64,000 bases of DNA from Candidatus Melainabacteria bacterium 17Bon1m (GTDB lineage Bacteria > Cyanobacteriota > Vampirovibrionia > Obscuribacterales > Obscuribacteraceae): positions 1 through 64,000 of the forward strand of contig JAVLKG010000012.1 of assembly GCA_032128875.1 (NCBI GenBank), in the 5' to 3' direction. Positions 1-64,000 of this stretch are shown here, one piece after another (positions within the stretch are counted from its first letter, which is position 1; each line of letters starts with the position of its first letter). The notes beneath the pieces are model-generated. The model was not told the origin of the DNA and searched no databases. It saw only the letters and a list, made by a program, of their open reading frames with translations. Both the position numbers and the translations under genes were made by a program.

Positions 1-703
1 ATATCAATGAACCAGTGTTCGTTCAAACATTCGTCTCGGAAGCGGCCGTTGAACGATTCGCAAATTGCATTTTCCATCGGCTTGCCGGGTTGGATGTAGT
101 CCAGGAAGACGTTGTTCGCCGAGGACCACTTGAGCATTGCTGATCCGGTGAACTCAGGTCCGTTATCTAGAACAATCTTTTCTGGCTTGCCGAATTGCCA
201 CACAAGACGATCCAGAACGTTTGCAACGCGCGCTCCAGGCAAGCTGAAGGCAACGTCGATTGCCAGGCACTCGCGAGTGAATTCGTCGACAACGTTGAAC
301 GTTCGATACCGCCGACCGCCGGCAAGGCTGTCTGCGACGAAGTCCATCGACCATCGTTGGTTTGGACGCGTTGCCGGTTCTAGCGGCTTACGGAATACTC
401 GCACTTTCTTTCGCTTGCGCTTTCGCACCTGCAATTTCTCTTCGCAGTAGATGCGATAGACGCGCTTGTGATTTATCTCTGCACAATTGCGCTGCAGCAT
501 CCAGGTGATTCTTCTGTATCCGAAACGTCTCCGAACAGAAGCCAGATCCACGATTTCTGCGCGAAGCGCAGAATCGTCTTTCCGCGTGCTTTGACGTCGT
601 TTTGTAGATCGGGCGATGCCGATCTCCTTTACCGCTTTTCGCTCGCTAATTCCCACCTCACAAAGCGCTTCAACTGCGGCCTTGCGATGCGAGGTGGTCA
701 GTA
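1..703 (-). CDS. IS3 OrfB DDE transposase (partial, -1 frame relative to orfA)
   Basis: Manual translation gives RRRFGYRRI, NHKRVYRIY, PNQRWSMDF, LDNGPEF, PGKPMENAICESFNGRFRDECLN; open to the window edge. Confidence 0.92.
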
Positions 704-964
704 CTTTTTTGAAAGTGCGTTCTTGTAGCCGTCGATTAGAAGCGCCTGCTCGCCCAAGATTTTCTTGAGCTGGGCGTTCTCATCTTCGAGAGTTTTTAAG
801 CGCCGCACGTCGCTCACGTTCATGCCTGCGTACTTGTTTTTCCAATGGTACAGCGTTTGATTGGAGATGCCATGCTTGCGGCAGATCTCCTTGCCGGTAA
901 TACCACCCTCAGATTCTTTGAGGATGGCGACGATTTGCTCTTCGGTGAATCGGCTCTTTCTCAT
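698..964 (-). CDS. IS3 OrfA (HTH)
   Basis: MRKSRFTEEQIVAILKE...ICRKHGISNQTLYHWKNKY...LEDENAQLKK. Confidence 0.95.
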   Translation of the reverse strand: MRKSRFTEEQIVAILKESEGGITGKEICRKHGISNQTLYHWKNKYAGMNVSDVRRLKTLEDENAQLKKILGEQALLIDGYKNALSKKY

Positions 965-1048
965 TGCGACCGTCCTTTCTGATGAAACTATGCCTGATTT
1001 CTTTTCAAAAATCCAGTTGACATGGTTCAGCTTTTTGGGGTCAGGTCA

Positions 1049-1126
1049 GTTGGCGTCAAGCTGCATGGTCACCAGCTTGCCGTCCGGGTATTCTTCCTTG
1101 AAGTAGCGGCCGGCGCTGTCGGACAT
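1049..1126 (-). pseudogene. 5' end of an orphan rhs module, interrupted by the IS3 element
   Basis: 1049-1120 matches 4270-4341 of the main rhs gene at 70/72 nt; encodes MSDSAGRYFKEEYPDGKLVTMQLDAN, ending at the IS end. Confidence 0.85.
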
Positions 1127-1168
1127 GAATTGAGGCAGCAAATACAGTAACAAGCGTCTAAGAAATTC

Positions 1169-2737
1169 TCAGAAAATCAGCACCTTGGTTTGTACACCTA
1201 CGTTATCGAGTAGATTCTTGAGTTGTCGATACTTCATTTCAGTCTCGGATGAATTCGCTGTCGTCAAAAATTGCAATATTTTGCATTCAGTAAAAAAGTC
1301 TTTCCCTTCCTCAAAGGCTGGATTTAGGGGGATTATTGTCCGCTTACCAGCTAGGTAACGTAGAAAAGCTATTCTTAGCTGGTTGTAGGCAGCCATTGCT
1401 TGGTTGCTTTTCTCCAAAGCGCTTATTGCTTTGGCAAGATACTCTCTGCCTCGGGCCGAGTGTTTATTGGACTTGTAAAGACCTTCGAGAATTTGGGAAG
1501 TCTGTTCTGCGAATTGGTTGTCGTCTGTGACTTCAGAAACAAGCTCTAAAATGTATTGTTCATCCTTTCGATAGTCGATCCAGTTGTCGTTCGCCGAATT
1601 CAAGTTTTGTTGGAAAAAATAGTAGGAATATCTGTCTAATAATGCTGCTTTAAAATTGCCGAGTGACTCTTCGCAGTCCGAACGTGACAGAAAAATTCTA
1701 ATATCGTATACGTGTGAAAGTGTAAGCTCATCATACAATCTGGCGGCTTCTTCGGTTTTCCCTTCATGATATTTGATATTGGCAAGAAAAAATTTGGCAA
1801 GCCAATATTGAGGTTCCGAGTCGGCAAGTTTGCCAGACTTCATTAAGGCAATTGCTTTCTCTAATTCGCACTCAGCTTTTCCAGTCTCGCGTATAGAGTT
1901 CAAACATCTGGCCAGTAAAACATGTGTGTAAATGACTTCGTCATCAATGGCAGAAGCATTCTCAAAATGATGAATTGCGCTTGCGAAGTCATTTGAGATA
2001 AACGCGCTATATCCCGCAAGAAATGTTTTATAGAAATTCTCTGACTTGTATCTTGGAGAAAGAAATGAACTCAGCACATCTGTTGTGCCGAGATCTTTTG
2101 TATCTGATAGTGCTTCATTAGCACAATAGCAAGCAAGAACCTCTTCTGAATCATTAAAACATTCAATTGGAAGCCAGTTGTACTTTGTATTCCAAGGCAC
2201 ACTTTTCCCGAAAAAGCGTTTTCTGATTAGGTCTCTTCTAACATCTAAACTTATTGGGTTTGAGATACTTTGAAAGGAATTTGAGAAAGCTACCTTAAAG
2301 TCTAGGTCGCTCAAGTGAATCAGTTCATGCAACAAGCTCTTTTTTCTATCGTTTTCATTTTTGCTATCGTCAAAAAAAGAGTCGGAAAGAAACAACATTC
2401 CGTCGGCACTAATTGCATTAACTGAAATGTCTTTGCGAACAATTCCAATCCGCGAATACGTCAAGAGCCGATATACAGATATAGGTGCGAAACTCGAAGC
2501 TAAATTTAGAATGTTCGGAAATTGCTGATGGATTGTGTTTATTTGCCTCAACACCTCTTGTTTTTCAACATTCTTCCATGCTTGAGTTTTGTAGCTTCCT
2601 CGAATGATTTGTTGGTCTTGAAATTGGATATACCGGCACACGTCTTTTGGCTCTTGAACTGAAGCGCCTGCTATTGGTTGGTGGCTTAATTGCCAACAAG
2701 ATATGGTAAGAACGCTCGTTGCAGCTATCTTTCTCAC
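1169..2737 (-). CDS. HExxH (zincin-like) plus TPR protein, possibly exported
   Basis: LLHELIH followed by EEVLA; TPR-like helices in the C-terminal half; hydrophobic N-terminus; AT-rich. Confidence 0.65.
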   Translation of the reverse strand: MRKIAATSVLTISCWQLSHQPIAGASVQEPKDVCRYIQFQDQQIIRGSYKTQAWKNVEKQEVLRQINTIHQQFPNILNLASSFAPISVYRLLTYSRIGIVRKDISVNAISADGMLFLSDSFFDDSKNENDRKKSLLHELIHLSDLDFKVAFSNSFQSISNPISLDVRRDLIRKRFFGKSVPWNTKYNWLPIECFNDSEEVLACYCANEALSDTKDLGTTDVLSSFLSPRYKSENFYKTFLAGYSAFISNDFASAIHHFENASAIDDEVIYTHVLLARCLNSIRETGKAECELEKAIALMKSGKLADSEPQYWLAKFFLANIKYHEGKTEEAARLYDELTLSHVYDIRIFLSRSDCEESLGNFKAALLDRYSYYFFQQNLNSANDNWIDYRKDEQYILELVSEVTDDNQFAEQTSQILEGLYKSNKHSARGREYLAKAISALEKSNQAMAAYNQLRIAFLRYLAGKRTIIPLNPAFEEGKDFFTECKILQFLTTANSSETEMKYRQLKNLLDNVGVQTKVLIF

Positions 2738-2864
2738 CGTTGATTCACCTCGGCAACAAACTCACGATTTTATAGTACTCCTAGAGGAGTTATAACAGCA
2801 CTAGTTTTTTACACTTAGGTTTTTCGAATGACAAAGTATTGAATCCCTTCTCTGGATTTGAAAG

Positions 2865-2897
2865 GATGCATTGGGTCGCCTTACGACCCAATGCATC
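2865..2897. terminator. 14-bp perfect inverted repeat downstream of rhs
   Basis: GATGCATTGGGTCG-cctta-CGACCCAATGCATC; only a weak U-tract. Confidence 0.5.
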
Positions 2898-2916
2898 TTA
2901 GTTTTCAGAAAGAGTT

Positions 2917-5900
2917 TTATTCAGGTATGCCAGGAACCCATTGAATGGGTGCTTTGACATTCCCATTGTCGAAGTTTTCCAGGAATCTGTGTATTTGTGT
3001 GTCCTGAATTGTTGGTTCTGGCGGCGTCGGTTCGGCATAAGTGGGTGTTTTAAACGCAGAACCTGTTTCACCTGGATCGTTGACCCAGGCCCAGCCCTTA
3101 TCTTCTGGCAGCCCTGGCCTAAACGGGTCGACAGGATCGTCGAACAGACCATGTGCCGGATCGGAATCCGCGAAAGGGTCCTGCGGAATCTGCCCATTAC
3201 CGTCGGAAAACTGGTCCGATAAAGGTGATGAACCCGAGTCGCTAAATGGATCCGCTGGAGCTATCTTGGACCCTTGGTCACTTGCGAGACCGAGTGTGTC
3301 AACAAAGTTCACAGGCTGGTTTCGCACGTACCTATACAGGTTCAGTCCATCAGCGTAGCCGATGACGTCGGGCTGCAGGAAGCGGCCGATGACAGGCGAG
3401 TAGTAGCGCGCCTTGTAGTTGTACAAGCCGGATTCGGCGTCGTAGCGCTGACCGGTGTAGCCGAAGCTTGTGCCGGAGAGCGCGGCTGATTCGCCGTACG
3501 GACCGTACTCGTAGCGCTGAGTGACAGCACCACTGTTGTTGGTGCGAGCGATGATCGAGCCGAGTCGGTCGCGGTGGAAGAAAGTCTTCGTTCCGCCGGA
3601 TGATACCTCGACGATCGGCTCATCGAGCCCGGTTGCGTAGACAAAGCGAGTGTTGAGAGTACCGGCGGTACCGTCGTACTCGGCGATGCGCTGCAAGCCA
3701 TTGTAGATGAAGCGGGTCTTGGTGCCGCCGACGTTCTTCTGCGACTGACGGTCCATCGGGTCGTAGAGATAGCTGGCGCTCACGCCGCTTTTCACTGCGC
3801 TGATGAAACGGTTGAGCACGTCGTAACCAAAGGTCCAGACTCCGTCGCCGGTCAAGCAACCGTTGTTATTGTAGGTGTAGGAAACACCGCCAACTGTCGG
3901 ATACTGGTTGAGGTCGTTCGCCGCGGCATAAGTGACGGTGCCGGCGGAAGCCGGGTGCCACACAAACTGATCGTCAGAGACGTTCTGGCTGGTCAGCTGA
4001 TGCGCGTCGTTGAAGCCGTAGGCGAAGTTAGCCGATGAGCCGACAAAGCTGTGTGCCAAGCCGGTCATGTCGTTTGTCAGCGAGAATTCGTATTCGCTCG
4101 AAGTACCGTTGGCGAATTCGACGTTCGCGCGCCGCGAGAGGATGTCGTAAGAAATCGTCGCTTCAGGCGTCGCCGAGCCGTTGAGCCTGATGTCGGTGAG
4201 ACGGTTGAGCTCGTCATAGACGCGCTCGACATAGTAGCTGTCCGGATAGGTCAGCTTGGTGACGTTGCCGTTGGCGTCAAGCTGCATGGTCACCTGCTTG
4301 CCGTCCGGGTATTCTTCCTTGAAGTAGCGACCGGCGCTGTCAAAGAAGTACTGGAAGGCGCCGCTGCCTGGGTCGCCACCGACGGTCGGCGTGCTGACGT
4401 CGGTCCTGCGACCGGCGAGGTCGTAGCCGTAGGTAATGGTCGGCATGCCCTGCGGCGTACGGGTCTCGAGGCGGTTGAGCACGTCGAAGGTGTTGGTGAC
4501 GGTGTCGCCGTTGCGTGTCGTGAAGACGAGCAAGTTGTCGTTGTCGTCGTACGACGTGTTTTCCTCGAAGGTCGTGTCCGGATAGATCGTCTGAGCAAGC
4601 CGGTCGAAGCCGTCGTAAGTGTACTCGGTCGTGTTGCTATTGGCGTCCGTAAGTTCGTGCAGCTTGCCGTTGTCGGTGTAGGTTCGGGTTTCGGCAAGAT
4701 TGTTCGACCAGTCGGTGACCGTCTCCAGCATTGCGCGAGCATCGTAGGTGAAGGTCGTTGTGCGGCTTTCCGGATCTTCTACCGACTGCAGCTTGCGCCG
4801 CTGGTTGTAGAAATAGTTGGTGGTGTTGCCCAGCGCATCAGACATGCTGGTGCGGTCGCCGGATACGTTGTACGAGAAGTTGGCCTTTTGCCAAATCGGG
4901 ACGCCGGGAGCGAGACGACGCGTTTCTACCAAACGGTTGTTTTTGTCGTACTCAAACTGAGTGATGAACTCGAACGGCTCGGGCGCGATGGTTTCCACAA
5001 CATGCCGCGACGCGTCGAAAGTCTGCTCGCCGCGGTTGCCGCGCGGATCTGTCACAGCCACAACGTTGCCGACCTTGTCGTATTCAAACGAAGTCGTCAG
5101 GTTGAGGTGCGGGCTTGTGCCAAAGTCGCGGACGACGGACAGCAGAGCTTCAGTGTCAGTGTCGTAGTTCCACTTTGTCACGATGCCGGTTTCATCGGTC
5201 ATCGTTGCCATCTGACCGCGGGCGTTGTAGGTAAACGAAACCTGCGGAGTGATACCGCCGATGGTGGGTCGCTGAATGTTCAACAGGTCGCCGGTCAGCG
5301 AGTCGTAAGTGTTGGTCGTGACGTTGCCTTCGCCGTCTTCAGCTGTTTCGACCTTATTCCAGTCGAGATCGTAGGTGAAGGTGTTGACGATGTCGGAAAG
5401 ACCGGAGCCAGGCTTCGCGATCTTCGTCAGCGTCAGCAGGTTGCTGTTTTCGTCGTAGGTCATCTCGAACGAATTGCCTTCCGGCATCGTCCGTTTGGTT
5501 TCGCGCCTAAGCGAATCGTACTCCCGGACTGTTTCGTTGCCGAGCTGGTCGACCATCAAGGTCGGCTGTCCATGCCGGTTGAAATAGGCGACAGTAGCGT
5601 TGGTCAGCGGGTCGACTTCTTCGCTGCGTGAGCCAGCGAAATAGTACGTCCACTGGTTGCTCTCACCGTCGGTTTGAGTCATGACGCGCCCGAGGCTGTC
5701 GTAGGCGTTGGTGACGATCTGAGAGGTCGGATTTTCCGGAAGGAAAATCTTTTCCAGGCGGCTGCTGCCGTCGTATTCGTAGGTAGTCTCGCGGCCCATC
5801 TCGTCGCGGCACGAGATCAGGTTGCCGGTCGAGTCATAGGTAAAGCCGATGTCGCGACCGGAGTTGTCGAAGACCTGGGTCAGCTTGCCGTTGCTGTCGT

Positions 5901-8526
5901 AGCGGAAGAGGAGCTTTCTGCCGATGCCATTGTCCACGGACTGCAAGAGCCCACCGCTCGTAGTGAAAGTCAGCGTGACGCCATTGGGCTTCGCCCATGT
6001 GAGGAGCACGCCTGCTGATGAAAAGGTCATGGTGTCGCCGGATCGGGTCTTGTAGACGAACTGGCTGCTGCCGTTGATGGTCACGGAAGAACCGCGTGCA
6101 TCAAGAGGTGCATACGTGCCGTCTGCGAGCTTCATCAGGAAGTCTGCGCTGTTGCCGAGATCCAAGACGACCGTGTTGAGCTTGACCTGGTCGCCCTTCC
6201 ATCGCTCAATTAGCGCCGCCGTGACGACATCTGCAAGTGCATCGGTGTTGGGGTCGACCAATAGTTCGCTAAGCGCATACAGCGCTGTGATGTTGGCTGC
6301 GGCGAATATGGCGGAAGCATCGCCGAGACCGGAGTACGCGACGCTTGCCTTGCGGGCGCTGCAGTCATAGGAATGCTGCCAGCCGTAGCCGACGGAGGAC
6401 TTCATCGACCACTGGTTAGACCGGTAATGTCTGCTGAAAGGCAGGCTATACGGGAAGGCGCCGCTACCGACGGTCATGTCGGTTTTGTTGTAGAGATAGG
6501 CGCCCGAAGCAAGGTCGATAGGTTCCATCGAAAGCAAGTACGTAGGCGGATTCAAACTTGACTCGTCGGAAGTCATAGACCCCTCTGCCTGCTTGGTCGG
6601 ATCGCTGGGGTCCGTGGTCGTAATGCCCTTCTGTCCAAAGCTGAGTGCAGCGAAGTGATTGCTGGTCGGCAGCGAAGCGTAGAAGCCATTCGCCAGCAGT
6701 CCGTCGATGCCCATGGAGCCGTTGGCGGGGAGAATGCCACGCCCGCCATTGTCAATCCAGCGAGTCTTCAGCATCGTGAGATAGGTCGAATCCCAAGAAT
6801 AGAAGCTCGGGCTGATGGTTGACCAGTTAGAGGCGTTGACGTCGTAAATGGTGACACCGAGGTTGGTGGCAGCTTCCATTGCACGGTTGGTGCCAATGGT
6901 ATTTGCTTCCAGCTGTTGGCGTGCCATCATTGCTTCTGAGCCGTTCACCAGCACCGAATACACATCGGAGCAGGCATCCTTTGTAGAAGTGCCGGCGTCG
7001 AGGTCGGCGAACCCTAGCGTTTTGCCGAAGAACATCGACATCAAAAGAGCCTGGTGCAGCGACACGTACGCAAGGAAACCACCATGGTGCATGTAGATAG
7101 GCATGCAGTTTTTAATGCGACCAAGCATGTCGGAGTTCTTTGTGAGAATCGCCATGTACGTGAAGAAGTCGTTCATGTACGTTTCGCCGAGAATATTCTC
7201 GGAGAAGTAATTCACCGAAGAACCACCGGCGCGCACATACTGCTGCAGTCGCGTCTTGTGGTAATCCGCCGAAGCTTTGGTGCACGGACCGAATGCCAGC
7301 GCGATGACGTAGGGGCGGTTTGCCACTTCTCCATAAGGAGTGGTCATCGTTTCGGTTGCGCCGGCGATGGCATTGTGCGTGATCGTGATGGTGAGGTTGT
7401 TCGGGTAAGGCCATTCGCCGAGGATCACCGGTGTTCCTTCCAGCCACAGCTCCGGATAGGAGAATGCGTTGATCCAGAAAGCGAGACGCTTGTGATAGAT
7501 GTCGTCTGAATAGTAAGTGATGTCCGCACTGCCGCCGCCGAACTTGGGGAACTGCAGACGTACGGTCGTACGATATGCGTTGGGGATACTCGACCACTGA
7601 GTCGGCGTGCCGGTTTCGTAAGGCAGGCTGGTCTGACGCACCGGACCACTCACCGCAACGATTTTTCGTCCACCGATTACTTCATCCAGCGAAGCATCCG
7701 GCATGTTCGACTGAATGTAGGAAAGCAACGCCTGGGAGTAGCCATTCAGGTCGTTGAAGATGTTCGATTTGTTCATGTTGAGCACAGAAGTCGACGTGAT
7801 GGTCGCGCCGCTCTGTGCATTCGACTGGAACGTGCTCTTGTTGAAACCGATCGCCGAAGCAAGGTTGACACCGGTTTCGTAGGTATAAGTCTTGAAGGAT
7901 GGGTCGAACACATAGTCCGTGCCGCCAATATCGACCTTCACCCAGAGGTGATCGAGGGTGGTGCTATCCCAGGTGGGACCGGTCATGTTGACCGTGTGCG
8001 GGATGCCGACGGCGTCGAGCAGGTCGGAGGAGACATTGGGATCGGTGTCGTCGGTGCCGAGCCAATTCTTCAACTGAGCAGGCGTCAGCTCGATTTCGCC
8101 GAACATGAAGTCGGCGGTATAACCAGCTTCGCGCAGCAGTGCGACGAGCAGCGCCGACTGGTCGAAGGGGTTGCCGATGCCGTCAACGAGAGTGCCGAAT
8201 GCGCCTTTCTGCACGCCGTACATCGGATAGAAGTCGATGTTGTCGTGGACGAACTGGAAGATCAGGTCGACGTCGTTTTTCAACGCGCGCGCCAACTCTT
8301 CAATTGATGCTGGCCCTGGAAGGGTGTTGCTGGCGAGACCCATGTTTGCGGCCGCGGTCTTTTTGACGAACTTTGAAACAGCGGCTTCCGCGCGTTTCAA
8401 AGCCTTGCTCTGTTTCTTCTTCATCTTGCTCTTGCTCGTGCGCGCACCGGCGCCCGAGTTCGAACCAGAGACTATGCTCTTGCCAGAGTTTTCCGGCTCA
8501 AGCTTTGATTTCTTTTCGATTGTCAT
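2917..8526 (-). CDS. Rhs/YD-repeat protein with N-terminal transglutaminase-like domain
   Basis: Many YD repeats; core FGYTGQRYDAESGLYNYKARYYSPVIGRFLQPD...NLYRYVRNQPVNFVDTLG; N-terminal GNPFDQSALLVALLREAG...HLWV...FDPSFK. Confidence 0.95.
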   Translation of the reverse strand: MTIEKKSKLEPENSGKSIVSGSNSGAGARTSKSKMKKKQSKALKRAEAAVSKFVKKTAAANMGLASNTLPGPASIEELARALKNDVDLIFQFVHDNIDFYPMYGVQKGAFGTLVDGIGNPFDQSALLVALLREAGYTADFMFGEIELTPAQLKNWLGTDDTDPNVSSDLLDAVGIPHTVNMTGPTWDSTTLDHLWVKVDIGGTDYVFDPSFKTYTYETGVNLASAIGFNKSTFQSNAQSGATITSTSVLNMNKSNIFNDLNGYSQALLSYIQSNMPDASLDEVIGGRKIVAVSGPVRQTSLPYETGTPTQWSSIPNAYRTTVRLQFPKFGGGSADITYYSDDIYHKRLAFWINAFSYPELWLEGTPVILGEWPYPNNLTITITHNAIAGATETMTTPYGEVANRPYVIALAFGPCTKASADYHKTRLQQYVRAGGSSVNYFSENILGETYMNDFFTYMAILTKNSDMLGRIKNCMPIYMHHGGFLAYVSLHQALLMSMFFGKTLGFADLDAGTSTKDACSDVYSVLVNGSEAMMARQQLEANTIGTNRAMEAATNLGVTIYDVNASNWSTISPSFYSWDSTYLTMLKTRWIDNGGRGILPANGSMGIDGLLANGFYASLPTSNHFAALSFGQKGITTTDPSDPTKQAEGSMTSDESSLNPPTYLLSMEPIDLASGAYLYNKTDMTVGSGAFPYSLPFSRHYRSNQWSMKSSVGYGWQHSYDCSARKASVAYSGLGDASAIFAAANITALYALSELLVDPNTDALADVVTAALIERWKGDQVKLNTVVLDLGNSADFLMKLADGTYAPLDARGSSVTINGSSQFVYKTRSGDTMTFSSAGVLLTWAKPNGVTLTFTTSGGLLQSVDNGIGRKLLFRYDSNGKLTQVFDNSGRDIGFTYDSTGNLISCRDEMGRETTYEYDGSSRLEKIFLPENPTSQIVTNAYDSLGRVMTQTDGESNQWTYYFAGSRSEEVDPLTNATVAYFNRHGQPTLMVDQLGNETVREYDSLRRETKRTMPEGNSFEMTYDENSNLLTLTKIAKPGSGLSDIVNTFTYDLDWNKVETAEDGEGNVTTNTYDSLTGDLLNIQRPTIGGITPQVSFTYNARGQMATMTDETGIVTKWNYDTDTEALLSVVRDFGTSPHLNLTTSFEYDKVGNVVAVTDPRGNRGEQTFDASRHVVETIAPEPFEFITQFEYDKNNRLVETRRLAPGVPIWQKANFSYNVSGDRTSMSDALGNTTNYFYNQRRKLQSVEDPESRTTTFTYDARAMLETVTDWSNNLAETRTYTDNGKLHELTDANSNTTEYTYDGFDRLAQTIYPDTTFEENTSYDDNDNLLVFTTRNGDTVTNTFDVLNRLETRTPQGMPTITYGYDLAGRRTDVSTPTVGGDPGSGAFQYFFDSAGRYFKEEYPDGKQVTMQLDANGNVTKLTYPDSYYVERVYDELNRLTDIRLNGSATPEATISYDILSRRANVEFANGTSSEYEFSLTNDMTGLAHSFVGSSANFAYGFNDAHQLTSQNVSDDQFVWHPASAGTVTYAAANDLNQYPTVGGVSYTYNNNGCLTGDGVWTFGYDVLNRFISAVKSGVSASYLYDPMDRQSQKNVGGTKTRFIYNGLQRIAEYDGTAGTLNTRFVYATGLDEPIVEVSSGGTKTFFHRDRLGSIIARTNNSGAVTQRYEYGPYGESAALSGTSFGYTGQRYDAESGLYNYKARYYSPVIGRFLQPDVIGYADGLNLYRYVRNQPVNFVDTLGLASDQGSKIAPADPFSDSGSSPLSDQFSDGNGQIPQDPFADSDPAHGLFDDPVDPFRPGLPEDKGWAWVNDPGETGSAFKTPTYAEPTPPEPTIQDTQIHRFLENFDNGNVKAPIQWVPGIPE

Positions 8527-8643
8527 TTCTTTGTTCTCGCTGATTTGACCGCATTGCGGTCCTTGCAGACACTCCGGTTGGAAGCATCTGCGTGCTGGAA
8601 GGAAGAAGTTTGGTGAAAGGATGCTCGGGGGAAAGCTAAATGA

Positions 8644-8868
8644 TTAGCAGGTTCCGCCGGGACACGTAGTCACGACGCTGGTCCTGTTGCCCATGGCGTC
8701 ATAGTTGTAGGTGTGAGTGGTGCCGTTGGCGAAGGTGACGGTCTGGAGGCGACCACGGGAATCATAACTGTACGAGGCGCCGTCGGACGCAAGGAGGCTC
8801 TTCTTCTGGAAGCTTGCCACCTCAGTCTTTTCGGCGCAACCACAGTTGTCTTTGTTTTCGTTTGTCAT
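8644..8868 (-). CDS. Small YD-repeat protein
   Basis: YSYDSRGRL...TYNYDAMGNR; GAGG RBS before the ATG at 8868. Confidence 0.8.
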   Translation of the reverse strand: MTNENKDNCGCAEKTEVASFQKKSLLASDGASYSYDSRGRLQTVTFANGTTHTYNYDAMGNRTSVVTTCPGGTC

Positions 8869-8968
8869 TTTCGTTCCTCTTTTTGCAACAATCGCAAGTT
8901 GCGAATGCTGCGCTAGCTGCGTGAATGTGCTGCAGCAATGTTTGTCGGACACCTATTTAGGGGACGAA

Positions 8969-9409
8969 TTAGCTCGTCGGCGGTGTGTCGTTATAGAAGA
9001 TCTTTTCCAGCACGGGCAAGATTAGTGTCGTCAGGATTAGCGCGATGGAGCCATATACAGGTAGATACCACTGCGGCCATGTCGCCGCGAATGGACCTCC
9101 AAGCGCAAATACCCAAACGGCAAATGCAAAGGCTGAAGCTACGCACGGAAAGATCTTGTTAGGCATGAAGCCGGGTGGTTGGGTCTTCATGAAGCAGACA
9201 TATAGAGGCGTCAAGCCCAGCAACGCTGCAAAGACAATCCAATGAAGGATCGGTGATGTTATTGTCTGACCAGAAAGAAGACCGGATAAAGCCACATAGC
9301 CAGTGACAATATCAGCAGGGATATTTCGCAGAAGCTTGTCGAAATACGATTCATCCGGTCCCGCTGTGAATGGAGGTCGGCTGCGCATGCGCTTTATGAA
9401 TTGACGCAT
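8969..9409 (-). CDS. Hypothetical membrane protein (about 4 TM)
   Basis: Four hydrophobic segments; start codon uncertain. Confidence 0.7.
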   Translation of the reverse strand: MRQFIKRMRSRPPFTAGPDESYFDKLLRNIPADIVTGYVALSGLLSGQTITSPILHWIVFAALLGLTPLYVCFMKTQPPGFMPNKIFPCVASAFAFAVWVFALGGPFAATWPQWYLPVYGSIALILTTLILPVLEKIFYNDTPPTS

Positions 9410-10231
9410 TCTGTTGCTCCGTTTAGTTGTTGCACAAGTCAATTTATACAAACCGTAAGAAAACCGGCGCGCCATCAGCTGCTTTGTTGTTTCTATTTTG
9501 TTGTGAGTAGTGGTGAAGGCGCGGTGCCGTGTGGTGTTTTCGTTGAAACGGGATGCAATAAATTGGACGAACGCAACCTACAAAGCCGCCTTGGCTGGTG
9601 CAATACGTACCGAATGGTTAGTGAAACATTAAGGGCTGCGACGCAATCCGCTTCAGGTGCGCGATTTGAAATTGTCATTATTGAACCTAGCGCAAGGTTG
9701 AATTAGCAAATAGTCAGAAAACCGTGACTAGCAGACGTTTCGCGAGGTTGCCATGTTAAGCATGCTTGATTGACTCGTATCGCTTTTGCTGCGATAGATT
9801 TCGGCGAAATGAGATTGTTTGATACTTAACAGTATTACGAAGCGTGTCTCCACCTGCCTGTTTCCCTCGCTTCTTGTGCCAAGTGAAAAGCTGCATGAAA
9901 GCTGAAACCTATCAGTGGTACGGCTTATGTCCCTAAAAGTGGACCGGTCGTAATGATGGTGCCTTTCTTTGAGGAAAGGTTGATGGCGTTAATAAGCGGT
10001 CTAGTGAAGCTAAAAGTAGCCATGCCGTTATGATGGTGTCTTAATCAATAAGCGGAAGTGTTGGCATCGCGCCACTAGCGGTGGCTCTGCGCCTTGCTAT
10101 TAGGCAGTGCTGAATGTTGGGCGACACTTCGGCGCTACCATCGTTTCATCGAATAGCGGGGCTCTCGGCGCTCTCTAATGGCGTCTGCAAGTACTTCTTG
10201 TTGAAATGCTAGTCAATCACACTTTAGTGTG

Positions 10232-10297
10232 AAACACCAAAGTGCTAAATGACAAACGATAAAGTGCTAAATGACAAACACCAAAGTGCTAAATGGT
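10232..10297 (+). repeat. Three 22-bp tandem direct repeats
   Basis: AAACACCAAAGTGCTAAATGAC / AAACGATAAAGTGCTAAATGAC / AAACACCAAAGTGCTAAATGGT. Confidence 0.9.
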
Positions 10298-10428
10298 ATC
10301 CGTTCGCAATTCTTGGTGCGTTAAGAACAGGGTTAGGATGATTGTGCATTCAGATAGGGAGGTGGCGGCGTTAGACTCAATGCTGGAGCGCACCACTAAC
10401 GGTGGCATACCTTGTTCTTGTAAGATTT

Positions 10429-11121
10429 CTAACCGGTCTTATTCACATCAGAAACATCAAGTTTGTATCCAACACCGTGAACGTTCACTAACAGTTTTGG
10501 ATGGCCGGCTGCCTCCAGTTTTTCCCTCAAGCGCTTTACGTAAACACGTACAGTGTCTGTTGAAATTTCAGAAGATGTTTTCCAAACGCGCCCAATTAGC
10601 GCTTCTGCACTGAATACTTGATCTGGATGTCGTCCAAGAAATTCGAGCACTGCAAATTCCGTTGCCGTCAATTTCAATTCTTTGCCGTCAATCAAAACCT
10701 TGTGAGCATCAGGATCTATATTGAGAGGTCCGACGCTTGCCACTCGTGTAGCCAACACTTTTCCACGTCGCATTAAGGCATTCAAACGCGCCGTCAATTC
10801 CCTCAGATCGAAAGGTTTTGTCAAATAATCATCGGCACCCGAATCCAATCCTTTTTCCTTATCGGAGATTTCGTCCTTGCCTGTCAAAATGAGGATTGGC
10901 GTTGTCCCTCCTCGGGACCTGTACCACTGGCAAAGCTCGATACCGGACACTTCCGGCATAGTCCAGTCGATGACCAGCACGTCGTACTGCACCTGCGTCA
11001 TGTACTCACGCGCTTCTGCGCCGTCGGAAGCTTGATCTACATTCCACTTGTGGTGTTCGAGCCAGGCGCTGACCGACTGAAGCAATTCAGGATCATCATC
11101 TGCCAACAGAACTTTGGGCAT
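10429..11121 (-). CDS. OmpR/PhoB-family response regulator
   Basis: REC domain (LLADDD, IDWTMP, GADDYLTKPF) plus winged helix (VYVKRLREKL, VHGVGY). Confidence 0.95.
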   Translation of the reverse strand: MPKVLLADDDPELLQSVSAWLEHHKWNVDQASDGAEAREYMTQVQYDVLVIDWTMPEVSGIELCQWYRSRGGTTPILILTGKDEISDKEKGLDSGADDYLTKPFDLRELTARLNALMRRGKVLATRVASVGPLNIDPDAHKVLIDGKELKLTATEFAVLEFLGRHPDQVFSAEALIGRVWKTSSEISTDTVRVYVKRLREKLEAAGHPKLLVNVHGVGYKLDVSDVNKTG

Positions 11122-11337
11122 CTTACTTTTGGTCTCCGAAACCTAGAAAAACGGCTGTGCCATTACGAAAGCTAGACTTAATGAAGACTAACTTAGCACA
11201 CCAGGGTTGTCATAGAGATCGGGTTCTAGTTCTTATTCTAGATATAGATGTCCGCGTTCCTCTTGAATTCTTGGCGTAATGAGGAGTCTTTCGGCGCTGT
11301 GCGCATGCCGCGCCCAAGTGCTCGACCGCTGCTCGGT

Positions 11338-11366
11338 TAAACAAGAAATTCACAAATCGTTCCGGA
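11338..11366 (+). promoter_or_regulatory. Conserved 29-bp upstream motif, copy 1
   Basis: TAAACAAG-AAA-TTCACAAA-TCG-TTCCGGA. Confidence 0.65.
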
Positions 11367-11505
11367 TTTTCTAAGGTCGTCGCGACTACGTTGTATCCAA
11401 CCCTGATGAGGGTCAAGTTTCTCAATGCTGGCAATCGAACTGAATTTGCCTGTGTTTTCTTAGTAGCCAGATCTTGTAATCGCTGTTTTTCACAGGAGAA
11501 TTCTT

Positions 11506-11886
11506 ATGCACAGAGAACTCGATGATAACTTATACGACAAACGCGGCAAGTATAAACACGATGATGATTGCGACAATAACGATGTCGACATCAATATCAC
11601 TATAAACACGGACGGAGATCGCAAACACTTTCCGCCTTTCGGTGGAGCTGCGCGCGGAATTGATTTGAATCTGTGTGATGTCGCAAATGGAATTGATGAT
11701 GTTATTCGCGGTCGTAGTGCTGTTGCCGGAGTCTCTGGGCTTGAAGAATTTAAGAAGTTCGAACGGAAAAAGGAAGAACCACCTTTTATTGACTGTGAGT
11801 GGGGACGTTTGCTTGAGCAGAACAAGCAGGAGATGATTTTGAAGTCCGCCAAGCTAGGCGCTGCCTTGAGGGGCAGCCAGGGATAA
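11506..11886 (+). CDS. Hypothetical protein
   Basis: AGGAG RBS, 126-aa ORF. Confidence 0.7.
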   Translation: MHRELDDNLYDKRGKYKHDDDCDNNDVDINITINTDGDRKHFPPFGGAARGIDLNLCDVANGIDDVIRGRSAVAGVSGLEEFKKFERKKEEPPFIDCEWGRLLEQNKQEMILKSAKLGAALRGSQG

Positions 11887-12026
11887 TTTGAGTTAGAGAA
11901 ACTATTTCCGAAGCCGACGTTAGAACCTATTTCATTGATGCAATCTGCTGATTCTTTCAGCATTGAGCAGAGGAAATAGGTTCTTTCCGTTTGCGTTGAC
12001 ACGCACCAACTAACCTCCCTTCGGTG

Positions 12027-12055
12027 TACACAAAATTGACACAGATTATTCCGGA
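12027..12055 (+). promoter_or_regulatory. Conserved 29-bp upstream motif, copy 2
   Basis: TACACAAA-ATT-GACACAGA-TTA-TTCCGGA. Confidence 0.65.
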
Positions 12056-12158
12056 TTAATACCCCTGACATTTTTTATGATTTTGACAGTCAGCCACTGC
12101 GCATGGCGAAGGGCATGACACCGCTTTTACGAAAGAGTTTCTACATAGAGGTATTTGC

Positions 12159-13364
12159 ATGACTTATCCAAGCGACTCTACTTATGCCGCACCACAAATT
12201 GGAGATACAGGTCAAAGTACTTCTACTGCGATGCATGATCAAATCTATTCGATGCCATCTAATGGTGGCGCGGGCGGTGACAGCACGATGATGGCTAGCC
12301 AGTCGTTCGCTCCGCCACAAACCACAAATGAATTGATTCCGCCCCTAACAATAGTTCCTGATTCTGGCGCCCCGTCCGATGCGAGTACCGGATACGTAGC
12401 GGGCCTTTCTGGTGAGCAAACGGGAGCAAATCCGTGGGATACATATGTAATGAATCCTGTGACGGAAACGCAAGGTGCAACAGGAATGGCGCCGGAGTCG
12501 GTTGGAACGCAGCCGGAAGCACTTTCGCCTGAGCAAGGTGCGGCCGCGCAAATTTCCCCAGAGCAAATTTCACCTGAGCAAGTTTCACCTGAGCAAGTTT
12601 CAGCGGAGCAAATGTCGCCCGAACAAGCTATTCCGCAACTTGAGCAAGCACTGCAAAATCAATTTGATGAAGTTGTGAAATTGGGCACGTCAGGAGATTT
12701 GAGTCAGCCCGAAGCACAAGCTCAATTGCAAACCGCTCTCAATACACTTCTTGAGACTGCAGTAAAGCTGGGCGCTGCTCGTGAGTTTGTTCAAGGAGGG
12801 CAGGCAGGACAGATGCCCGCGGAACCGATGCCAGCGGATCAGCAAATGCCAACGGAACAGCAAATGCCAACGGAACAGCAAATGCCAACGGAACAGCAGA
12901 TGCCAACGGAACAAATGCCACAAGAAGCATTGCCCACTGATTCTACTGCTTCACTGCCAGAAGGCGCGGCGGGACAAACCGATGTTGCACCACTTGAGCA
13001 AAATCCTTACGAACCACAGGTGCCACCAGTTTCGCCAGATCAGATGCAATTTGCAGGACAAGAGCAGCCAGCGCAGCCGATGGGAGAGCAGCCAGTGCAG
13101 CCGATGGGAGAGCAGGTAGTGCCGCAAGGATCGGATTTAGGACAGATGCAAAATCAGCTCCATAGTCAGGTTCAACAGTTGTTGACTCTCGCTGCTCAAG
13201 CACAACCAAGTGCTGGTAATCCTGCGGATTCTGGAACAGTCGATAACTTCAAAACTGCCCTTCTGAATGTTGTGAAGACAGCACATGAAATTGGAGCGCA
13301 AGGAATCACGCAGCAAGGGCTGACCGAACAAGTTCCGTCTGCACCCGGCACCAACATGGGTTAA
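12159..13364 (+). CDS. Gln/Pro-rich low-complexity protein with tandem repeats
   Basis: GAGG RBS; SPEQ[IV] and QQMPTE repeats; two similar helical segments. Confidence 0.85.
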   Translation: MTYPSDSTYAAPQIGDTGQSTSTAMHDQIYSMPSNGGAGGDSTMMASQSFAPPQTTNELIPPLTIVPDSGAPSDASTGYVAGLSGEQTGANPWDTYVMNPVTETQGATGMAPESVGTQPEALSPEQGAAAQISPEQISPEQVSPEQVSAEQMSPEQAIPQLEQALQNQFDEVVKLGTSGDLSQPEAQAQLQTALNTLLETAVKLGAAREFVQGGQAGQMPAEPMPADQQMPTEQQMPTEQQMPTEQQMPTEQMPQEALPTDSTASLPEGAAGQTDVAPLEQNPYEPQVPPVSPDQMQFAGQEQPAQPMGEQPVQPMGEQVVPQGSDLGQMQNQLHSQVQQLLTLAAQAQPSAGNPADSGTVDNFKTALLNVVKTAHEIGAQGITQQGLTEQVPSAPGTNMG

Positions 13365-13370
13365 CTAAAA

Positions 13371-13676
13371 ATGAGCACATCGATTTTCTCGGGCAATTCC
13401 CCGATTCAAGTTTCAGAACCGAACCCCGTTTCGCCAGCCAGCTCTAAATTCAAGTTCTCCGATCACGAATTAATCGAGGCATTAATTTCCCTAGCCGACA
13501 TGCTCGATGCTGCGAGTGATGAGCAGCCAGTAGTTGAAGAAAGCCAGGAAACAAGCCTTGCAACGAATGACTCTTCGTCGATTGAGAAATTTTCCTTCTT
13601 ATCAGGTTGGGACCGATTGATGACGAGATTTAGAGATAACTGCAGCAATCGGAAAACGTACAGCATTTGCTTTTGA
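13371..13676 (+). CDS. Hypothetical protein
   Basis: Starts 6 nt after the upstream stop. Confidence 0.55.
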   Translation: MSTSIFSGNSPIQVSEPNPVSPASSKFKFSDHELIEALISLADMLDAASDEQPVVEESQETSLATNDSSSIEKFSFLSGWDRLMTRFRDNCSNRKTYSICF

Positions 13677-13726
13677 TTGAGAATGATTTTGGAGATTTAC
13701 CCCAGGTTAAAAAAGGACAGTTATTA

Positions 13727-14008
13727 ATGACGAACAGTAGCTTTTCGAATGGTATCGGACACATGTTTGCACCGCAGAATGGTGGCGTTGAACTTGAACC
13801 TAAGAGCTATTCTTTTTCTCTCGAGAAAGAAGCAACTTTTCGTCTGGAAGGTTTGACGGTAAACATTGATGCAAATGGTGACATCTGGGGTGCTAGATAT
13901 GACACAGGTGAAGCGCTTCGCCATAACTCGAAGTACACAATGGCAAAGGGCCTGAATAGCACTCTTTGGTTGGGTGACAAGAAAGGTATGTGGCATCCAC
14001 TAGATTAG
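13727..14008 (+). CDS. Hypothetical protein
   Basis: AAGGA RBS before the ATG at 13727. Confidence 0.6.
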   Translation: MTNSSFSNGIGHMFAPQNGGVELEPKSYSFSLEKEATFRLEGLTVNIDANGDIWGARYDTGEALRHNSKYTMAKGLNSTLWLGDKKGMWHPLD

Positions 14009-14022
14009 AAGCGAGTAGAAAA

Positions 14023-14265
14023 ATGGATCTTAATTCGATTTGGATTGATGGCGCCTACATTGCATTTGTTGTGATTGGTGCCTGCATATTCACTGGTCTT
14101 CAGTGTGGTATCACGGCTAGTTACGTTCATCGACTTGGACGCAAAGTTGGACCAGATTACTGGGGAAGCGTTTATGGTCGACCCGATGAGAATTCTTGCG
14201 AGGCAACTATTTCGCTTCATCCTCCTGCGCGAGAGATGCAGAGCGCTTATGGACGCAAAGGTTAG
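14023..14265 (+). CDS. Small membrane protein
   Basis: One hydrophobic segment; operon-like spacing. Confidence 0.55.
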   Translation: MDLNSIWIDGAYIAFVVIGACIFTGLQCGITASYVHRLGRKVGPDYWGSVYGRPDENSCEATISLHPPAREMQSAYGRKG

Positions 14266-14272
14266 GTGAAAC

Positions 14273-14488
14273 ATGATTGAAGTGTTCTTTATTTTGTTGG
14301 TTATGATTTTTGCCTTTGGACAGGGGCATATGGCGTTCGTGAATGGAATTCTTTGGTTTCTCGATGAACAAGATGGTGTTGAGATGAAGTGGAATTTCGA
14401 GACGTGCTTGGCTGCGATGGTTGTTCCGCTTGGTTTGATAATTGCTTCAGTTGAGCTGTATTTCTTGTTTCGACCTATCTATATGTAG
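14273..14488 (+). CDS. Small 2-TM membrane protein
   Basis: AGGTG RBS; two hydrophobic segments. Confidence 0.6.
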   Translation: MIEVFFILLVMIFAFGQGHMAFVNGILWFLDEQDGVEMKWNFETCLAAMVVPLGLIIASVELYFLFRPIYM

Positions 14489-15142
14489 TTTGAAAAGTTT
14501 GGAGAGTCACTGAACGAAGGTTCAGTGGAAAAGAGGCTGAAAGACAGAGTTGGGAAACCGATTCTGTTTTTTGGTTTTCAGTGATGTGAAAAGTTTGTTG
14601 ACAGGAGCTGTTCTGTTAACGCTGTGGCTCCTTTCGTGCGCCTTTCGCGCGGGCGGCATTAATTCCGCGTCTACAGTAGGTTTGCGCTAATGGCGCCAGC
14701 GAAGTTTGTTGTATTTGTTGGTGAAAACTCAGTATTCATGCAAGTTGACAGAAAGTTATGAGCCCAGAAAGGATCCCTTTGGATTTGGGAAACCGCGATA
14801 CTCTGGCGTATTGAACGTTTTCGTGTCTCTTGTAGACAGCGCAAGTTTTGGGGTTGCATTCGTGTGCTCGCTAGGACCACTATGGGCTGACTGTCTCTTC
14901 CTCATTTTTATTCGACTCGCAGCACTGCAAAACCAATCACATTTACTAAATTCGAACCACTTAAGCCACGCAAATGACGAGCAATGAAACTCGCTTTAGA
15001 ATTTGGTCCTTTGTAAGTCAGGTGCAAGCATTTGCACATCTTCGCGAGGCTTTGGCTGCGGGTTTTGAAGAGACAGTACAACAGAATAGTCATGTCAGCT
15101 ATCAGGTTGTTGTATCAACCTGTTCACAAGGAAGAGAAAACA

Positions 15143-15244
15143 ATGGCCACTGTTTTGATGATTGCAGTTTTGCTTCTCGGCGGAGTGAAGCTCTCCATTT
15201 TGCTTGGAGGACTCATCGTCGAGCTTAGCCGTATGCGTGGATAG
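15143..15244 (+). CDS. 33-aa hydrophobic peptide
   Basis: AAGGAAGAG RBS; MATVLMIAVLLLGGVKLSILLGGLIVELSRMRG. Confidence 0.45.
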   Translation: MATVLMIAVLLLGGVKLSILLGGLIVELSRMRG

Positions 15245-15300
15245 TTTCGCGCACGCGCACATCGTCAGCGATGCTGAATAGCATTTGCTGAAAGTTTTTC

Positions 15301-16059
15301 GTGACAAGAACAAGCAACCACCCAGCAAAACACCAGGAGATAGGATTCAAATTGACTGCTTCGACCAATTACAGGAATCAGTTGTGCGCGCTGCTCGTGT
15401 CTTGTTTCTCCAACATTCTCGAATCTTCTCGATTCGATGACAGGCAATGGAGGAAACTGCAGGAGGGTATTTCGCGGCATGGGTTGTTAACCACGACCGT
15501 GAGTATTCCTCGACGCTCGCGCCTCCCTCAGATTGATGAAGCTCGTCTGGAAACAGACCGTAAGTATCGGCGGCAAATTGCGCGACATCTCTTGAAGCCT
15601 CAGGGACCTGATTTCCAGCAGGTCGTTGTGCCTCTCGAGCGAGTGAGTCTTTCTGACCCTACGTACTTGAAAGAGATGTCTGAACTTCTCGCCGAGCGTT
15701 GGACGGATCGATTGTTGAGCGACCGACCGGATGTTGTCGCTCGACTCGTCCTTCTGCATTCAACGCCGGAAACTCTTGCAGAAAGTCTGGAGCGTTTGTT
15801 CCGCTATCAGGCGACCTCCCGCGATGCCTCTGCGCGAATGATGGCTCGGTTCGCACAAGAGGAGATCGATCGTAGCGAAGAAGTGCAGGCTGTGTTTGCC
15901 GAACTCGATGTCGCGCTCGACGAGGTTGAGCAGCGGGCTTCGAGCGAGTTCGACGAAATCGGGAAACGCATGGTTTCCGACGTCAGCGATGCGCTCGCAT
16001 GCATCCAGGCAAGCGCGGATGCGAAGTTCGATGCTCTCCAGCAGAGGTTTCGTGGTTAA
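15301..16059 (+). CDS. Hypothetical protein with coiled-coil C-terminus
   Basis: 252-aa ORF; start uncertain. Confidence 0.65.
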   Translation: MTRTSNHPAKHQEIGFKLTASTNYRNQLCALLVSCFSNILESSRFDDRQWRKLQEGISRHGLLTTTVSIPRRSRLPQIDEARLETDRKYRRQIARHLLKPQGPDFQQVVVPLERVSLSDPTYLKEMSELLAERWTDRLLSDRPDVVARLVLLHSTPETLAESLERLFRYQATSRDASARMMARFAQEEIDRSEEVQAVFAELDVALDEVEQRASSEFDEIGKRMVSDVSDALACIQASADAKFDALQQRFRG

Positions 16060-16146
16060 TTGATGCACGGCGCAGGGAGAGAGATGCAATCTGTGTTTCT
16101 CTCCCTGCGTTTCAATTTCCTGCTCTGTTGAAACTGGTCCAGTGAT

Positions 16147-16230
16147 GTAAGGTCGACGCATGGCGTCGACCTGTTCGTGTAAGGGCGCATTACAAGCGCC
16201 TTTCGCGTGGGCGGCATTAATGCCGCCCCT
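16147..16230. repeat. REP-like palindrome cluster
   Basis: GTA-AGGTCGACGC-atg-GCGTCGACCT and GGGCGGCATTAATGCCGCCC; partial copy near 14638-14668. Confidence 0.65.
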
Positions 16231-16435
16231 CCTTCGCCTCTTTGTACTACACCTTGTCGGAGGGCGAGAGAAAACGAAAATTGAGAGAGGTGAACGCAAA
16301 GTATTAGCATGCACCTCTCTCAATCAACCTCCTTTCGCGGGCAAAACATAAGTATGTAAATGAAAGCAGCTAGATACTTATGTTCAACCGTGTGTCAGCA
16401 GCGCGCCGGCTTGAGTCCTGACTGGCATGCCGTTT

Positions 16436-16633
16436 TTACTTGTTGGTGACGTTTGAAGCCTTTTGAATAGGTGTGCACATATCCTTGAGAGTTCGCTTCG
16501 CTTTGATCGCGCATGAGCCACAATCTGTGCCAGTTTTTAACACTCTGGTCATTTTGCGCCAGTTGCAACCATGTGCTTTTGCGAAGTGCTTGATCTGCTC
16601 CTCCGTCACTGCATGGCAAATGCAGACATACAT
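16436..16633 (-). CDS. bfd: Bacterioferritin-associated ferredoxin-like [2Fe-2S] protein
   Basis: MYVCICHAVTEEQI...TGTDCGSC. Confidence 0.85.
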   Translation of the reverse strand: MYVCICHAVTEEQIKHFAKAHGCNWRKMTRVLKTGTDCGSCAIKAKRTLKDMCTPIQKASNVTNK

Positions 16634-16709
16634 TGGCTGCCCTTCTTTGCTGTCGATGTTGCCAAACACTTCAACCACTATTTGAAGAAGCGTTTGGCAT
16701 CAGCGACCT

Positions 16710-16988
16710 TTAGCGGAGCGAGAGAACGATCTCGTTGAAGAGCTCGTCGACTCTGCTCGTTTCCATTGTTTTGATCTCATCCACGGTCAGAGGCTTCGAC
16801 TCCTCCAAATTTCGCAACCGCAGTTTGACGTCCTCGAGCTTGCTCGTTTCCGCTTTGATCTGCGCTTTGAGCTCGTTTTCCCGTGGGATGTCGTGCCCGG
16901 ACAGCACCGCGAACAACTCAAATTCGAGATCTTCAAGCTGCTCGACGATTGCCGCTTGTTCTGCAAGCAGCTCTGCTCGCTCGCTCAT
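16710..16988 (-). CDS. Hypothetical coiled-coil protein
   Basis: GAAAGG RBS; MSERAELLAEQ... Confidence 0.65.
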   Translation of the reverse strand: MSERAELLAEQAAIVEQLEDLEFELFAVLSGHDIPRENELKAQIKAETSKLEDVKLRLRNLEESKPLTVDEIKTMETSRVDELFNEIVLSLR

Positions 16989-17013
16989 CAGACCATTCCT
17001 TTCGTAAGTAATG

Positions 17014-17406
17014 CTACTTGTTGGAGACCCGCGAGATGACCACGCCGGTGAGCGCAACCAAGACGCCGAGGACGACGTTGCCCATCAGTAGCAGGGCGAA
17101 GCCGAGCACGAAGAGGCTGATCGCGTTGGCGTGCTTCATCTGCTTGTGGATGATGACCGCGCTGATTGCAGCTGCAGCCACAAGAGGCCAGGCTCCGAGC
17201 AGCAGCGCTGAGACGATTGCCACTGCGATGATCGCCGGGATGCGATGCCGGTGGTCCGAGCTGAACAGCGCTCCGATTGCGAAGACCGCGACTGCCGCCA
17301 ATGGCGACTGGATGAGTAGCGCGATGCCCAGCACGAGGAAGCCCAAGGTGAGCGGAGTGCTCGTGAAGGTGGTGTTGCCGAGTTTGAACGTCTTCGAGAA
17401 GCTCAT
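17014..17406 (-). CDS. Hypothetical multi-pass membrane protein
   Basis: Highly hydrophobic 130 aa; GGAAGG RBS. Confidence 0.75.
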   Translation of the reverse strand: MSFSKTFKLGNTTFTSTPLTLGFLVLGIALLIQSPLAAVAVFAIGALFSSDHRHRIPAIIAVAIVSALLLGAWPLVAAAAISAVIIHKQMKHANAISLFVLGFALLLMGNVVLGVLVALTGVVISRVSNK

Positions 17407-17512
17407 GGTGAAACCTTCCTAGATTGAATCTTGTTTGTTAGACCAGATTTTTTTGATCTTTTCCTTCTGGTCCTTCTAGTCCTTATTGAACAGATGCGCT
17501 TTACGTTCGGTC

Positions 17513-17596
17513 TCAACCGATGATGAAGCCGAGCATTAGCAGCGAAAGCAGGACGAAGACGGCGATGAAAACTGCCAATCTCCACGGTTTGACCAT
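17513..17596 (-). CDS. 27-aa single-TM peptide (not in the ORF track)
   Basis: GAAAGGA RBS; MVKPWRLAVFIAVFVLLSLLMLGFIIG. Confidence 0.6.
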   Translation of the reverse strand: MVKPWRLAVFIAVFVLLSLLMLGFIIG

Positions 17597-17607
17597 CGTG
17601 TTCCTTT

Positions 17608-18123
17608 CTACATCTTGGGTAACGCGCGCGTATCACAGGGATATTCGCGGTCTAGCAGTTTCCAGTTGTTTATGGTCACGTTGTGCTCTCCGCCGAACCT
17701 GTTGGACAGGTCGGATTTGAGCAACCCGATGATGCACTCTCTGGTGGCGTCGATCTCAATGTGCTGGTCGACCGTGACGACTACGTTTCCGCAGTGCCAC
17801 ATAGACGTTCCAACGGGATTCGAGTTATACGCCACGAAATATGTGATCTTCACGGTGCTGATGTTCTGGTTCAACTGTGACCTCTGCAAATGGTGTGCGC
17901 GCGCTTCTGCCGAGAAGTGAGCGTTGAGCAGAATCCAGTTGTTGATTACGACCGTGTGCGAGCCTCCGTACTTAGCGTTCAGCTTTGCTGCGATGTACTG
18001 CGTGACCTCGTTGCGCATGTCTGTCTGCTCGATCGGCAGTTCGCAGTTGACCTCGATGTTGTCGAAGTTCCACGCACCATCGCCGAGGCGATAGGTGAAT
18101 GCAACAAAGTAAGTGTGAAGCAT
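17608..18123 (-). CDS. Hypothetical protein made of two homologous ~63-aa domains
   Basis: TYFVA...GGxHxVxINNWxLL occurs twice. Confidence 0.8.
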   Translation of the reverse strand: MLHTYFVAFTYRLGDGAWNFDNIEVNCELPIEQTDMRNEVTQYIAAKLNAKYGGSHTVVINNWILLNAHFSAEARAHHLQRSQLNQNISTVKITYFVAYNSNPVGTSMWHCGNVVVTVDQHIEIDATRECIIGLLKSDLSNRFGGEHNVTINNWKLLDREYPCDTRALPKM

Positions 18124-18215
18124 TCCGTCATCAACTCATTTCTCATTCAGCGTTCGCTCAGCGATCGTTCTTGCTCAGCGATCCGTTTTCACTTTGCGGA
18201 AGCAGAGATGCTCTG

Positions 18216-18725
18216 CTAGAACAGCTCGACGACTGGTGTTTCCTTCGGCATGATCACGTTTGTGAGCCTGACGAATTCGTTGGCATCGAGCTTCCACTGC
18301 AGCTGCTCGTTGTGACGAGTCAGCTCAGCAATGGTGTAGGTCGCTTCGACGAACTCCAATTTGATACCAGCGCTTTCTGCGGCTGCGAAAAGTTCGTCAT
18401 CAAACGACTTGTGTACGTGAAGCGGCACACTGAGCGCGTGCGAGACGACGAGCGCGTGGAGAAGAACCTTGTCGTAGTCTTTCGTCCAGTACTCCCAGCC
18501 GGTGGTCCCCTCCCAGGTAAACTGGTTGAAGATCATGTTGATGAGCTGGTTGCGCCCGTTGCCGAGCTTCTTGTTGGCGAGCACCACGGCACGGTCGACG
18601 CGGCTGCGCTCAGAGTCGTAGTCGAGAGGCTTCATCCATGATTGAAAGCCCTTGTCGTGTGCAAGATCCCTGGCGAGGAGACTGATCTGCTTGTCACCTC
18701 CGGGAAACTCCAGTGAGAGAAACAC
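18216..18725 (-). CDS. Hypothetical protein
   Basis: AGGAG RBS; 169 aa. Confidence 0.7.
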   Translation of the reverse strand: MFLSLEFPGGDKQISLLARDLAHDKGFQSWMKPLDYDSERSRVDRAVVLANKKLGNGRNQLINMIFNQFTWEGTTGWEYWTKDYDKVLLHALVVSHALSVPLHVHKSFDDELFAAAESAGIKLEFVEATYTIAELTRHNEQLQWKLDANEFVRLTNVIMPKETPVVELF

Positions 18726-18751
18726 AATTACTCCTAGTTTGTCGATTTGAC

Positions 18752-19225
18752 TCAGTTTGCCTGAGCCGGATTGTCGCTTTCCTCTGTGTCGGCGGTGGGC
18801 AGGAAACGTCTGAGCATGACGCTCACCCTTTCCACAATCTGCATCTGGGCAATCGCCTGTCGCATCGCGGCCGGGTCGGACAGCACCTTCGTTGCGACCG
18901 GTGTTTGCAGCGTCTGGACGCCTTGCATGAACACTGCGATCGGCAGAGCCGGATGCGCACCATGCTCGATGGCGTCGAAGTAGAGCTGCGCGTTCAGCCC
19001 GCCTCGCACGAGCGAGACGAAGATATTCACGTCGAGCCCGCTGGAGATGACAGAGCTGACCAACTGCTTGTGCTGAGCGGGCGTTAGCGGAAGCAGAACG
19101 TCGATGAGTGAGACGTAATCGATCTGCATGCGGCGCTGGAACCCGTGTGTGATGAGTTCGACTGCAGCGATCAACTCCGTCGCAGCACTCGCGGCGCGGT
19201 CATGGGCGATAGATTGGTGAGACAT
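18752..19225 (-). CDS. Hypothetical protein
   Basis: GAAAGG RBS before MSHQSIA. Confidence 0.7.
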   Translation of the reverse strand: MSHQSIAHDRAASAATELIAAVELITHGFQRRMQIDYVSLIDVLLPLTPAQHKQLVSSVISSGLDVNIFVSLVRGGLNAQLYFDAIEHGAHPALPIAVFMQGVQTLQTPVATKVLSDPAAMRQAIAQMQIVERVSVMLRRFLPTADTEESDNPAQAN

Positions 19226-19298
19226 TTCTTGGCCTTTCGATCTGTCGATTAGATGTTGGTTGTCTGTCAGGTTGCATGCAGATTTGTTCGACCGCCGG

Positions 19299-19532
19299 CT
19301 ATAAGCCTTCGCTGACGAGCTTGTCGAGCACGTTGTCTCGCTCTTCAAGCGCGATCTGCAAGGAAAGAGTTCGCAGATCTTTAATGACGGCGAGTTGCTG
19401 GTTGCACACCGCCGGGTCATTGGCGAAGTGTCGCTCGATTTCAGCAACCCAGCGCGTATTCTCCCTCTCAATCGATGCGACGCGAGTTTTGTACAGCTCT
19501 TGTGCAGCAACGACCTCTTTCGTGTTAATCAT
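19299..19532 (-). CDS. Hypothetical helical protein
   Basis: AGGA RBS before MINTKEV. Confidence 0.55.
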   Translation of the reverse strand: MINTKEVVAAQELYKTRVASIERENTRWVAEIERHFANDPAVCNQQLAVIKDLRTLSLQIALEERDNVLDKLVSEGL

Positions 19533-19558
19533 CTCATTCCTGTCTGTAGGGACTTGCG

Positions 19559-19759
19559 TCACATACCGCGGGCGATGTCGGAGCACTCTTCGAGAAGTGC
19601 GTTGAACTCCTCGGCAGGCAGCGACGAAAGGAATGCGGCTTCTGCCGGGGAAACGTTGGACAGCGCCGCGATGTTCTGCGTGCGATCGACCATCGTGGGT
19701 CCGCCGTTCTTGTTTTTGCTGCTGCTGCTGCGACCGGTGTTGGTGAGATTCTTGGACAT
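19559..19759 (-). CDS. Hypothetical protein
   Basis: GAAAGG RBS before MSKNLT. Confidence 0.55.
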   Translation of the reverse strand: MSKNLTNTGRSSSSKNKNGGPTMVDRTQNIAALSNVSPAEAAFLSSLPAEEFNALLEECSDIARGM

Positions 19760-20461
19760 GACATACCCTTTCCATTTGGATGGCGATATTACATTTGCTA
19801 CATCACGATGGGGAGCTTGTCGCGGCAGGAGCATCCACCGCCTAGCGTTTGTATAACGCGGCTCCCCAGGCTGAAGTCCGACAGTCGGTACTCAGTTTTT
19901 CTGTCAACTACATCCCGCAAAATATTGCAGTATGCGTGTTCAGAAACCGACTGTCCTACGATGCGCACTCCTCTGACCCCCTGGATTGGTGGGGAAGAAC
20001 GCACTTTCGCTTAGGACCATGTCCACAAGTGTCTGCTCATGGATGCGATTGCCAATCGCATTGGTGTTGCAGCTGACTGCCGGAGCCAGCCATAATTTGT
20101 TCGCACGATCGAGAACGACATTTCTCGCTCGCACGCCACAGCAAACGTAGCAGCGTTTCTGTAGCTCTTTAGTGCAATCAAATTGGTGCGGACATGGCAA
20201 CTATCACAATGCATTTGCATCCCGAGATAGAAAGAAGATTTCTTCCTTCCTGACCAGACTTTCGTTTGATTCAAACAAAAGCACTGAGTTGCCCGCTTTT
20301 TGATAAGGGACCGCACCGTCCCTTCCTTCGATTCGTTTGTCCTGCCTGCAAGCCGGTGAATCGAAGATTTCCACCAGTGTCACGTCATGACTTCCGGATC
20401 AGAGCGAAAGTTATGCACGCGTTGTTTCAAGCATCCTAGGGGTGATCAGTATGCTTGATGT

Positions 20462-22627
20462 TTAATGAACCTTCGTGTGATCCGACCAGAGACCCATCTC
20501 AGCTCCCTTGCGAAAGAGAGCTTTTGTCTGAGGAGACATTTGTGGGTCCAGCTCGGTCAAACGCCGGTAGAGACCGCTCACGCTGGACGTGAGTTTTTTT
20601 GTCTCCAGTTGGGCATTCATCAATTTCCCGGTGTTACGAGCGATCATCGGATGTTTGCCAAAGACGCTCCCACCGTTGTGCTCGAGGTCGAACGCATGAT
20701 CCGCGAAGACTGTTGCGTTGACCTGCCCTTTGAGATAGCCTTCGGCAGAGCGCGCGATGACCGCCCACTTCTTTCCACCAACGCCGCCGACTCCCACGTT
20801 TCCCCAGGCTTTCGCCTCGAAGACTGTGGCGATCAAATGCAAAAAACGTACATGCTTGTCGTGAGGCATCTCCTTCAATCGTTGGATGGAACGGCGACGG
20901 TGGCTGTCATACTCTTGCCGCAGAATGTCCAGCTCGTTACGGCACTCTGGTTGCAACTTTGCCAGATTGTGATTGCTAAAGCAGTATCCTGCTTCGCCGA
21001 TTACGGCGCAGATGAGATACATAGCCAATCTGTCTGCCGTGGCTTTGTGCACATCAGCCTTGAGCTGAGCAGCTTCGCTCTCCAATTTCGTTGCTGAGGA
21101 CGCTTTTGCCATCGTGTCGACCAGGTAGAAATCGTTGAGGAGCAACGATGCCGTAACGCGCTCGCTGAGCATCTCGAAGCGCAGTGCCGGCTGCTCGCCA
21201 GTGCTCTCAGCTTGCCACCACTTCAGAAAGAGGTTGACCTCTTTCTTGTCGAGTGCGCCCGTCTTTGTGAGCTCACCATCGATGATCAGCCCACTGCGCC
21301 CATCAACCGATACCACCTGCCCTTCTTGGACGTTAAGTGACCGGCATCCGACTACCGCAGGCTTGCCGAGACTTCGCGCAACTACTGCTGCGTGGCTGGT
21401 CGCTCCACCTGTGGCGGTGATAATTGCAGCGGCTGCAAGCATGCCGTTCAGGTCGTCCGGAGAAGTCTCAGGACGCGCCAGAATGACCTTTTCTCCGAGC
21501 TTTGCCGCCGCAACTGCTTGCGCTGAGGTGACCACGACTCGCCCGACTGCCGCACCAGGAGATGCTGCCAGTCCGCTCGCCAACACCTTTCCTTCCTCGT
21601 CTGCTTGAGCAAGCACCTCGTCGGAAAACCCCGTCTCGCTCAACGCCTTCAGCTGATTGGCGCTGACGCGAGCGAGGGCCTCCTTCTTGGTCCAGCGCTT
21701 TTCCCAAACGAAGTTGGTTGCGATGGTAGCTGCCGCCTCAGGTGTGCGTTTTGCATTGCGCACCTGGAGGATGTGCAGTTTGCCGGATTCGACCGTAAAC
21801 TCAATATCCACTACGTCATTGCGGTGTGTTTCGAGCTTTCGAGCGATTGTCTCCAGCTGCCTATACACGTCGACATTCCACGCTTTCAGTGCCTCGATTG
21901 GCAAGGGCGTGCGCGAGCCATCGACAATGTCTTCGCCTTGAGCGTTGACCAGAAATTCGCCGAAAAGGCGATTCTCGCCGGTCGCAACATCACGGCTGAA
22001 GACGACTCCGGTGCCGGAGCGTTTGTCGAGATTGCCGTATACCATCGCTTGAATGGTCACCGCCGTGCCCAACCCGTTCGAGATGCTGCATGCCCTGCGA
22101 TATGCGACAGCACGGGGTGTATTCCACGACTCGAGGACTGCCGTTACGGCGAGTTCGAGTTGCAGCCACGGATCCTCAGGCACATCGCTTTTGACCACGT
22201 CGCGGAACATCGACAGAAAGCGTCGATAACAATCTTCAGCGAAGTGCGAACCCTGACGAGAAGCCAGCCCTTCTACAATCTCACGGTTGAGACCGAGATT
22301 GAGAATCGTATCCATCATACCGGGCATAGAAACTTCGGCTCCGGAGCGAACCGAGACGAGGAGCGGATCTTCTGCAGAGCCGAACCGCTTACCAGTCGCC
22401 TGTTCGAGCTGCTGCATCTCACGACGGAGCTGCTGGCTGAGCCTCTTGGGGACACAGCCGTGCTGCGCGAAGGCGCGAGCTACAGAGGTGGTGATGGTGA
22501 AACCGGCCGGAACCGGAAGTCCCAGTTGAGCAAGTTCGCTCAGTCCGAAACCTTTGCCACCACGTGCGGTGATTGTAGCAGCGCCCTTATCCTCGAAGAG
22601 GAAGGCCAGTTGCCTGCTGCGTCCCAT
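20462..22627 (-). CDS. PPDK-like protein: ATP-grasp plus phospho-His domain plus unrecognised C-terminal domain
   Basis: GGKG, LPVPAGFTITT, LLVSVRSGA, SMPGMMDTILNLG, NAQGEDIVDG, DIEFTVE, LQVR, GGATSHAAVVAR; no PEP/pyruvate barrel motifs. Confidence 0.9.
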   Translation of the reverse strand: MGRSRQLAFLFEDKGAATITARGGKGFGLSELAQLGLPVPAGFTITTSVARAFAQHGCVPKRLSQQLRREMQQLEQATGKRFGSAEDPLLVSVRSGAEVSMPGMMDTILNLGLNREIVEGLASRQGSHFAEDCYRRFLSMFRDVVKSDVPEDPWLQLELAVTAVLESWNTPRAVAYRRACSISNGLGTAVTIQAMVYGNLDKRSGTGVVFSRDVATGENRLFGEFLVNAQGEDIVDGSRTPLPIEALKAWNVDVYRQLETIARKLETHRNDVVDIEFTVESGKLHILQVRNAKRTPEAAATIATNFVWEKRWTKKEALARVSANQLKALSETGFSDEVLAQADEEGKVLASGLAASPGAAVGRVVVTSAQAVAAAKLGEKVILARPETSPDDLNGMLAAAAIITATGGATSHAAVVARSLGKPAVVGCRSLNVQEGQVVSVDGRSGLIIDGELTKTGALDKKEVNLFLKWWQAESTGEQPALRFEMLSERVTASLLLNDFYLVDTMAKASSATKLESEAAQLKADVHKATADRLAMYLICAVIGEAGYCFSNHNLAKLQPECRNELDILRQEYDSHRRRSIQRLKEMPHDKHVRFLHLIATVFEAKAWGNVGVGGVGGKKWAVIARSAEGYLKGQVNATVFADHAFDLEHNGGSVFGKHPMIARNTGKLMNAQLETKKLTSSVSGLYRRLTELDPQMSPQTKALFRKGAEMGLWSDHTKVH

Positions 22628-22736
22628 GGTTTTCCCCTTCCAGGATGAATTGTTTTCTTCTTTGTCGGCGCTGTCGGCGGAACACGGACTGGAGCCGTTT
22701 CGCTCAGGTCATTCCACTTCGTTCACCTCAGGTCAG

Positions 22737-23588
22737 CTACGGAATCGCAATGCGGTGATACTCCTCCGCGATGCCATCATGACCCCAGCGCTTTGCGGCG
22801 CGGAGCGCTCGTGCTGTGGCTTTCAGCTGGATGTCCGCTCCGTTCCACTGACTCTCGTGCGCGTGCAGCGCATTGCAAACCTTCCCCCAGTGGTTGTCGA
22901 CCTCCAGGAAGCAGTTTGCCTTGTATGGCTCGACGAGGTCATCGCCGAACCAAAGCACTTCTCGCACCTGATGTCCTGGGAGCGGTTCTCTCCAGAACTT
23001 CCACCAGGGGACTTTCTCTTCCTGCCGCGCCTCCGGGTAAATCGCATCCCAGAGAGCAAGCGCGCCATATCGGTGATCTGGGTGTTCCGGACCGAAGGTG
23101 GTGGAGGTGAGCAAGCCCGGACTGAAGGAAACGACGGCATATGGGCGCAGCATCCGAAGCATGGTCGCCATCTCCTTCTGCAAACGTCCACTGCGGTATG
23201 CCTGTGCAAGCCCGTTGTCCTTCCAGCGCCGAAAGACCACGTGCGATACCCCAACAGCGCATGCCGCCATCCACTGCTCTTGCTCACGTACTCGAGCGTT
23301 ACCGTTCTTCTCGCCGCTTGTAACGACGACATAAACTACCTCGACACCGGCAGCGGTGAGCGAGGCAGCCAGACCGGCGGCATGGAAGTCGAGGTCGTCA
23401 GGGTGAAACCCCACGAAGACGACGCAGCCCTGCCCAACGTAGTCCTTGGGGTCGAGCTTTCCCGGATGTTCTCGCGTCGATGCGTTGTCGGCGCGCTCTT
23501 CCTTGTGTTCTTCGCCGCCTACCTCGACTTTTTTCACGACAGACAGGTGCCGGCGGTCTCTCCGCGCCGACTTGTCGCTATCATTCAT
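22737..23588 (-). CDS. PIG-L/LmbE-family deacetylase
   Basis: FHPDD, VTSGE, RVREQ, HPDH, AHESQ. Confidence 0.9.
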   Translation of the reverse strand: MNDSDKSARRDRRHLSVVKKVEVGGEEHKEERADNASTREHPGKLDPKDYVGQGCVVFVGFHPDDLDFHAAGLAASLTAAGVEVVYVVVTSGEKNGNARVREQEQWMAACAVGVSHVVFRRWKDNGLAQAYRSGRLQKEMATMLRMLRPYAVVSFSPGLLTSTTFGPEHPDHRYGALALWDAIYPEARQEEKVPWWKFWREPLPGHQVREVLWFGDDLVEPYKANCFLEVDNHWGKVCNALHAHESQWNGADIQLKATARALRAAKRWGHDGIAEEYHRIAIP

Positions 23589-23596
23589 TAGAGTTC

Positions 23597-24493
23597 CTAA
23601 CTCTCTGTAGATTCGGGCTTGGCATAATTCTGGCGGGTAATGCCGGTTTCGAGCGACGAGAAAAACTCCCTCACCGCCAGATACCAGTCATCCCGCGCCT
23701 GCACTCCTAGATGCGTCGCACCTGGAAGTACAACCAGTCTAGTATCGGGTCCCGCGACTTCGAAGAGCTTATCGGCATGCTTCTTATCCACGACTCTGTC
23801 GTGGTCACCATGCAGAATCAGCAAGGGCGGGTGCTTTTCCCTGATGCTATCGGCAGTAGAGAGTTGCAACTTGGGAAACATGCAGCCAGGGTAGACTCGC
23901 AGCGGTGGAATCATGTCCTTGATTTGGACTTCCAACGACGAGAACCCGGACTGCAGAATGAGTCCAGAAGCCTTTCTCTTGGACGATACATAGGCAGCAA
24001 CCGAAGCCCCAAGACTCTCTCCGTAGAGAACTATCTGGTCTGCGGAATAGCCGAGTGCGATGACAGCATCATAGGCTGCAAGCCCATCTTCGAGTAATGA
24101 ATCTACCGTTGCGCGTCCATTTGCCTCACCGAAGCCTCTGTAATCGAAGATGAATACAGAAACTCCTGCCCGCAGCAGTGCTTTTGCACGAATCATGTTT
24201 TTGGCATGATTGCTTCGTCGCCCGCCGAAATACACGACCAGCTTGTGACTGTCACGACGTGTGCAGAGGTGTCCATACAGTGTTGATACTCCGGCGGAGG
24301 CGAATGAGACTGGCTGTACGTGTACGTCTGCCGTATCGACACTCGTGTCCAAATTTGTGCTTCTGCAACGTGGCATGAGAATGGACGTGTAAATGTAATG
24401 CGCTACCCGTGGCGACAAGCCCAACCAGAGGAGGGCCGCGGTGAGAATAGCCGCGCAAGTAGCTCGTAAGTGAGCAGACATAATCTCATCCAC
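23597..24493 (-). CDS. Alpha/beta hydrolase with N-terminal anchor (ABHD13/BEM46-like)
   Basis: FDYRGFG, YGESLGA, LHGDHDRVV, GATH. Confidence 0.9.
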   Translation of the reverse strand: MDEIMSAHLRATCAAILTAALLWLGLSPRVAHYIYTSILMPRCRSTNLDTSVDTADVHVQPVSFASAGVSTLYGHLCTRRDSHKLVVYFGGRRSNHAKNMIRAKALLRAGVSVFIFDYRGFGEANGRATVDSLLEDGLAAYDAVIALGYSADQIVLYGESLGASVAAYVSSKRKASGLILQSGFSSLEVQIKDMIPPLRVYPGCMFPKLQLSTADSIREKHPPLLILHGDHDRVVDKKHADKLFEVAGPDTRLVVLPGATHLGVQARDDWYLAVREFFSSLETGITRQNYAKPESTES

Positions 24494-24596
24494 TCCTTCC
24501 TATGTGATCCGATTTGATTTGGTCTCTGTTGGGCTTGACTCGCTTAAATCAAGCTGGTTTGCTCAAACTCTCCTTCGTCGTATGGAAGAAAACCCG

Positions 24597-24932
24597 TCAG
24601 CAAATCTGTCGGAATTCTTCTCCCTTGAGGATGGCGATCATGTTTTCCATGCCATCGAACTCCACGCGATCGACCACACCGCTGAGGGGCATGCCCGGCA
24701 GGAGTCGCTCGAACACGTCGTCTGCGATCTCGTAGACGCTCATCCGTGCTTGCGCCCCTTTGAGTAACCGCAGGACAATCATTCCTTGAGGGCGGTCCGT
24801 GTGCAGGTAGATGCCGGTGACGGTGCGGCCGGGCTGAAGGTCGGCTGGGATTTCTCGTTTGGCGCCTGTGTGGGTGGTGAACGTGTTGGAGTCGGTCGTG
24901 TTGGCAGCCTTTGGGGTTGTGTGCGTGCTCAT
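24597..24932 (-). CDS. Hypothetical protein, possibly OB/S1-like
   Basis: GAAAGG RBS; beta-rich pattern (PGRTVTG, LSGVVDRV). Confidence 0.6.
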   Translation of the reverse strand: MSTHTTPKAANTTDSNTFTTHTGAKREIPADLQPGRTVTGIYLHTDRPQGMIVLRLLKGAQARMSVYEIADDVFERLLPGMPLSGVVDRVEFDGMENMIAILKGEEFRQIC

Positions 24933-25028
24933 GGGCGAACCTTTCTGTAGTTTGTGTTCTTGCTTGTATAGCTATTTTTATTGGCTCGAAGAGTAATCTG
25001 GTGAAGAGTACTTTGGCGAGCGGTTAGG

Positions 25029-25454
25029 TCAGGACTTCCAGTTCTTTCCTTCCTGGGTAACCACGTGGCTGAGGTAGTCGTTGCCGTCACTCCAGAGAGC
25101 GTGCTCGAAGGACATCTGGTACCGCTTCATGTCGCGCAGCTCACGACGCTTTTTCCCGAAGGCTGGCAAAAAGAACCAGGTCAGTTCGTTGCGCGATTGA
25201 CTGCGTGGCTTGGCGGACTTGGAGCTCTCGCTGCGTTCAGCGAGGTCTGCTTCTGCGATGCCTCGTTGCCGTAGCTTCGCTAACAGCTCCTCCGAAACGA
25301 CCCCTTCGAACTCGGAGTAGCACTTCGCGCAGCGGTAGTAGAAGTGCGTATGGTTGCCGCGTTTGTGAAGTCGAAACCACTTCGGTTTCTTCTTCGCGGG
25401 GCGGTTGCACTTCGGGCATGCCAACTTCTCTGCAAACTCCTCATTCAGATCCAT
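25029..25454 (-). CDS. Zinc-ribbon protein
   Basis: CPKC...CAKC; GAAAGG RBS. Confidence 0.7.
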   Translation of the reverse strand: MDLNEEFAEKLACPKCNRPAKKKPKWFRLHKRGNHTHFYYRCAKCYSEFEGVVSEELLAKLRQRGIAEADLAERSESSKSAKPRSQSRNELTWFFLPAFGKKRRELRDMKRYQMSFEHALWSDGNDYLSHVVTQEGKNWKS

Positions 25455-26237
25455 TTACCAGCTTCCTTTCGTCGAGCGTAGGTGTTATTGCGTGATGAGA
25501 ATCAGCCGGAATACGAGCGGATACACAGCATGAATAGTGCTGTGGGAAATTGTTCGAATGGCTGAGATTGGTTTGTTGGAGGGTTTGGTCGTGTGTGTGT
25601 TGATTTGGAAAAACAAGTTGTAATTATTGGTATCAAAGATGATGGCAGAGGGGCAAGTTTTTTCTCTCGTAGATTCGCCTGACTTCGGCAAGCGCAATTG
25701 TGCATGCATTAAACGATAACGAATGTTCTGCGCCTGTTTTCGGGCTATTCAGCCGGTACACCCAAAAAGAAAATCAAATTCTTTTTTGCGCCTTGTGGTG
25801 ATTAAAACTCAGCAAAAGTGTCTTGGCAACGTTCGCGCGAAGAGTTCGTTTTGTTTGAAATGTTTTGAGCTGGTGCGTTCAAAACAGCATGCCAGGCACG
25901 ACTCGCATCAGTGTGCTTTCTCTTTCTGCTTCTCGCAGTCCGGCGATTTGTTGCTGGCTCGCATTTTTCTATGATGTCGCGCGCATATAGCTGTTTGGTC
26001 ACAACAAGCAAGCCAGCAATCATTTGTGCGTGCTTGAGACTTGGCACGGATAGATGCCTGCTTTGTTTTGCCTTGTACTTAGCTTGTACTTCGCCTTCAG
26101 CGCGCTGAGTAAACCGGCATATTCTCGATCTGGCTCGCTCTTTCTGCCGTACCAGATGTCTTTAGCGCTTATGCAAAACACAATGCAAGCGTCGTTGGAC
26201 ACTTGCATTGTTGGCGCTACAGGTTTGTCGGTTAACT

Positions 26238-26528
26238 TTAGAAGAATGTATTCTGGATGCTCATACGTGGCAGTTTATTGATCGTCGATTGGGATTCGTG
26301 TGCGCTTTGCGCCAGTGGGTTTGAAGTCATTCTGGTACCTTCGCACCTGGAGTTGTTTGCAATTGAAAAGTCCTGTGGCACATATCGCGTGCTGCTTTCA
26401 GAAGGTGCCGCAACTCTGGATAGTATTGAGTTGAACGACTGCTCTCTCATATCGATGCCAAAGTCGGCTTCTTGAGCGTTGTCTGCAATGCTCGCAGGGA
26501 AATCTGACGAAAACCCATTCTTAGCCAT
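26238..26528 (-). CDS. Hypothetical protein
   Basis: AGGT RBS before MAKNGF; preceded by the conserved motif. Confidence 0.45.
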   Translation of the reverse strand: MAKNGFSSDFPASIADNAQEADFGIDMREQSFNSILSRVAAPSESSTRYVPQDFSIANNSRCEGTRMTSNPLAQSAHESQSTINKLPRMSIQNTFF

Positions 26529-26609
26529 TTTATACCTGCTTTTTAGTAATCGTGAATCACAAAGTTGGCTTATCGCCACAGTGACTTTATGATTTTGCAG
26601 GTGAATAAG

Positions 26610-26638
26610 ACCGGACAGATTTGTGAATTTTTTGGTTA
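26610..26638 (-). promoter_or_regulatory. Conserved 29-bp upstream motif, copy 3
   Basis: TAACCAAA-AAA-TTCACAAA-TCT-GTCCGGT. Confidence 0.5.
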
Positions 26639-29344
26639 TGGTTTTGGCTGGTTTTCGTGAAGACAATGAATGACTGCAGGCGCCCCTATGAGGCCTCCTA
26701 AAAGGCTTATAGGAAGACGGTAGCGGGGTGCAAGAAGACCTAATCCGCTCAATCCGCTTGTTATACCAATATCTCGCCTGACGGTAGGTAATGCGCCGCT
26801 CGCAGGGTCTCTAATTAATGCGTTGATGTCGTTTATCTGATCGATGTATCCTCGCGTGATCGGATTTCTGCCTAGCAGCTCATTCATCAACTGTTTTTCG
26901 TTTCCAATTTTGACATTACCGTTGATGTCTACCTGCATTCCGATATTTACCGTCGATGGCGCGAGCATCAACCACCGAAGCGGCGCTGGTACTGGATTGT
27001 CCAAATTGAAGTTGTAGGTGTGACGCCCATTGCTATCTTCTTTGTCTGTCAGGCTGTGCAGATTTGATCTCCTATCTAGCCCTAAAGCTTGAATGTTGAG
27101 TGAAACTCCTTCAATTTCGCTGAGTTTTGGATTGCCTTTCTCACTGTCGAGATCGAATTTGACATTGTTCAGGTTTAGAGATTCGATAGTTCCGATACCA
27201 AGATTCTTGTTGATTGGTAAAATGCTTGGTTGTGACGTTTTCAGCCTTATCTGATTTCCAGTCTTCGATAACTCGGTAGTATTATCGATTAAATCAGTTA
27301 CTGGATTTTGAAGTTTGCTCCCCAGTTTATCTTCTGCATTTTTTAGCATTTTGGAAGGGTAAATTGCACCATTTGGAAGCGACGCCGCATGCGCGTAAAG
27401 TTTCGCGACGTCCTCAGCAATGCCGTCTGCACCGCGCTTTTGAATGTTATCCAAAACCCTTTGAAGAGGGTTTGTTCTATTGTCCAATAGTTCTGTCGGA
27501 TCATTGGATGGTGCTACATTGCCGCTCGACTTGGGATGCTCTTTGAGAAAGTCCCAGATTTTGTCATATACATCAAACTTTTCGTCTGGCGTGTGTCCAC
27601 TGTTTTCTAAAGTGATTTCCTTTACGGCTGTACCGTTGCTGGTGTTTCTATAGAGCTTCTCGGTGACATCACCTTCTTGTTTTATTGTGCCGTTTTCAGT
27701 GATGCCATTTTGTCTTTTCCAAAAGTCGGTCGCGAACTGAGGTGTATTGAAAGTCGGGATGCCTAGCTCAGATAAAATTGGTGGCACGCCGTGCAGCCCC
27801 TTGATGGGTATCACTTCGTCATCTGTGCCATGTGTGCTTATTACAGATACTGGGAATTTGGGCTTTGGCTCCTTGCCGCTCATCGCAGAGCTTACAATGC
27901 CAACTGCAGCTAGTTTGTCAGACATCTCGCTGGCAGCCAGGTAAGTCATCATTCCACCACTTGAATGACCGATCATGTAAATGCGTTTTTGATCAACTTC
28001 AAGTTGCGACTGGCTGCGGTCGATTACGTCGCGGAGAAACTTGAGATCATTGGCGCGGGCCCCAGGGGGTACCAAACCATTTGCAGCGTCCCAAGCGCTT
28101 AAGTCTTTTCTGCCCAACCACTTCGTTGCATCCGGGTAGACTACTGCAAATCCTTCCTTGTCAGCTCTTTCGTTCATGTGGGTGCGCTGCGCGAATTCTT
28201 TGCCGTCGCCCCCACGTCCATGAAGCATCACCAGCAACGGAATTGGTTTTGACCCGTCGTATCCAGGTGGAACATGCAACGTATAGTGACGATCTTTGCC
28301 ATCTACAGCGATTGTTTGTTCGTAGTCGCCCGGCGTTTTTATCTTCTCGAGATTTGCATTATTAGCAGTATTGTCCGAGCTTGCCTTATCGCTGTTCTTC
28401 GTGGAGTCAGCAGGCAGAACCGATTGATTTTCGATGCGATTGTTGCTTGCGGAGGGAGGTGAAGAATCTGTTTGAGAATGGCTTGTCGTTTGGCTTGTCG
28501 CTTGCTTCTTCACCTCTTCGAACATCGGTTTGATAACGTCATGAATCCATTTTGGATTTTCTTCTGCAAATTTTGAAACGTCTCCTAGGTCATTAAACGC
28601 ATCAGAGAAGAGCAATCCTGGCAACGTATCGCCTGCACTCTCGGCCGCGGCGTGGAAAATACTGCTTGGTTGAGGAAGAGATAGTCCGTTCTTGTTCGAT
28701 TCTATGGGGACGGCGATGCTCGCCGGCATCGATAAAATGTCTCTGGCGGCGTCAGGCAATGGATTCTCGATGTGGGCAATGAGAGCCGGCTGATCGTTTT
28801 TTCCCGACGCAATATCTATTTGCGTCATTCGAATCGTTTTGTCGGATCCAAAAGCTGAAACTGTCAAAGACAGTCCTTCTAACCCGCTGATGCTCTTGCC
28901 GTCTGCTGTTATGTCAAAGGCGATGTTTTTTGCTACATTCAAACTGTCAGCCGATGCGTTTCCTTCAAGGATATCTCGCTCGATTGGAATTTCGCTATTC
29001 TCTCGCCGTTCAATATCAAAGTGATTTCCTGTGCGCACAACACTCACAGAGTTCTGAAGCAACGGCTCCAGCGTACCGAATGTATTGCTTCCTTTAGCTG
29101 CATCTATCAAAGCTTTCGCGTCAACCTTCTGGTTTTCCGGTAGAGCTTTCAGATACTGAGCTAGCTGCGTGAAGGGGCTAGCTTGGATGTCTTGCTTTGG
29201 ACTTTGACTCTGTTTGTAGTCCTTCATCACCTCTACAAAGCTAAGTGATTCCGGAGGTTTGTCCAGCGTTGCGAATTCTGCGACGCGTGGAGCCAAGCGG
29301 TCTGCAAGGGCGAAATCGGTAAACGAAGAGGTTGTGTTGCTCAT
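26636..29344 (-). CDS. LpqC/PHB-depolymerase-like esterase flanked by a duplicated unknown domain
   Basis: LHVPPGYD, MLHGRGG, GFAVVYPD, GHSSGG, HGTDD, SGH. Confidence 0.85.
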   Translation of the reverse strand: MSNTTSSFTDFALADRLAPRVAEFATLDKPPESLSFVEVMKDYKQSQSPKQDIQASPFTQLAQYLKALPENQKVDAKALIDAAKGSNTFGTLEPLLQNSVSVVRTGNHFDIERRENSEIPIERDILEGNASADSLNVAKNIAFDITADGKSISGLEGLSLTVSAFGSDKTIRMTQIDIASGKNDQPALIAHIENPLPDAARDILSMPASIAVPIESNKNGLSLPQPSSIFHAAAESAGDTLPGLLFSDAFNDLGDVSKFAEENPKWIHDVIKPMFEEVKKQATSQTTSHSQTDSSPPSASNNRIENQSVLPADSTKNSDKASSDNTANNANLEKIKTPGDYEQTIAVDGKDRHYTLHVPPGYDGSKPIPLLVMLHGRGGDGKEFAQRTHMNERADKEGFAVVYPDATKWLGRKDLSAWDAANGLVPPGARANDLKFLRDVIDRSQSQLEVDQKRIYMIGHSSGGMMTYLAASEMSDKLAAVGIVSSAMSGKEPKPKFPVSVISTHGTDDEVIPIKGLHGVPPILSELGIPTFNTPQFATDFWKRQNGITENGTIKQEGDVTEKLYRNTSNGTAVKEITLENSGHTPDEKFDVYDKIWDFLKEHPKSSGNVAPSNDPTELLDNRTNPLQRVLDNIQKRGADGIAEDVAKLYAHAASLPNGAIYPSKMLKNAEDKLGSKLQNPVTDLIDNTTELSKTGNQIRLKTSQPSILPINKNLGIGTIESLNLNNVKFDLDSEKGNPKLSEIEGVSLNIQALGLDRRSNLHSLTDKEDSNGRHTYNFNLDNPVPAPLRWLMLAPSTVNIGMQVDINGNVKIGNEKQLMNELLGRNPITRGYIDQINDINALIRDPASGALPTVRRDIGITSGLSGLGLLAPRYRLPISLLGGLIGAPAVIHCLHENQPKP

Positions 29345-29386
29345 GGGAAATCCTCAAGCAAACTATATTTAGATCACCTTCAATTA

Positions 29387-29415
29387 TCTGGAATTGTTTG
29401 TGTAAATTTTGTGCA
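29387..29415 (-). promoter_or_regulatory. Conserved 29-bp upstream motif, copy 4
   Basis: TGCACAAA-ATT-TACACAAA-CAA-TTCCAGA. Confidence 0.65.
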
Positions 29416-29544
29416 TGCCGCACTGCACCGCAAACGAATCCATATAAGGTGCGTGTCTGATGCGTGCGAGGCGACGAATCCAACCGCCGGAGCGAACCCC
29501 TGAATCAAAGCCCCGAATCCAACTACCGAATAGTTATTTTGTCT

Positions 29545-29573
29545 TACACAGAAAATGCACAAAAAATTCCAGA
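29545..29573 (+). promoter_or_regulatory. Conserved 29-bp upstream motif, copy 5
   Basis: TACACAGA-AAA-TGCACAAA-AAA-TTCCAGA. Confidence 0.65.
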
Positions 29574-29719
29574 TTTGTACCTGCATTTTCCCTAGGATAA
29601 CGGCATTGGTAGTTGCGCCTAAGCCGAACCAAATGAAATCTAAAGTGTGAAGGGGATGATACACCAAGGGGCGGTTTCGACCGCCCTATCGGTGCATTTG
29701 CGAGTGGCTTTTCTTTGAC

Positions 29720-31303
29720 GTGGTGAGTTCAGTGGATCAATCAATATTCAATCAAAACCTTTATCAGCAAGCAGCATTTGTTAGCACCACCGTCGGTACT
29801 AGCCATCCGCAAAACGCGATTGCTGCAGAGACAACAAAGAAGGTATCGCTGCGCTCGATCGCCAGTGAATTGAATTCTCATGGATCTGTCTCATTGCATG
29901 ATCAGATCTTCTTTCATATAAAGAAAGCGCTCGATGATGGTCAGCTTGAGGATGTCTGTGACGGCCGACTTCCGTCTTTAAGGAATATGTCTGCGATGCT
30001 GGGAGTATCGCGCGAGACTGTTTCAAAAGCTATTTCAAAATTGACTGGATACGGCTATCTTTCCGCCGAGGAGCGCAAACGCATATATGTGCTTCCGAGA
30101 AAAGAAAGAACTTCGGTCAGTTTTTCCGATGAACTTCGATTTGCCAGTATTCACAACCAAGGCGCATCCACAGAAGCTGACGAGGTGGCTACTGATGAGC
30201 CGATGGATTTTCGTCCTCCGTCTGACGATAATGCCAGTCAAGGCACATACAGCAAGAACTACCTCACTCACAAGTACCTTAAGACACTTCGCCGTCAATC
30301 GGCAAAACGACCAAGAGCGGATCTCGATCCTTGTGGACTCGTTTCATTTCGAGAGGTGCTTTGTGAGCAGCTTAAGCGTGATTCGAACGTCTCGTGCCAA
30401 GCCGAGAATCTGATTGTTTTTCCGGATTACAAGTCATGCATTGATTTTATTGTTCGTCTAACAACAAAGCAGCGCTCCTGCTGCGTCGTCGAGGCTCCGG
30501 GGTCAGCGGACATTGCTTCTCTTCTCGACTTGAATGCTCGATCTATTGTGGAGATTCCAGTGGACGAGGAGGGGATGAGAACTGATATTTTGAATTCATA
30601 TGGTATCAGCGACGCAGTTTGTTTCGTATCCCCGTCTATGCAAGAGCCATTAGGTGTGCGTCTCTCGCACGCGCGGACCGAAACACTTGTGACTTGGGCA
30701 AAGTCAACAAACTCGCTCATTGTCGAGCACTCTTCGTCGCAAGGTTTTCTCCGCCTCGGCACCATTCCTTCTATGTGGCAAGCGAATGCAGATTTTGAGT
30801 GTGTGTTCGCATGGACTATCACATCTGCTCTTAAGCCTTGGACCCAGACTTGTTGCGCTGTTTTTTCAAACGGCTTGATTCAAGAAGCCCGCCGTCTGAA
30901 GCTTATCGTTGGTGGTGAAGTTGCTATCAATGAGCAGATGGCGATACAGGATTTCATTCTTGATGGTGACTTACTGCGTGCTCAAAGACAGCGCGAGTTG
31001 GTCAATCTTGAAAAACGGCGAAGACTTGGGCTTGCATTTTCTCGGGTATTCAGGGGCTTCTTGAGCGTCTGGAAGGGAAATTGCGGACCCAAAATGGTCT
31101 TCAGCGTTTCTCCTGAGGTAAATGCCGCACATCTTGCTGAGATGGCTAGAAGTTGCGGGCTGCCTGTCAGACTCTTGGACGAATCGCGTTTGAATGAGCA
31201 ACAAGCCGCTGAGCCTCGGCTGGCCTTTGACCTCGATTTGATCAATCTGGATGGTCTGTCCGGCAAAATCGAACAGCTCGAGGCCTTGTTCAAGGCGCTT
31301 TAG
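29720..31303 (+). CDS. MocR/GabR-like GntR regulator, divergent
   Basis: RLPSLRNMSAMLGVSRETVSKA HTH plus aminotransferase-like domain (EIPVDEEG, VSPSMQEPLG). Confidence 0.85.
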   Translation: MVSSVDQSIFNQNLYQQAAFVSTTVGTSHPQNAIAAETTKKVSLRSIASELNSHGSVSLHDQIFFHIKKALDDGQLEDVCDGRLPSLRNMSAMLGVSRETVSKAISKLTGYGYLSAEERKRIYVLPRKERTSVSFSDELRFASIHNQGASTEADEVATDEPMDFRPPSDDNASQGTYSKNYLTHKYLKTLRRQSAKRPRADLDPCGLVSFREVLCEQLKRDSNVSCQAENLIVFPDYKSCIDFIVRLTTKQRSCCVVEAPGSADIASLLDLNARSIVEIPVDEEGMRTDILNSYGISDAVCFVSPSMQEPLGVRLSHARTETLVTWAKSTNSLIVEHSSSQGFLRLGTIPSMWQANADFECVFAWTITSALKPWTQTCCAVFSNGLIQEARRLKLIVGGEVAINEQMAIQDFILDGDLLRAQRQRELVNLEKRRRLGLAFSRVFRGFLSVWKGNCGPKMVFSVSPEVNAAHLAEMARSCGLPVRLLDESRLNEQQAAEPRLAFDLDLINLDGLSGKIEQLEALFKAL

Positions 31304-31333
31304 GGTCACACGCTGGGCGCGGCGCCCATTTTA

Positions 31334-31362
31334 TTCCGAAATTTTACACAAATCATTCCGGA
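31334..31362 (+). promoter_or_regulatory. Conserved 29-bp upstream motif, copy 6
   Basis: TTCCGAAA-TTT-TACACAAA-TCA-TTCCGGA. Confidence 0.6.
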
Positions 31363-31423
31363 CGTGTTTACAAGGTCAACCGCAAAATGCAGGGACTGGA
31401 ATGCTTCACCTGGAGATTACGAG

Positions 31424-32791
31424 ATGTCGAACCAAGCTGCTGAGAAAGATGCGCACCTGGATGCACAAAGAATGAACGCGGGTCAAAGCGTTGGTGACAA
31501 AACACAGGTGCTTCTAGAAGAAGTTAATAACGCGCACCAAGAATACGCTAGCAATCCGGAAGGCTACAAGGCCTGGTTTCAAACTGTTCGTGGCGATCTG
31601 AAGAATGACACTTCCAATGGCAATCAATTACTACAGACTCTGGAGCTTTATGACAGCACTAGCGGACCGACTGACCAGCGACTAGTGCAAGCTCTGGATC
31701 GCAATGGGCAGGAGCTGGAAAATGCCTTGGATACTTATGCGACTAACAAAGGAGCAAGCAACGAGGGTAGCGATGGTGAATTTGCCGATTCCGACATTCA
31801 AGCATTCTTAGATGATGTTGGTGTCGAAGGTTCTGTGGCGAACAGGCTAGCTGGACAAAGCCCGGAAGACTTGAAGAACCTCCTCACTTCTTTGCGCGAC
31901 AAAGAGGGCGAAGCTCACACCAAGACGAGTTTGCTAGATGGTCTAGGCTATCGCGACAGTGATGATGATCCGAATACTGCCGACATCGATGGATTCAGAA
32001 ACGACCATCCAATGCCGGGACCTGGCGAAGATTACAATCCTGATCAACCACAAAACGCTGTTGTATTTTCTGAGAATGGCAAGCCGCAAACGATAGTTCA
32101 AGCTGATGGAACCAGCACTGCACTACATTATGATTCAAACAATAATATTGACGGCATCAATGTCTCGAGATTCGAAAATGGAGCGCAGGCAAATCACCAG
32201 TTGAAGCGAACAGCTGATGGTTCATGGGTTGACGAGAATGGTAATAAAGCCCCAATACAAGCGCCATTCATAGACGGACAAGGCAATTTCGGCTTCTACA
32301 CTCCGCAAGAAGGTAATCCAAATCTGTATAAGAAAACTACAGTTGATACCTACTCCGGCAAATCATCAGTCGAAGACGTAGATTTGAATGGAACAGATCA
32401 AGCTGGTGCGCCGATTGCGATTGCCGGTCTGAATCGACCGTTGAATGTTGATGGTTCCAACCAAGGCAATTTTAAAGTTGGCAACTTAGATGTTCATTCA
32501 GCAGCATTGCAAGAAGGACAAGCAGTTGGTGACGCTGGTTTGAATTCACAGGCGCAAGCGTCTTACACAATCAAGGACGGTGACAACCTGACGAACATTG
32601 TAAGAAACGCCCTGAATTTGCCTGCTGGTTATGACGGACCAGAACTTCAAGCGGCCATGAAGCAATTGGCTGATGCGAATAAGTATCAGGATCTGGACAC
32701 TATCAATGCTGGTACTGAGTTGATCATTCCACCCGATTGGAATACCCGTCCTGTGGTGGTACCGCCACCTGCCGCCGTTCCAGCTGCATAG
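31424..32791 (+). CDS. C-terminal LysM-domain protein
   Basis: YTIKDGDNLTNI...LADAN...DLDTINAGTELIIP; GGAG RBS before the ATG at 31424. Confidence 0.85.
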   Translation: MSNQAAEKDAHLDAQRMNAGQSVGDKTQVLLEEVNNAHQEYASNPEGYKAWFQTVRGDLKNDTSNGNQLLQTLELYDSTSGPTDQRLVQALDRNGQELENALDTYATNKGASNEGSDGEFADSDIQAFLDDVGVEGSVANRLAGQSPEDLKNLLTSLRDKEGEAHTKTSLLDGLGYRDSDDDPNTADIDGFRNDHPMPGPGEDYNPDQPQNAVVFSENGKPQTIVQADGTSTALHYDSNNNIDGINVSRFENGAQANHQLKRTADGSWVDENGNKAPIQAPFIDGQGNFGFYTPQEGNPNLYKKTTVDTYSGKSSVEDVDLNGTDQAGAPIAIAGLNRPLNVDGSNQGNFKVGNLDVHSAALQEGQAVGDAGLNSQAQASYTIKDGDNLTNIVRNALNLPAGYDGPELQAAMKQLADANKYQDLDTINAGTELIIPPDWNTRPVVVPPPAAVPAA

Positions 32792-32844
32792 CGATGGCGT
32801 CATTCGCTAAGACACAGTAATTATTTCGACAAGGAGAACCACTC

Positions 32845-33417
32845 ATGGGCGGATTCAACGATGGCGCCGGCGATAGCGCGAGCAGTAAGAAAGACGGCAA
32901 AGGTGATAGCGGAAGTCGAGACAACGAACGAAGCGGTAGCTCTGGCGACAATCTAAACGATAGCCGCTTGGGCGGCCGGCCAAGTGGAAGAAGTGGAAAC
33001 GAAAGTAGTGTTGGCGACGGAAGAAACGGTGAAAGCCGAGGAACGAACAGCGTAGGAAGCCGCGGAGATAATAGCGAGAATGGTGGTCAGCCCAACGGCG
33101 AAACCAACGAACCAAGAAACGAAAGTGAAGGAGGAGGCGAAGGTGGTGGTGAAGGGGGCGGTGAAGGAGGCCAGGAACAACCACCGGATTGCGATCCTGT
33201 GAGAGATGAAGCCATTCCACGTCCGCCAAGGCGACACGATCACGACTATGTTTGGCCTATTCCGGTCGAGAATCCATATCCTCCCACTTCAAAAATCAGC
33301 GCAAGTGGCGGGTACAACACCCAAATTCGACCTGGCGGCTCCTCCAGTGTCGATGCACCAATTGTCGGTGTTAGTGGTGGCGGCTCTGTCCTTCCTGTTT
33401 TGACTATTGGTCCTTAG
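32845..33417 (+). CDS. Gly/Ser/Asn-rich low-complexity protein
   Basis: AAGGAG RBS; GGEG repeats. Confidence 0.7.
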   Translation: MGGFNDGAGDSASSKKDGKGDSGSRDNERSGSSGDNLNDSRLGGRPSGRSGNESSVGDGRNGESRGTNSVGSRGDNSENGGQPNGETNEPRNESEGGGEGGGEGGGEGGQEQPPDCDPVRDEAIPRPPRRHDHDYVWPIPVENPYPPTSKISASGGYNTQIRPGGSSSVDAPIVGVSGGGSVLPVLTIGP

Positions 33418-33447
33418 ATAACGTGCGAGGTTTTGCGAAACTTCGTA

Positions 33448-33476
33448 TAAACAAAAAATGCACAAAACGTTCCGGA
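33448..33476 (+). promoter_or_regulatory. Conserved 29-bp upstream motif, copy 7
   Basis: TAAACAAA-AAA-TGCACAAA-ACG-TTCCGGA. Confidence 0.65.
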
Positions 33477-33539
33477 CTCATTGCGTTTTTCTGAATAGTG
33501 TAGATGGACGCGGTTCATAATTAACAGGAAACACGCCCG

Positions 33540-34703
33540 ATGCCACCCTTTGATGGAAACCTATTGCAAATGCCACCAGGTTTGAACCCGCTTATGGGAG
33601 ACCTAGCCGGAGCTGCTTGGCAGTTGCCGTTTGGCGACAGAATGCCAGGACCCGAGCCATCTCAACTCGCTTTTGGTGACATTTTTCAACAGTTGGGTGT
33701 CGGCAATGCCGGCGATCAAACTCCCGCTCAATTCGAAGATGTATTCAAAAATGCTTCCAATATTGAGTTTAGCTCTCAGGCTCAGAATCAGCGTTCTGGA
33801 AAACAGCCCGACTTCTTTTTGAATGCACAGGGGAAGTTGATCAAAAATCCAAACGCTGAACCACTGCAGCCTGGGCAACCATTGAATATTGAAATACAAG
33901 CGAATGCTGGTGAAGCAACGCCTCAACTTCAAGGCGCCATACAATCAGTACTCGATATCTTCTCCAAGTTTCATCCAAACATTCCGTTCTTCCCCCGCAC
34001 TTGGCAGGAAGTTATGCAATTGCTGGCTCAAGCTGCCGGCGCTGAATCAACTGATAGCGCAGCTGGTGGTGCCGGCTCTATGCAGCGTGCTGCGTATGAC
34101 AGTGGCGCTGGTGGTGGTGGTGGTGGTGGTGGCGGAAGTGGTGGTGGCGGCGGTGGCGGATATGGTGGAGAACAAGGTCTTCAGGGTGGCGGCGGCGGCG
34201 GAGGCGGAGGCTCAGACGCCCCTCCCGCTAATGTAGCCGCAGTGCCCTGGGATGGACAGAGTAAGGGCGACATGAATCTCATGGAGCTCTCTGAACAAGC
34301 GGCTTTACAAGGCCGTCAACTGTGGGCAGAAACTGAATGGGCGAACGTATGCCAGGGAGGCAATGTTGGTTGTGCCGCGTCTGTCTCAAAGATATTGCAA
34401 GAGGGTGGCTACGGCTACGCGGGCGATGCTGCGGTAGTAAACCTCGCAGGCGAACTTGCAGCCAACGGTTGGAGTCAGTCAGACGGTCCTGAATCGGCTC
34501 AGCCTGGCGATGTCATTTACGCCGATGGCGGCGGAGATCGCCAACATATAGGAATTGTAGGTGTTGATGAAAATGGCAATAAAGTCATATACAACAACCA
34601 CTCTTCAACCGGTGTTTGGACCAAAGATCCCTTCAATGCTTGTTCAATAATCACCGATTACAGTCCAGGTCAGGTTCACGTTCTGCACGCCCCTCCGAAA
34701 TAG
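33540..34703 (+). CDS. Poly-Gly-linked protein with C-terminal NlpC/P60/CHAP-like amidase domain
   Basis: GCAASVS...QPGDVI...HIGIV...YNN (Cys-His papain-like pattern). Confidence 0.75.
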   Translation: MPPFDGNLLQMPPGLNPLMGDLAGAAWQLPFGDRMPGPEPSQLAFGDIFQQLGVGNAGDQTPAQFEDVFKNASNIEFSSQAQNQRSGKQPDFFLNAQGKLIKNPNAEPLQPGQPLNIEIQANAGEATPQLQGAIQSVLDIFSKFHPNIPFFPRTWQEVMQLLAQAAGAESTDSAAGGAGSMQRAAYDSGAGGGGGGGGGSGGGGGGGYGGEQGLQGGGGGGGGGSDAPPANVAAVPWDGQSKGDMNLMELSEQAALQGRQLWAETEWANVCQGGNVGCAASVSKILQEGGYGYAGDAAVVNLAGELAANGWSQSDGPESAQPGDVIYADGGGDRQHIGIVGVDENGNKVIYNNHSSTGVWTKDPFNACSIITDYSPGQVHVLHAPPK

Positions 34704-34720
34704 GAGCCGTTCAACCTAAT

Positions 34721-34822
34721 ATGGTCCAACCGAAGAACGTCCCGTAGTAAGAGAGTCCAGTCGTAAGAAGGTCCAATCGTGAGGGAGTCCAGTTGTGGAT
34801 GAGTCTAGTTGTGAATGAGACC
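34721..34822 (+). repeat. Degenerate 16-bp tandem repeat (about 6 units)
   Basis: ACGTCCCGTAGTAAGA / GAGTCCAGTCGTAAGA / AGGTCCAATCGTGAGG / GAGTCCAGTTGTGGAT / GAGTCTAGTTGTGAAT. Confidence 0.7.
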
Positions 34823-35001
34823 GAAGCAGAAGAAGATGACTAAAAGGCTGCACGCATAGTTAACTACGACCGGATGTTTCTGTCCTGTGCTTTGATGTGC
34901 GCCAGTTGACATTTCTGCCTCTGGCTTCGCTGCGAGGCTGGCATTCGATCAAAATTGGCATAAAGAGATAAAATGGTAGTGTCTCTTGAATTGCTATTCG
35001 T

Positions 35002-35712
35002 TTGATGACCCGTTCGTCCCTGAAAATTAGCCTTTCACTGCTTGCCGCGTCCTCTGTTTTCTCCGTCGCGGCCGTGACAGCACGTACAGTTGTTGACACC
35101 GCAGAGATGCTCTCCAGAAGCGGTCATCGCTCTGATGCCATTCGTGTCACGACAGATGCGATTAAGCAATCTCCCAGGAATGCGAGTCTTTATGCACTCC
35201 GTGCAAAGTACTACATAGCTGCCGAGGAATATAAGCTTGGACTGGCTGATCTGAAGAAGGCGGTTACCCTAGAGCCTAATCAAAACAACGCGTGGCTCTA
35301 TCGCATGATGGCCGACTGTGATGCCAACCTGGAAAAATATGATGCTGCAATTGTTGATTTGAAAACTGCGATTGCAATTTCGCCCAATGACGAATACTAC
35401 AAAATGCTCGGCGAAATCAATTATCAGCTCAAGCGTTATGACGAGGCAATCAGCTGTTATAACAAAGGAATCGCCTTAAACAAGAAAGGTTTTTGGCTCT
35501 ACAAGGGCAGAGGCGATGTCTTCTTTCTGCAGCATAAGTATCAAAAGGCTGTCGACGATTACACGAGTGTGATCAACATTGTTCCGAAAGATCCGATGGG
35601 TTACGGCGCAAGAGCAAAAGCCTATGAGAGACTCGGTAGAAAAGATTTAGCTGCGAAGGACTATGCGAGAGGCCGTAAAGACGCCGATTTTATGTCCGAC
35701 ATATTGAAATAG
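35002..35712 (+). CDS. Exported TPR protein
   Basis: Signal-like N-terminus; about 5 TPRs. Confidence 0.85.
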   Translation: MMTRSSLKISLSLLAASSVFSVAAVTARTVVDTAEMLSRSGHRSDAIRVTTDAIKQSPRNASLYALRAKYYIAAEEYKLGLADLKKAVTLEPNQNNAWLYRMMADCDANLEKYDAAIVDLKTAIAISPNDEYYKMLGEINYQLKRYDEAISCYNKGIALNKKGFWLYKGRGDVFFLQHKYQKAVDDYTSVINIVPKDPMGYGARAKAYERLGRKDLAAKDYARGRKDADFMSDILK

Positions 35713-35722
35713 GCGCGATGCT

Positions 35723-38700
35723 ATGAGACTTACGCTAACTCATAAAGTCGTCATAGCAATCGCAATTCCTGTCATATGTCAGATTGGTCTTTTGTCACTG
35801 TTGCTGCGTTCGGTTGAAAGCCTAGACAATTTAGAGAGGCAAGAGCGAGCGACTTCACGAGTGCTTGAGTGCAAGAAGCAGATTTGCACGGCTGAAGCGC
35901 TGGTTTTTCTCTATTATGCTTTGTATCGTGCTTCTCAAAAACCGGAATACAAGAAAGCGCTGTTACAGACGCAAGAATTGCAAAGGACTGGCTTTAACAA
36001 CCTACGCGTTCTTTGGAAAGGTGACAAGGTAAAGCTGCAAATTTTGCACGACCAGTGGATGGCTGGGATGCAGCAGAGAATTGCGTTTCGATTGACAGCT
36101 GATATGCCACGCGCAGAAAGACTGAGGGATTTCTTTGGTGGGGATATCACTGGGCGAGAAGGTATCTTTTTCAATACTGATCGTGGCAATTTAGGCCGTT
36201 TGTTTGAAGAGCTGGAGCGCTCTCAGTCCCGCCTTCTGCGAGAATCTCAAGAAAGAGAAACCGCAATAAAACAGTCCATCTTGGCAATTTTGTTTGCGTC
36301 TATTTTGATTAGCGTTGGTGCCGGTCTTTTGTTCAGCCGTTCGATTGCTGTTCGGCTCAAAAAAATAGTCGATAACATACATGCTATGGAGACGGAGGAT
36401 GTAGTGCTTGCGCCGGTAGGTGGGCATGATGAGATCGCTGCTCTCAATGATGCAATCATTGATACCAATCGAAAGATCAAAGAAGCCGAGCAGTTTCAAG
36501 CTCAGACTGCGCGCATTGTGGCGCAAGAACTAGAACAGCCTCTCAATCAAATCAATCACTATTTGGAAACGTTGAAGAACAGTGGATTTGATGAGTTGAA
36601 TGCCAATGGCGAAGAGCGCATTGAGCGGTCTTTGTTGGAAGTAACTCGACTGCGAGCGCTGGTAAAAGACCTGATCAGTTTGGACAAGATTAGTCGTATC
36701 GGATGGGAGCTTGAGTTTGTACAGGTCAATCTGAAGGATATTGCGAAAACGGCCGTAGATACAGTTCAAGATTATGCAAATCAGTCAGGAGTTGAGCTGA
36801 TTTCGCGTCTTGATGATGTGCTGATTATTGGTGATCCTTCCCGACTTCAACAGATTGCACTTAATTTGCTGACCAACGCAATCAAGTTTTCGAAGCGAAA
36901 AGCAAAAGTTGAAGTTGAAACAATCAGTGAGAACAATTTTGGCAAACTTTCTGTTGTCGACCATGGAACGGGGATTCCAGAAGAGTTTCAGCAGAAAATT
37001 TTTGGACACTTTGAACAGGCTTCTCACTCTGATGGTGCAGAGAAGGGTGGATCTGGGCTTGGGCTCGCCATCAGCAAAAGGTTGGTTGAATCACAACAAG
37101 GAAGAATGGGATTCAAGTCACAGCTTGGTGAAGGTTCGACGTTCTGGTTTTCTTTACCTCTTGCAGAATTGTCGCCGAATCATGTTTCCAAATTGGAGAA
37201 ACAGCAGGTCGGTCTTCAGCGGCTAAGCATCAAGCCAGATAAGTCGATGGATACCGCTCATGTAACTGATGACTCCACAAGTAAAACTAATTCCAGCAGC
37301 AAGAATGTCTCGAGTAAACGCTATCGTTCAACTTTATGGCGAAATAGCCTTGTCATTGTGCTTCTGCCATTGATTGTTCAGGTAATCACAATTGTGGGTC
37401 TCTGGAATGTAATTAGTTCTATTCGCGGCAATGTCAACGAAATCCACCGCTTCAGTCAAATTACGAGCCTTCATTCCAATCTTCTGGATGCACTAATCCG
37501 TGCGGATGTGTACGCCATCATGTATAACGTTTCACCTTCTAATGTAACTACAACCTACACGGAGCGAAGTCGTTATCTCGTAAGAAGGATTGTTGATCAA
37601 CTCCGTGTCATTTGCGCTTCTGATGCGGTTTTGGCAAGGGACGTCGAGTCTTTGGACAAAATGGTGCAAGAACATATTCAGATCCAAGAAGAGTTCATTA
37701 AGGCGCCATATGATTCTGGCGTCGAACAATTTTTTGGACACAATTCACTTGCTGACACCGAGCGGAAAATGGCGCAACTAGTCATTCCGATTGAGCAAGC
37801 TGCAAAGCAAGAGAAAAAGCTGGTAGAACAGAATGTTTGGGCAAAGACTGATATGCGACAAATCGTTGGCAACATTATTCTGGCTTCCGCGTTGTTTGCG
37901 ATACTCCTTTCAATCGGCTATGGCATCTACACTATTCGTGGATTGACAACGCGTGTGCGCAGGATCGTCGACAACACCAAGCGTCTGGAAGCGCGCGAAC
38001 CCTTGCTGCCAACGTCAGGAAAAGAGGACGAGATCGGGTTTGTTGAGCAGTCGTTTTCAGACGCTGCAACGAAGTTGACCAAGCTTGAGCACTACAAGCA
38101 AGAATTGATAGCCTTGACCTCTCATGAATTTCGTACACCTCTCACCTCACTTCTTGCAAAAGCCGATTTGATGCAGGCAGGAGTTTTTGGCCCGCTAAAC
38201 GCTGATGGGCAGATAGTCGTGGTTAAGCTGAAGAGAAGCATTTCCGACCTGATCGCACTTCTCACGAATTTGCTCGATGTAGAAAAAGTGCAGTCAGGTA
38301 AAAGCTTAGTCGTCAAAAAAGATGTGCAACTGTCGGAAATTTTGAACAAAGCCTTGATGAATGTTAGTGACTCGGTAGAGGAGAAACAGATTGACCTTAA
38401 ACTGCCGCAGGCAGAGGTCAGCATCAATGCCGATGCCACGCGGCTTGTTCAGTCGTTGACGGCCGTGTTGAACGACATTATGCAACATGCTTCTGCTCGA
38501 TCAACAATTTCACTTGAGAGTAAAACTGTTAACAATTGGTTGAATTTGACAATCAACGCACCTGGCGGGGAGTGCAGTAAGGAAGCCTTAAATACGGCGA
38601 GTGCGCGAGGTCGTCTCGCTTCTGACTTGTTACGTCTCATGGTTCAACAACATGGGGGGCGCACTTCAATCGAACCGAGCGATGAACGCTTGGTTGTTCA

Positions 38701-38725
38701 GATAGTTTTGCCCTGCGGTGTTTGA
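35723..38725 (+). CDS. Tandem (duplicated) membrane sensor histidine kinase
   Basis: Two TM-sensor-TM-HAMP-HisKA-HATPase modules; NLLTNAIKF, DHGTG, GSGLGL in module 1; SHEFRTPL in module 2. Confidence 0.9.
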   Translation: MRLTLTHKVVIAIAIPVICQIGLLSLLLRSVESLDNLERQERATSRVLECKKQICTAEALVFLYYALYRASQKPEYKKALLQTQELQRTGFNNLRVLWKGDKVKLQILHDQWMAGMQQRIAFRLTADMPRAERLRDFFGGDITGREGIFFNTDRGNLGRLFEELERSQSRLLRESQERETAIKQSILAILFASILISVGAGLLFSRSIAVRLKKIVDNIHAMETEDVVLAPVGGHDEIAALNDAIIDTNRKIKEAEQFQAQTARIVAQELEQPLNQINHYLETLKNSGFDELNANGEERIERSLLEVTRLRALVKDLISLDKISRIGWELEFVQVNLKDIAKTAVDTVQDYANQSGVELISRLDDVLIIGDPSRLQQIALNLLTNAIKFSKRKAKVEVETISENNFGKLSVVDHGTGIPEEFQQKIFGHFEQASHSDGAEKGGSGLGLAISKRLVESQQGRMGFKSQLGEGSTFWFSLPLAELSPNHVSKLEKQQVGLQRLSIKPDKSMDTAHVTDDSTSKTNSSSKNVSSKRYRSTLWRNSLVIVLLPLIVQVITIVGLWNVISSIRGNVNEIHRFSQITSLHSNLLDALIRADVYAIMYNVSPSNVTTTYTERSRYLVRRIVDQLRVICASDAVLARDVESLDKMVQEHIQIQEEFIKAPYDSGVEQFFGHNSLADTERKMAQLVIPIEQAAKQEKKLVEQNVWAKTDMRQIVGNIILASALFAILLSIGYGIYTIRGLTTRVRRIVDNTKRLEAREPLLPTSGKEDEIGFVEQSFSDAATKLTKLEHYKQELIALTSHEFRTPLTSLLAKADLMQAGVFGPLNADGQIVVVKLKRSISDLIALLTNLLDVEKVQSGKSLVVKKDVQLSEILNKALMNVSDSVEEKQIDLKLPQAEVSINADATRLVQSLTAVLNDIMQHASARSTISLESKTVNNWLNLTINAPGGECSKEALNTASARGRLASDLLRLMVQQHGGRTSIEPSDERLVVQIVLPCGV

Positions 38726-38775
38726 CCGATCAACTGTAGTTTTCGACTAGGATGGTCATCCACGATAAATCCTAG

Positions 38776-39411
38776 CTACCTTTTCTGAAGCCTTTCTGTC
38801 ACCCAGTTTTGTATTCCTTCAACTGTGCCCGCAATGTCTATTGCTGTTGTGTCGAGAATTGTCATTTTTGGCTCTGTTTTCTCGGAATTCTCTTTCAACC
38901 AGTTGTTGAATTCGACCATGTTTTTGAGGTTTTCCTCTGAGCCTGATTGCCGCCAGTGCGGACGGGCCATCAGTCGATTTTTCAATTCTTCCGGCTCGCA
39001 ATAGAGTGACAAATAGTGGATTTTTTCGATGTAACGTCGCTCGTTCAATGTTTCGAATTGTTCGGGAATGGCGCTGCCAAAGAGAACAACTGGACGGCCA
39101 GCTTGATTGATGTTCTTTGCCAATCGCAGCCAAGTATTGCGAAACGCTTTGTAATTGTCGTCCGGCGTGTTGAAAGTTTCGTTCCACAAAATATCCTGGT
39201 CTAGCACGACCACTTCTTTCATCAGTCGTGACAGCTTCAACGCCGCAGTCGTTTTTCCCGATCCGCTGGCGCCAGTGACGATAAAGAGCGGCAGGAGAAC
39301 GAAAGGGCTGCCGTACTGGCAGTGGGGGCAAATAGCAACGGGCGGCACTGGGATGACGTCTTTGTCATCGCTGTACTCTCCGCAACCCGGGCAAACATTG
39401 AACATGGGCAC
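38776..39411 (-). CDS. P-loop (nucleoside/AAA_33-like) kinase with N-terminal zinc ribbon
   Basis: CPGC...CPHC; GASGSGKTT. Confidence 0.8.
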   Translation of the reverse strand: MPMFNVCPGCGEYSDDKDVIPVPPVAICPHCQYGSPFVLLPLFIVTGASGSGKTTAALKLSRLMKEVVVLDQDILWNETFNTPDDNYKAFRNTWLRLAKNINQAGRPVVLFGSAIPEQFETLNERRYIEKIHYLSLYCEPEELKNRLMARPHWRQSGSEENLKNMVEFNNWLKENSEKTEPKMTILDTTAIDIAGTVEGIQNWVTERLQKR

Positions 39412-39545
39412 CTCCGCGGCAACAGTTGTAGCACGGCTCCTTGTCTGGCGGAGGTTCTAAAGTGTCAATAAATGGAAAAATCCAGTCACTAGATGTGTTT
39501 GCCGGATTCAAAGGGCATAAAATTTAGAGAGGTCAAGGTGTACTT

Positions 39546-40073
39546 ATGGAAACCCAAGAACATCGGCGCCAACTGGTACGACTGCTTCGACTAGCTTATT
39601 CGGGAGAGTTGGCGGCAGCCTTAGCGTACAGCGGGCACTGGCGCTCGCTCAGGGATCCGGAAGAGCGGGCGACGGTGCAAAGAATTGAGCGCGAAGAGCT
39701 CGAGCATCGAGAAACGGTTGGCGAGATGTTGAAGGCTCTGAACGAAAAACCGCTGCTCTGGCGGGAAGCCATGATGTGGACGATCGGGCGAACCGTTGCA
39801 CTTTCGTGTTTCTTGATCGGTTATTTTTTGCCGATGTATTTTGCTGGAAAACTCGAGCACGCCAACGTCATGGAATATGACGGGGCTGCTGAACATGCCA
39901 GCCATCTTGGTTTGGAGCGCTTCATTCCGCAGTTGCATGAGATGTCCAAGACCGAGCGTGAGCACGAAGTTTTCTTCAGCTCGAAGGCTTTGAATCATCC
40001 TTTGCTGCCACTGGTGATAGCAATCTTCCGCTGGGATCCTCACGAAGTTCTCGCCATCGAACCGAAGTCGTAG
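39546..40073 (+). CDS. Ferritin-like diiron protein (Coq7-like)
   Basis: GELAA...EELEH...LEHA...EREH. Confidence 0.75.
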   Translation: METQEHRRQLVRLLRLAYSGELAAALAYSGHWRSLRDPEERATVQRIEREELEHRETVGEMLKALNEKPLLWREAMMWTIGRTVALSCFLIGYFLPMYFAGKLEHANVMEYDGAAEHASHLGLERFIPQLHEMSKTEREHEVFFSSKALNHPLLPLVIAIFRWDPHEVLAIEPKS

Positions 40074-40074
40074 C

Positions 40075-40288
40075 GTGGGGGCGCGTTGCACGCGCCCTTT
40101 TCCTCGTGGTGGCGCGTTGCACGTGCCCTTTCTACTGTAGGGGCGACGCCATGCGTCGCCCGGTTTTGGTTTTCCTTTTGTAAGGGAGCCGCATGCGGCT
40201 CCCTGAGCAGGGGAGGCACATGTGCCTCCCCTACGACTATTTGCACATGTGCCTCCCCTACGACTATTTGCACATGTGCCTCCCCTAC
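40075..40288. repeat. REP-like palindrome cluster with a 27-bp tandem expansion
   Basis: Five GC-rich palindromes including GTAG-GGGCGACGC-cat-GCGTCGCCC and AGGGGAGGCACATGTGCCTCCCCT; GCACATGTGCCTCCCCTACGACTATTT starts at 40216, 40243 and 40270. Confidence 0.85.
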
Positions 40289-40294
40289 AAAGTC

Positions 40295-41560
40295 TTATGC
40301 AATCAGGCAAAGTTCGTCGCTTGTAGTCGAGTCAAATTCGTTGGCGAGTTGGAACTCTTCGTGAATGAGTCTTGCTGCTCTTTGCGCATCTGATTTTTCG
40401 ACCAGGCAAGAGATTGCGAGATCTCCCGTGCGCACTGATTTGACTTCGATGTTGTTAGATTCCAGGCATCCGATTACCTTTACCGATGCTGGCGCGTTGC
40501 CATGCTCGTCGCTGCCCACGAGGGTCACTTTGCAAAGATCCAGTTCGGAGCTGACGCGCACTTCTTTGTCCTTTTCACGAAGCGCCGAAATCGCATCCAG
40601 GACTCTGTCCTGATCTTGATATTGGAAGCAAATCTGGATGGTGGCGCATTTGGCACCATTATCGATTGAGCTGGATTTGCGGATGTTCTCGATAGAGATG
40701 CCGCAATCACTGATGCATTCGGTAACTTCTTTGAGGAGATTGGAACTCTCCTCAGATTTCGAAATTGAGATAAATCCTTGTTTTGAATCTACGGCGACGC
40801 CGCAAAATTGTTTTTGCCTTTCCACTCCGTTTTCTCCTTTGATTTCGGTTCCTCTATTCGAGGGGTTAAACGTATTTCGTACTCGGACGATGACATCGTA
40901 CTGTTCGCCAAGTTCTACAGCGCGTGGGTGAATTACCTGTGCGCCATTTTTTGCAAGCGTTACGCATCGCGCGTATGCGATCTCTTTTAGTGGCACCGCT
41001 TCTTTGATGACGTTTGGGTCCGCAGTGAAAACACCGTCCACATCTGTGTAGATGTCGCATTCTTTTGCGTCTAGCGCAGCTGCGAGTGCGACTGCAGTTG
41101 TGTCAGAGCCGCCTCTTCCGAGCGTTGTGATTTGTCCGCCATCGGTTACGCCCTGGAAGCCAGCGACCACAACCACGTCATTGTCGAATAGTTCGTTCTT
41201 AATCAGTTCGCTATTGATGCCCAAAATTCGAGCTGAGCCGTGATCATCGGTGGTGCTGATTCCGGCTTGTTGTCCAGTGAGAGATTTGGCTGTCAGTCCT
41301 TTTCTCTTGAGGATCAAACTGAGAAGAACGATTGAAACTTGCTCACCTGTCGAAAGAAGCAAATCTAGTTCTCTTTGATCCGGAGTTTTTGTGCATTGCT
41401 TAGCCAGGCTCAAAAGATGATCTGTTGTGTCGCCCATAGCTGATACAACGACAACAACAGGATGTGGCTTGTAGCTTGCGATGATATCGGCGACATGCTC
41501 TATTCGTCCAATGTTTTTCACGGACGAACCGCCGAATTTGAGCACCTTGATTTTGGACAT
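40295..41560 (-). CDS. lysC: Aspartate kinase
   Basis: KFGGSSV, VVSAMGDTTD, TTLGRGGSDTTA, IYTDVDGVFTADP; two ACT-like domains. Confidence 0.95.
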   Translation of the reverse strand: MSKIKVLKFGGSSVKNIGRIEHVADIIASYKPHPVVVVVSAMGDTTDHLLSLAKQCTKTPDQRELDLLLSTGEQVSIVLLSLILKRKGLTAKSLTGQQAGISTTDDHGSARILGINSELIKNELFDNDVVVVAGFQGVTDGGQITTLGRGGSDTTAVALAAALDAKECDIYTDVDGVFTADPNVIKEAVPLKEIAYARCVTLAKNGAQVIHPRAVELGEQYDVIVRVRNTFNPSNRGTEIKGENGVERQKQFCGVAVDSKQGFISISKSEESSNLLKEVTECISDCGISIENIRKSSSIDNGAKCATIQICFQYQDQDRVLDAISALREKDKEVRVSSELDLCKVTLVGSDEHGNAPASVKVIGCLESNNIEVKSVRTGDLAISCLVEKSDAQRAARLIHEEFQLANEFDSTTSDELCLIA

Positions 41561-41573
41561 GATTGACTCCGTT

Positions 41574-42794
41574 CTATGCGGTAACTAATTCTCTATCTTT
41601 CGAAACTGCAAAGCTCTTTGATTTTGGCAACACAGCGTCGAGATCTTTGATCAGGTCGCTGGCTTCTTCAATACCGACGGAAAGTCTGATCAAGCCATCA
41701 ACGATGCCTAGCGGTTCGCGAACTTCTTTCGGAATTGGCGCATGTGTCATTGAGGCGGGATGGCAGATGAGCGATTTGACGCCACCGAGACTTTCTGCAA
41801 GTTGGAACAACTTTGTATTGCTGACTACATCTCTTGCATTTTCCAGTCCACCTTTGACGACGCATGCCACCACTCCACCGAAACCTTTCATTTGTTCGCT
41901 GGCAAGCTGATGCTGCGGGTGGCTCGTCAAGCCTGGATAGAAAACTGACTCCACACCTGGGTGCTGTTCGAGGAAACGTGCAACTGCAAAGGCATTGTTT
42001 TGGTGCTCTTTCATGCGCAGTGCAAGAGTTTTCACCCCTCGAAGCGCCAAGAAGCAATCGAGCGGTCCGGGCACAGCGCCGACAGCGTTATTGTGGAATT
42101 TGAGCACTTCATAGAGTTCATCATTAGAGGTGATGACTGCACCACCGATGATATCGCTGTGACCCGAGATATATTTAGTGGTGCTGTGGATAACAACGTC
42201 GGCACCAAGTTCGATCGGGCGTTGGAAATATGGCGTAGCAAAGGTATTGTCGACCGCGAAAATCAGCCCGCGAGATTTTGTTAGTTCTGCAACTTTTCGC
42301 AGATCTGCCAGGCGCAATAAGGGGTTGGTTGGTGATTCAAGCCAAACTAATTTCGTTTGGGGAGTTATAGCGCGTTCGATGGCATTGATGTCTTTTCCAT
42401 CGATGTAACTGAAGGTGAGACCATATCTGGAAAACACTTTCTCGAATAAGCGGTAAACACCGCCGTAAACGTCCTCTCCGACAATGACGTGATCGCCGGC
42501 GGAGAGAAGGTTTATAACTGTCGCGGCTGCCGACAGACCTGAAGCTGAAGCCAAGCAATATTTAGCGTTTTCCAAAGATGCCAGGCATTCTTCGAGTGCG
42601 CTGCGTGTCGGGTTGTGAGTTCGTGCATATTGATAGCCTTTGTTGACGCCCAGTTCTTCGAGCACGAATGTCGAAGTTTGATAAATGGGCGTGATTAACG
42701 CACCGGTGCTGGGATCGGGCTCCTGACCTTCGTGAATTGCTTTTGTGGCAAAACAGTATTCGGGCGATTCAGTAGTGGATTTGACTTGTGACAT
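41574..42794 (-). CDS. Cystathionine gamma-synthase/lyase family PLP enzyme (metB-like)
   Basis: PIYQTSTF, YARTHNPT, ESPTNP, DNTFATP, HSTTKYISGHSD, AESLGG; GGAGG RBS before 42794. Confidence 0.93.
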   Translation of the reverse strand: MSQVKSTTESPEYCFATKAIHEGQEPDPSTGALITPIYQTSTFVLEELGVNKGYQYARTHNPTRSALEECLASLENAKYCLASASGLSAAATVINLLSAGDHVIVGEDVYGGVYRLFEKVFSRYGLTFSYIDGKDINAIERAITPQTKLVWLESPTNPLLRLADLRKVAELTKSRGLIFAVDNTFATPYFQRPIELGADVVIHSTTKYISGHSDIIGGAVITSNDELYEVLKFHNNAVGAVPGPLDCFLALRGVKTLALRMKEHQNNAFAVARFLEQHPGVESVFYPGLTSHPQHQLASEQMKGFGGVVACVVKGGLENARDVVSNTKLFQLAESLGGVKSLICHPASMTHAPIPKEVREPLGIVDGLIRLSVGIEEASDLIKDLDAVLPKSKSFAVSKDRELVTA

Positions 42795-42812
42795 TGAAAA
42801 AACCTCCAAAAC

Positions 42813-42846
42813 AAAAAGCCCCTCTTCCGCATTCGGAAGAGAGGGC
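42813..42846 (-). terminator. Intrinsic terminator (attenuator) upstream of the metB-like gene
   Basis: GCCCTCTCTTCCG-aatg-CGGAAGAGGGGC-TTTTTGTTTT. Confidence 0.85.
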
Positions 42847-42876
42847 ATTGCGACACTTATTCGGCTGAGCTACTTG

Positions 42877-42963
42877 TTAGCTAGACATTCTCACGTGTGG
42901 CAAATGCTCCCCCCTTCCGGAGGGCATCGGCATTACCATAGTGGTGGTCGAGCGATTAAACAT
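42877..42963 (-). CDS. Thr/Met-rich attenuation leader peptide (28 aa)
   Basis: MFNRSTTTMVMPMPSGRGEHLPHVRMSS; lies between a promoter and the terminator. Confidence 0.75.
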   Translation of the reverse strand: MFNRSTTTMVMPMPSGRGEHLPHVRMSS

Positions 42964-42969
42964 GCCCCC

Positions 42970-42997
42970 ATTATGGTTGGATTACAGCAAGAGTCAA
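42970..42997 (-). promoter_or_regulatory. Sigma70-like promoter
   Basis: TTGACT-16 nt-CATAAT, 6 nt before the leader ATG. Confidence 0.7.
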
Positions 42998-43220
42998 TTT
43001 TTGGCGCCCACTTTGTAACGGGGGCACTTGGCTTAGAGCCGTCTCAGGTGGGTGAAACCTGCAACAGCGCAATGCTTAAGACTGGTATGGCAGAACTGGC
43101 GCGGCTTAACAGAATTGTGCCGATTTCGCCTAATAGATAAAGGTCTTTCTTTGTCCTATATAGCAAGTCACCCTGAATGCCGGAGCCGAGGCACCCTGGC
43201 TGAATAAACCCAGGTGGCAG

Positions 43221-44642
43221 CTAAGAACCTTGCCTCGTCTTCCTGGTCACTACCTTTGCTCCTTCCGTCAAAGTGTCTTGCGGATTCACAACCAATGATT
43301 CGCTTCCATTTAATCCACCGATTACTTCAATGTCGGTGCCAAGATCTTTTCCGAGCTGGAGTTTTTTGAAGTGAACAGTGCCATCTTTTGCCAGCGTTAG
43401 CACACGTTGACCTTCACTGGAAGAAACCAATGAATTCGCTGGAATCAAGAAAGTCTTCGCTGTGACGGGAACAGTGATATTCACGTCCGCGTACATGCCC
43501 GGTGCCAAAAGCATCGCTTTGTTGTCGATGTGAATTTCTGTGCGCATTGTCCGCGCAGCCGGATCGAGTGCAACTGATGTTCGTGCTACGGTGCCGTTGA
43601 ATACGCGGTCGGGAAACTCTTTCAAACTGACTTTTACCGTCTGCCCTGCGCGCACTCCGACAGCAACGTACTGCGGCACATCGATGAAAACTTTCACCGT
43701 ATCTACCCGTGCGACTTTGAAAAGCGAAGTCTTGGAATTTTCGCTTCCGGAAGTGACCAGCATGCCGGTGTCTGCATTGCGCTCCGTGACTATCCCTGTG
43801 AATGGACTGGTGACATTTTGAAATGCTCTTTCAGTACTGCTTCTGGTGGCACGCGCTTTTGATGCCAGTATATTTGCCGCACTCAGGTCTACTGTCGCGC
43901 TCTGGGCTTTCACCTTTGCGCGAGCAGCAATGACATTTGATTCTGCTGCGCTGACTTTATCTAACGCGGCTTGGCGTGCGGCTGTTGTGGTCTTATATCT
44001 GTTTTCCTTTTCATCAACATCTTGCCAGGAAACCGCACCTTGCTCACCAAGACTTTTCCATCTTTGGTATGTCGACAGCGCAAACTTTTGATCGCTCTCC
44101 GCTTCAGTGAGAGATGCTTTTGCTTGTGAAACTTGTGCGATGGCTGCGCTCAAATCTGCCTGTGCGCGATCTCTGTCTGCCTCGCTCTGAGCGCGTGCCG
44201 CCACAGATGTAAGCACTTGCGCTTCAGCCTCGCGCTCGCTAGCTTCTACTTCTGGTGTTTGCAATTTCGCCAGCAACTGACCAGCTTGGACGCGATCGCC
44301 TATATCTACAAATCGCTGCTGCACGTATCCACTACTGCGAGCGTAAATTTCGGCGTCGACAATAGCCTCGATCGTACCCGGCAGATTGAGCTGGTTTGTC
44401 GATGGTGCTGGGCGAACTTGTGTTGTTGAAACAAGCGGCAGCTGCTCAACAATCTTTTTGTGACTCTCGCCTAATTCTTGACCTTGCATAATCCTTGGAA
44501 TCACGCCGATCGGCAGAGCGAGTGACATAACTACTCCGGAGATTCCCAACAACCGCGCAAATCCGGTCTCTTTTCTACCTTCGCGAAAATGCGTCGTAGT
44601 TGAATTTTCTCTTGCTGGTTTTGGAATTGTTTGTTCAACCAT
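43221..44642 (-). CDS. RND efflux membrane fusion protein
   Basis: IYARSSGYV, VDIGDRV, SPFTGIVTERN, LAPGMYA. Confidence 0.92.
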   Translation of the reverse strand: MVEQTIPKPARENSTTTHFREGRKETGFARLLGISGVVMSLALPIGVIPRIMQGQELGESHKKIVEQLPLVSTTQVRPAPSTNQLNLPGTIEAIVDAEIYARSSGYVQQRFVDIGDRVQAGQLLAKLQTPEVEASEREAEAQVLTSVAARAQSEADRDRAQADLSAAIAQVSQAKASLTEAESDQKFALSTYQRWKSLGEQGAVSWQDVDEKENRYKTTTAARQAALDKVSAAESNVIAARAKVKAQSATVDLSAANILASKARATRSSTERAFQNVTSPFTGIVTERNADTGMLVTSGSENSKTSLFKVARVDTVKVFIDVPQYVAVGVRAGQTVKVSLKEFPDRVFNGTVARTSVALDPAARTMRTEIHIDNKAMLLAPGMYADVNITVPVTAKTFLIPANSLVSSSEGQRVLTLAKDGTVHFKKLQLGKDLGTDIEVIGGLNGSESLVVNPQDTLTEGAKVVTRKTRQGS

Positions 44643-44920
44643 GACTCAGGCTCCACTTTTCGGCTGTTGTCAAATTCATTGGAGAGCAATTTCCAACGTC
44701 GAGCATTACGTCCGACAGTTGGCGAGCGGTTTTTGCCGCGTTTTTTTGCTTGGGTTTTTCGCTTCTTTTAGAATAGACCGGTCGGTCTAATGCGTCAATA
44801 CCTTTTGCCCGCAAATTAATGAAATACAAGGGTTTCAAGGATTTTTCACCATTCTAAGTAACCTCCGAGATACTGCTTCGAGGGCGTTTTTTCCACTTCC
44901 GCCGGTATCGAAACCACTTT

Positions 44921-47900
44921 CTACGCGACCTCTGCAGGTTGCACAACTAGCGTTGGACGCAGTTTTTTTCGTATGAGACTGAATACAACAGGTACGAAGA
45001 AGAGCGTGAAGAAAGTCGCCATCGAAAGACCACCGATGACGGCGCGACCCAAAGGTGCATTCTGCTCGCCGCCTTCGCCCCAGCCGAGTGACATCGGAAT
45101 CATGCCGATTATCATCGCCAAAGCCGTCATCATTACCGGTCGCAAGCGGGTTTTTCCTGCTTCCAATGCGGCAGAGCGAACATCAAGACCTTCCGATAGT
45201 TTTTCATTCGCGAAAGTAATCATCAAGATACTGTTGGCTGTAGCCACGCCGATGCTCATAATTGCACCCATTAGTGACGGGACGTTGAATGTGGTCGTCG
45301 TCAAAAACAACATCCAGATGATGCCGGCGAACGCTCCGGGAAGTGCGGTGATAATGATGAGTGGGTCTGTCCAACTTTGGAAATTGACGACCATCAGTAA
45401 ATACACAAGAACAATAGCGCCGAGAAAACCGATGCCGAGTTTGAGAAAGGCGCTGTCCATGTTTTCCACAAGCCCGCGCAAAAATATCTGATTACCTGGT
45501 TTCATCTTCGGTTTGTATTCGTCCAAAATCTTCTGAATATCTTGTGCCGCACCGCCCAGATCTCGAGTTTGCACACTCGCATAAATGTCGAAGACTGGCT
45601 GAATGTTGAGATGATTGATGGTGCCGTATCCGGAAGTGTGCTCTATGGTGGCAATATTGCCGAGAAATTCCGCTTGCTGCGTTAATCCTTTTGTGGAAAG
45701 TGGAGTCTTCATGATCGAGCTAACGGAATCAACCTTGTACTGAGGCGTTTGGACTGCAAGAAAATATTGAATTCCGGTTTCCGGATCGACCCAATAATTT
45801 GGTGTCACCTGTGTGTTCGAACTAAGTGATACCAATACATCATTTGCCACATCGCGCTGGGTGAGTCCAAAACGTGCTGCACGCGCTCTATCTACATTGA
45901 GTCTTAACTGTGGAGCATCAACCTCTTGGTGAAGATGCACATCAACAGCGCCAGGTACCTTGCGTACTCTATCTATAATCTCCCTGGCGATCTGCAAATT
46001 CTCTGCCTTGTTGTATCCGGCTACCCGAATGTTGATTGGTGCAGGCAATCCAAAGCTGAGAATTTGATTGACGATGTCGGCTGGCTGGTAGTAGAAGGTT
46101 AGATTTGGAAACTTATCGTTGAGCGCAATGCGCACCAGTCGCATATACTCAGGCGTCGAGTGCTTGCGGTGGTGTTTTAGCGAGACGAGAATCTCACCGT
46201 CGGCTGTACCAATTGTCGCGCTGTCACCGAATGCAAGGTTGAAAGCCTCTGCCGGCATCCCTATATTGTCTATAAGGAGGGCTATTTCTTCTTTCGGTAT
46301 AACCCTGCGAATCTCAGCTTCAACAGCGCTAAAGAGCTGCTCTGTTTTCTCTATTCGTGTGCCACTTTGCGCTTTTACGTGCAATCGAAATTGTCCAGCG
46401 TCAACTATTGGGAAAAAATCTCTGCCAATGAAAGGCAGTAATATCGCGCCAGAAATCAGAATTGCCGCAGCGAGTCCGACTACGGCTTTCGGTGAGTCCA
46501 ACGACCAGCGCAACCCGGCCATATACACACGCCGCAAGCGATCGAAGCGGTCGTTAAACCAGGCGTGAAGTTTTTCGAATACACTTTCTTGCCCCGTGTG
46601 AGCATGATTTTCTAACTCGCCCTTCAGCAAGTATTTCACCATTACCGGTACCAACGTCCTGGAGAGGATGTAGGATGCGAAAACAGCGAAAACGACAGCC
46701 AGAGCAAATGGAACGAAGAGAAAACGTGCCGGGCCTTCAAGCAAAATTACAGGAAGAAACACAATACAAATTGCTGATGTGGCAACAAAAGTTGGCACCG
46801 CGATCTGTTGAGCACCATCAAGAATTGCTGTTTTAAGGTCTTTGCCCAGTGCAATGTTGCGGTGAATGTTTTCAATCTCAACTGTCGCGTCGTCGACCAA
46901 AATACCAATCGCCAGCGCCAGACCACCCAGGGTCATGATGTTCAGCGACATGCGAAGCGCGTCAAGCGCAATTATCGAACTGAGAATTGACAGGGGAATT
47001 GATATCAAAACAATAAGCGTGCTCCTCCAACTTCCCAGGAAAAGAAGTATCATCGCCCCGGTCAAACATGCCGCAATTATTCCTTCGTGCACCACGTTGT
47101 CGACTGCTGCTTTTACGAAAAGCGACTGGTCAAATAGCTGCTCGATTCGCATTCCAGGCGGTGCAGCGGCTTGAAGCGTTGGTACCAAACCTTTGATCTG
47201 ATTGACGATGTCCAGTGTGGAGACTGCGCCGTTTTTCAAAATGGTGACGAGAACCGAGCGCGAACCTTCTGCTCTTACGATGTTTTGTTGGACAGCAAAT
47301 CCATCCCGGACATGCGCCACATCACGTATGAAAATCACTTTGCCGTTGACCATTTTGACTGGCAGATCATTGATCGACTGCACAACCTCAGGCGTGTTGT
47401 TCAGCAGAACTCGATAGTCGGTATCTCCGATTTTTGCTTTACCCGATGGCAACGCGAGATTCTGCGCATTGATGGCGTCATTGACTTCGCGAGGAGAAAT
47501 TCCTTTTGATTGAAGCGCCATCGGATCGATGTCGATCATGATTTGCCTGACTTTGCCACCGTAGGGCGCGGGGAGCGTGGTGCCTTGCACTACTGCAAGT
47601 GCCTGTCTGATTCGAAAGATCCCATAATCGTATAGTTGTGATTCATTGAGTGTTTCGCTGCTCAAGGCAAGCTGAATGATCGGCACTGACGATGCCGTAT
47701 AGCGCAGAATAATTGGCGGTTGCACACCTGGTGGCATACGTCGCAGAATGCCTTGTGATACCGCGGTTGCTTGCGCCATTGCAGATTCAACGTTGGCGCC
47801 CGGGTGAAAAAAGAGGCGAATGACGCCAACCCCGTCGGTCGTCTGAGACTCAATCGCTTTAATGTCTTTGACGTTGGCTGAGAGCGAATACTCACTGTAA

Positions 47901-48094
47901 ATCGTAAGACGTCGCTCCATCTCCTCCGCTGACATGCCACCGTACGTCCAGATGACGCTGATGACAGGTATGTTGATATCCGGAAAGATATCTACAGGCA
48001 TCGAGCGTACTGAGCCGATCCCCAGGATCATTATCAAAATCGCCATGACGACGAACGTATATGGGCGGCTTAAAGCCAGCCTTACGACCCACAT
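44921..48094 (-). CDS. RND efflux permease (AcrB/AcrD/AcrF family)
   Basis: DIFPDI, GILVDDA, RLRPVMMT, PLGRAVIGG. Confidence 0.95.
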   Translation of the reverse strand: MWVVRLALSRPYTFVVMAILIMILGIGSVRSMPVDIFPDINIPVISVIWTYGGMSAEEMERRLTIYSEYSLSANVKDIKAIESQTTDGVGVIRLFFHPGANVESAMAQATAVSQGILRRMPPGVQPPIILRYTASSVPIIQLALSSETLNESQLYDYGIFRIRQALAVVQGTTLPAPYGGKVRQIMIDIDPMALQSKGISPREVNDAINAQNLALPSGKAKIGDTDYRVLLNNTPEVVQSINDLPVKMVNGKVIFIRDVAHVRDGFAVQQNIVRAEGSRSVLVTILKNGAVSTLDIVNQIKGLVPTLQAAAPPGMRIEQLFDQSLFVKAAVDNVVHEGIIAACLTGAMILLFLGSWRSTLIVLISIPLSILSSIIALDALRMSLNIMTLGGLALAIGILVDDATVEIENIHRNIALGKDLKTAILDGAQQIAVPTFVATSAICIVFLPVILLEGPARFLFVPFALAVVFAVFASYILSRTLVPVMVKYLLKGELENHAHTGQESVFEKLHAWFNDRFDRLRRVYMAGLRWSLDSPKAVVGLAAAILISGAILLPFIGRDFFPIVDAGQFRLHVKAQSGTRIEKTEQLFSAVEAEIRRVIPKEEIALLIDNIGMPAEAFNLAFGDSATIGTADGEILVSLKHHRKHSTPEYMRLVRIALNDKFPNLTFYYQPADIVNQILSFGLPAPINIRVAGYNKAENLQIAREIIDRVRKVPGAVDVHLHQEVDAPQLRLNVDRARAARFGLTQRDVANDVLVSLSSNTQVTPNYWVDPETGIQYFLAVQTPQYKVDSVSSIMKTPLSTKGLTQQAEFLGNIATIEHTSGYGTINHLNIQPVFDIYASVQTRDLGGAAQDIQKILDEYKPKMKPGNQIFLRGLVENMDSAFLKLGIGFLGAIVLVYLLMVVNFQSWTDPLIIITALPGAFAGIIWMLFLTTTTFNVPSLMGAIMSIGVATANSILMITFANEKLSEGLDVRSAALEAGKTRLRPVMMTALAMIIGMIPMSLGWGEGGEQNAPLGRAVIGGLSMATFFTLFFVPVVFSLIRKKLRPTLVVQPAEVA

Positions 48095-48414
48095 TGGAAT
48101 TCCTCTTATGTTGTTTGAACTGGGGGTGATGCCACGAAATGGTTTTCGGGTTCACTGCGATAGTGTTTAGAATAGACCAGTCGTCTAGTAGCGTCAAGCC
48201 CCCCAAAAATGAGGTAAACGTCTCAAATAACGGGAAATTAGTGGAAACCTTGGAACCTCGAAGGATTTTGCCAGTCCCGCAGAGGTATTACGACATCGCT
48301 TCGGTAGCCAATCGGCTACGGCGGGGACCGAAAAGGTAGGCAGAGCTACGGTTTTAGGCGAAAGAGCGGTCCACCCCCAAGATGGCGAGTCAAGGAGTCA
48401 CCCAGGTATTGATT

Positions 48415-49677
48415 ATGAAACGACGTCATTTGCTAGCTTTGTCGTTATTTGTCTCGCTCGCCTCCGCGCCGCTGGCGTTCCCGAAGGCGGTTTTCGCGGC
48501 TGATGAAGCGATTTCATCAGTGTCCGAGGCGGCTAACGTCGCGGACACTTCTCACACCTCGGCTCATCCAAACGTAGGTGGAGTGGCGCATACGGATATT
48601 GAAACCGCTACAAAGTCGACGGTTGAGTCCCACGGACCGGCACCAGAAGTGATATTCAATCCAAAGCCTACTGAAATTGAGACGAATGCGACGTCAATCA
48701 AACCGGCAAATCCACATTCTATGGAATACGGTTATGTTCCGAAATTCGTTCCTTTCGCCACAGGCAATGGAAAGTTTCAAGTAAATAAGACGCTCCAAAG
48801 GAAAACCATGGCTCTCGCATTAGGTGGCGGCGGTGTCCGAGGAGCGGCTCATGTAGGTGTATTGAAAGTATTCGAGCGCGAGAAACTCCCAATCGATTAC
48901 ATCGTTGGCAATTCGATGGGCGCGATAGTCGGCGGAATGTATGCTGCAGGAGTCGATTTTGATGAGCTTTCCAACGAGAAGAGTTTTGAAGACTTTCGTA
49001 AATCGTATGTCCCGACTTGGACGGCCAAAACGCTTCGACTGCCGCTTTCCGTTTTGTGTCGCCCGTTTCGAACGGGCCCCGTGGGCATTATGACAGGCAA
49101 GAAATATCAAAAGTTCTTGGAGAAACATATACCAAAAGGCAAGGAAAACATCGAGAGCCTGAACATTCCATTTTCTGCCGTCGTCACCAATTTGATCGAC
49201 GGGCAGGCTTACAGAATCAGCGAAGGCGATCTCGCCACAGCGATGCGCGCCAGTTCTGCGATTGCACCGATAATTCAACCCGTGAAAATAGGCGACAAGC
49301 TCTGCGTTGATGGCGGCGTACGTGCAAATTTGCCGGCATCTGCAGCGCGAGATACTGGCGCCGATGTTGTGGTGGCAGTCTTAGTGGACGATCCTTTGCG
49401 TAAAGTGCCAGAGAAAGAGTTGCGTCACTTCCGCTCAGTCGCTGAGAGAATGACAAACATTGTGCTTGCTGTTACTGACGAACATCAGTTGCAGTTCGCA
49501 GATATCGTCATAAGTCCTGATGTAAGCGGAATTTCGATATTCTCCAAGAAAAGGGAAGACATCGAACGTGCAATGAAGGCCGGCGAAATAGCCGCTGAAA
49601 AAGCGATGCCGCTAATCAGGCAGAAGTTGAATCTGCTACCGTCAACGCAGTTGAGTGGCTCTGGTGTTAGTCACTAG
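48415..49677 (+). CDS. Exported patatin-like phospholipase
   Basis: Signal peptide; GGGGVRG, GNSMG, DGG. Confidence 0.92.
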   Translation: MKRRHLLALSLFVSLASAPLAFPKAVFAADEAISSVSEAANVADTSHTSAHPNVGGVAHTDIETATKSTVESHGPAPEVIFNPKPTEIETNATSIKPANPHSMEYGYVPKFVPFATGNGKFQVNKTLQRKTMALALGGGGVRGAAHVGVLKVFEREKLPIDYIVGNSMGAIVGGMYAAGVDFDELSNEKSFEDFRKSYVPTWTAKTLRLPLSVLCRPFRTGPVGIMTGKKYQKFLEKHIPKGKENIESLNIPFSAVVTNLIDGQAYRISEGDLATAMRASSAIAPIIQPVKIGDKLCVDGGVRANLPASAARDTGADVVVAVLVDDPLRKVPEKELRHFRSVAERMTNIVLAVTDEHQLQFADIVISPDVSGISIFSKKREDIERAMKAGEIAAEKAMPLIRQKLNLLPSTQLSGSGVSH

Positions 49678-49792
49678 CTATACTGTGATGGCTTGGCACT
49701 AGAGCAAATGATTCCGGTGCTTCGCCGTTTAGCGGCTCAGTCTATTGTGGTTTAATTCTGGAACGGTCCGTTTTTATGTTTGACCAGCCACA

Positions 49793-50275
49793 ATGGAAGC
49801 GTCAATCACACTAATTACATCCCAAAAGGCGTTCAATCAGTTCTTTCCTGGTCTGATGTGGGATTGCGCGTATGTGAAAGAATCGCATTTTGTGCAGGCT
49901 CAGTGGCAAGCGCCCAATGGTGTGGCTTTTAAGGAACAGTCGATTCTACGCATCTTGTTCATGCTTCCGTGTGAGCTAGCGAATCAGGCTTTGGAGCTTG
50001 TCGCCTATGATGTTTCAAATTACTCAATGGCAGAGTGGCTTGATGACTGCGTTCCCACCGGCTCAATCAAGAGCCGGCAAGCAGAAGTTTCCTTCGGCCC
50101 CGTGACTATCAAATCAGCTTGTATCGGCTATCGCTGGGTCGATAACATCTCGTCCGGTCGGCACCAGTTTTTCACGCAAGAAGGATACTTCGACGAGCAA
50201 GGCCGTATCGTTGAGCCATACAATATTGACTGGCCGAGTGAGATGGATAAGCCGATCGAGGCAGTTGCTGACTAA
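49793..50275 (+). CDS. Hypothetical protein, paralog of the next gene
   Basis: Shares ITLITSQK, KES, LRILFxLPC, YRWxDN, PxNIDW with 50293-50772. Confidence 0.8.
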   Translation: MEASITLITSQKAFNQFFPGLMWDCAYVKESHFVQAQWQAPNGVAFKEQSILRILFMLPCELANQALELVAYDVSNYSMAEWLDDCVPTGSIKSRQAEVSFGPVTIKSACIGYRWVDNISSGRHQFFTQEGYFDEQGRIVEPYNIDWPSEMDKPIEAVAD

Positions 50276-50292
50276 CAAATGAGGCATTTTGA

Positions 50293-50772
50293 ATGAGCGC
50301 TGGCATCACACTGATCACCTCTCAGAAAGTGTTTGATGAGACTATTGCTTCATTAGACTGGCATGATGCTTTCATTAAGGAATCAATTTTTGTAGCAGGA
50401 ATATGGTTTCGTGCTGGAGGCGTTGCTTCTGGTGATGGCGATGTCTTACGGATTTTGTTCGTTCTGCCGTGTCAGTTTCCGAATTCTGCCTTGGAAGTTA
50501 TTGCATATGGTGTTAAACAATATCAACTGGCGAGTTTCTTGGATGACCACTCCCCTATCGCCGAAATTCGCCGACGAGATGCACACTTAAATCTTGGAAC
50601 ATTCGTGTCAGTCCATGCTTCTTGTTTTGCATACCGCTGGTTAGATAACCGTTTTGCTGGTTTTGAAACTTGCTACTCAGCTCTACCTATTCATAATGAA
50701 TTGGGAGAGCTACTTTATCCATTTAACATTGATTGGCGCACTGCAATGGATCTTGTATCCGATCTAAGTTGA
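50293..50772 (+). CDS. Hypothetical protein, paralog of the previous gene
   Basis: Same shared blocks; GAGG RBS. Confidence 0.8.
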   Translation: MSAGITLITSQKVFDETIASLDWHDAFIKESIFVAGIWFRAGGVASGDGDVLRILFVLPCQFPNSALEVIAYGVKQYQLASFLDDHSPIAEIRRRDAHLNLGTFVSVHASCFAYRWLDNRFAGFETCYSALPIHNELGELLYPFNIDWRTAMDLVSDLS

Positions 50773-50863
50773 ACTGCGCTACAGAATAGACGCACTTTGT
50801 CTTCAATTGTGTGATGTGAGTCAGTGAGCAAGGAAAAAAGCAATTACAACATGGACAAAAACT

Positions 50864-51679
50864 TTACTGAACGTTGAATTTCCTTTGGTAGTCCGCAAGT
50901 ATTGCCCTTTCTTTTGCCGCGTTCTTTTTGTCTCCCTTCTTTTCATAGAGCTCAAGAAGCAATTTGTGCGCTTTCATATTTGTTGGAAGCGTTTGCACTG
51001 CTTGCTGAAGATCGGCAATTGCTTTTTTGTCTTGGTGCATCGCCATGTGTGCTTCGGCTCTGCGTCTTAAATTCGAAGAGTATGCCTTCGGATCATTTTT
51101 CTTCATTGCGATCAACTCGGTCTCGTCTTTTATGACTATAGGCCAACGTTTTAACTCTTTAGCCATATCGGAGTGAAGTGTTCTTATTACATCGTTGTCC
51201 GGAAACTTCTGCAAGAAGAGCTCCGATTCTTTCAACGCCTCGTCATATCGATGCAACTTCTGGAGGGGGCGAATTCTCACGCCTAAATAACCTTGAGAAC
51301 ATGCCATCGCTTTGTCCGCGGCTTTCAAAGCTAATTCCGGCTTGTTTTGCAAGAACAGAACTTCCGATTTCTTATTCCAAGCTTGTCCGTTCTTCGGCTC
51401 AAGTGACAGTGCTTTGTCGAGATTGCGAATTGCTTCGTCAGAATTGATGTCTGAAAGAATTAAACCCTTTAGGTAGTAAAAATTCGCGTTTTTGGGATCG
51501 AGCGCGATTGCCTCATCGATCTGCCGAAGCGCCAAGTTTCGCTTAGCGGGTTTTTGGCTGTTGTCTGTCGCCAGTTGGAAAAGTATGCTGGCTCGAGTTT
51601 GAGCTGATGGTCCGGCGAGTGACGGATTTGCACCGAGAAACAAGATGAGAAGAGAAAGAGCAAGAACGTTGGTAAACAT
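50864..51679 (-). CDS. Exported TPR protein
   Basis: Signal-like N-terminus; TPRs (AIALDPKN, ALSLEPKN). Confidence 0.85.
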   Translation of the reverse strand: MFTNVLALSLLILFLGANPSLAGPSAQTRASILFQLATDNSQKPAKRNLALRQIDEAIALDPKNANFYYLKGLILSDINSDEAIRNLDKALSLEPKNGQAWNKKSEVLFLQNKPELALKAADKAMACSQGYLGVRIRPLQKLHRYDEALKESELFLQKFPDNDVIRTLHSDMAKELKRWPIVIKDETELIAMKKNDPKAYSSNLRRRAEAHMAMHQDKKAIADLQQAVQTLPTNMKAHKLLLELYEKKGDKKNAAKERAILADYQRKFNVQ

Positions 51680-51897
51680 GCAGTCTGGCTCGAATTTGTG
51701 CTTGTAGAGCGCAATATTAACATGGCAAAATGGCAAATCTCGCAGCTCTGGATGGTTTTGCCGGCTGTCAATGTTGTAAATTCACTCCCTTTGCAACGGC
51801 TCGCTTTTCTAGGTCTGTGACGCTCAGACCAGGTAGAATATATACTTTCAAAGGAATCGAGAGGCGAAGGAGCCGGGCTGTGTCATCAAACACTGAA

Positions 51898-53514
51898 ATG
51901 CGGAGTACGCGCTTGAAAATAGTTAGCAAAGCACCGATATACGGCGTTCTTGCTGGGTTGCTTTTAAGTGGTGTTCTCCCATTGTCCGCTGTTGCGGCAC
52001 CCGCTACCTGGTCTGACTTCTTTACTGATGGTCAAAAAGCGCTGGAGCAGCAGAGCTTGTCGCTTGCCGAAAGTAAGTTTAGAAAGGCTTACGCGTATGT
52101 GTTGAGGCAGTCGAAAAATCCGGCGGATGAAGAGAAGTGCATGCTCAAGCTGGCTGCGACGCTGGCGTTGGAAGATAAAACGGTGGAAGCGCAGGCGCTC
52201 TACCAGAAATTACTTAGGCTCCTCACAAGCCGTTATGGTGTTCACAGCGCGCAGGTTGCGCCAGTATTGATGGCACTCGGTTCTCTGCAAGAAGCGGAGG
52301 GCGACCATTCGTCTGCAATGAGCTATTACCAACAAGCTCTATCAATTAACGAGTCAAGCTACGGTCCTTATAGTCCTTACGTCGCTAGTTCGTTGCGTCG
52401 AATGGGGCGCGCCAGCAAGAAAGCAGGCAGAATAAAAGACGCCGAGACGCACTATCAAAGAGCGATTTCTATACTTTCGAAAGATCCTAACGCCGATGCT
52501 GCGTCGCAGCTCGAAGGTGTGATGCATGATTATGGTGATTTGCTGAAGGGAAACGATAATTCGAACAAAGACTTGATCAAAGACTTTCAAGAAGACATTT
52601 TGAACAGCAAAAATCCGCCATCGCCGCAGCCGGAAAAACGTATTCAAGGCAGCGTTCAAAGTGGTGTTCAAAGAAGTGCCCAAATCAGCGCACAAAGCAG
52701 TACGCAAAGCGGCATTGCGAGCACTCAGAGTGAAAGCGAGAGAGTTGAACTTCGTCAGACCATTCCACCTACTGCTAGTTCGCAATCGCAGTTTCAAATT
52801 GCTAGCCAAAATCAGCTGGCGACTTCTCGACAAGGACAAACAGATGCGAACAGCGCTGTTGCTCTGCGCGGACTGATCGATCCGACCTCAGATAGAACTT
52901 TGGCACCAGCGTACAAGGTGCTCAGTGACTCGATTTTTAAACAGAACCGTTTTGAAAAAGGTGAGACATACTATCAGCGCATGATTGCAATTGATATCGA
53001 TGCGCTAGGTCCAAACCACCCGTCCGTTGCTAACGATCTGAATGGTTTGGCACAACTCTATATTGCTCAGCAACGCTATAAAGAAGCGCAACCATTGTTA
53101 ATTCGTGCTTTGCCGATTTACGAACAGGTGTATGGATCGAATAACCTACTCACCGTAAATACCCGGGCATCGCTCGCGTCTGTTGAATTGCAATTGGGCA
53201 ACTCAGACAAAGCGGCAGAACTATTTAGAAACGCGCTTACACAAGGGAAAACAGCGTTGGGTCCAAACAGTATTGAGACTGCGCGAATCTTGAATAACCT
53301 CGCATACTCGAAATACAAGCAAGGAAATTTGGATGAAGCACGTACATTCTATGAATGGGCGATCGCTAGTACTGAAGGCGCGGTTGGTGATAAGGACACG
53401 TTGCTTGCAGCATGTTTGCGGGATTACGCTCAAGTGCTAAGAAGCCTCGGTCGCGTGCAAGATGCAACTGCTGCTGAAAGCCGCGCTGCGAAAATCTTGG
53501 CGGAAGCGAAGTAA
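51898..53514 (+). CDS. Exported TPR protein (kinesin-light-chain-like repeats)
   Basis: LGPNHPSVANDLNGLAQLY; start uncertain. Confidence 0.85.
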   Translation: MRSTRLKIVSKAPIYGVLAGLLLSGVLPLSAVAAPATWSDFFTDGQKALEQQSLSLAESKFRKAYAYVLRQSKNPADEEKCMLKLAATLALEDKTVEAQALYQKLLRLLTSRYGVHSAQVAPVLMALGSLQEAEGDHSSAMSYYQQALSINESSYGPYSPYVASSLRRMGRASKKAGRIKDAETHYQRAISILSKDPNADAASQLEGVMHDYGDLLKGNDNSNKDLIKDFQEDILNSKNPPSPQPEKRIQGSVQSGVQRSAQISAQSSTQSGIASTQSESERVELRQTIPPTASSQSQFQIASQNQLATSRQGQTDANSAVALRGLIDPTSDRTLAPAYKVLSDSIFKQNRFEKGETYYQRMIAIDIDALGPNHPSVANDLNGLAQLYIAQQRYKEAQPLLIRALPIYEQVYGSNNLLTVNTRASLASVELQLGNSDKAAELFRNALTQGKTALGPNSIETARILNNLAYSKYKQGNLDEARTFYEWAIASTEGAVGDKDTLLAACLRDYAQVLRSLGRVQDATAAESRAAKILAEAK

Positions 53515-53520
53515 ATTACT

Positions 53521-54798
53521 CTACCCTTTGTTGACAGGATTTACTTTCGACTGATTATCCAGTTCTTCGCTGCCCTCTGTTGCCACCATGTCGCCTTCGC
53601 GCAGGTCGCCGAACACTTCAACCATGCCGTCCATGAGCTGACCTTTTCGTACCGTTACCCATTCGACTACGTCGTTTTTGACACGGCAAACAAAAGTGTT
53701 AAGAGGTGTAGACACCACAGCGGAAACTGGCACGAAGAGCGACGATTCGCGGCGGCGTGTTGGCCAATATACTTTGCAGAACATACCAGGGAGGACCTTA
53801 AAGTCCGGATTGAGGAAGTTGAGTTCGACCGGCATCGTCCGCGTATCTTTATCAAGGTCGTTGCTGATACGAGCGACTGTTCCTGTGAAACGTTTGTCAG
53901 GGAAGGACGAAACCGAGAATTGGACTTCTGATCCGAGGACAACGCCAGCAGCGTCAACCTCAGGAACTGGAGCGATAATACGGAGCAGATCTAGTTGTTT
54001 TAATCGGCAAATTGGAGGATACGCTCCCGTTCCATCAGGGCCAACGAAGCTGCCGACGTGCATTTTTCTTTCAGTGACATATCCGTCAAATGGTGCAGGA
54101 ATTTCTAGGTATGAAGCGAAGTCTGCAAAGTTTTCGAATGACTTTGTCATTGCGTCCACTTCTTCCTTTTTCATCGCTACTTCGTGTGCTTTTGCATTGA
54201 CGCGTTTTATAAATGTATTGACGTCTTGGCGATCGGCTTCGACCGTTTGCGCCCACTGCACCACATCGTTGTCGGCAATTACGCCTGGGACAAGCGAAGC
54301 CGTGTAAACACGCTGATAGGTTGACTGATCGGCAAGCAGAGTTGCTTGATGTTTTTTCAGCTCCGCTTGCAGATCGCTTAATCTTGATTCTTCTGCAGAT
54401 AGTGCGGCTTTGAGGGCTGAGACCTTTGCTTGTGCTTCTGTCCTGCGCGCCAAATACTCGGGCGCGTACATCTTTACCATCGGCTGTCCCTGTTTCACAA
54501 TAGAGCCACGGTCGACACCGAGCCATTTGATGAAACCTGGTACTTTCGGATAGATAAGAACATCCTGATATGCGTTGATTTCTCCGGGAAGTTGGTCTTC
54601 GCGAAAAAGTGTCTTCGACACTACCTTGCTGACAGGAAGAGAAACAATTGTCTGTTTTTCTTCTGTCGAAACCAACGGTTGATTGTGTCGCATTTGCAAA
54701 AGGAAGAACGCACCGCCTGCCAGCGCAAGAACGATGACGACGAATATCAAATTTTTCGGACTGAATATTGATGATTTTTCGGTATGACTTTCCATCAC
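53521..54798 (-). CDS. RND efflux membrane fusion protein
   Basis: IYPKVPGFI, APFDGYVTER, LPGMF. Confidence 0.92.
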   Translation of the reverse strand: MMESHTEKSSIFSPKNLIFVVIVLALAGGAFFLLQMRHNQPLVSTEEKQTIVSLPVSKVVSKTLFREDQLPGEINAYQDVLIYPKVPGFIKWLGVDRGSIVKQGQPMVKMYAPEYLARRTEAQAKVSALKAALSAEESRLSDLQAELKKHQATLLADQSTYQRVYTASLVPGVIADNDVVQWAQTVEADRQDVNTFIKRVNAKAHEVAMKKEEVDAMTKSFENFADFASYLEIPAPFDGYVTERKMHVGSFVGPDGTGAYPPICRLKQLDLLRIIAPVPEVDAAGVVLGSEVQFSVSSFPDKRFTGTVARISNDLDKDTRTMPVELNFLNPDFKVLPGMFCKVYWPTRRRESSLFVPVSAVVSTPLNTFVCRVKNDVVEWVTVRKGQLMDGMVEVFGDLREGDMVATEGSEELDNQSKVNPVNKG

Positions 54799-54812
54799 GT
54801 TTTGTCCTTAAC

Positions 54813-57800
54813 TTAAAACCCGAGATCGTCTGGATGAAGTGATCTTGATTTGAGAGTTGCCTTGTTCTGAATAATTGCGAATACAAGTGGCAGCAGCGTC
54901 AGAACTGACAGTGTTGACATAGTCAGGCCACCAATAACTGCGCGTCCCAATGGTGCGCTTTGAGTTGACGAAAGTGCCATCGGCACCATACCTGCTACCA
55001 TTGCGATCGAGGTCATAAGAATCGGACGCATCCGTTGCTGCGCTCCGTGAATTGCTGCTTCTTCGGCATCCATGCCTTTAGCTCGACTTTCTTCCGCAAA
55101 CACGACCATCAAAATCGCGTTTGCAATTCCGACACCAATACACATGATTGCTCCCATGAACGACTGCACGTTGAGCGTCGTGCCGGTGATTGTGAGCATC
55201 GTCAAAACACCAAGCAAAATAGCAGGCGTCGTTGACATAACGATCAATACAACTCGTGCAGCTTGGAAGTAAGCAAGCAGCATCAGTGTGATAACCACAA
55301 CCGCGAGTACGAGTCCAGAAAGCAAGTGGAAGAAGGTATCTTCGAGTAGAGGAACCTGACCCATCACATCAACGAAAACGCCCGCAGGAGGTTTGCCAGC
55401 GCGACGCACGGCTTCTTTTACGGCATCGCCAACGCGTCCTAAATCGTTTCCTTGCAAATTGGCCGTCAATGACACCATGCGCATCATGTTGTAGCGATCG
55501 AACTCACCATTTGTAGTGCCATAGGCTACGTTCGCCACATCTTGAATAAGTGGGTGTTGTGCGTAACGAGGTTTGCGGTCTGGATAATAACGGTTCGTCA
55601 CTTGATCTTCGAGTTGATCTTTCCACTCTGACATCTCAATTCGTTTTGCACTGTTCATGGTCGGGAATTTTGCGATGTCGTCTTTCGATCGAATTTGATC
55701 TTGCGGCACCTGGACTTGTACCTGATATGAGAATCCGCTGTCTTTGTCACGCCACAAACTGAGATGGACGAATCGGCTCGAGAAATAAGCCGGTTGCAAC
55801 GATCTGCCTATATCCAGCGGCGTTACACCGAGCTGTCCGGCGAGTTCTCTATCAATGTCAATCTGCACCGACGGATAGTCGAGCGCTTGTCCCCACTGAA
55901 GATCTCTTAACTCCGGGATCTTCTGCATCTCTTTCAAAATTTTGCCGGCGAAAACTTTGTCCGCGATGATATTGTGTCCCGATACTTGCACCGTAATTGG
56001 TGTCGGTGATCCGAGGTTCATAATCTGACTGACTAGGTCGCCGGGCTCGAAGGAGAATCTCGTGTCAGGAATATCTTTGGAAAGTCTTTGTCTCAGGCGC
56101 TCTTTGAAGTCAGACATATTGATCTTCGCATCCTCCTTCAACTGAACATCCATAACCGCTTGGTGCGGTCCGCTTGTCCAAAGGAAGGCAGAACTGATAA
56201 CGAAGAACGGTGGTTGCTGACCTGCATAGCCAAGAGTTTTTTCAACGTTCTCTTTGCCGGCGAGTTCTTTCACTATTTCTAAAGTGCGCAAGACGCGTTT
56301 TTCCAAGGCTTCTACGCGCATGCCTGTGGGCGCTGAAATCCGCATACGGAATTGCGAGCTGCCCGAATCAGGGAACAACTGTTTCCCGATGTTTCCATAT
56401 AAGAGCACGACTAGCGTGACGGCAATTCCGACGTAACCAAATACGAGCACCAGGCGCAGTGGCATCAAAAACTTGAGCAAATCGCCAAGCTTGTCTTTAA
56501 CGCCCTCAATCCAATCAGGCTTCTTCTCTTTCTCACCTTCGCCACCATGTTCTGGTTTGATCAACCAAACACCGAGAATCGGTACAAGAGTCGATGCAAG
56601 GGTAGTCGATGCGATCATCGCAAAGCCGACCGCAAGCGAAAGAGGAATAAATAATTCGCGCGTAATGCCGGTCATAAAAAATGACGGTACGAATACTGCC
56701 ACCACGGATAGCATGGCTAACAGACGCGGCACCATGGTCTCGACGCAGGCATCGAAAACCGCCCGGTGTAATATTGCCCCTTCTGCAAGGTGGCTGTGTA
56801 TGTTTTCAATACAAACTGTCGCCTCATCGACGAGAATTCCGATTGCCAGCGCTAGACCGCTGAGTGTTTGGATGTTGAAGGTTTGCCCACAGAGCCACAA
56901 TCCGACGATCGCGGACATGAGCGAAATCGGAATGGTTGTGACGACGATGAGCGTGCTGCGGAAGTCTTTTAAGAAGAGCAAGATCATCAAACCAGGCAAG
57001 ATTGTCCCCATCAAACCTTCATGAAAGACGTCGTTGATTGCCTCTCTGACATACTTGGATTGGTCGAATTCATAACTGATCTTTACATCGTCAGGCAGCA
57101 CCGCTTGCATTCTTTTTAGCGCTTCGCGAAGCGCGTCAACGACCGAAACTGTCGATGCGTCCGCGCGTTTTACAGCAGGAATGTAGACGGTTTGTTTGCC
57201 TTGAAACAATGCATATCCGGCCAGGATGTCCGATGAATCTTGAATTACGCCAATGTCCTTAATGAATATCTGTGGACCATGGCCGGTTCGTATTGGCAAA
57301 TAATCCAGTTGATGGATATCCGGCAAGTCTGTGTTGACTGTCGCTATGCGCATGTAATCATCTGTGCGCACGTTGCCGGACGGCAGCACCTGGTTGCCGC
57401 CGTTGAGTGCTTCGATGACCTCATCGCCAGAGATGTTGTAGCGACGCAGTTTGTCCGCGTCGACGCTGATGACTATACTGCGTACATTGCCGCCGAAAGG
57501 AGGCGGAGCTTCCGCTCCCGGCACCGTCGCCAACATGGGGCGAATGCGCGTGTATGCAAGGTCTTCTAAGTCTTTTACTGACTTCGTATCTGACGATAAG
57601 ACGAGCTGTCCTACCGGCAAACTTCCAGGGTCGAATCGCAACACGAAAGGGTTATATGTTCCCTTCGGCATCAAACTGGTGGCGCGGTTGCACATTGCCA
57701 CAATCGCAGCCATTGCGCTCGCCATGTCGGTGTCTGGATGGAAATAGACTTTCATCAAACACAAGTTCTGAACAGTCTTCGACTCGATGTGTTCGATACC

Positions 57801-58025
57801 GGGCACGTACAAGAAATACAATTCATACGTTGATGTGATGTAGCCCTCGATTTGCTCGGGCGACATGCCGCCATAACCCTGAATGACGTAAATTGCGGGA
57901 ATCTTCAAGTCCGGGAAGATATCGCGCTTCATGCTTGTGATTGCCATCACCGAAATAAGCACTATGCTCAAAACGGCCGCCACAACAGTGATCGGTCGTT
58001 TCATTGCAAATGCGATTATCCACAT
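54813..58025 (-). CDS. RND efflux permease
   Basis: DIFPDL, GILVDEA, RMRPILMT, PLGRAVIGG. Confidence 0.95.
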   Translation of the reverse strand: MWIIAFAMKRPITVVAAVLSIVLISVMAITSMKRDIFPDLKIPAIYVIQGYGGMSPEQIEGYITSTYELYFLYVPGIEHIESKTVQNLCLMKVYFHPDTDMASAMAAIVAMCNRATSLMPKGTYNPFVLRFDPGSLPVGQLVLSSDTKSVKDLEDLAYTRIRPMLATVPGAEAPPPFGGNVRSIVISVDADKLRRYNISGDEVIEALNGGNQVLPSGNVRTDDYMRIATVNTDLPDIHQLDYLPIRTGHGPQIFIKDIGVIQDSSDILAGYALFQGKQTVYIPAVKRADASTVSVVDALREALKRMQAVLPDDVKISYEFDQSKYVREAINDVFHEGLMGTILPGLMILLFLKDFRSTLIVVTTIPISLMSAIVGLWLCGQTFNIQTLSGLALAIGILVDEATVCIENIHSHLAEGAILHRAVFDACVETMVPRLLAMLSVVAVFVPSFFMTGITRELFIPLSLAVGFAMIASTTLASTLVPILGVWLIKPEHGGEGEKEKKPDWIEGVKDKLGDLLKFLMPLRLVLVFGYVGIAVTLVVLLYGNIGKQLFPDSGSSQFRMRISAPTGMRVEALEKRVLRTLEIVKELAGKENVEKTLGYAGQQPPFFVISSAFLWTSGPHQAVMDVQLKEDAKINMSDFKERLRQRLSKDIPDTRFSFEPGDLVSQIMNLGSPTPITVQVSGHNIIADKVFAGKILKEMQKIPELRDLQWGQALDYPSVQIDIDRELAGQLGVTPLDIGRSLQPAYFSSRFVHLSLWRDKDSGFSYQVQVQVPQDQIRSKDDIAKFPTMNSAKRIEMSEWKDQLEDQVTNRYYPDRKPRYAQHPLIQDVANVAYGTTNGEFDRYNMMRMVSLTANLQGNDLGRVGDAVKEAVRRAGKPPAGVFVDVMGQVPLLEDTFFHLLSGLVLAVVVITLMLLAYFQAARVVLIVMSTTPAILLGVLTMLTITGTTLNVQSFMGAIMCIGVGIANAILMVVFAEESRAKGMDAEEAAIHGAQQRMRPILMTSIAMVAGMVPMALSSTQSAPLGRAVIGGLTMSTLSVLTLLPLVFAIIQNKATLKSRSLHPDDLGF

Positions 58026-58034
58026 ATAGTCGCT

Positions 58035-59543
58035 TTATCCCTGATTGCCTTTGCTATTTCCGGACACAATGTCGACCAATTGAAGGAATGGTCCCAGGTC
58101 TCCTTGCACGTAGCCAAGGTGCAGAATCGAGCGCCAGACCTCAATCTGCGCCAGGGCATTTTCTACTTCCGCCTCTGCGAGCGCCTTTTCTGCGTCCGCC
58201 AGCGAAACCATGTTTGTCAATCCAGCGCTGTATCGCTTCAGTACCTTGATTTCTCTCACGCGCGCCGATTCAACCAAAATTGGAGTCTGCGCCGCCACCT
58301 TTCGCGTCATCTCCAGCTCGATTCGAGCACGTGCATCTTTGCGTTCGAGCACCTGCATCGCCAGGTCGAAGTCAGCCTTGGCGGCCAACTGATTGCTGCG
58401 CGCCATGTCTTTTTGGGCTTTCAACGGAAAGTATTCAAGAACGGGGAAGCTGTACGAGACGCCGACCATGTAGTTGAAAACTTGAGGGAGAAATCCGCCC
58501 GCGACGGCACCAATCGGATTTACCGATTTGTCTGCGCCGCTGCCCCTGCCCCAGGCTGAAGCGTTCAACCACAAGTGTGGACGCCATGCCTTGTCGAGGA
58601 CGTCCCACTTGGCTTTCCATCGATAAATTTCTGCCTCTTTCATGCGTGCCAAAGGGTGCGAGGTCAAATCGACCGAGGAGACGGAGTTTAGGTACATCGG
58701 ACTGCGGGTGAGCGGGTCTGAGACTATATCGATGTCAGTCGAAGCGGTGCCCATCTTTTCTGCCAGATCGACAAGCGCTAGGCGCGTACTTTTTTCTGCC
58801 TTAATTAGGGCGATCTTGGTTCTAGAAACCTCAAAATCCCAGTCGGCCGCATCGACGCCGGGTCGTAAGCCTTCAGACACCAAGGTTTTCGCGCGCAAGT
58901 TTGCGGCTTCCATATGCTCGAGCGCGGCATTAGTTGACTTGATGATTTGCTTGGCAGCGACAGCGTCAAGGAATGCATCAGCGGCGTGAAACGCGACATC
59001 TAGTTTTGTTAGAGCGACATCGGCGCGCGCGGTTCGTGCGTCAGCATACGCAAAGCGGTCGTTGGCTTTTCGCATGCCGTAGTCGACGAGCAACCAGTTC
59101 AAGTTCAAACCCTGCAAATTGTTGCACTCTGGTGTAAGAGTGGTGCTCTTCACCGTCGGACCTGAATCGACAGGCACAGTATCGAAGCCGGACACGTTGT
59201 TCATAACAACGCTGGCGATGCGGTTTGGTGTGACGGCAGACACTTGAGTGTCGATGTTCAAGTTAGGTAAATACTGAGTTTTCGCGAGAGCGACGTTTGC
59301 TTTGGCCGCCCGCAGTTTAAAGAGCTTGCTTGTAATCTGCGGGTAGTTGCGAAGTGAAACATCGACAGCTTCGCGAATTGTCACTGCTTGGGTCGGGCGA
59401 ATCGGCTGAAACTGAATGTCTGGAACTTCTACTTCTCGACCGGCGGAGTAAGCTGGAAGATTGATACTTGTCAGTAACACGGCGACAAAAGCCAGGATAG
59501 CTACTACGCTTTTTCCTGGTTTCAACTGGGTCATTTTATGCAA
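58035..59543 (-). CDS. TolC-family outer membrane efflux protein
   Basis: Signal peptide; YLPNL, RYSAGL; first gene of the RND operon. Confidence 0.9.
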   Translation of the reverse strand: MHKMTQLKPGKSVVAILAFVAVLLTSINLPAYSAGREVEVPDIQFQPIRPTQAVTIREAVDVSLRNYPQITSKLFKLRAAKANVALAKTQYLPNLNIDTQVSAVTPNRIASVVMNNVSGFDTVPVDSGPTVKSTTLTPECNNLQGLNLNWLLVDYGMRKANDRFAYADARTARADVALTKLDVAFHAADAFLDAVAAKQIIKSTNAALEHMEAANLRAKTLVSEGLRPGVDAADWDFEVSRTKIALIKAEKSTRLALVDLAEKMGTASTDIDIVSDPLTRSPMYLNSVSSVDLTSHPLARMKEAEIYRWKAKWDVLDKAWRPHLWLNASAWGRGSGADKSVNPIGAVAGGFLPQVFNYMVGVSYSFPVLEYFPLKAQKDMARSNQLAAKADFDLAMQVLERKDARARIELEMTRKVAAQTPILVESARVREIKVLKRYSAGLTNMVSLADAEKALAEAEVENALAQIEVWRSILHLGYVQGDLGPFLQLVDIVSGNSKGNQG

Positions 59544-59746
59544 AGCCGGTTATCCAAAGACGCTGAATCGCGATGATTTCAGGAGGCACCTGCCCTGGGT
59601 GCTTTCAAATCTGCGACCGGCGGTCGCCGCAAATCAGCGTATATTTTACAAGAAATTCCGCCCGTCATTCTGATAAGACAGATGCTTTGAATACTTGATA
59701 TCGTCGTGCACCGGTTGAAGTTGTCGAGTCCGACGCGCCTTTTGCA

Positions 59747-60502
59747 ATGCGGGCTGGGGAGAGTAGAATCAGCATCATGGAAAGTTGCAGTCAAGAGAAA
59801 AGTGGGAAGGGGGGGGCGCAAGTTTTTCGCGCGCAGTTTTCGCATTCTCGAGTATTCTTTGCAGCTATTCTTGCGACTCTGCTGTGCACCACCATTGGTG
59901 CGTATGCTGATCCTATTGTTGATGAATCCACCGCTTCTCGTTCGGAGATGGAAACACCACCAGACAAAGGTGGTGATACGCAATCGCGCGTCGATTACTT
60001 ACGCGAGGAAGAACGAGAGCGCAAAGAAATTCGCGAACGCCGAGATGAGAAACGGGAAGAGCTTGAGATGAAAGCTCGCCAGGCAAGAAGTCTGTACGAT
60101 CCTTTTGATGGCTCGGAATTTAAGAAGAAGTCGTTTATTGATACCGACTTTCGCAAACAGAGCTTTACAGATCTTGGTGCTGTAAAACGAAGGAATGACA
60201 CTCGCCCAGACGACGATGCAGCTCGTACCAAAGATTTGTTTGGTAAGACTGCGGATGATCGGACCTCTTACTTTTATGCGCGGGAGAAAATGAAACGCGA
60301 TTTGCGTGAGAAACTACGCGATGACAAAATTTTGAGAGATTTGACGAAACCCATTCCGGGGGCTTTGCATGATTGGGTGCCGAAAGGACCAGACCCAATT
60401 CACAACGGCGGTTTCGAGCGCGAAGAGGATAATGGTCATCCTGTTCCTTACCATTTGAATGGTCACCCGGACTTTCAGCGTAAACTTCCCTGGGCGGAGT
60501 GA
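59747..60502 (+). CDS. Hypothetical exported charged protein
   Basis: Hydrophobic segment ending AYA, followed by a charged coil; start uncertain. Confidence 0.65.
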   Translation: MRAGESRISIMESCSQEKSGKGGAQVFRAQFSHSRVFFAAILATLLCTTIGAYADPIVDESTASRSEMETPPDKGGDTQSRVDYLREEERERKEIRERRDEKREELEMKARQARSLYDPFDGSEFKKKSFIDTDFRKQSFTDLGAVKRRNDTRPDDDAARTKDLFGKTADDRTSYFYAREKMKRDLREKLRDDKILRDLTKPIPGALHDWVPKGPDPIHNGGFEREEDNGHPVPYHLNGHPDFQRKLPWAE

Positions 60503-60512
60503 GATTGAATTG

Positions 60513-62000
60513 ATGCGTTTTCTTTCGGTAAGTATTGCTTTTGCTCTAACGGTCTCTTTAGCACCGTTAGCCATGGCGAAGGGAAAACAGCAAGTAAATG
60601 CAGACTGGCGTTCTGCGTACGTTGAAGGTGAACGGAAGCTGAAAACACAAGAGTTGGAAGCTGCGGAAGCGGCTTTTTCTGAAGCTCTGCGTAATGTCAA
60701 AAGCAATAAGAATAGCAGTCCCGATGATGTGGCACTGTGTTACCAAAGTCTGGCGAGCGCTCACTATCAGCACGATCGGTTTTATGAACTGGTAGTTCCG
60801 TTGTACAAAAAAGCAATTAGCGTTCTTGAAAAAGCCTATGGGAAGGAAACACCAAAACTAGCAGCACCACTCGCTGCCTATGCAGCAGTCCGCGAGGACG
60901 AAGGCGATTACAAATCTGCTCAAAAACTGCTGGCAAGATCGCTTGCGATTGTAGAAAAATCTGACGGCAAGAATAGTCTCGTATACGCCGACCATTTGCA
61001 CCGGTTGGGTCGGGTGAATTTCCGACTCGGGCTGCCGATGAAGGCCGAGCAAATGTATTACCAGTCATTAGTCACATTGATGAGTCAAAAAGTTTTGCCT
61101 TCTAGTGAAATTATTGAGCAGCAATTGGCTGATTACATAGACTTGCTAACTAAGGTAGAAAATCGTGGCAAGATTCTCAACTCTGCTTTTCAAAAGGAGT
61201 TGCTGAAGGATACTCTTGGTTCTGTCGACAGAACACAGGGAGTTTCCGCTTCCGTCTTTAATAAAGAAGTCTCTTCGAGATTGGCAAATTCAGCTGCTAA
61301 CAAAGAAGAGAGCAGAATCTTCGATACTGTCCCTCCTGTGGTAGCTAACACCGCGATTACTCCAGACAGACCGATGTCTGATTTCGCCGCACTTGAAGAA
61401 ATCAATAAGCAAAGAGTCTCATTTTATGAGCGTATGATTTCGACTGACATACTTTCGCTAGGCGTTGATCATCCCAGTGTGGCGCGAGACCTAAGTGGGT
61501 TGGCTGCGTTGTATTTATCTCAGCGCAAGTTTGACGAAGCGAAGCCATTGCTCCTAAAGGCGCTTGCAATTTACGAAAAATCATATACATCCGAAGCGAG
61601 TATGATCAAGCGCACGAAGGCGCTATTGCAGTTGATTGACGACGAGCAAAACCCGCAGTCTCCAGCCAACTCATCTGTGATTGCCGACTATACTTCAAGT
61701 CTCCCGGCTGTTCCTCTTGCTGCACAAAAGTTGGAAATCGCACTGCGTTTGAACAGACTTGCCTTCATGAATTACTGTCAGGGCAAAATGAATAACGCTG
61801 AGCAGATTTATTCGTGGGCTATCGCAAGCACTGCAAAGTCTGCTGGTGAACAGAGTCTCTTAGCTGCATCTTGTTTGTTTGATTACAGCCGCGTATTGCG
61901 CAGTACTGGAAAACAAGCTGATGCAGAAACTATGGACAATACCGCGCAAGCAATATTGCGTCGTTCAATTTCGCAAAGCGCCGCGAGATCTTTTCCATAA
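60513..62000 (+). CDS. Exported TPR protein, paralog of 51898-53514
   Basis: Signal peptide; LGVDHPSVARDLSGLAALY; YSWAIAST. Confidence 0.85.
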   Translation: MRFLSVSIAFALTVSLAPLAMAKGKQQVNADWRSAYVEGERKLKTQELEAAEAAFSEALRNVKSNKNSSPDDVALCYQSLASAHYQHDRFYELVVPLYKKAISVLEKAYGKETPKLAAPLAAYAAVREDEGDYKSAQKLLARSLAIVEKSDGKNSLVYADHLHRLGRVNFRLGLPMKAEQMYYQSLVTLMSQKVLPSSEIIEQQLADYIDLLTKVENRGKILNSAFQKELLKDTLGSVDRTQGVSASVFNKEVSSRLANSAANKEESRIFDTVPPVVANTAITPDRPMSDFAALEEINKQRVSFYERMISTDILSLGVDHPSVARDLSGLAALYLSQRKFDEAKPLLLKALAIYEKSYTSEASMIKRTKALLQLIDDEQNPQSPANSSVIADYTSSLPAVPLAAQKLEIALRLNRLAFMNYCQGKMNNAEQIYSWAIASTAKSAGEQSLLAASCLFDYSRVLRSTGKQADAETMDNTAQAILRRSISQSAARSFP

Positions 62001-62046
62001 ACTTTGCGAAAGAGCGACGCCATCCGTCGCCGCCGCAGTCTGACAG

Positions 62047-63153
62047 CTACTGAACTTTTCCGCGCGCAGTGAGTCTCCACACGTTTTCGATCCTGCCACC
62101 ACGATGGCAGTAATAATAGTCGTGCAAATTTACAGTGGTATCAATGTGGCTCGGAATGAGTTCTACTCTGTCACCAATTTCGAGCTTCAACTTGCTGTTG
62201 CTGCTGCTCTCTATTATGCCGTGTTCGTCTCCTGCCGGGCGATAGGTCATGTTGGTATGAGACTTTAACTCAGCATTTCCTGAGTCTGTAGAAAGCGATT
62301 TAAAACCTGCATCAATAACACATCTGTTTTCTGTGGGTTTGCTGATCACAGTAGAAACCACAGTTAGCGCATTCTCATATCGCTGCCCGATCGCACGACG
62401 GTATGCACCGTCCATAAAGACAAAACTTCCAGGTTGCACTTCATTTGCGCCAGCCTCGACGCAATACTCGGACGTGCCAGTGCCGCCAGTTGTGATCACA
62501 TCAATTTTGTGACCATTCTGCCTGAGCAACGACACTGTGCTCATAAGTTTTTCCATAGACTCTGCGCACAGCCTTTTTCTCTCAGCCTCGTCTGTCAGTA
62601 ATTGAAGATGCCCTTCATAGCCTTGTATACCAATCAGTTTCAGATTTGGCTGCTTCGATATTTCATTGGCGATCTGCAAAGCAGGCTCCCCAGGCTCTAC
62701 TCCTGCGCGATTTTGCCCGACGTTTAATTCAAGTAGTACGGCAAGTTGCACGCCAGCATTTTTAGCAGCGTTTTGAATTGCGCTCGCACCGACCGCACTG
62801 TCTATTACAACTTTGACCTGAGCATGTTTTGCAATCAGCTTTTGCAGACGTTCCAACTTTGGCGAGCCAATTATCTCCGTCGTAATTAAGATGTCTTCGA
62901 TGCCTGCCGCCGCCATCACTTCAGCTTCTGACAGTTTTGCAACGCAGACTCCGTTGGCTCCAGCGGCAAGCAGTAATTTTGCAAATTCCGGGCTCTTTAC
63001 GGTTTTTAAATGCGGCCGCACTTTGACATTGCTGCCACTAAATTTTGTGAAGAGTGTCTTCAGATTTTTCTCGACTAGATCCATATCAACAATCAAACAC
63101 GGTGTGTCAATCAGGTCGATCGATATTCCTTTCTCAATTGTTGATGACGTCAT
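62047..63153 (-). CDS. DSD1/D-threonine aldolase family PLP enzyme
   Basis: DTPCL, RPHLKT, RAGV, GYEGH, GGTGT, EVQPGSF, DAGFKS, DEHG, IPSHID. Confidence 0.9.
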   Translation of the reverse strand: MTSSTIEKGISIDLIDTPCLIVDMDLVEKNLKTLFTKFSGSNVKVRPHLKTVKSPEFAKLLLAAGANGVCVAKLSEAEVMAAAGIEDILITTEIIGSPKLERLQKLIAKHAQVKVVIDSAVGASAIQNAAKNAGVQLAVLLELNVGQNRAGVEPGEPALQIANEISKQPNLKLIGIQGYEGHLQLLTDEAERKRLCAESMEKLMSTVSLLRQNGHKIDVITTGGTGTSEYCVEAGANEVQPGSFVFMDGAYRRAIGQRYENALTVVSTVISKPTENRCVIDAGFKSLSTDSGNAELKSHTNMTYRPAGDEHGIIESSSNSKLKLEIGDRVELIPSHIDTTVNLHDYYYCHRGGRIENVWRLTARGKVQ

Positions 63154-63161
63154 TTCCTTCC

Positions 63162-64000
63162 TCAGTAGCCGGTTACTTTCTTGAATGCCAAAACACATTT
63201 CACAAGTTTTGCCGGACCGCCACGATACACAAAGTATCTGCTTTCCCAAACGGGATCGAACTTTTGCTTGTACTTTTGGAGTCCCTTGTATGAAAAACCC
63301 TTGTTGAGATGTTCGCACAGTTGATAGAGGGCGCGCTCTTTCAATGATGCATCTGGGTTGTCGCCTACACCCGACAGTGCAGCCAATCCAAGATTGAAAT
63401 AACTATAGCCACGCTCTTTGTACGCTTGCAAGAGCTTAAGGAATAGGTAGTCCATGGTGCCTGATGGAACTTCATTGCGGTGACGCATCAGGTCGATCGT
63501 GATTTCTCCTGGATAGTACGATTTTGCTTCGTTGACAAAAGCAATCGATTTTCCTTCCGCATTGTTTAAGCAGATAAGAGGAGTTGTTTGTATGTAGGAT
63601 CTTTCAAAGCGTCCGAGGGTAAAGTTGTGTTCTCCGCGACCTGGAAGTGCGAGCCACTCATTAGAGATAGATTCAACAGTATCCATGAGTTCAGGCGAAT
63701 GGGGCGGCTCATGGCGTACTAGTTCAAACCCTTTGAATTTATTTTCTTTTCCTTTGAAGTCTTTTTTCTTGATTGTTTCGGTGGTGAATTTGTTGATATC
63801 AACTCTTGCCTCTTCGCCGATTTTTACTTCTTCAAATCCCAGGGATTTATAGAGCGGCAAGCACTCTGGTTCTGCCTGAAGAAAGCACAACAGCCACCCG
63901 CTGTCGGTGACCCAATCCACAAATTCCTGAAGAGCAATCTTCAGCTCTTCTTCCGGGCCCACCGGATCTGCGAGCGCTACAACTACATCGTTAGCAATGC
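63162..64000 (-). CDS. MprF-like aminoacyl-phosphatidylglycerol synthase C-terminal domain (partial; 5' end beyond the window)
   Basis: IGEEA, IDLMRH, GTMDYLF, FNLGLA, YKGLQKYKQKFDPVWESRY. Confidence 0.88.
   Translation of the reverse strand, partial: IANDVVVALADPVGPEEELKIALQEFVDWVTDSGWLLCFLQAEPECLPLYKSLGFEEVKIGEEARVDINKFTTETIKKKDFKGKENKFKGFELVRHEPPHSPELMDTVESISNEWLALPGRGEHNFTLGRFERSYIQTTPLICLNNAEGKSIAFVNEAKSYYPGEITIDLMRHRNEVPSGTMDYLFLKLLQAYKERGYSYFNLGLAALSGVGDNPDASLKERALYQLCEHLNKGFSYKGLQKYKQKFDPVWESRYFVYRGGPAKLVKCVLAFKKVTGY

Follow-up and report, generated by a model that had tools for sequence, protein, structure and literature searches.

What does a PPDK-like enzyme phosphorylate when it keeps the phosphate-loading machinery of PPDK and carries an unfamiliar domain in place of the PEP/pyruvate barrel? 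The PPDK superfamily is built on a swivelling phospho-histidine carrier that is reused with varied acceptor domains, the known acceptors being pyruvate, rifampin, phenols, and glucans. Such a question is raised by a gene, here called dikinase-X, in the 64,000-nucleotide stretch of Candidatus Melainabacteria bacterium 17Bon1m that was analysed in this study (the window). Its features, together with those of the two genes upstream, are collected in Table 1. The window genome also has, at another locus, a true PPDK of 934 aa. Domain architecture, conservation, fold class, and gene linkage were computed directly.

Table 1. Positions in the window of dikinase-X, its domains and conserved sites, and the two upstream genes.
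Feature	Position	Strand	Evidence or remark
Whole gene dikinase-X, 721 aa + stop	20462..22627	(-)	ORF, Pfam, NCBIfam
PPDK-type ATP-grasp nucleotide-binding domain + linker helices, aa 1-343	21599..22627	(-)	PPDK_N 6e-45
Phospho-histidine swivel domain, aa 344-455	21263..21598	(-)	PEP-utilizers aa 379-446, 3.2e-24
His412 codon (GGATSHAA), predicted phospho-carrier residue	21392..21394	(-)	Aligns with PPDK catalytic His region
X domain, aa 456-721 (266 aa), predicted acceptor module	20465..21262	(-)	No known family; all-helical
E545 codon (= E90 of X domain)	20993..20995	(-)	Invariant, bacterial and phage forms
GGKKW, aa 617-621	20765..20779	(-)	G617, G618, W621 invariant
D643-K658 (DHAFDLEHNGGSVFGK)	20654..20701	(-)	D643, H650, N651, G653, K658 universal
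PIG-L/LmbE-family deacetylase, upstream, 109 bp gap	22737..23588	(-)	PF02585 2.9e-19
Alpha/beta hydrolase, next upstream, 8 bp gap	23597..24493	(-)	Hydrolase_4 8e-19

The initial annotation had assigned the first two domains of dikinase-X to a PPDK-type ATP-grasp and a swivel domain with its catalytic histidine, and both assignments were confirmed. Pfam recovered PF01326 (PPDK_N) and PF00391 (PEP-utilizers) with the values given in Table 1, and solved PPDKs were aligned at 5e-117. Because the GGATSHAA motif starts at aa 407, the catalytic histidine is H412; K25, R94, E276, Q288, R290, and H412 were invariant among 57 aligned sequences. Both Pfam and the full-length structural model (pLDDT 91.0) gave the domain order ATP-grasp, swivel, and X. 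As in PPDK (TIGR01828; 1kbl, 1dik, and 9pzl), the same ATP-grasp is followed by a swivel domain with T-S-H and then by a third domain; in PPDK, the third domain is a PEP/pyruvate TIM barrel, whereas in dikinase-X it is X. The full-length model matched PPDK 1kbl at E 3.6e-44 with a TMq of 0.63, close to the share of the protein that precedes X (455/721).

The N-domain had also been described as shorter than that of PPDK, and the alignment blocks bore this out. Residues 8-152 of dikinase-X corresponded to residues 5-150 of PPDK, and residues 132-436 to residues 178-479, indicating that approximately 30-45 residues of the helical insert, which is full in PPDK, are missing from the window copy. 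DVV (aa 143) and PEDP (aa 150) flank the shortened insert. Since most family members (760-800 aa) retain the insert, its deletion is a trait of the subclade of 718-724-aa proteins. Dikinase-X scored 527.5 bits with TIGR01828 (PPDK), under the cut-off of 843.45, and 513.6 with NF004531 (short PPDK/VadK) over aa 14-463, above the cut-off of 456. The two-domain layout of NF004531, which ends after the His domain, does not describe the protein, which continues for another 266 residues as a conserved, folded domain. In a quick tree of N-modules from true PPDKs, phage dikinases, and dikinase-X proteins, true PPDKs and phage dikinases grouped (SH-aLRT 99), and the dikinase-X backbone was without resolution. 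Dikinase-X belongs to an uncharacterised branch of the PPDK superfamily.

The C-terminal 260 or so residues had been said to lack a PEP/pyruvate barrel, and no PEP-utilizers_C match was found there in Pfam even at E≤1. The AlphaFold2 model of the X domain was all-helical, with 12 helices (pLDDT 90.6, pTM 0.87), and gave no PDB match, indicating that the domain does not fold as PEP-utilizers_C. A diverged PEP-utilizers_C barrel was likewise rejected: hhalign against 14 PPDK barrels from relatives gave a probability of 0.09%, and none of 46 X members matched one in Pfam at E≤10. The X domain of dikinase-X matched no Pfam family, and the best result for the 46 X domains at E≤10 was an unrelated family, matched by 5/46. 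The X profile gave a chance match alone (E 1.6) against PDB sequences, and the ESM Atlas returned nothing for X. When the X model was compared with the PDB by Foldseek, the best match had E 0.8 and TMq 0.16; VIA-align against 48,161 chains reached at best Z 6.2 over 96 residues, with none at Z≥8, and its top matches were generic helical bundles. The predicted fold has no convincing match among solved structures, which does not of itself prove it to be new. In BFVD, the model matched four unnamed phage models (E 1e-5 to 1e-4).

The Fic/Doc (Fido) motif is HxFx(D/E)GNGRxxR. A Fic/Doc identity for X, raised by a likeness of motif, was rejected: dikinase-X reads HAFDLEHNGG, hhalign against 24 Fic domains of relatives gave a probability of 0.3%, and no Fic match was found in Pfam.

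The X domain belongs to a sizeable family, with 393 representative homologues at E≤1e-3 and 138 at E≤1e-10. At least 400 aa lie N-terminal to X in 123 of 185 stored homologues, and PPDK_N and the swivel domain were present in every such protein that was scanned. Alignment of 46 X domains gave 20 invariant columns, all retained in the window copy, and motifs that were invariant or nearly so, indicating that the C-terminal motifs are not due to chance. The stretches singled out by the initial annotation, GGKKWAVIA and FADHAFDLEHNGGSVFGK, start at aa 617 and aa 641 of the 721-aa protein, respectively. E545, G617-G618, W621, D643, H650, N651, G653, and K658 were common to bacterial and phage X forms. 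The candidate site DHxxDxxHN therefore stood in part: D643, H650, and N651 are shared by both forms, whereas H644 and D647 are absent from the standalone X of phages and are conserved in fused bacterial forms only. An Arg-His pair follows E545 in most bacterial forms and in 5/5 aligned phage forms. In the window subclade this pair is replaced, the window copy reading E-A-G-Y, and the replacement could reflect changed specificity or relaxed function. The 718-724-aa orthologues in other assemblies were 75-94% identical over the X domain.

Standalone and split phage homologues of X, which the initial annotation had proposed to look for, do exist. Forty phage records carry a separate X, which adjoins a short PPDK-like dikinase. 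The HMM built from 46 bacterial X sequences detected standalone proteins of 339-361 aa in 4/4 phage loci (1e-22 to 1e-27), 1-2 kb downstream of the short dikinase and beside PTP-like genes, one or two of which lie between or after the dikinase and X genes. Among the listed dikinase-positive records of Vibrio, Stenotrophomonas, Rhizobium, and Rhodobacter phages, 22/22 also contained X. The X domain matched phrog_20946 (unknown function) at 3.9e-10 and the N-module matched phrog_18609 ("kinase") at 1e-130; the proteins of Vibrio phage 1.215.A are full-length members of these two families. Profile matches ran in both directions between phage and bacterial X, supporting common family membership, and the core residues of five aligned phage forms were the same as those of bacteria. 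No match was obtained when X was compared directly with two phage dikinases by BLASTP, and the 200-240-aa tails of phage dikinases did not match the X HMM. In phages the two phrog families are encoded by separate genes, whereas the window has them joined in a single polypeptide and no phosphatase gene close by. X has evolved as a module in its own right, which bacteria carry in fused form and phages as a protein of its own. A further arrangement is seen in an IMG/VR contig, where X lies at the N-terminus of a 698-aa protein and no dikinase is found in the 10.5 kb covered. The short phage dikinase is called PPDK, with a role in carbon metabolism, in phage records and in one paper.

Two clusters of neighbouring genes, c1 and c2, recur beside dikinase-X in relatives. 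A PTP/DSP-like Cys-x5-Arg phosphatase (c1) was found within 4 kb on the same strand in 31/45 related loci, and an unknown small protein (c2) in 34/45. A further 9/45 loci had c2 without c1, and c1 and/or c2 came after dikinase-X in 40/45. C-x5-R was present in 19/19 c1 proteins of the first clustering; conservation in c2 comprised an invariant Gly-Thr, three Arg, and one Ser. The partners also occur as fusions, namely dikinase, X, and c1 in P0165, c1 and c2 in L036, and c2 with a phosphatase in L048 as well. No probability above 40 was obtained when c1, c2, and X were compared by hhalign with 21 other neighbour-gene clusters. The ESM Atlas returned nothing for c2, and PADLOC gave no match on the dikinase, c1, c2, and six neighbours. 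In a literature search outside subscription journals, no publication was retrieved that deals with X or with a dikinase paired with a PTP in a module. Because c1 and c2 normally follow it, dikinase-X can be regarded at the family level as the kinase arm of a kinase/phosphatase module, and since a cysteine phosphatase accompanies X in relatives as well as in many phages, dikinase-X probably phosphorylates a target.

By analogy with characterised enzymes, dikinase-X is probably an ATP-driven phospho-histidine relay that gives phosphate to an acceptor bound by X. What X does, which kind of acceptor it holds, and how the cycle runs are inferences, the proposed cycle being modelled on PPDK, PEP synthase, rifampin phosphotransferase, and HpeHI. 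The ATP-grasp domain would load His412 of the swivel domain from ATP with release of AMP, and the loaded swivel domain would rotate off the nucleotide site. The phosphate would then pass to the acceptor held by the C-terminal X domain, in a putative site formed by E545, D643, H650, N651, and K658 together with G617-G618 and W621. Two-component small-molecule dikinases (HpeHI, CreHI, and PpsAB) are described in PMC12167813; according to that paper, these enzymes and rifampin phosphotransferase (RPH) combine an ATP-grasp and a swivel histidine with a non-barrel acceptor domain, and split forms occur, as here. The arrangement nevertheless differs. The order in RPH is ATP-grasp, acceptor domain, and swivel, whereas in dikinase-X it is ATP-grasp, swivel, and X; split HpeH holds acceptor and swivel, whereas in the split phage system the swivel stays on the ATP-grasp protein; and the ATP-grasp of dikinase-X is of the PPDK type, not the PEP-synthase type. 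The full-length model matched RPH 5hv1 (E 1.7e-10) by virtue of the domains they have in common. For the X model alone, no RPH chain appeared in Foldseek or among the VIA-align matches listed; X may nonetheless be homologous to the RIF-binding domain of RPH.

Glucan, water dikinase, which is of the same superfamily, pairs with the glucan phosphatases laforin and SEX4, which are dual-specificity Cys-x5-Arg enzymes acting on a non-protein polymer. The pairing of dikinase-X with c1 resembles this one in logic alone; glucan, water dikinase has no counterpart of X and its phosphatase pairing is not an operon. No carbohydrate-binding module was found in dikinase-X by Pfam. Since the X fold was not seen among solved structures, the acceptor chemistry is likely to be new. 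A small molecule or glycan may quite plausibly be the acceptor, a protein is conceivable though somewhat doubtful, and a nucleic acid is improbable.

PTP/DSP-type partners often act on phosphoproteins, and c2 is a conserved small protein found in 34/45 loci. Both points would suit a VadK-like regulatory histidine kinase, in which the ATP-grasp and His module autophosphorylates and donates its phosphate directly to a partner protein; X would serve only to dock or receive that partner, and the switch would be reset by the Cys phosphatase. The partner would be c2 in canonical loci and something else in the window. The N-module exceeds the cut-off of NF004531, a family whose member VadK (Rv1127c of M. 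tuberculosis) is, according to PMC13400623, a truncated PPDK without the pyruvate domain that autophosphorylates on its histidine with ATP and Mg and is reported as a kinase interacting with proteins. VadK, however, stops after the His domain, whereas dikinase-X adds the 266-aa X and the family adds the phosphatase and c2 partners. Phages keep X and the phosphatase, yet c2 was not found in four phage loci at E≤1, nor was it found in the window genome, and the fusions of c2 with a phosphatase in L036 and L048 would be odd if c2 were the substrate. In addition, the universal polar residues of the 260-aa X domain seem to fit a catalytic site better than they fit a docking surface, judging from their conservation. 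We therefore consider a VadK-like kinase unlikely and retain the relay to an X-bound acceptor.

The window locus departs from the family pattern, as c1 and c2 are absent from the loci of its subclade and neither was found in the window genome (93% complete). Instead, a PIG-L deacetylase and an alpha/beta hydrolase accompany the dikinase in this subclade. The PIG-L product is cytoplasmic by sequence and BshB1-like, with a score below the cut-off; the hydrolase contains the nucleophile motif GESLG, and a hydrophobic helix lies at its N-terminus. The PIG-L gene (cluster c4) is present in L009, L010, L011, L013, and L014, the hydrolase gene (cluster c3) in the window, L009, L011, L012, L013, and L014, and the pair is kept upstream in L009, L011, L013, and L014. 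Because this linkage is confined to a single subclade whose members are closely related, it may reflect inherited synteny and not function. The window copy would have lost c1 and c2 and become linked to the PIG-L deacetylase and the esterase-type hydrolase. This linkage is a hint that the acceptor in the window subclade carries a hydroxyl group and is sugar-like or otherwise small and not a protein. Dikinase-X lies in a GC3-rich island (0.63-0.75 versus 0.46-0.55 in neighbours) and is patchily distributed, occurring in 5/12 other genomes of the genus.

The island and patchy distribution, the absence of c1 and c2 from locus and genome, and the loss of Arg-His after E545 might also be attributed to decay, the window gene being a remnant of the three-gene module, stranded after loss of its partners and with no specific function. 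This is very unlikely, as the ORF is full-length and uninterrupted by stops, it retains the ATP-grasp and His residues as well as every one of the 20 invariant X columns, the orthologues with 75-94% identity in X persist in other assemblies, and the upstream pair is conserved in the four loci named above. It is also highly improbable that X works independently, as an enzyme or a binding domain (for example, a reader of the phosphorylated product or a nucleic-acid-binding domain) that happens to share polypeptide and operon with the dikinase and takes no phosphate from His412: its fold offers no functional clue and the 698-aa IMG/VR protein has no dikinase nearby, but X directly follows the swivel, where PPDK has its second substrate domain, comes after at least 400 aa in 123/185 homologues, all with PPDK_N and swivel where scanned, and accompanies the dikinase in 22/22 listed phage records from four host genera.

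We tentatively suggest that dikinase-X, the Cys-x5-Arg phosphatase, and c2 could together make up a reversible phosphorylation system, not recognised before, with an acceptor domain of new fold at its core. Such a system would be common to Obscuribacterales/Melainabacteria, Patescibacteria, and 80-100-kb siphophages (Vibrio, Stenotrophomonas, Rhizobium, and Rhodobacter), and its target might be a macromolecule or metabolite in phage-host or cell-cell conflict. That the family is found mainly in Melainabacteria, Patescibacteria, and phages points to cell-cell or virus interactions, and not to core metabolism, as its field of action. With a conserved phosphatase partner and a third protein, c2, the system is defined and testable. 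At least 40 sequenced phages encode the dikinase and X as separate genes, and their records and one paper name the dikinase as a carbon-metabolism PPDK; if the proposal is true, the "PPDK auxiliary metabolic gene" of X-bearing phages would be misnamed and unrelated to pyruvate.

In Pfam, the 721-aa product of the gene under study (dikinase-X) matched PPDK_N, the PPDK ATP-grasp domain (6e-45), and, over aa 379-446, PEP-utilizers, the mobile phospho-His domain (3.2e-24). The catalytic-type His lies at aa 412, within a GGATSHAA motif starting at aa 407; the ATP-grasp module and swivelling His domain described in the initial annotation are retained. Alignment with solved PPDKs (5e-117) ended near aa 436-472 and paired residues 8-152 with PPDK residues 5-150, and residues 132-436 with 178-479. 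These two stretches show the nucleotide domain to lack part of its helical insert, in keeping with the shortened N-domain noticed earlier. In NCBIfam, the part preceding the C-terminal domain (the N-module) scored 513.6 over aa 14-463, above the cut-off of 456 for the short-PPDK family NF004531, and dikinase-X scored 527.5, below the true-PPDK cut-off of 843. The source genome (7.55 Mb, 35 contigs, 93% complete) has, on another contig, a separate gene for a true PPDK (934 aa), indicating that dikinase-X is a paralogue with a different C-terminus.

The remaining 266 residues (aa 456-721, domain X) carry the motifs GGKKWAVIA, starting at aa 617, and FADHAFDLEHNGGSVFGK, starting at aa 641. As had been proposed, no pyruvate barrel was found here: Pfam gave no PEP-utilizers_C match in dikinase-X even at E<=1, and hhalign assigned X a probability of 0.09% against 14 barrels from the PPDKs of relatives. 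When all 46 aligned X domains were searched against Pfam at E<=10, no family recurred, the best being an unrelated one in 5 of the 46. The X profile produced only a chance hit among PDB sequences (E 1.6), and X had no match in the ESM Atlas.

X was modelled with AlphaFold2 from the 46-sequence alignment. The confident model (mean pLDDT 90.6, pTM 0.87) consisted of twelve helices and, around the D643-K658 motif, no more than three bridges of two residues each, and is thus not a PEP-utilizers_C barrel. Foldseek found none of 350,542 PDB chains at E<=0.001 (best E 0.8, TMq 0.16), and VIA-align found none of 48,161 representative chains at Z>=8 (top Z 6.2 over 96 residues); its list comprised generic helical bundles, a level that the tool itself rates as a common helix arrangement and that is no proof of a new fold. 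Four unnamed viral proteins (326-478 aa) resembled the X model in their predicted structures (E 1e-5 to 1e-4, probability 1.00, TMq 0.52-0.62). The full-length model (pLDDT 91.0, pTM 0.69) matched PPDK 1kbl with E 3.6e-44 and TMq 0.63, close to the fraction of the protein that residues 1-455 make up.

A word-based search with aa 456-721 returned 35 proteins, all with the swivel domain and all with PPDK_N except two shorter ones (442 and 449 aa). An exhaustive HMMER search over 1.84 billion representatives gave 393 X homologues at E<=1e-3, 138 at <=1e-10, and 39 at <=1e-30. At least 400 residues preceded X in 123 of 185 homologues analysed; 43 had fewer than 100 residues on either side, and many of these stem from short contigs and could be fragments. 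Twenty columns were invariant in the 46 aligned domains, including E8, W15, F45, Y46, Y82, E90, G162, G163, W166, D188, H195, G198, K203, and K222 (add 455 for protein numbering). Judged from these alignments, X is a real, conserved domain, and the conserved homologues sought for the C-terminal part exist. Long forms of 870-1030 aa carry tails of 135-270 aa after X (P0022, P0040, P0050, P0054, P0066, P0084, P0097, P0114, and others), in which HExxH, D-x-S-G-S-M (vWA MIDAS-like), and Walker-A G-x-G-K-[ST] motifs recur by eye; P0097 has a Pfam AAA match. In a 230 kb IMG/VR contig, X occupies aa 61-290 of a 698-aa protein (L054:640-2736); roughly 400 aa without assignment come after it, and no dikinase was found within the 10.5 kb examined. 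In this large viral contig, the domain arrangement around X is thus a different one.

In phages, the two parts of dikinase-X are separate proteins. The N-module matched phrog_18609 ('kinase', 1e-130) and aa 526-669 matched phrog_20946 (unknown function, 3.9e-10). tblastn with the whole protein detected the N-module in 55 phage records, 40 of them from phages of Vibrio (33), Stenotrophomonas (4), Rhizobium (2), and Rhodobacter (1). The remaining 15, from Listeria, Enterococcus, Bacillus, and 'Bacteriophage sp.', matched aa 3-474 with about 42% identity; many are short (4-12 kb), and they were taken as putative ordinary PPDK fragments. An HMM of bacterial X domains identified a separate X protein of 339-361 aa in 4/4 phage loci (KarBoss 1e-26, 1.215.A 3e-26, DLP_3 2e-22, ValSw4_1 2e-22). 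It lies 1-2 kb downstream of the dikinase in the three loci where that gene was identified; in ValSw4_1, X and a PTP-like gene lie near the record start. One or two PTP-like genes adjoin X in all four. In Vibrio phage 1.215.A, the block between large terminase and portal runs from the dikinase (688 aa) through a 160-aa protein, a protein of PTP-like type (Pfam Tc-R-P, 38.6 bits; cut-off 27), and X (346 aa) to a 276-aa protein. Standalone X was present in 40 phage records, again divided 33/4/2/1 among the hosts and including all 22 named dikinase-positive records of these four host genera, so the split phage homologues envisaged in the initial annotation do occur.

Phage and bacterial X share E545, G617-G618, W621, D643, an aromatic residue at 646, L648, H650, N651, G653, and K658. 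The candidate site DHxxDxxHN thus stands in part: D643, H650, and N651 are common to both, and H644 and D647 are not conserved in the phage forms. Arg-His follows E545 in most bacterial and in 5/5 aligned phage X domains and is replaced in the window subclade, where the window reads E-A-G-Y. One paper (PMC12038007) regards the phage dikinase as an auxiliary metabolic gene for PPDK and counts the PTP separately; the literature searched yielded no paper on X or on this trio of genes. In Stenotrophomonas phage DLP_3, DLP3_141 (L002:10614-11390) is annotated 'thymidylate synthase'; its matches were to a Cys-x5-Arg phosphatase profile (3.4e-16) and, in Pfam, to Tc-R-P (27.9 bits), and not to a thymidylate synthase. 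phrog_17568, which bears the same label, matched a bacterial phosphatase of this type (family c1 below; 3.9e-10), and the label looks like a propagated misannotation.

A pattern scan with one genome per species yielded 44 bacterial loci, to which one fused IMG/VR locus was added. Most were Obscuribacterales/Melainabacteria MAGs, a few came from other groups, and several were Patescibacteria (Saccharibacteria, Magasanikbacteria, Moraniibacteriota, and Nomurabacteria). Among the clustered neighbours, two families lie immediately downstream of the gene in the same orientation. The first (c1; 169-320 aa) has C-x5-R in 19/19 members of the first clustering, within C-x-x-[GS]-[HQ]-G-R-T-G preceded by P-D-F-G-G-V-P, and weakly matches the Pfam DSP-PTPase families Tc-R-P and PTP-SAK. 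The second (c2; about 150-300 aa) had no match in any library searched; its N-terminal domain has an invariant G-T, three Arg, one Glu, and one Ser, and its C-terminal end one to three repeats of P-G-x-N-x-A-S-R-W-x-L-x-T-L-R. HMMs run on all ORFs of at least 60 aa placed c1 within 4 kb in 31/45 loci, c2 only in 9 more (c2 in 34/45 overall), and neither in 5/45 (L009, L010, L012, L014, and L039), counts that are approximate because the HMMs derive from the same loci and four loci end 1.7 kb or less from the gene. Three fusions, dikinase-X-c1 (P0165, 935 aa), c1-c2 in a single frame (L036:10805-11662), and a c2-like part with c1 (L048:2461-3423), tie dikinase, X, c1, and c2 into one set. Some loci have duplicated parts: L048 (an Obscuribacterales MAG) carries tandem dikinase-X genes, L052 a second c1 gene, and L015, L027, and L043 each a second c2 gene. 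Two or three separate dikinase-X loci are present in each of three assemblies.

Features of the window at and around the dikinase-X locus
Feature	Coordinates	Strand	Remarks
RHS/YD-repeat protein	2917-8526	-	1869 aa; RHS_repeat 2.9e-44, DUF6531
Small-ORF cluster c22	15301-16059
Small-ORF cluster c39	16710-17057
Small-ORF cluster c10	17608-18123
Small-ORF cluster c9	18752-19510
Small-ORF clusters c11, c23
dikinase-X	20462-22627	-	721 aa
PIG-L/LmbE-family deacetylase	22737-23588	same as dikinase-X	upstream, 109 bp before dikinase
alpha/beta hydrolase	23597-24493	same as dikinase-X	upstream
902-aa protein	26636-29344	-	PHA depolymerase-like esterase domain, aa 348-585

The window locus, like L009, L010, L012, and L014 (X identity to the window 90%, 75%, and about 50% for the last two), lacks c1 and c2, and their profiles had no match in its whole genome. 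The hydrolase and deacetylase recur as a pair in L009, L011, L013, and L014, whose relatives L010 and L012 have part of it; c1 accompanies the pair in L011 and L013. Inspection of the sequences by eye suggests a cytoplasmic deacetylase and shows a hydrophobic helix at the N-terminus of the hydrolase. GC3 was 0.63-0.75 for genes at about 17.6-23.6 kb, compared with 0.46-0.55 for the surrounding two-component and other genes. X was present in 5/12 other genomes of the genus, 2/12 of other genera of the family, and 0/16 outside the family. dikinase-X is an accessory gene and was probably transferred. A run of small ORFs without family match (13667-20316; GC3 0.70-0.75 for the three measured), common to L009, L010, L011, and L013, looks like the remainder of the same transferred island. 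The RHS gene (GC3 0.73, well over its neighbours') is probably polymorphic-toxin-type and of separate foreign origin. The 902-aa protein, whose esterase domain is extracellular short-chain PHA depolymerase-like (NF050058, 1.4e-39, below cut-off), is kept beside the locus in L009 and L012.

The analysis establishes the domain architecture, conserved ATP-grasp and His residues, a folded and conserved X, and its association with a Cys phosphatase. By analogy with the superfamily, dikinase-X is predicted to work as a dikinase: ATP would load the His with departure of AMP, the His domain would swivel, and an acceptor at the third domain, where X takes the second-substrate position of PPDK, would receive the phosphate. 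PMC13400623 describes autophosphorylation of VadK, a truncated M. tuberculosis PPDK, on its His with ATP and Mg, and PMC12167813 presents the acceptor module of RPH and two-component phenol kinases as exchangeable and splittable. dikinase-X differs from PPDK in the defining third domain, from VadK in having more than its two domains, and from RPH in domain order. Universal Glu, Asp, His, Asn, and Lys residues in a dedicated domain favour, as putative acceptor, a chemically demanding group outside proteins, such as a hydroxyl. In the window subclade, the neighbouring deacetylase and esterase give a weak hint of an acetylated, sugar-like acceptor. A protein target is plausible given the PTP/DSP partner and c2, and the helix-rich c2 repeats leave room for a nucleic acid. 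The initial observation was confirmed in every part, and its interpretation, a phosphotransferase acting on a new substrate, was partly supported. dikinase-X is best described as a loader of PPDK type fused to a putative new acceptor module that is a separate protein in phages. The system is widespread and apparently misnamed in phages, and it is directly testable.
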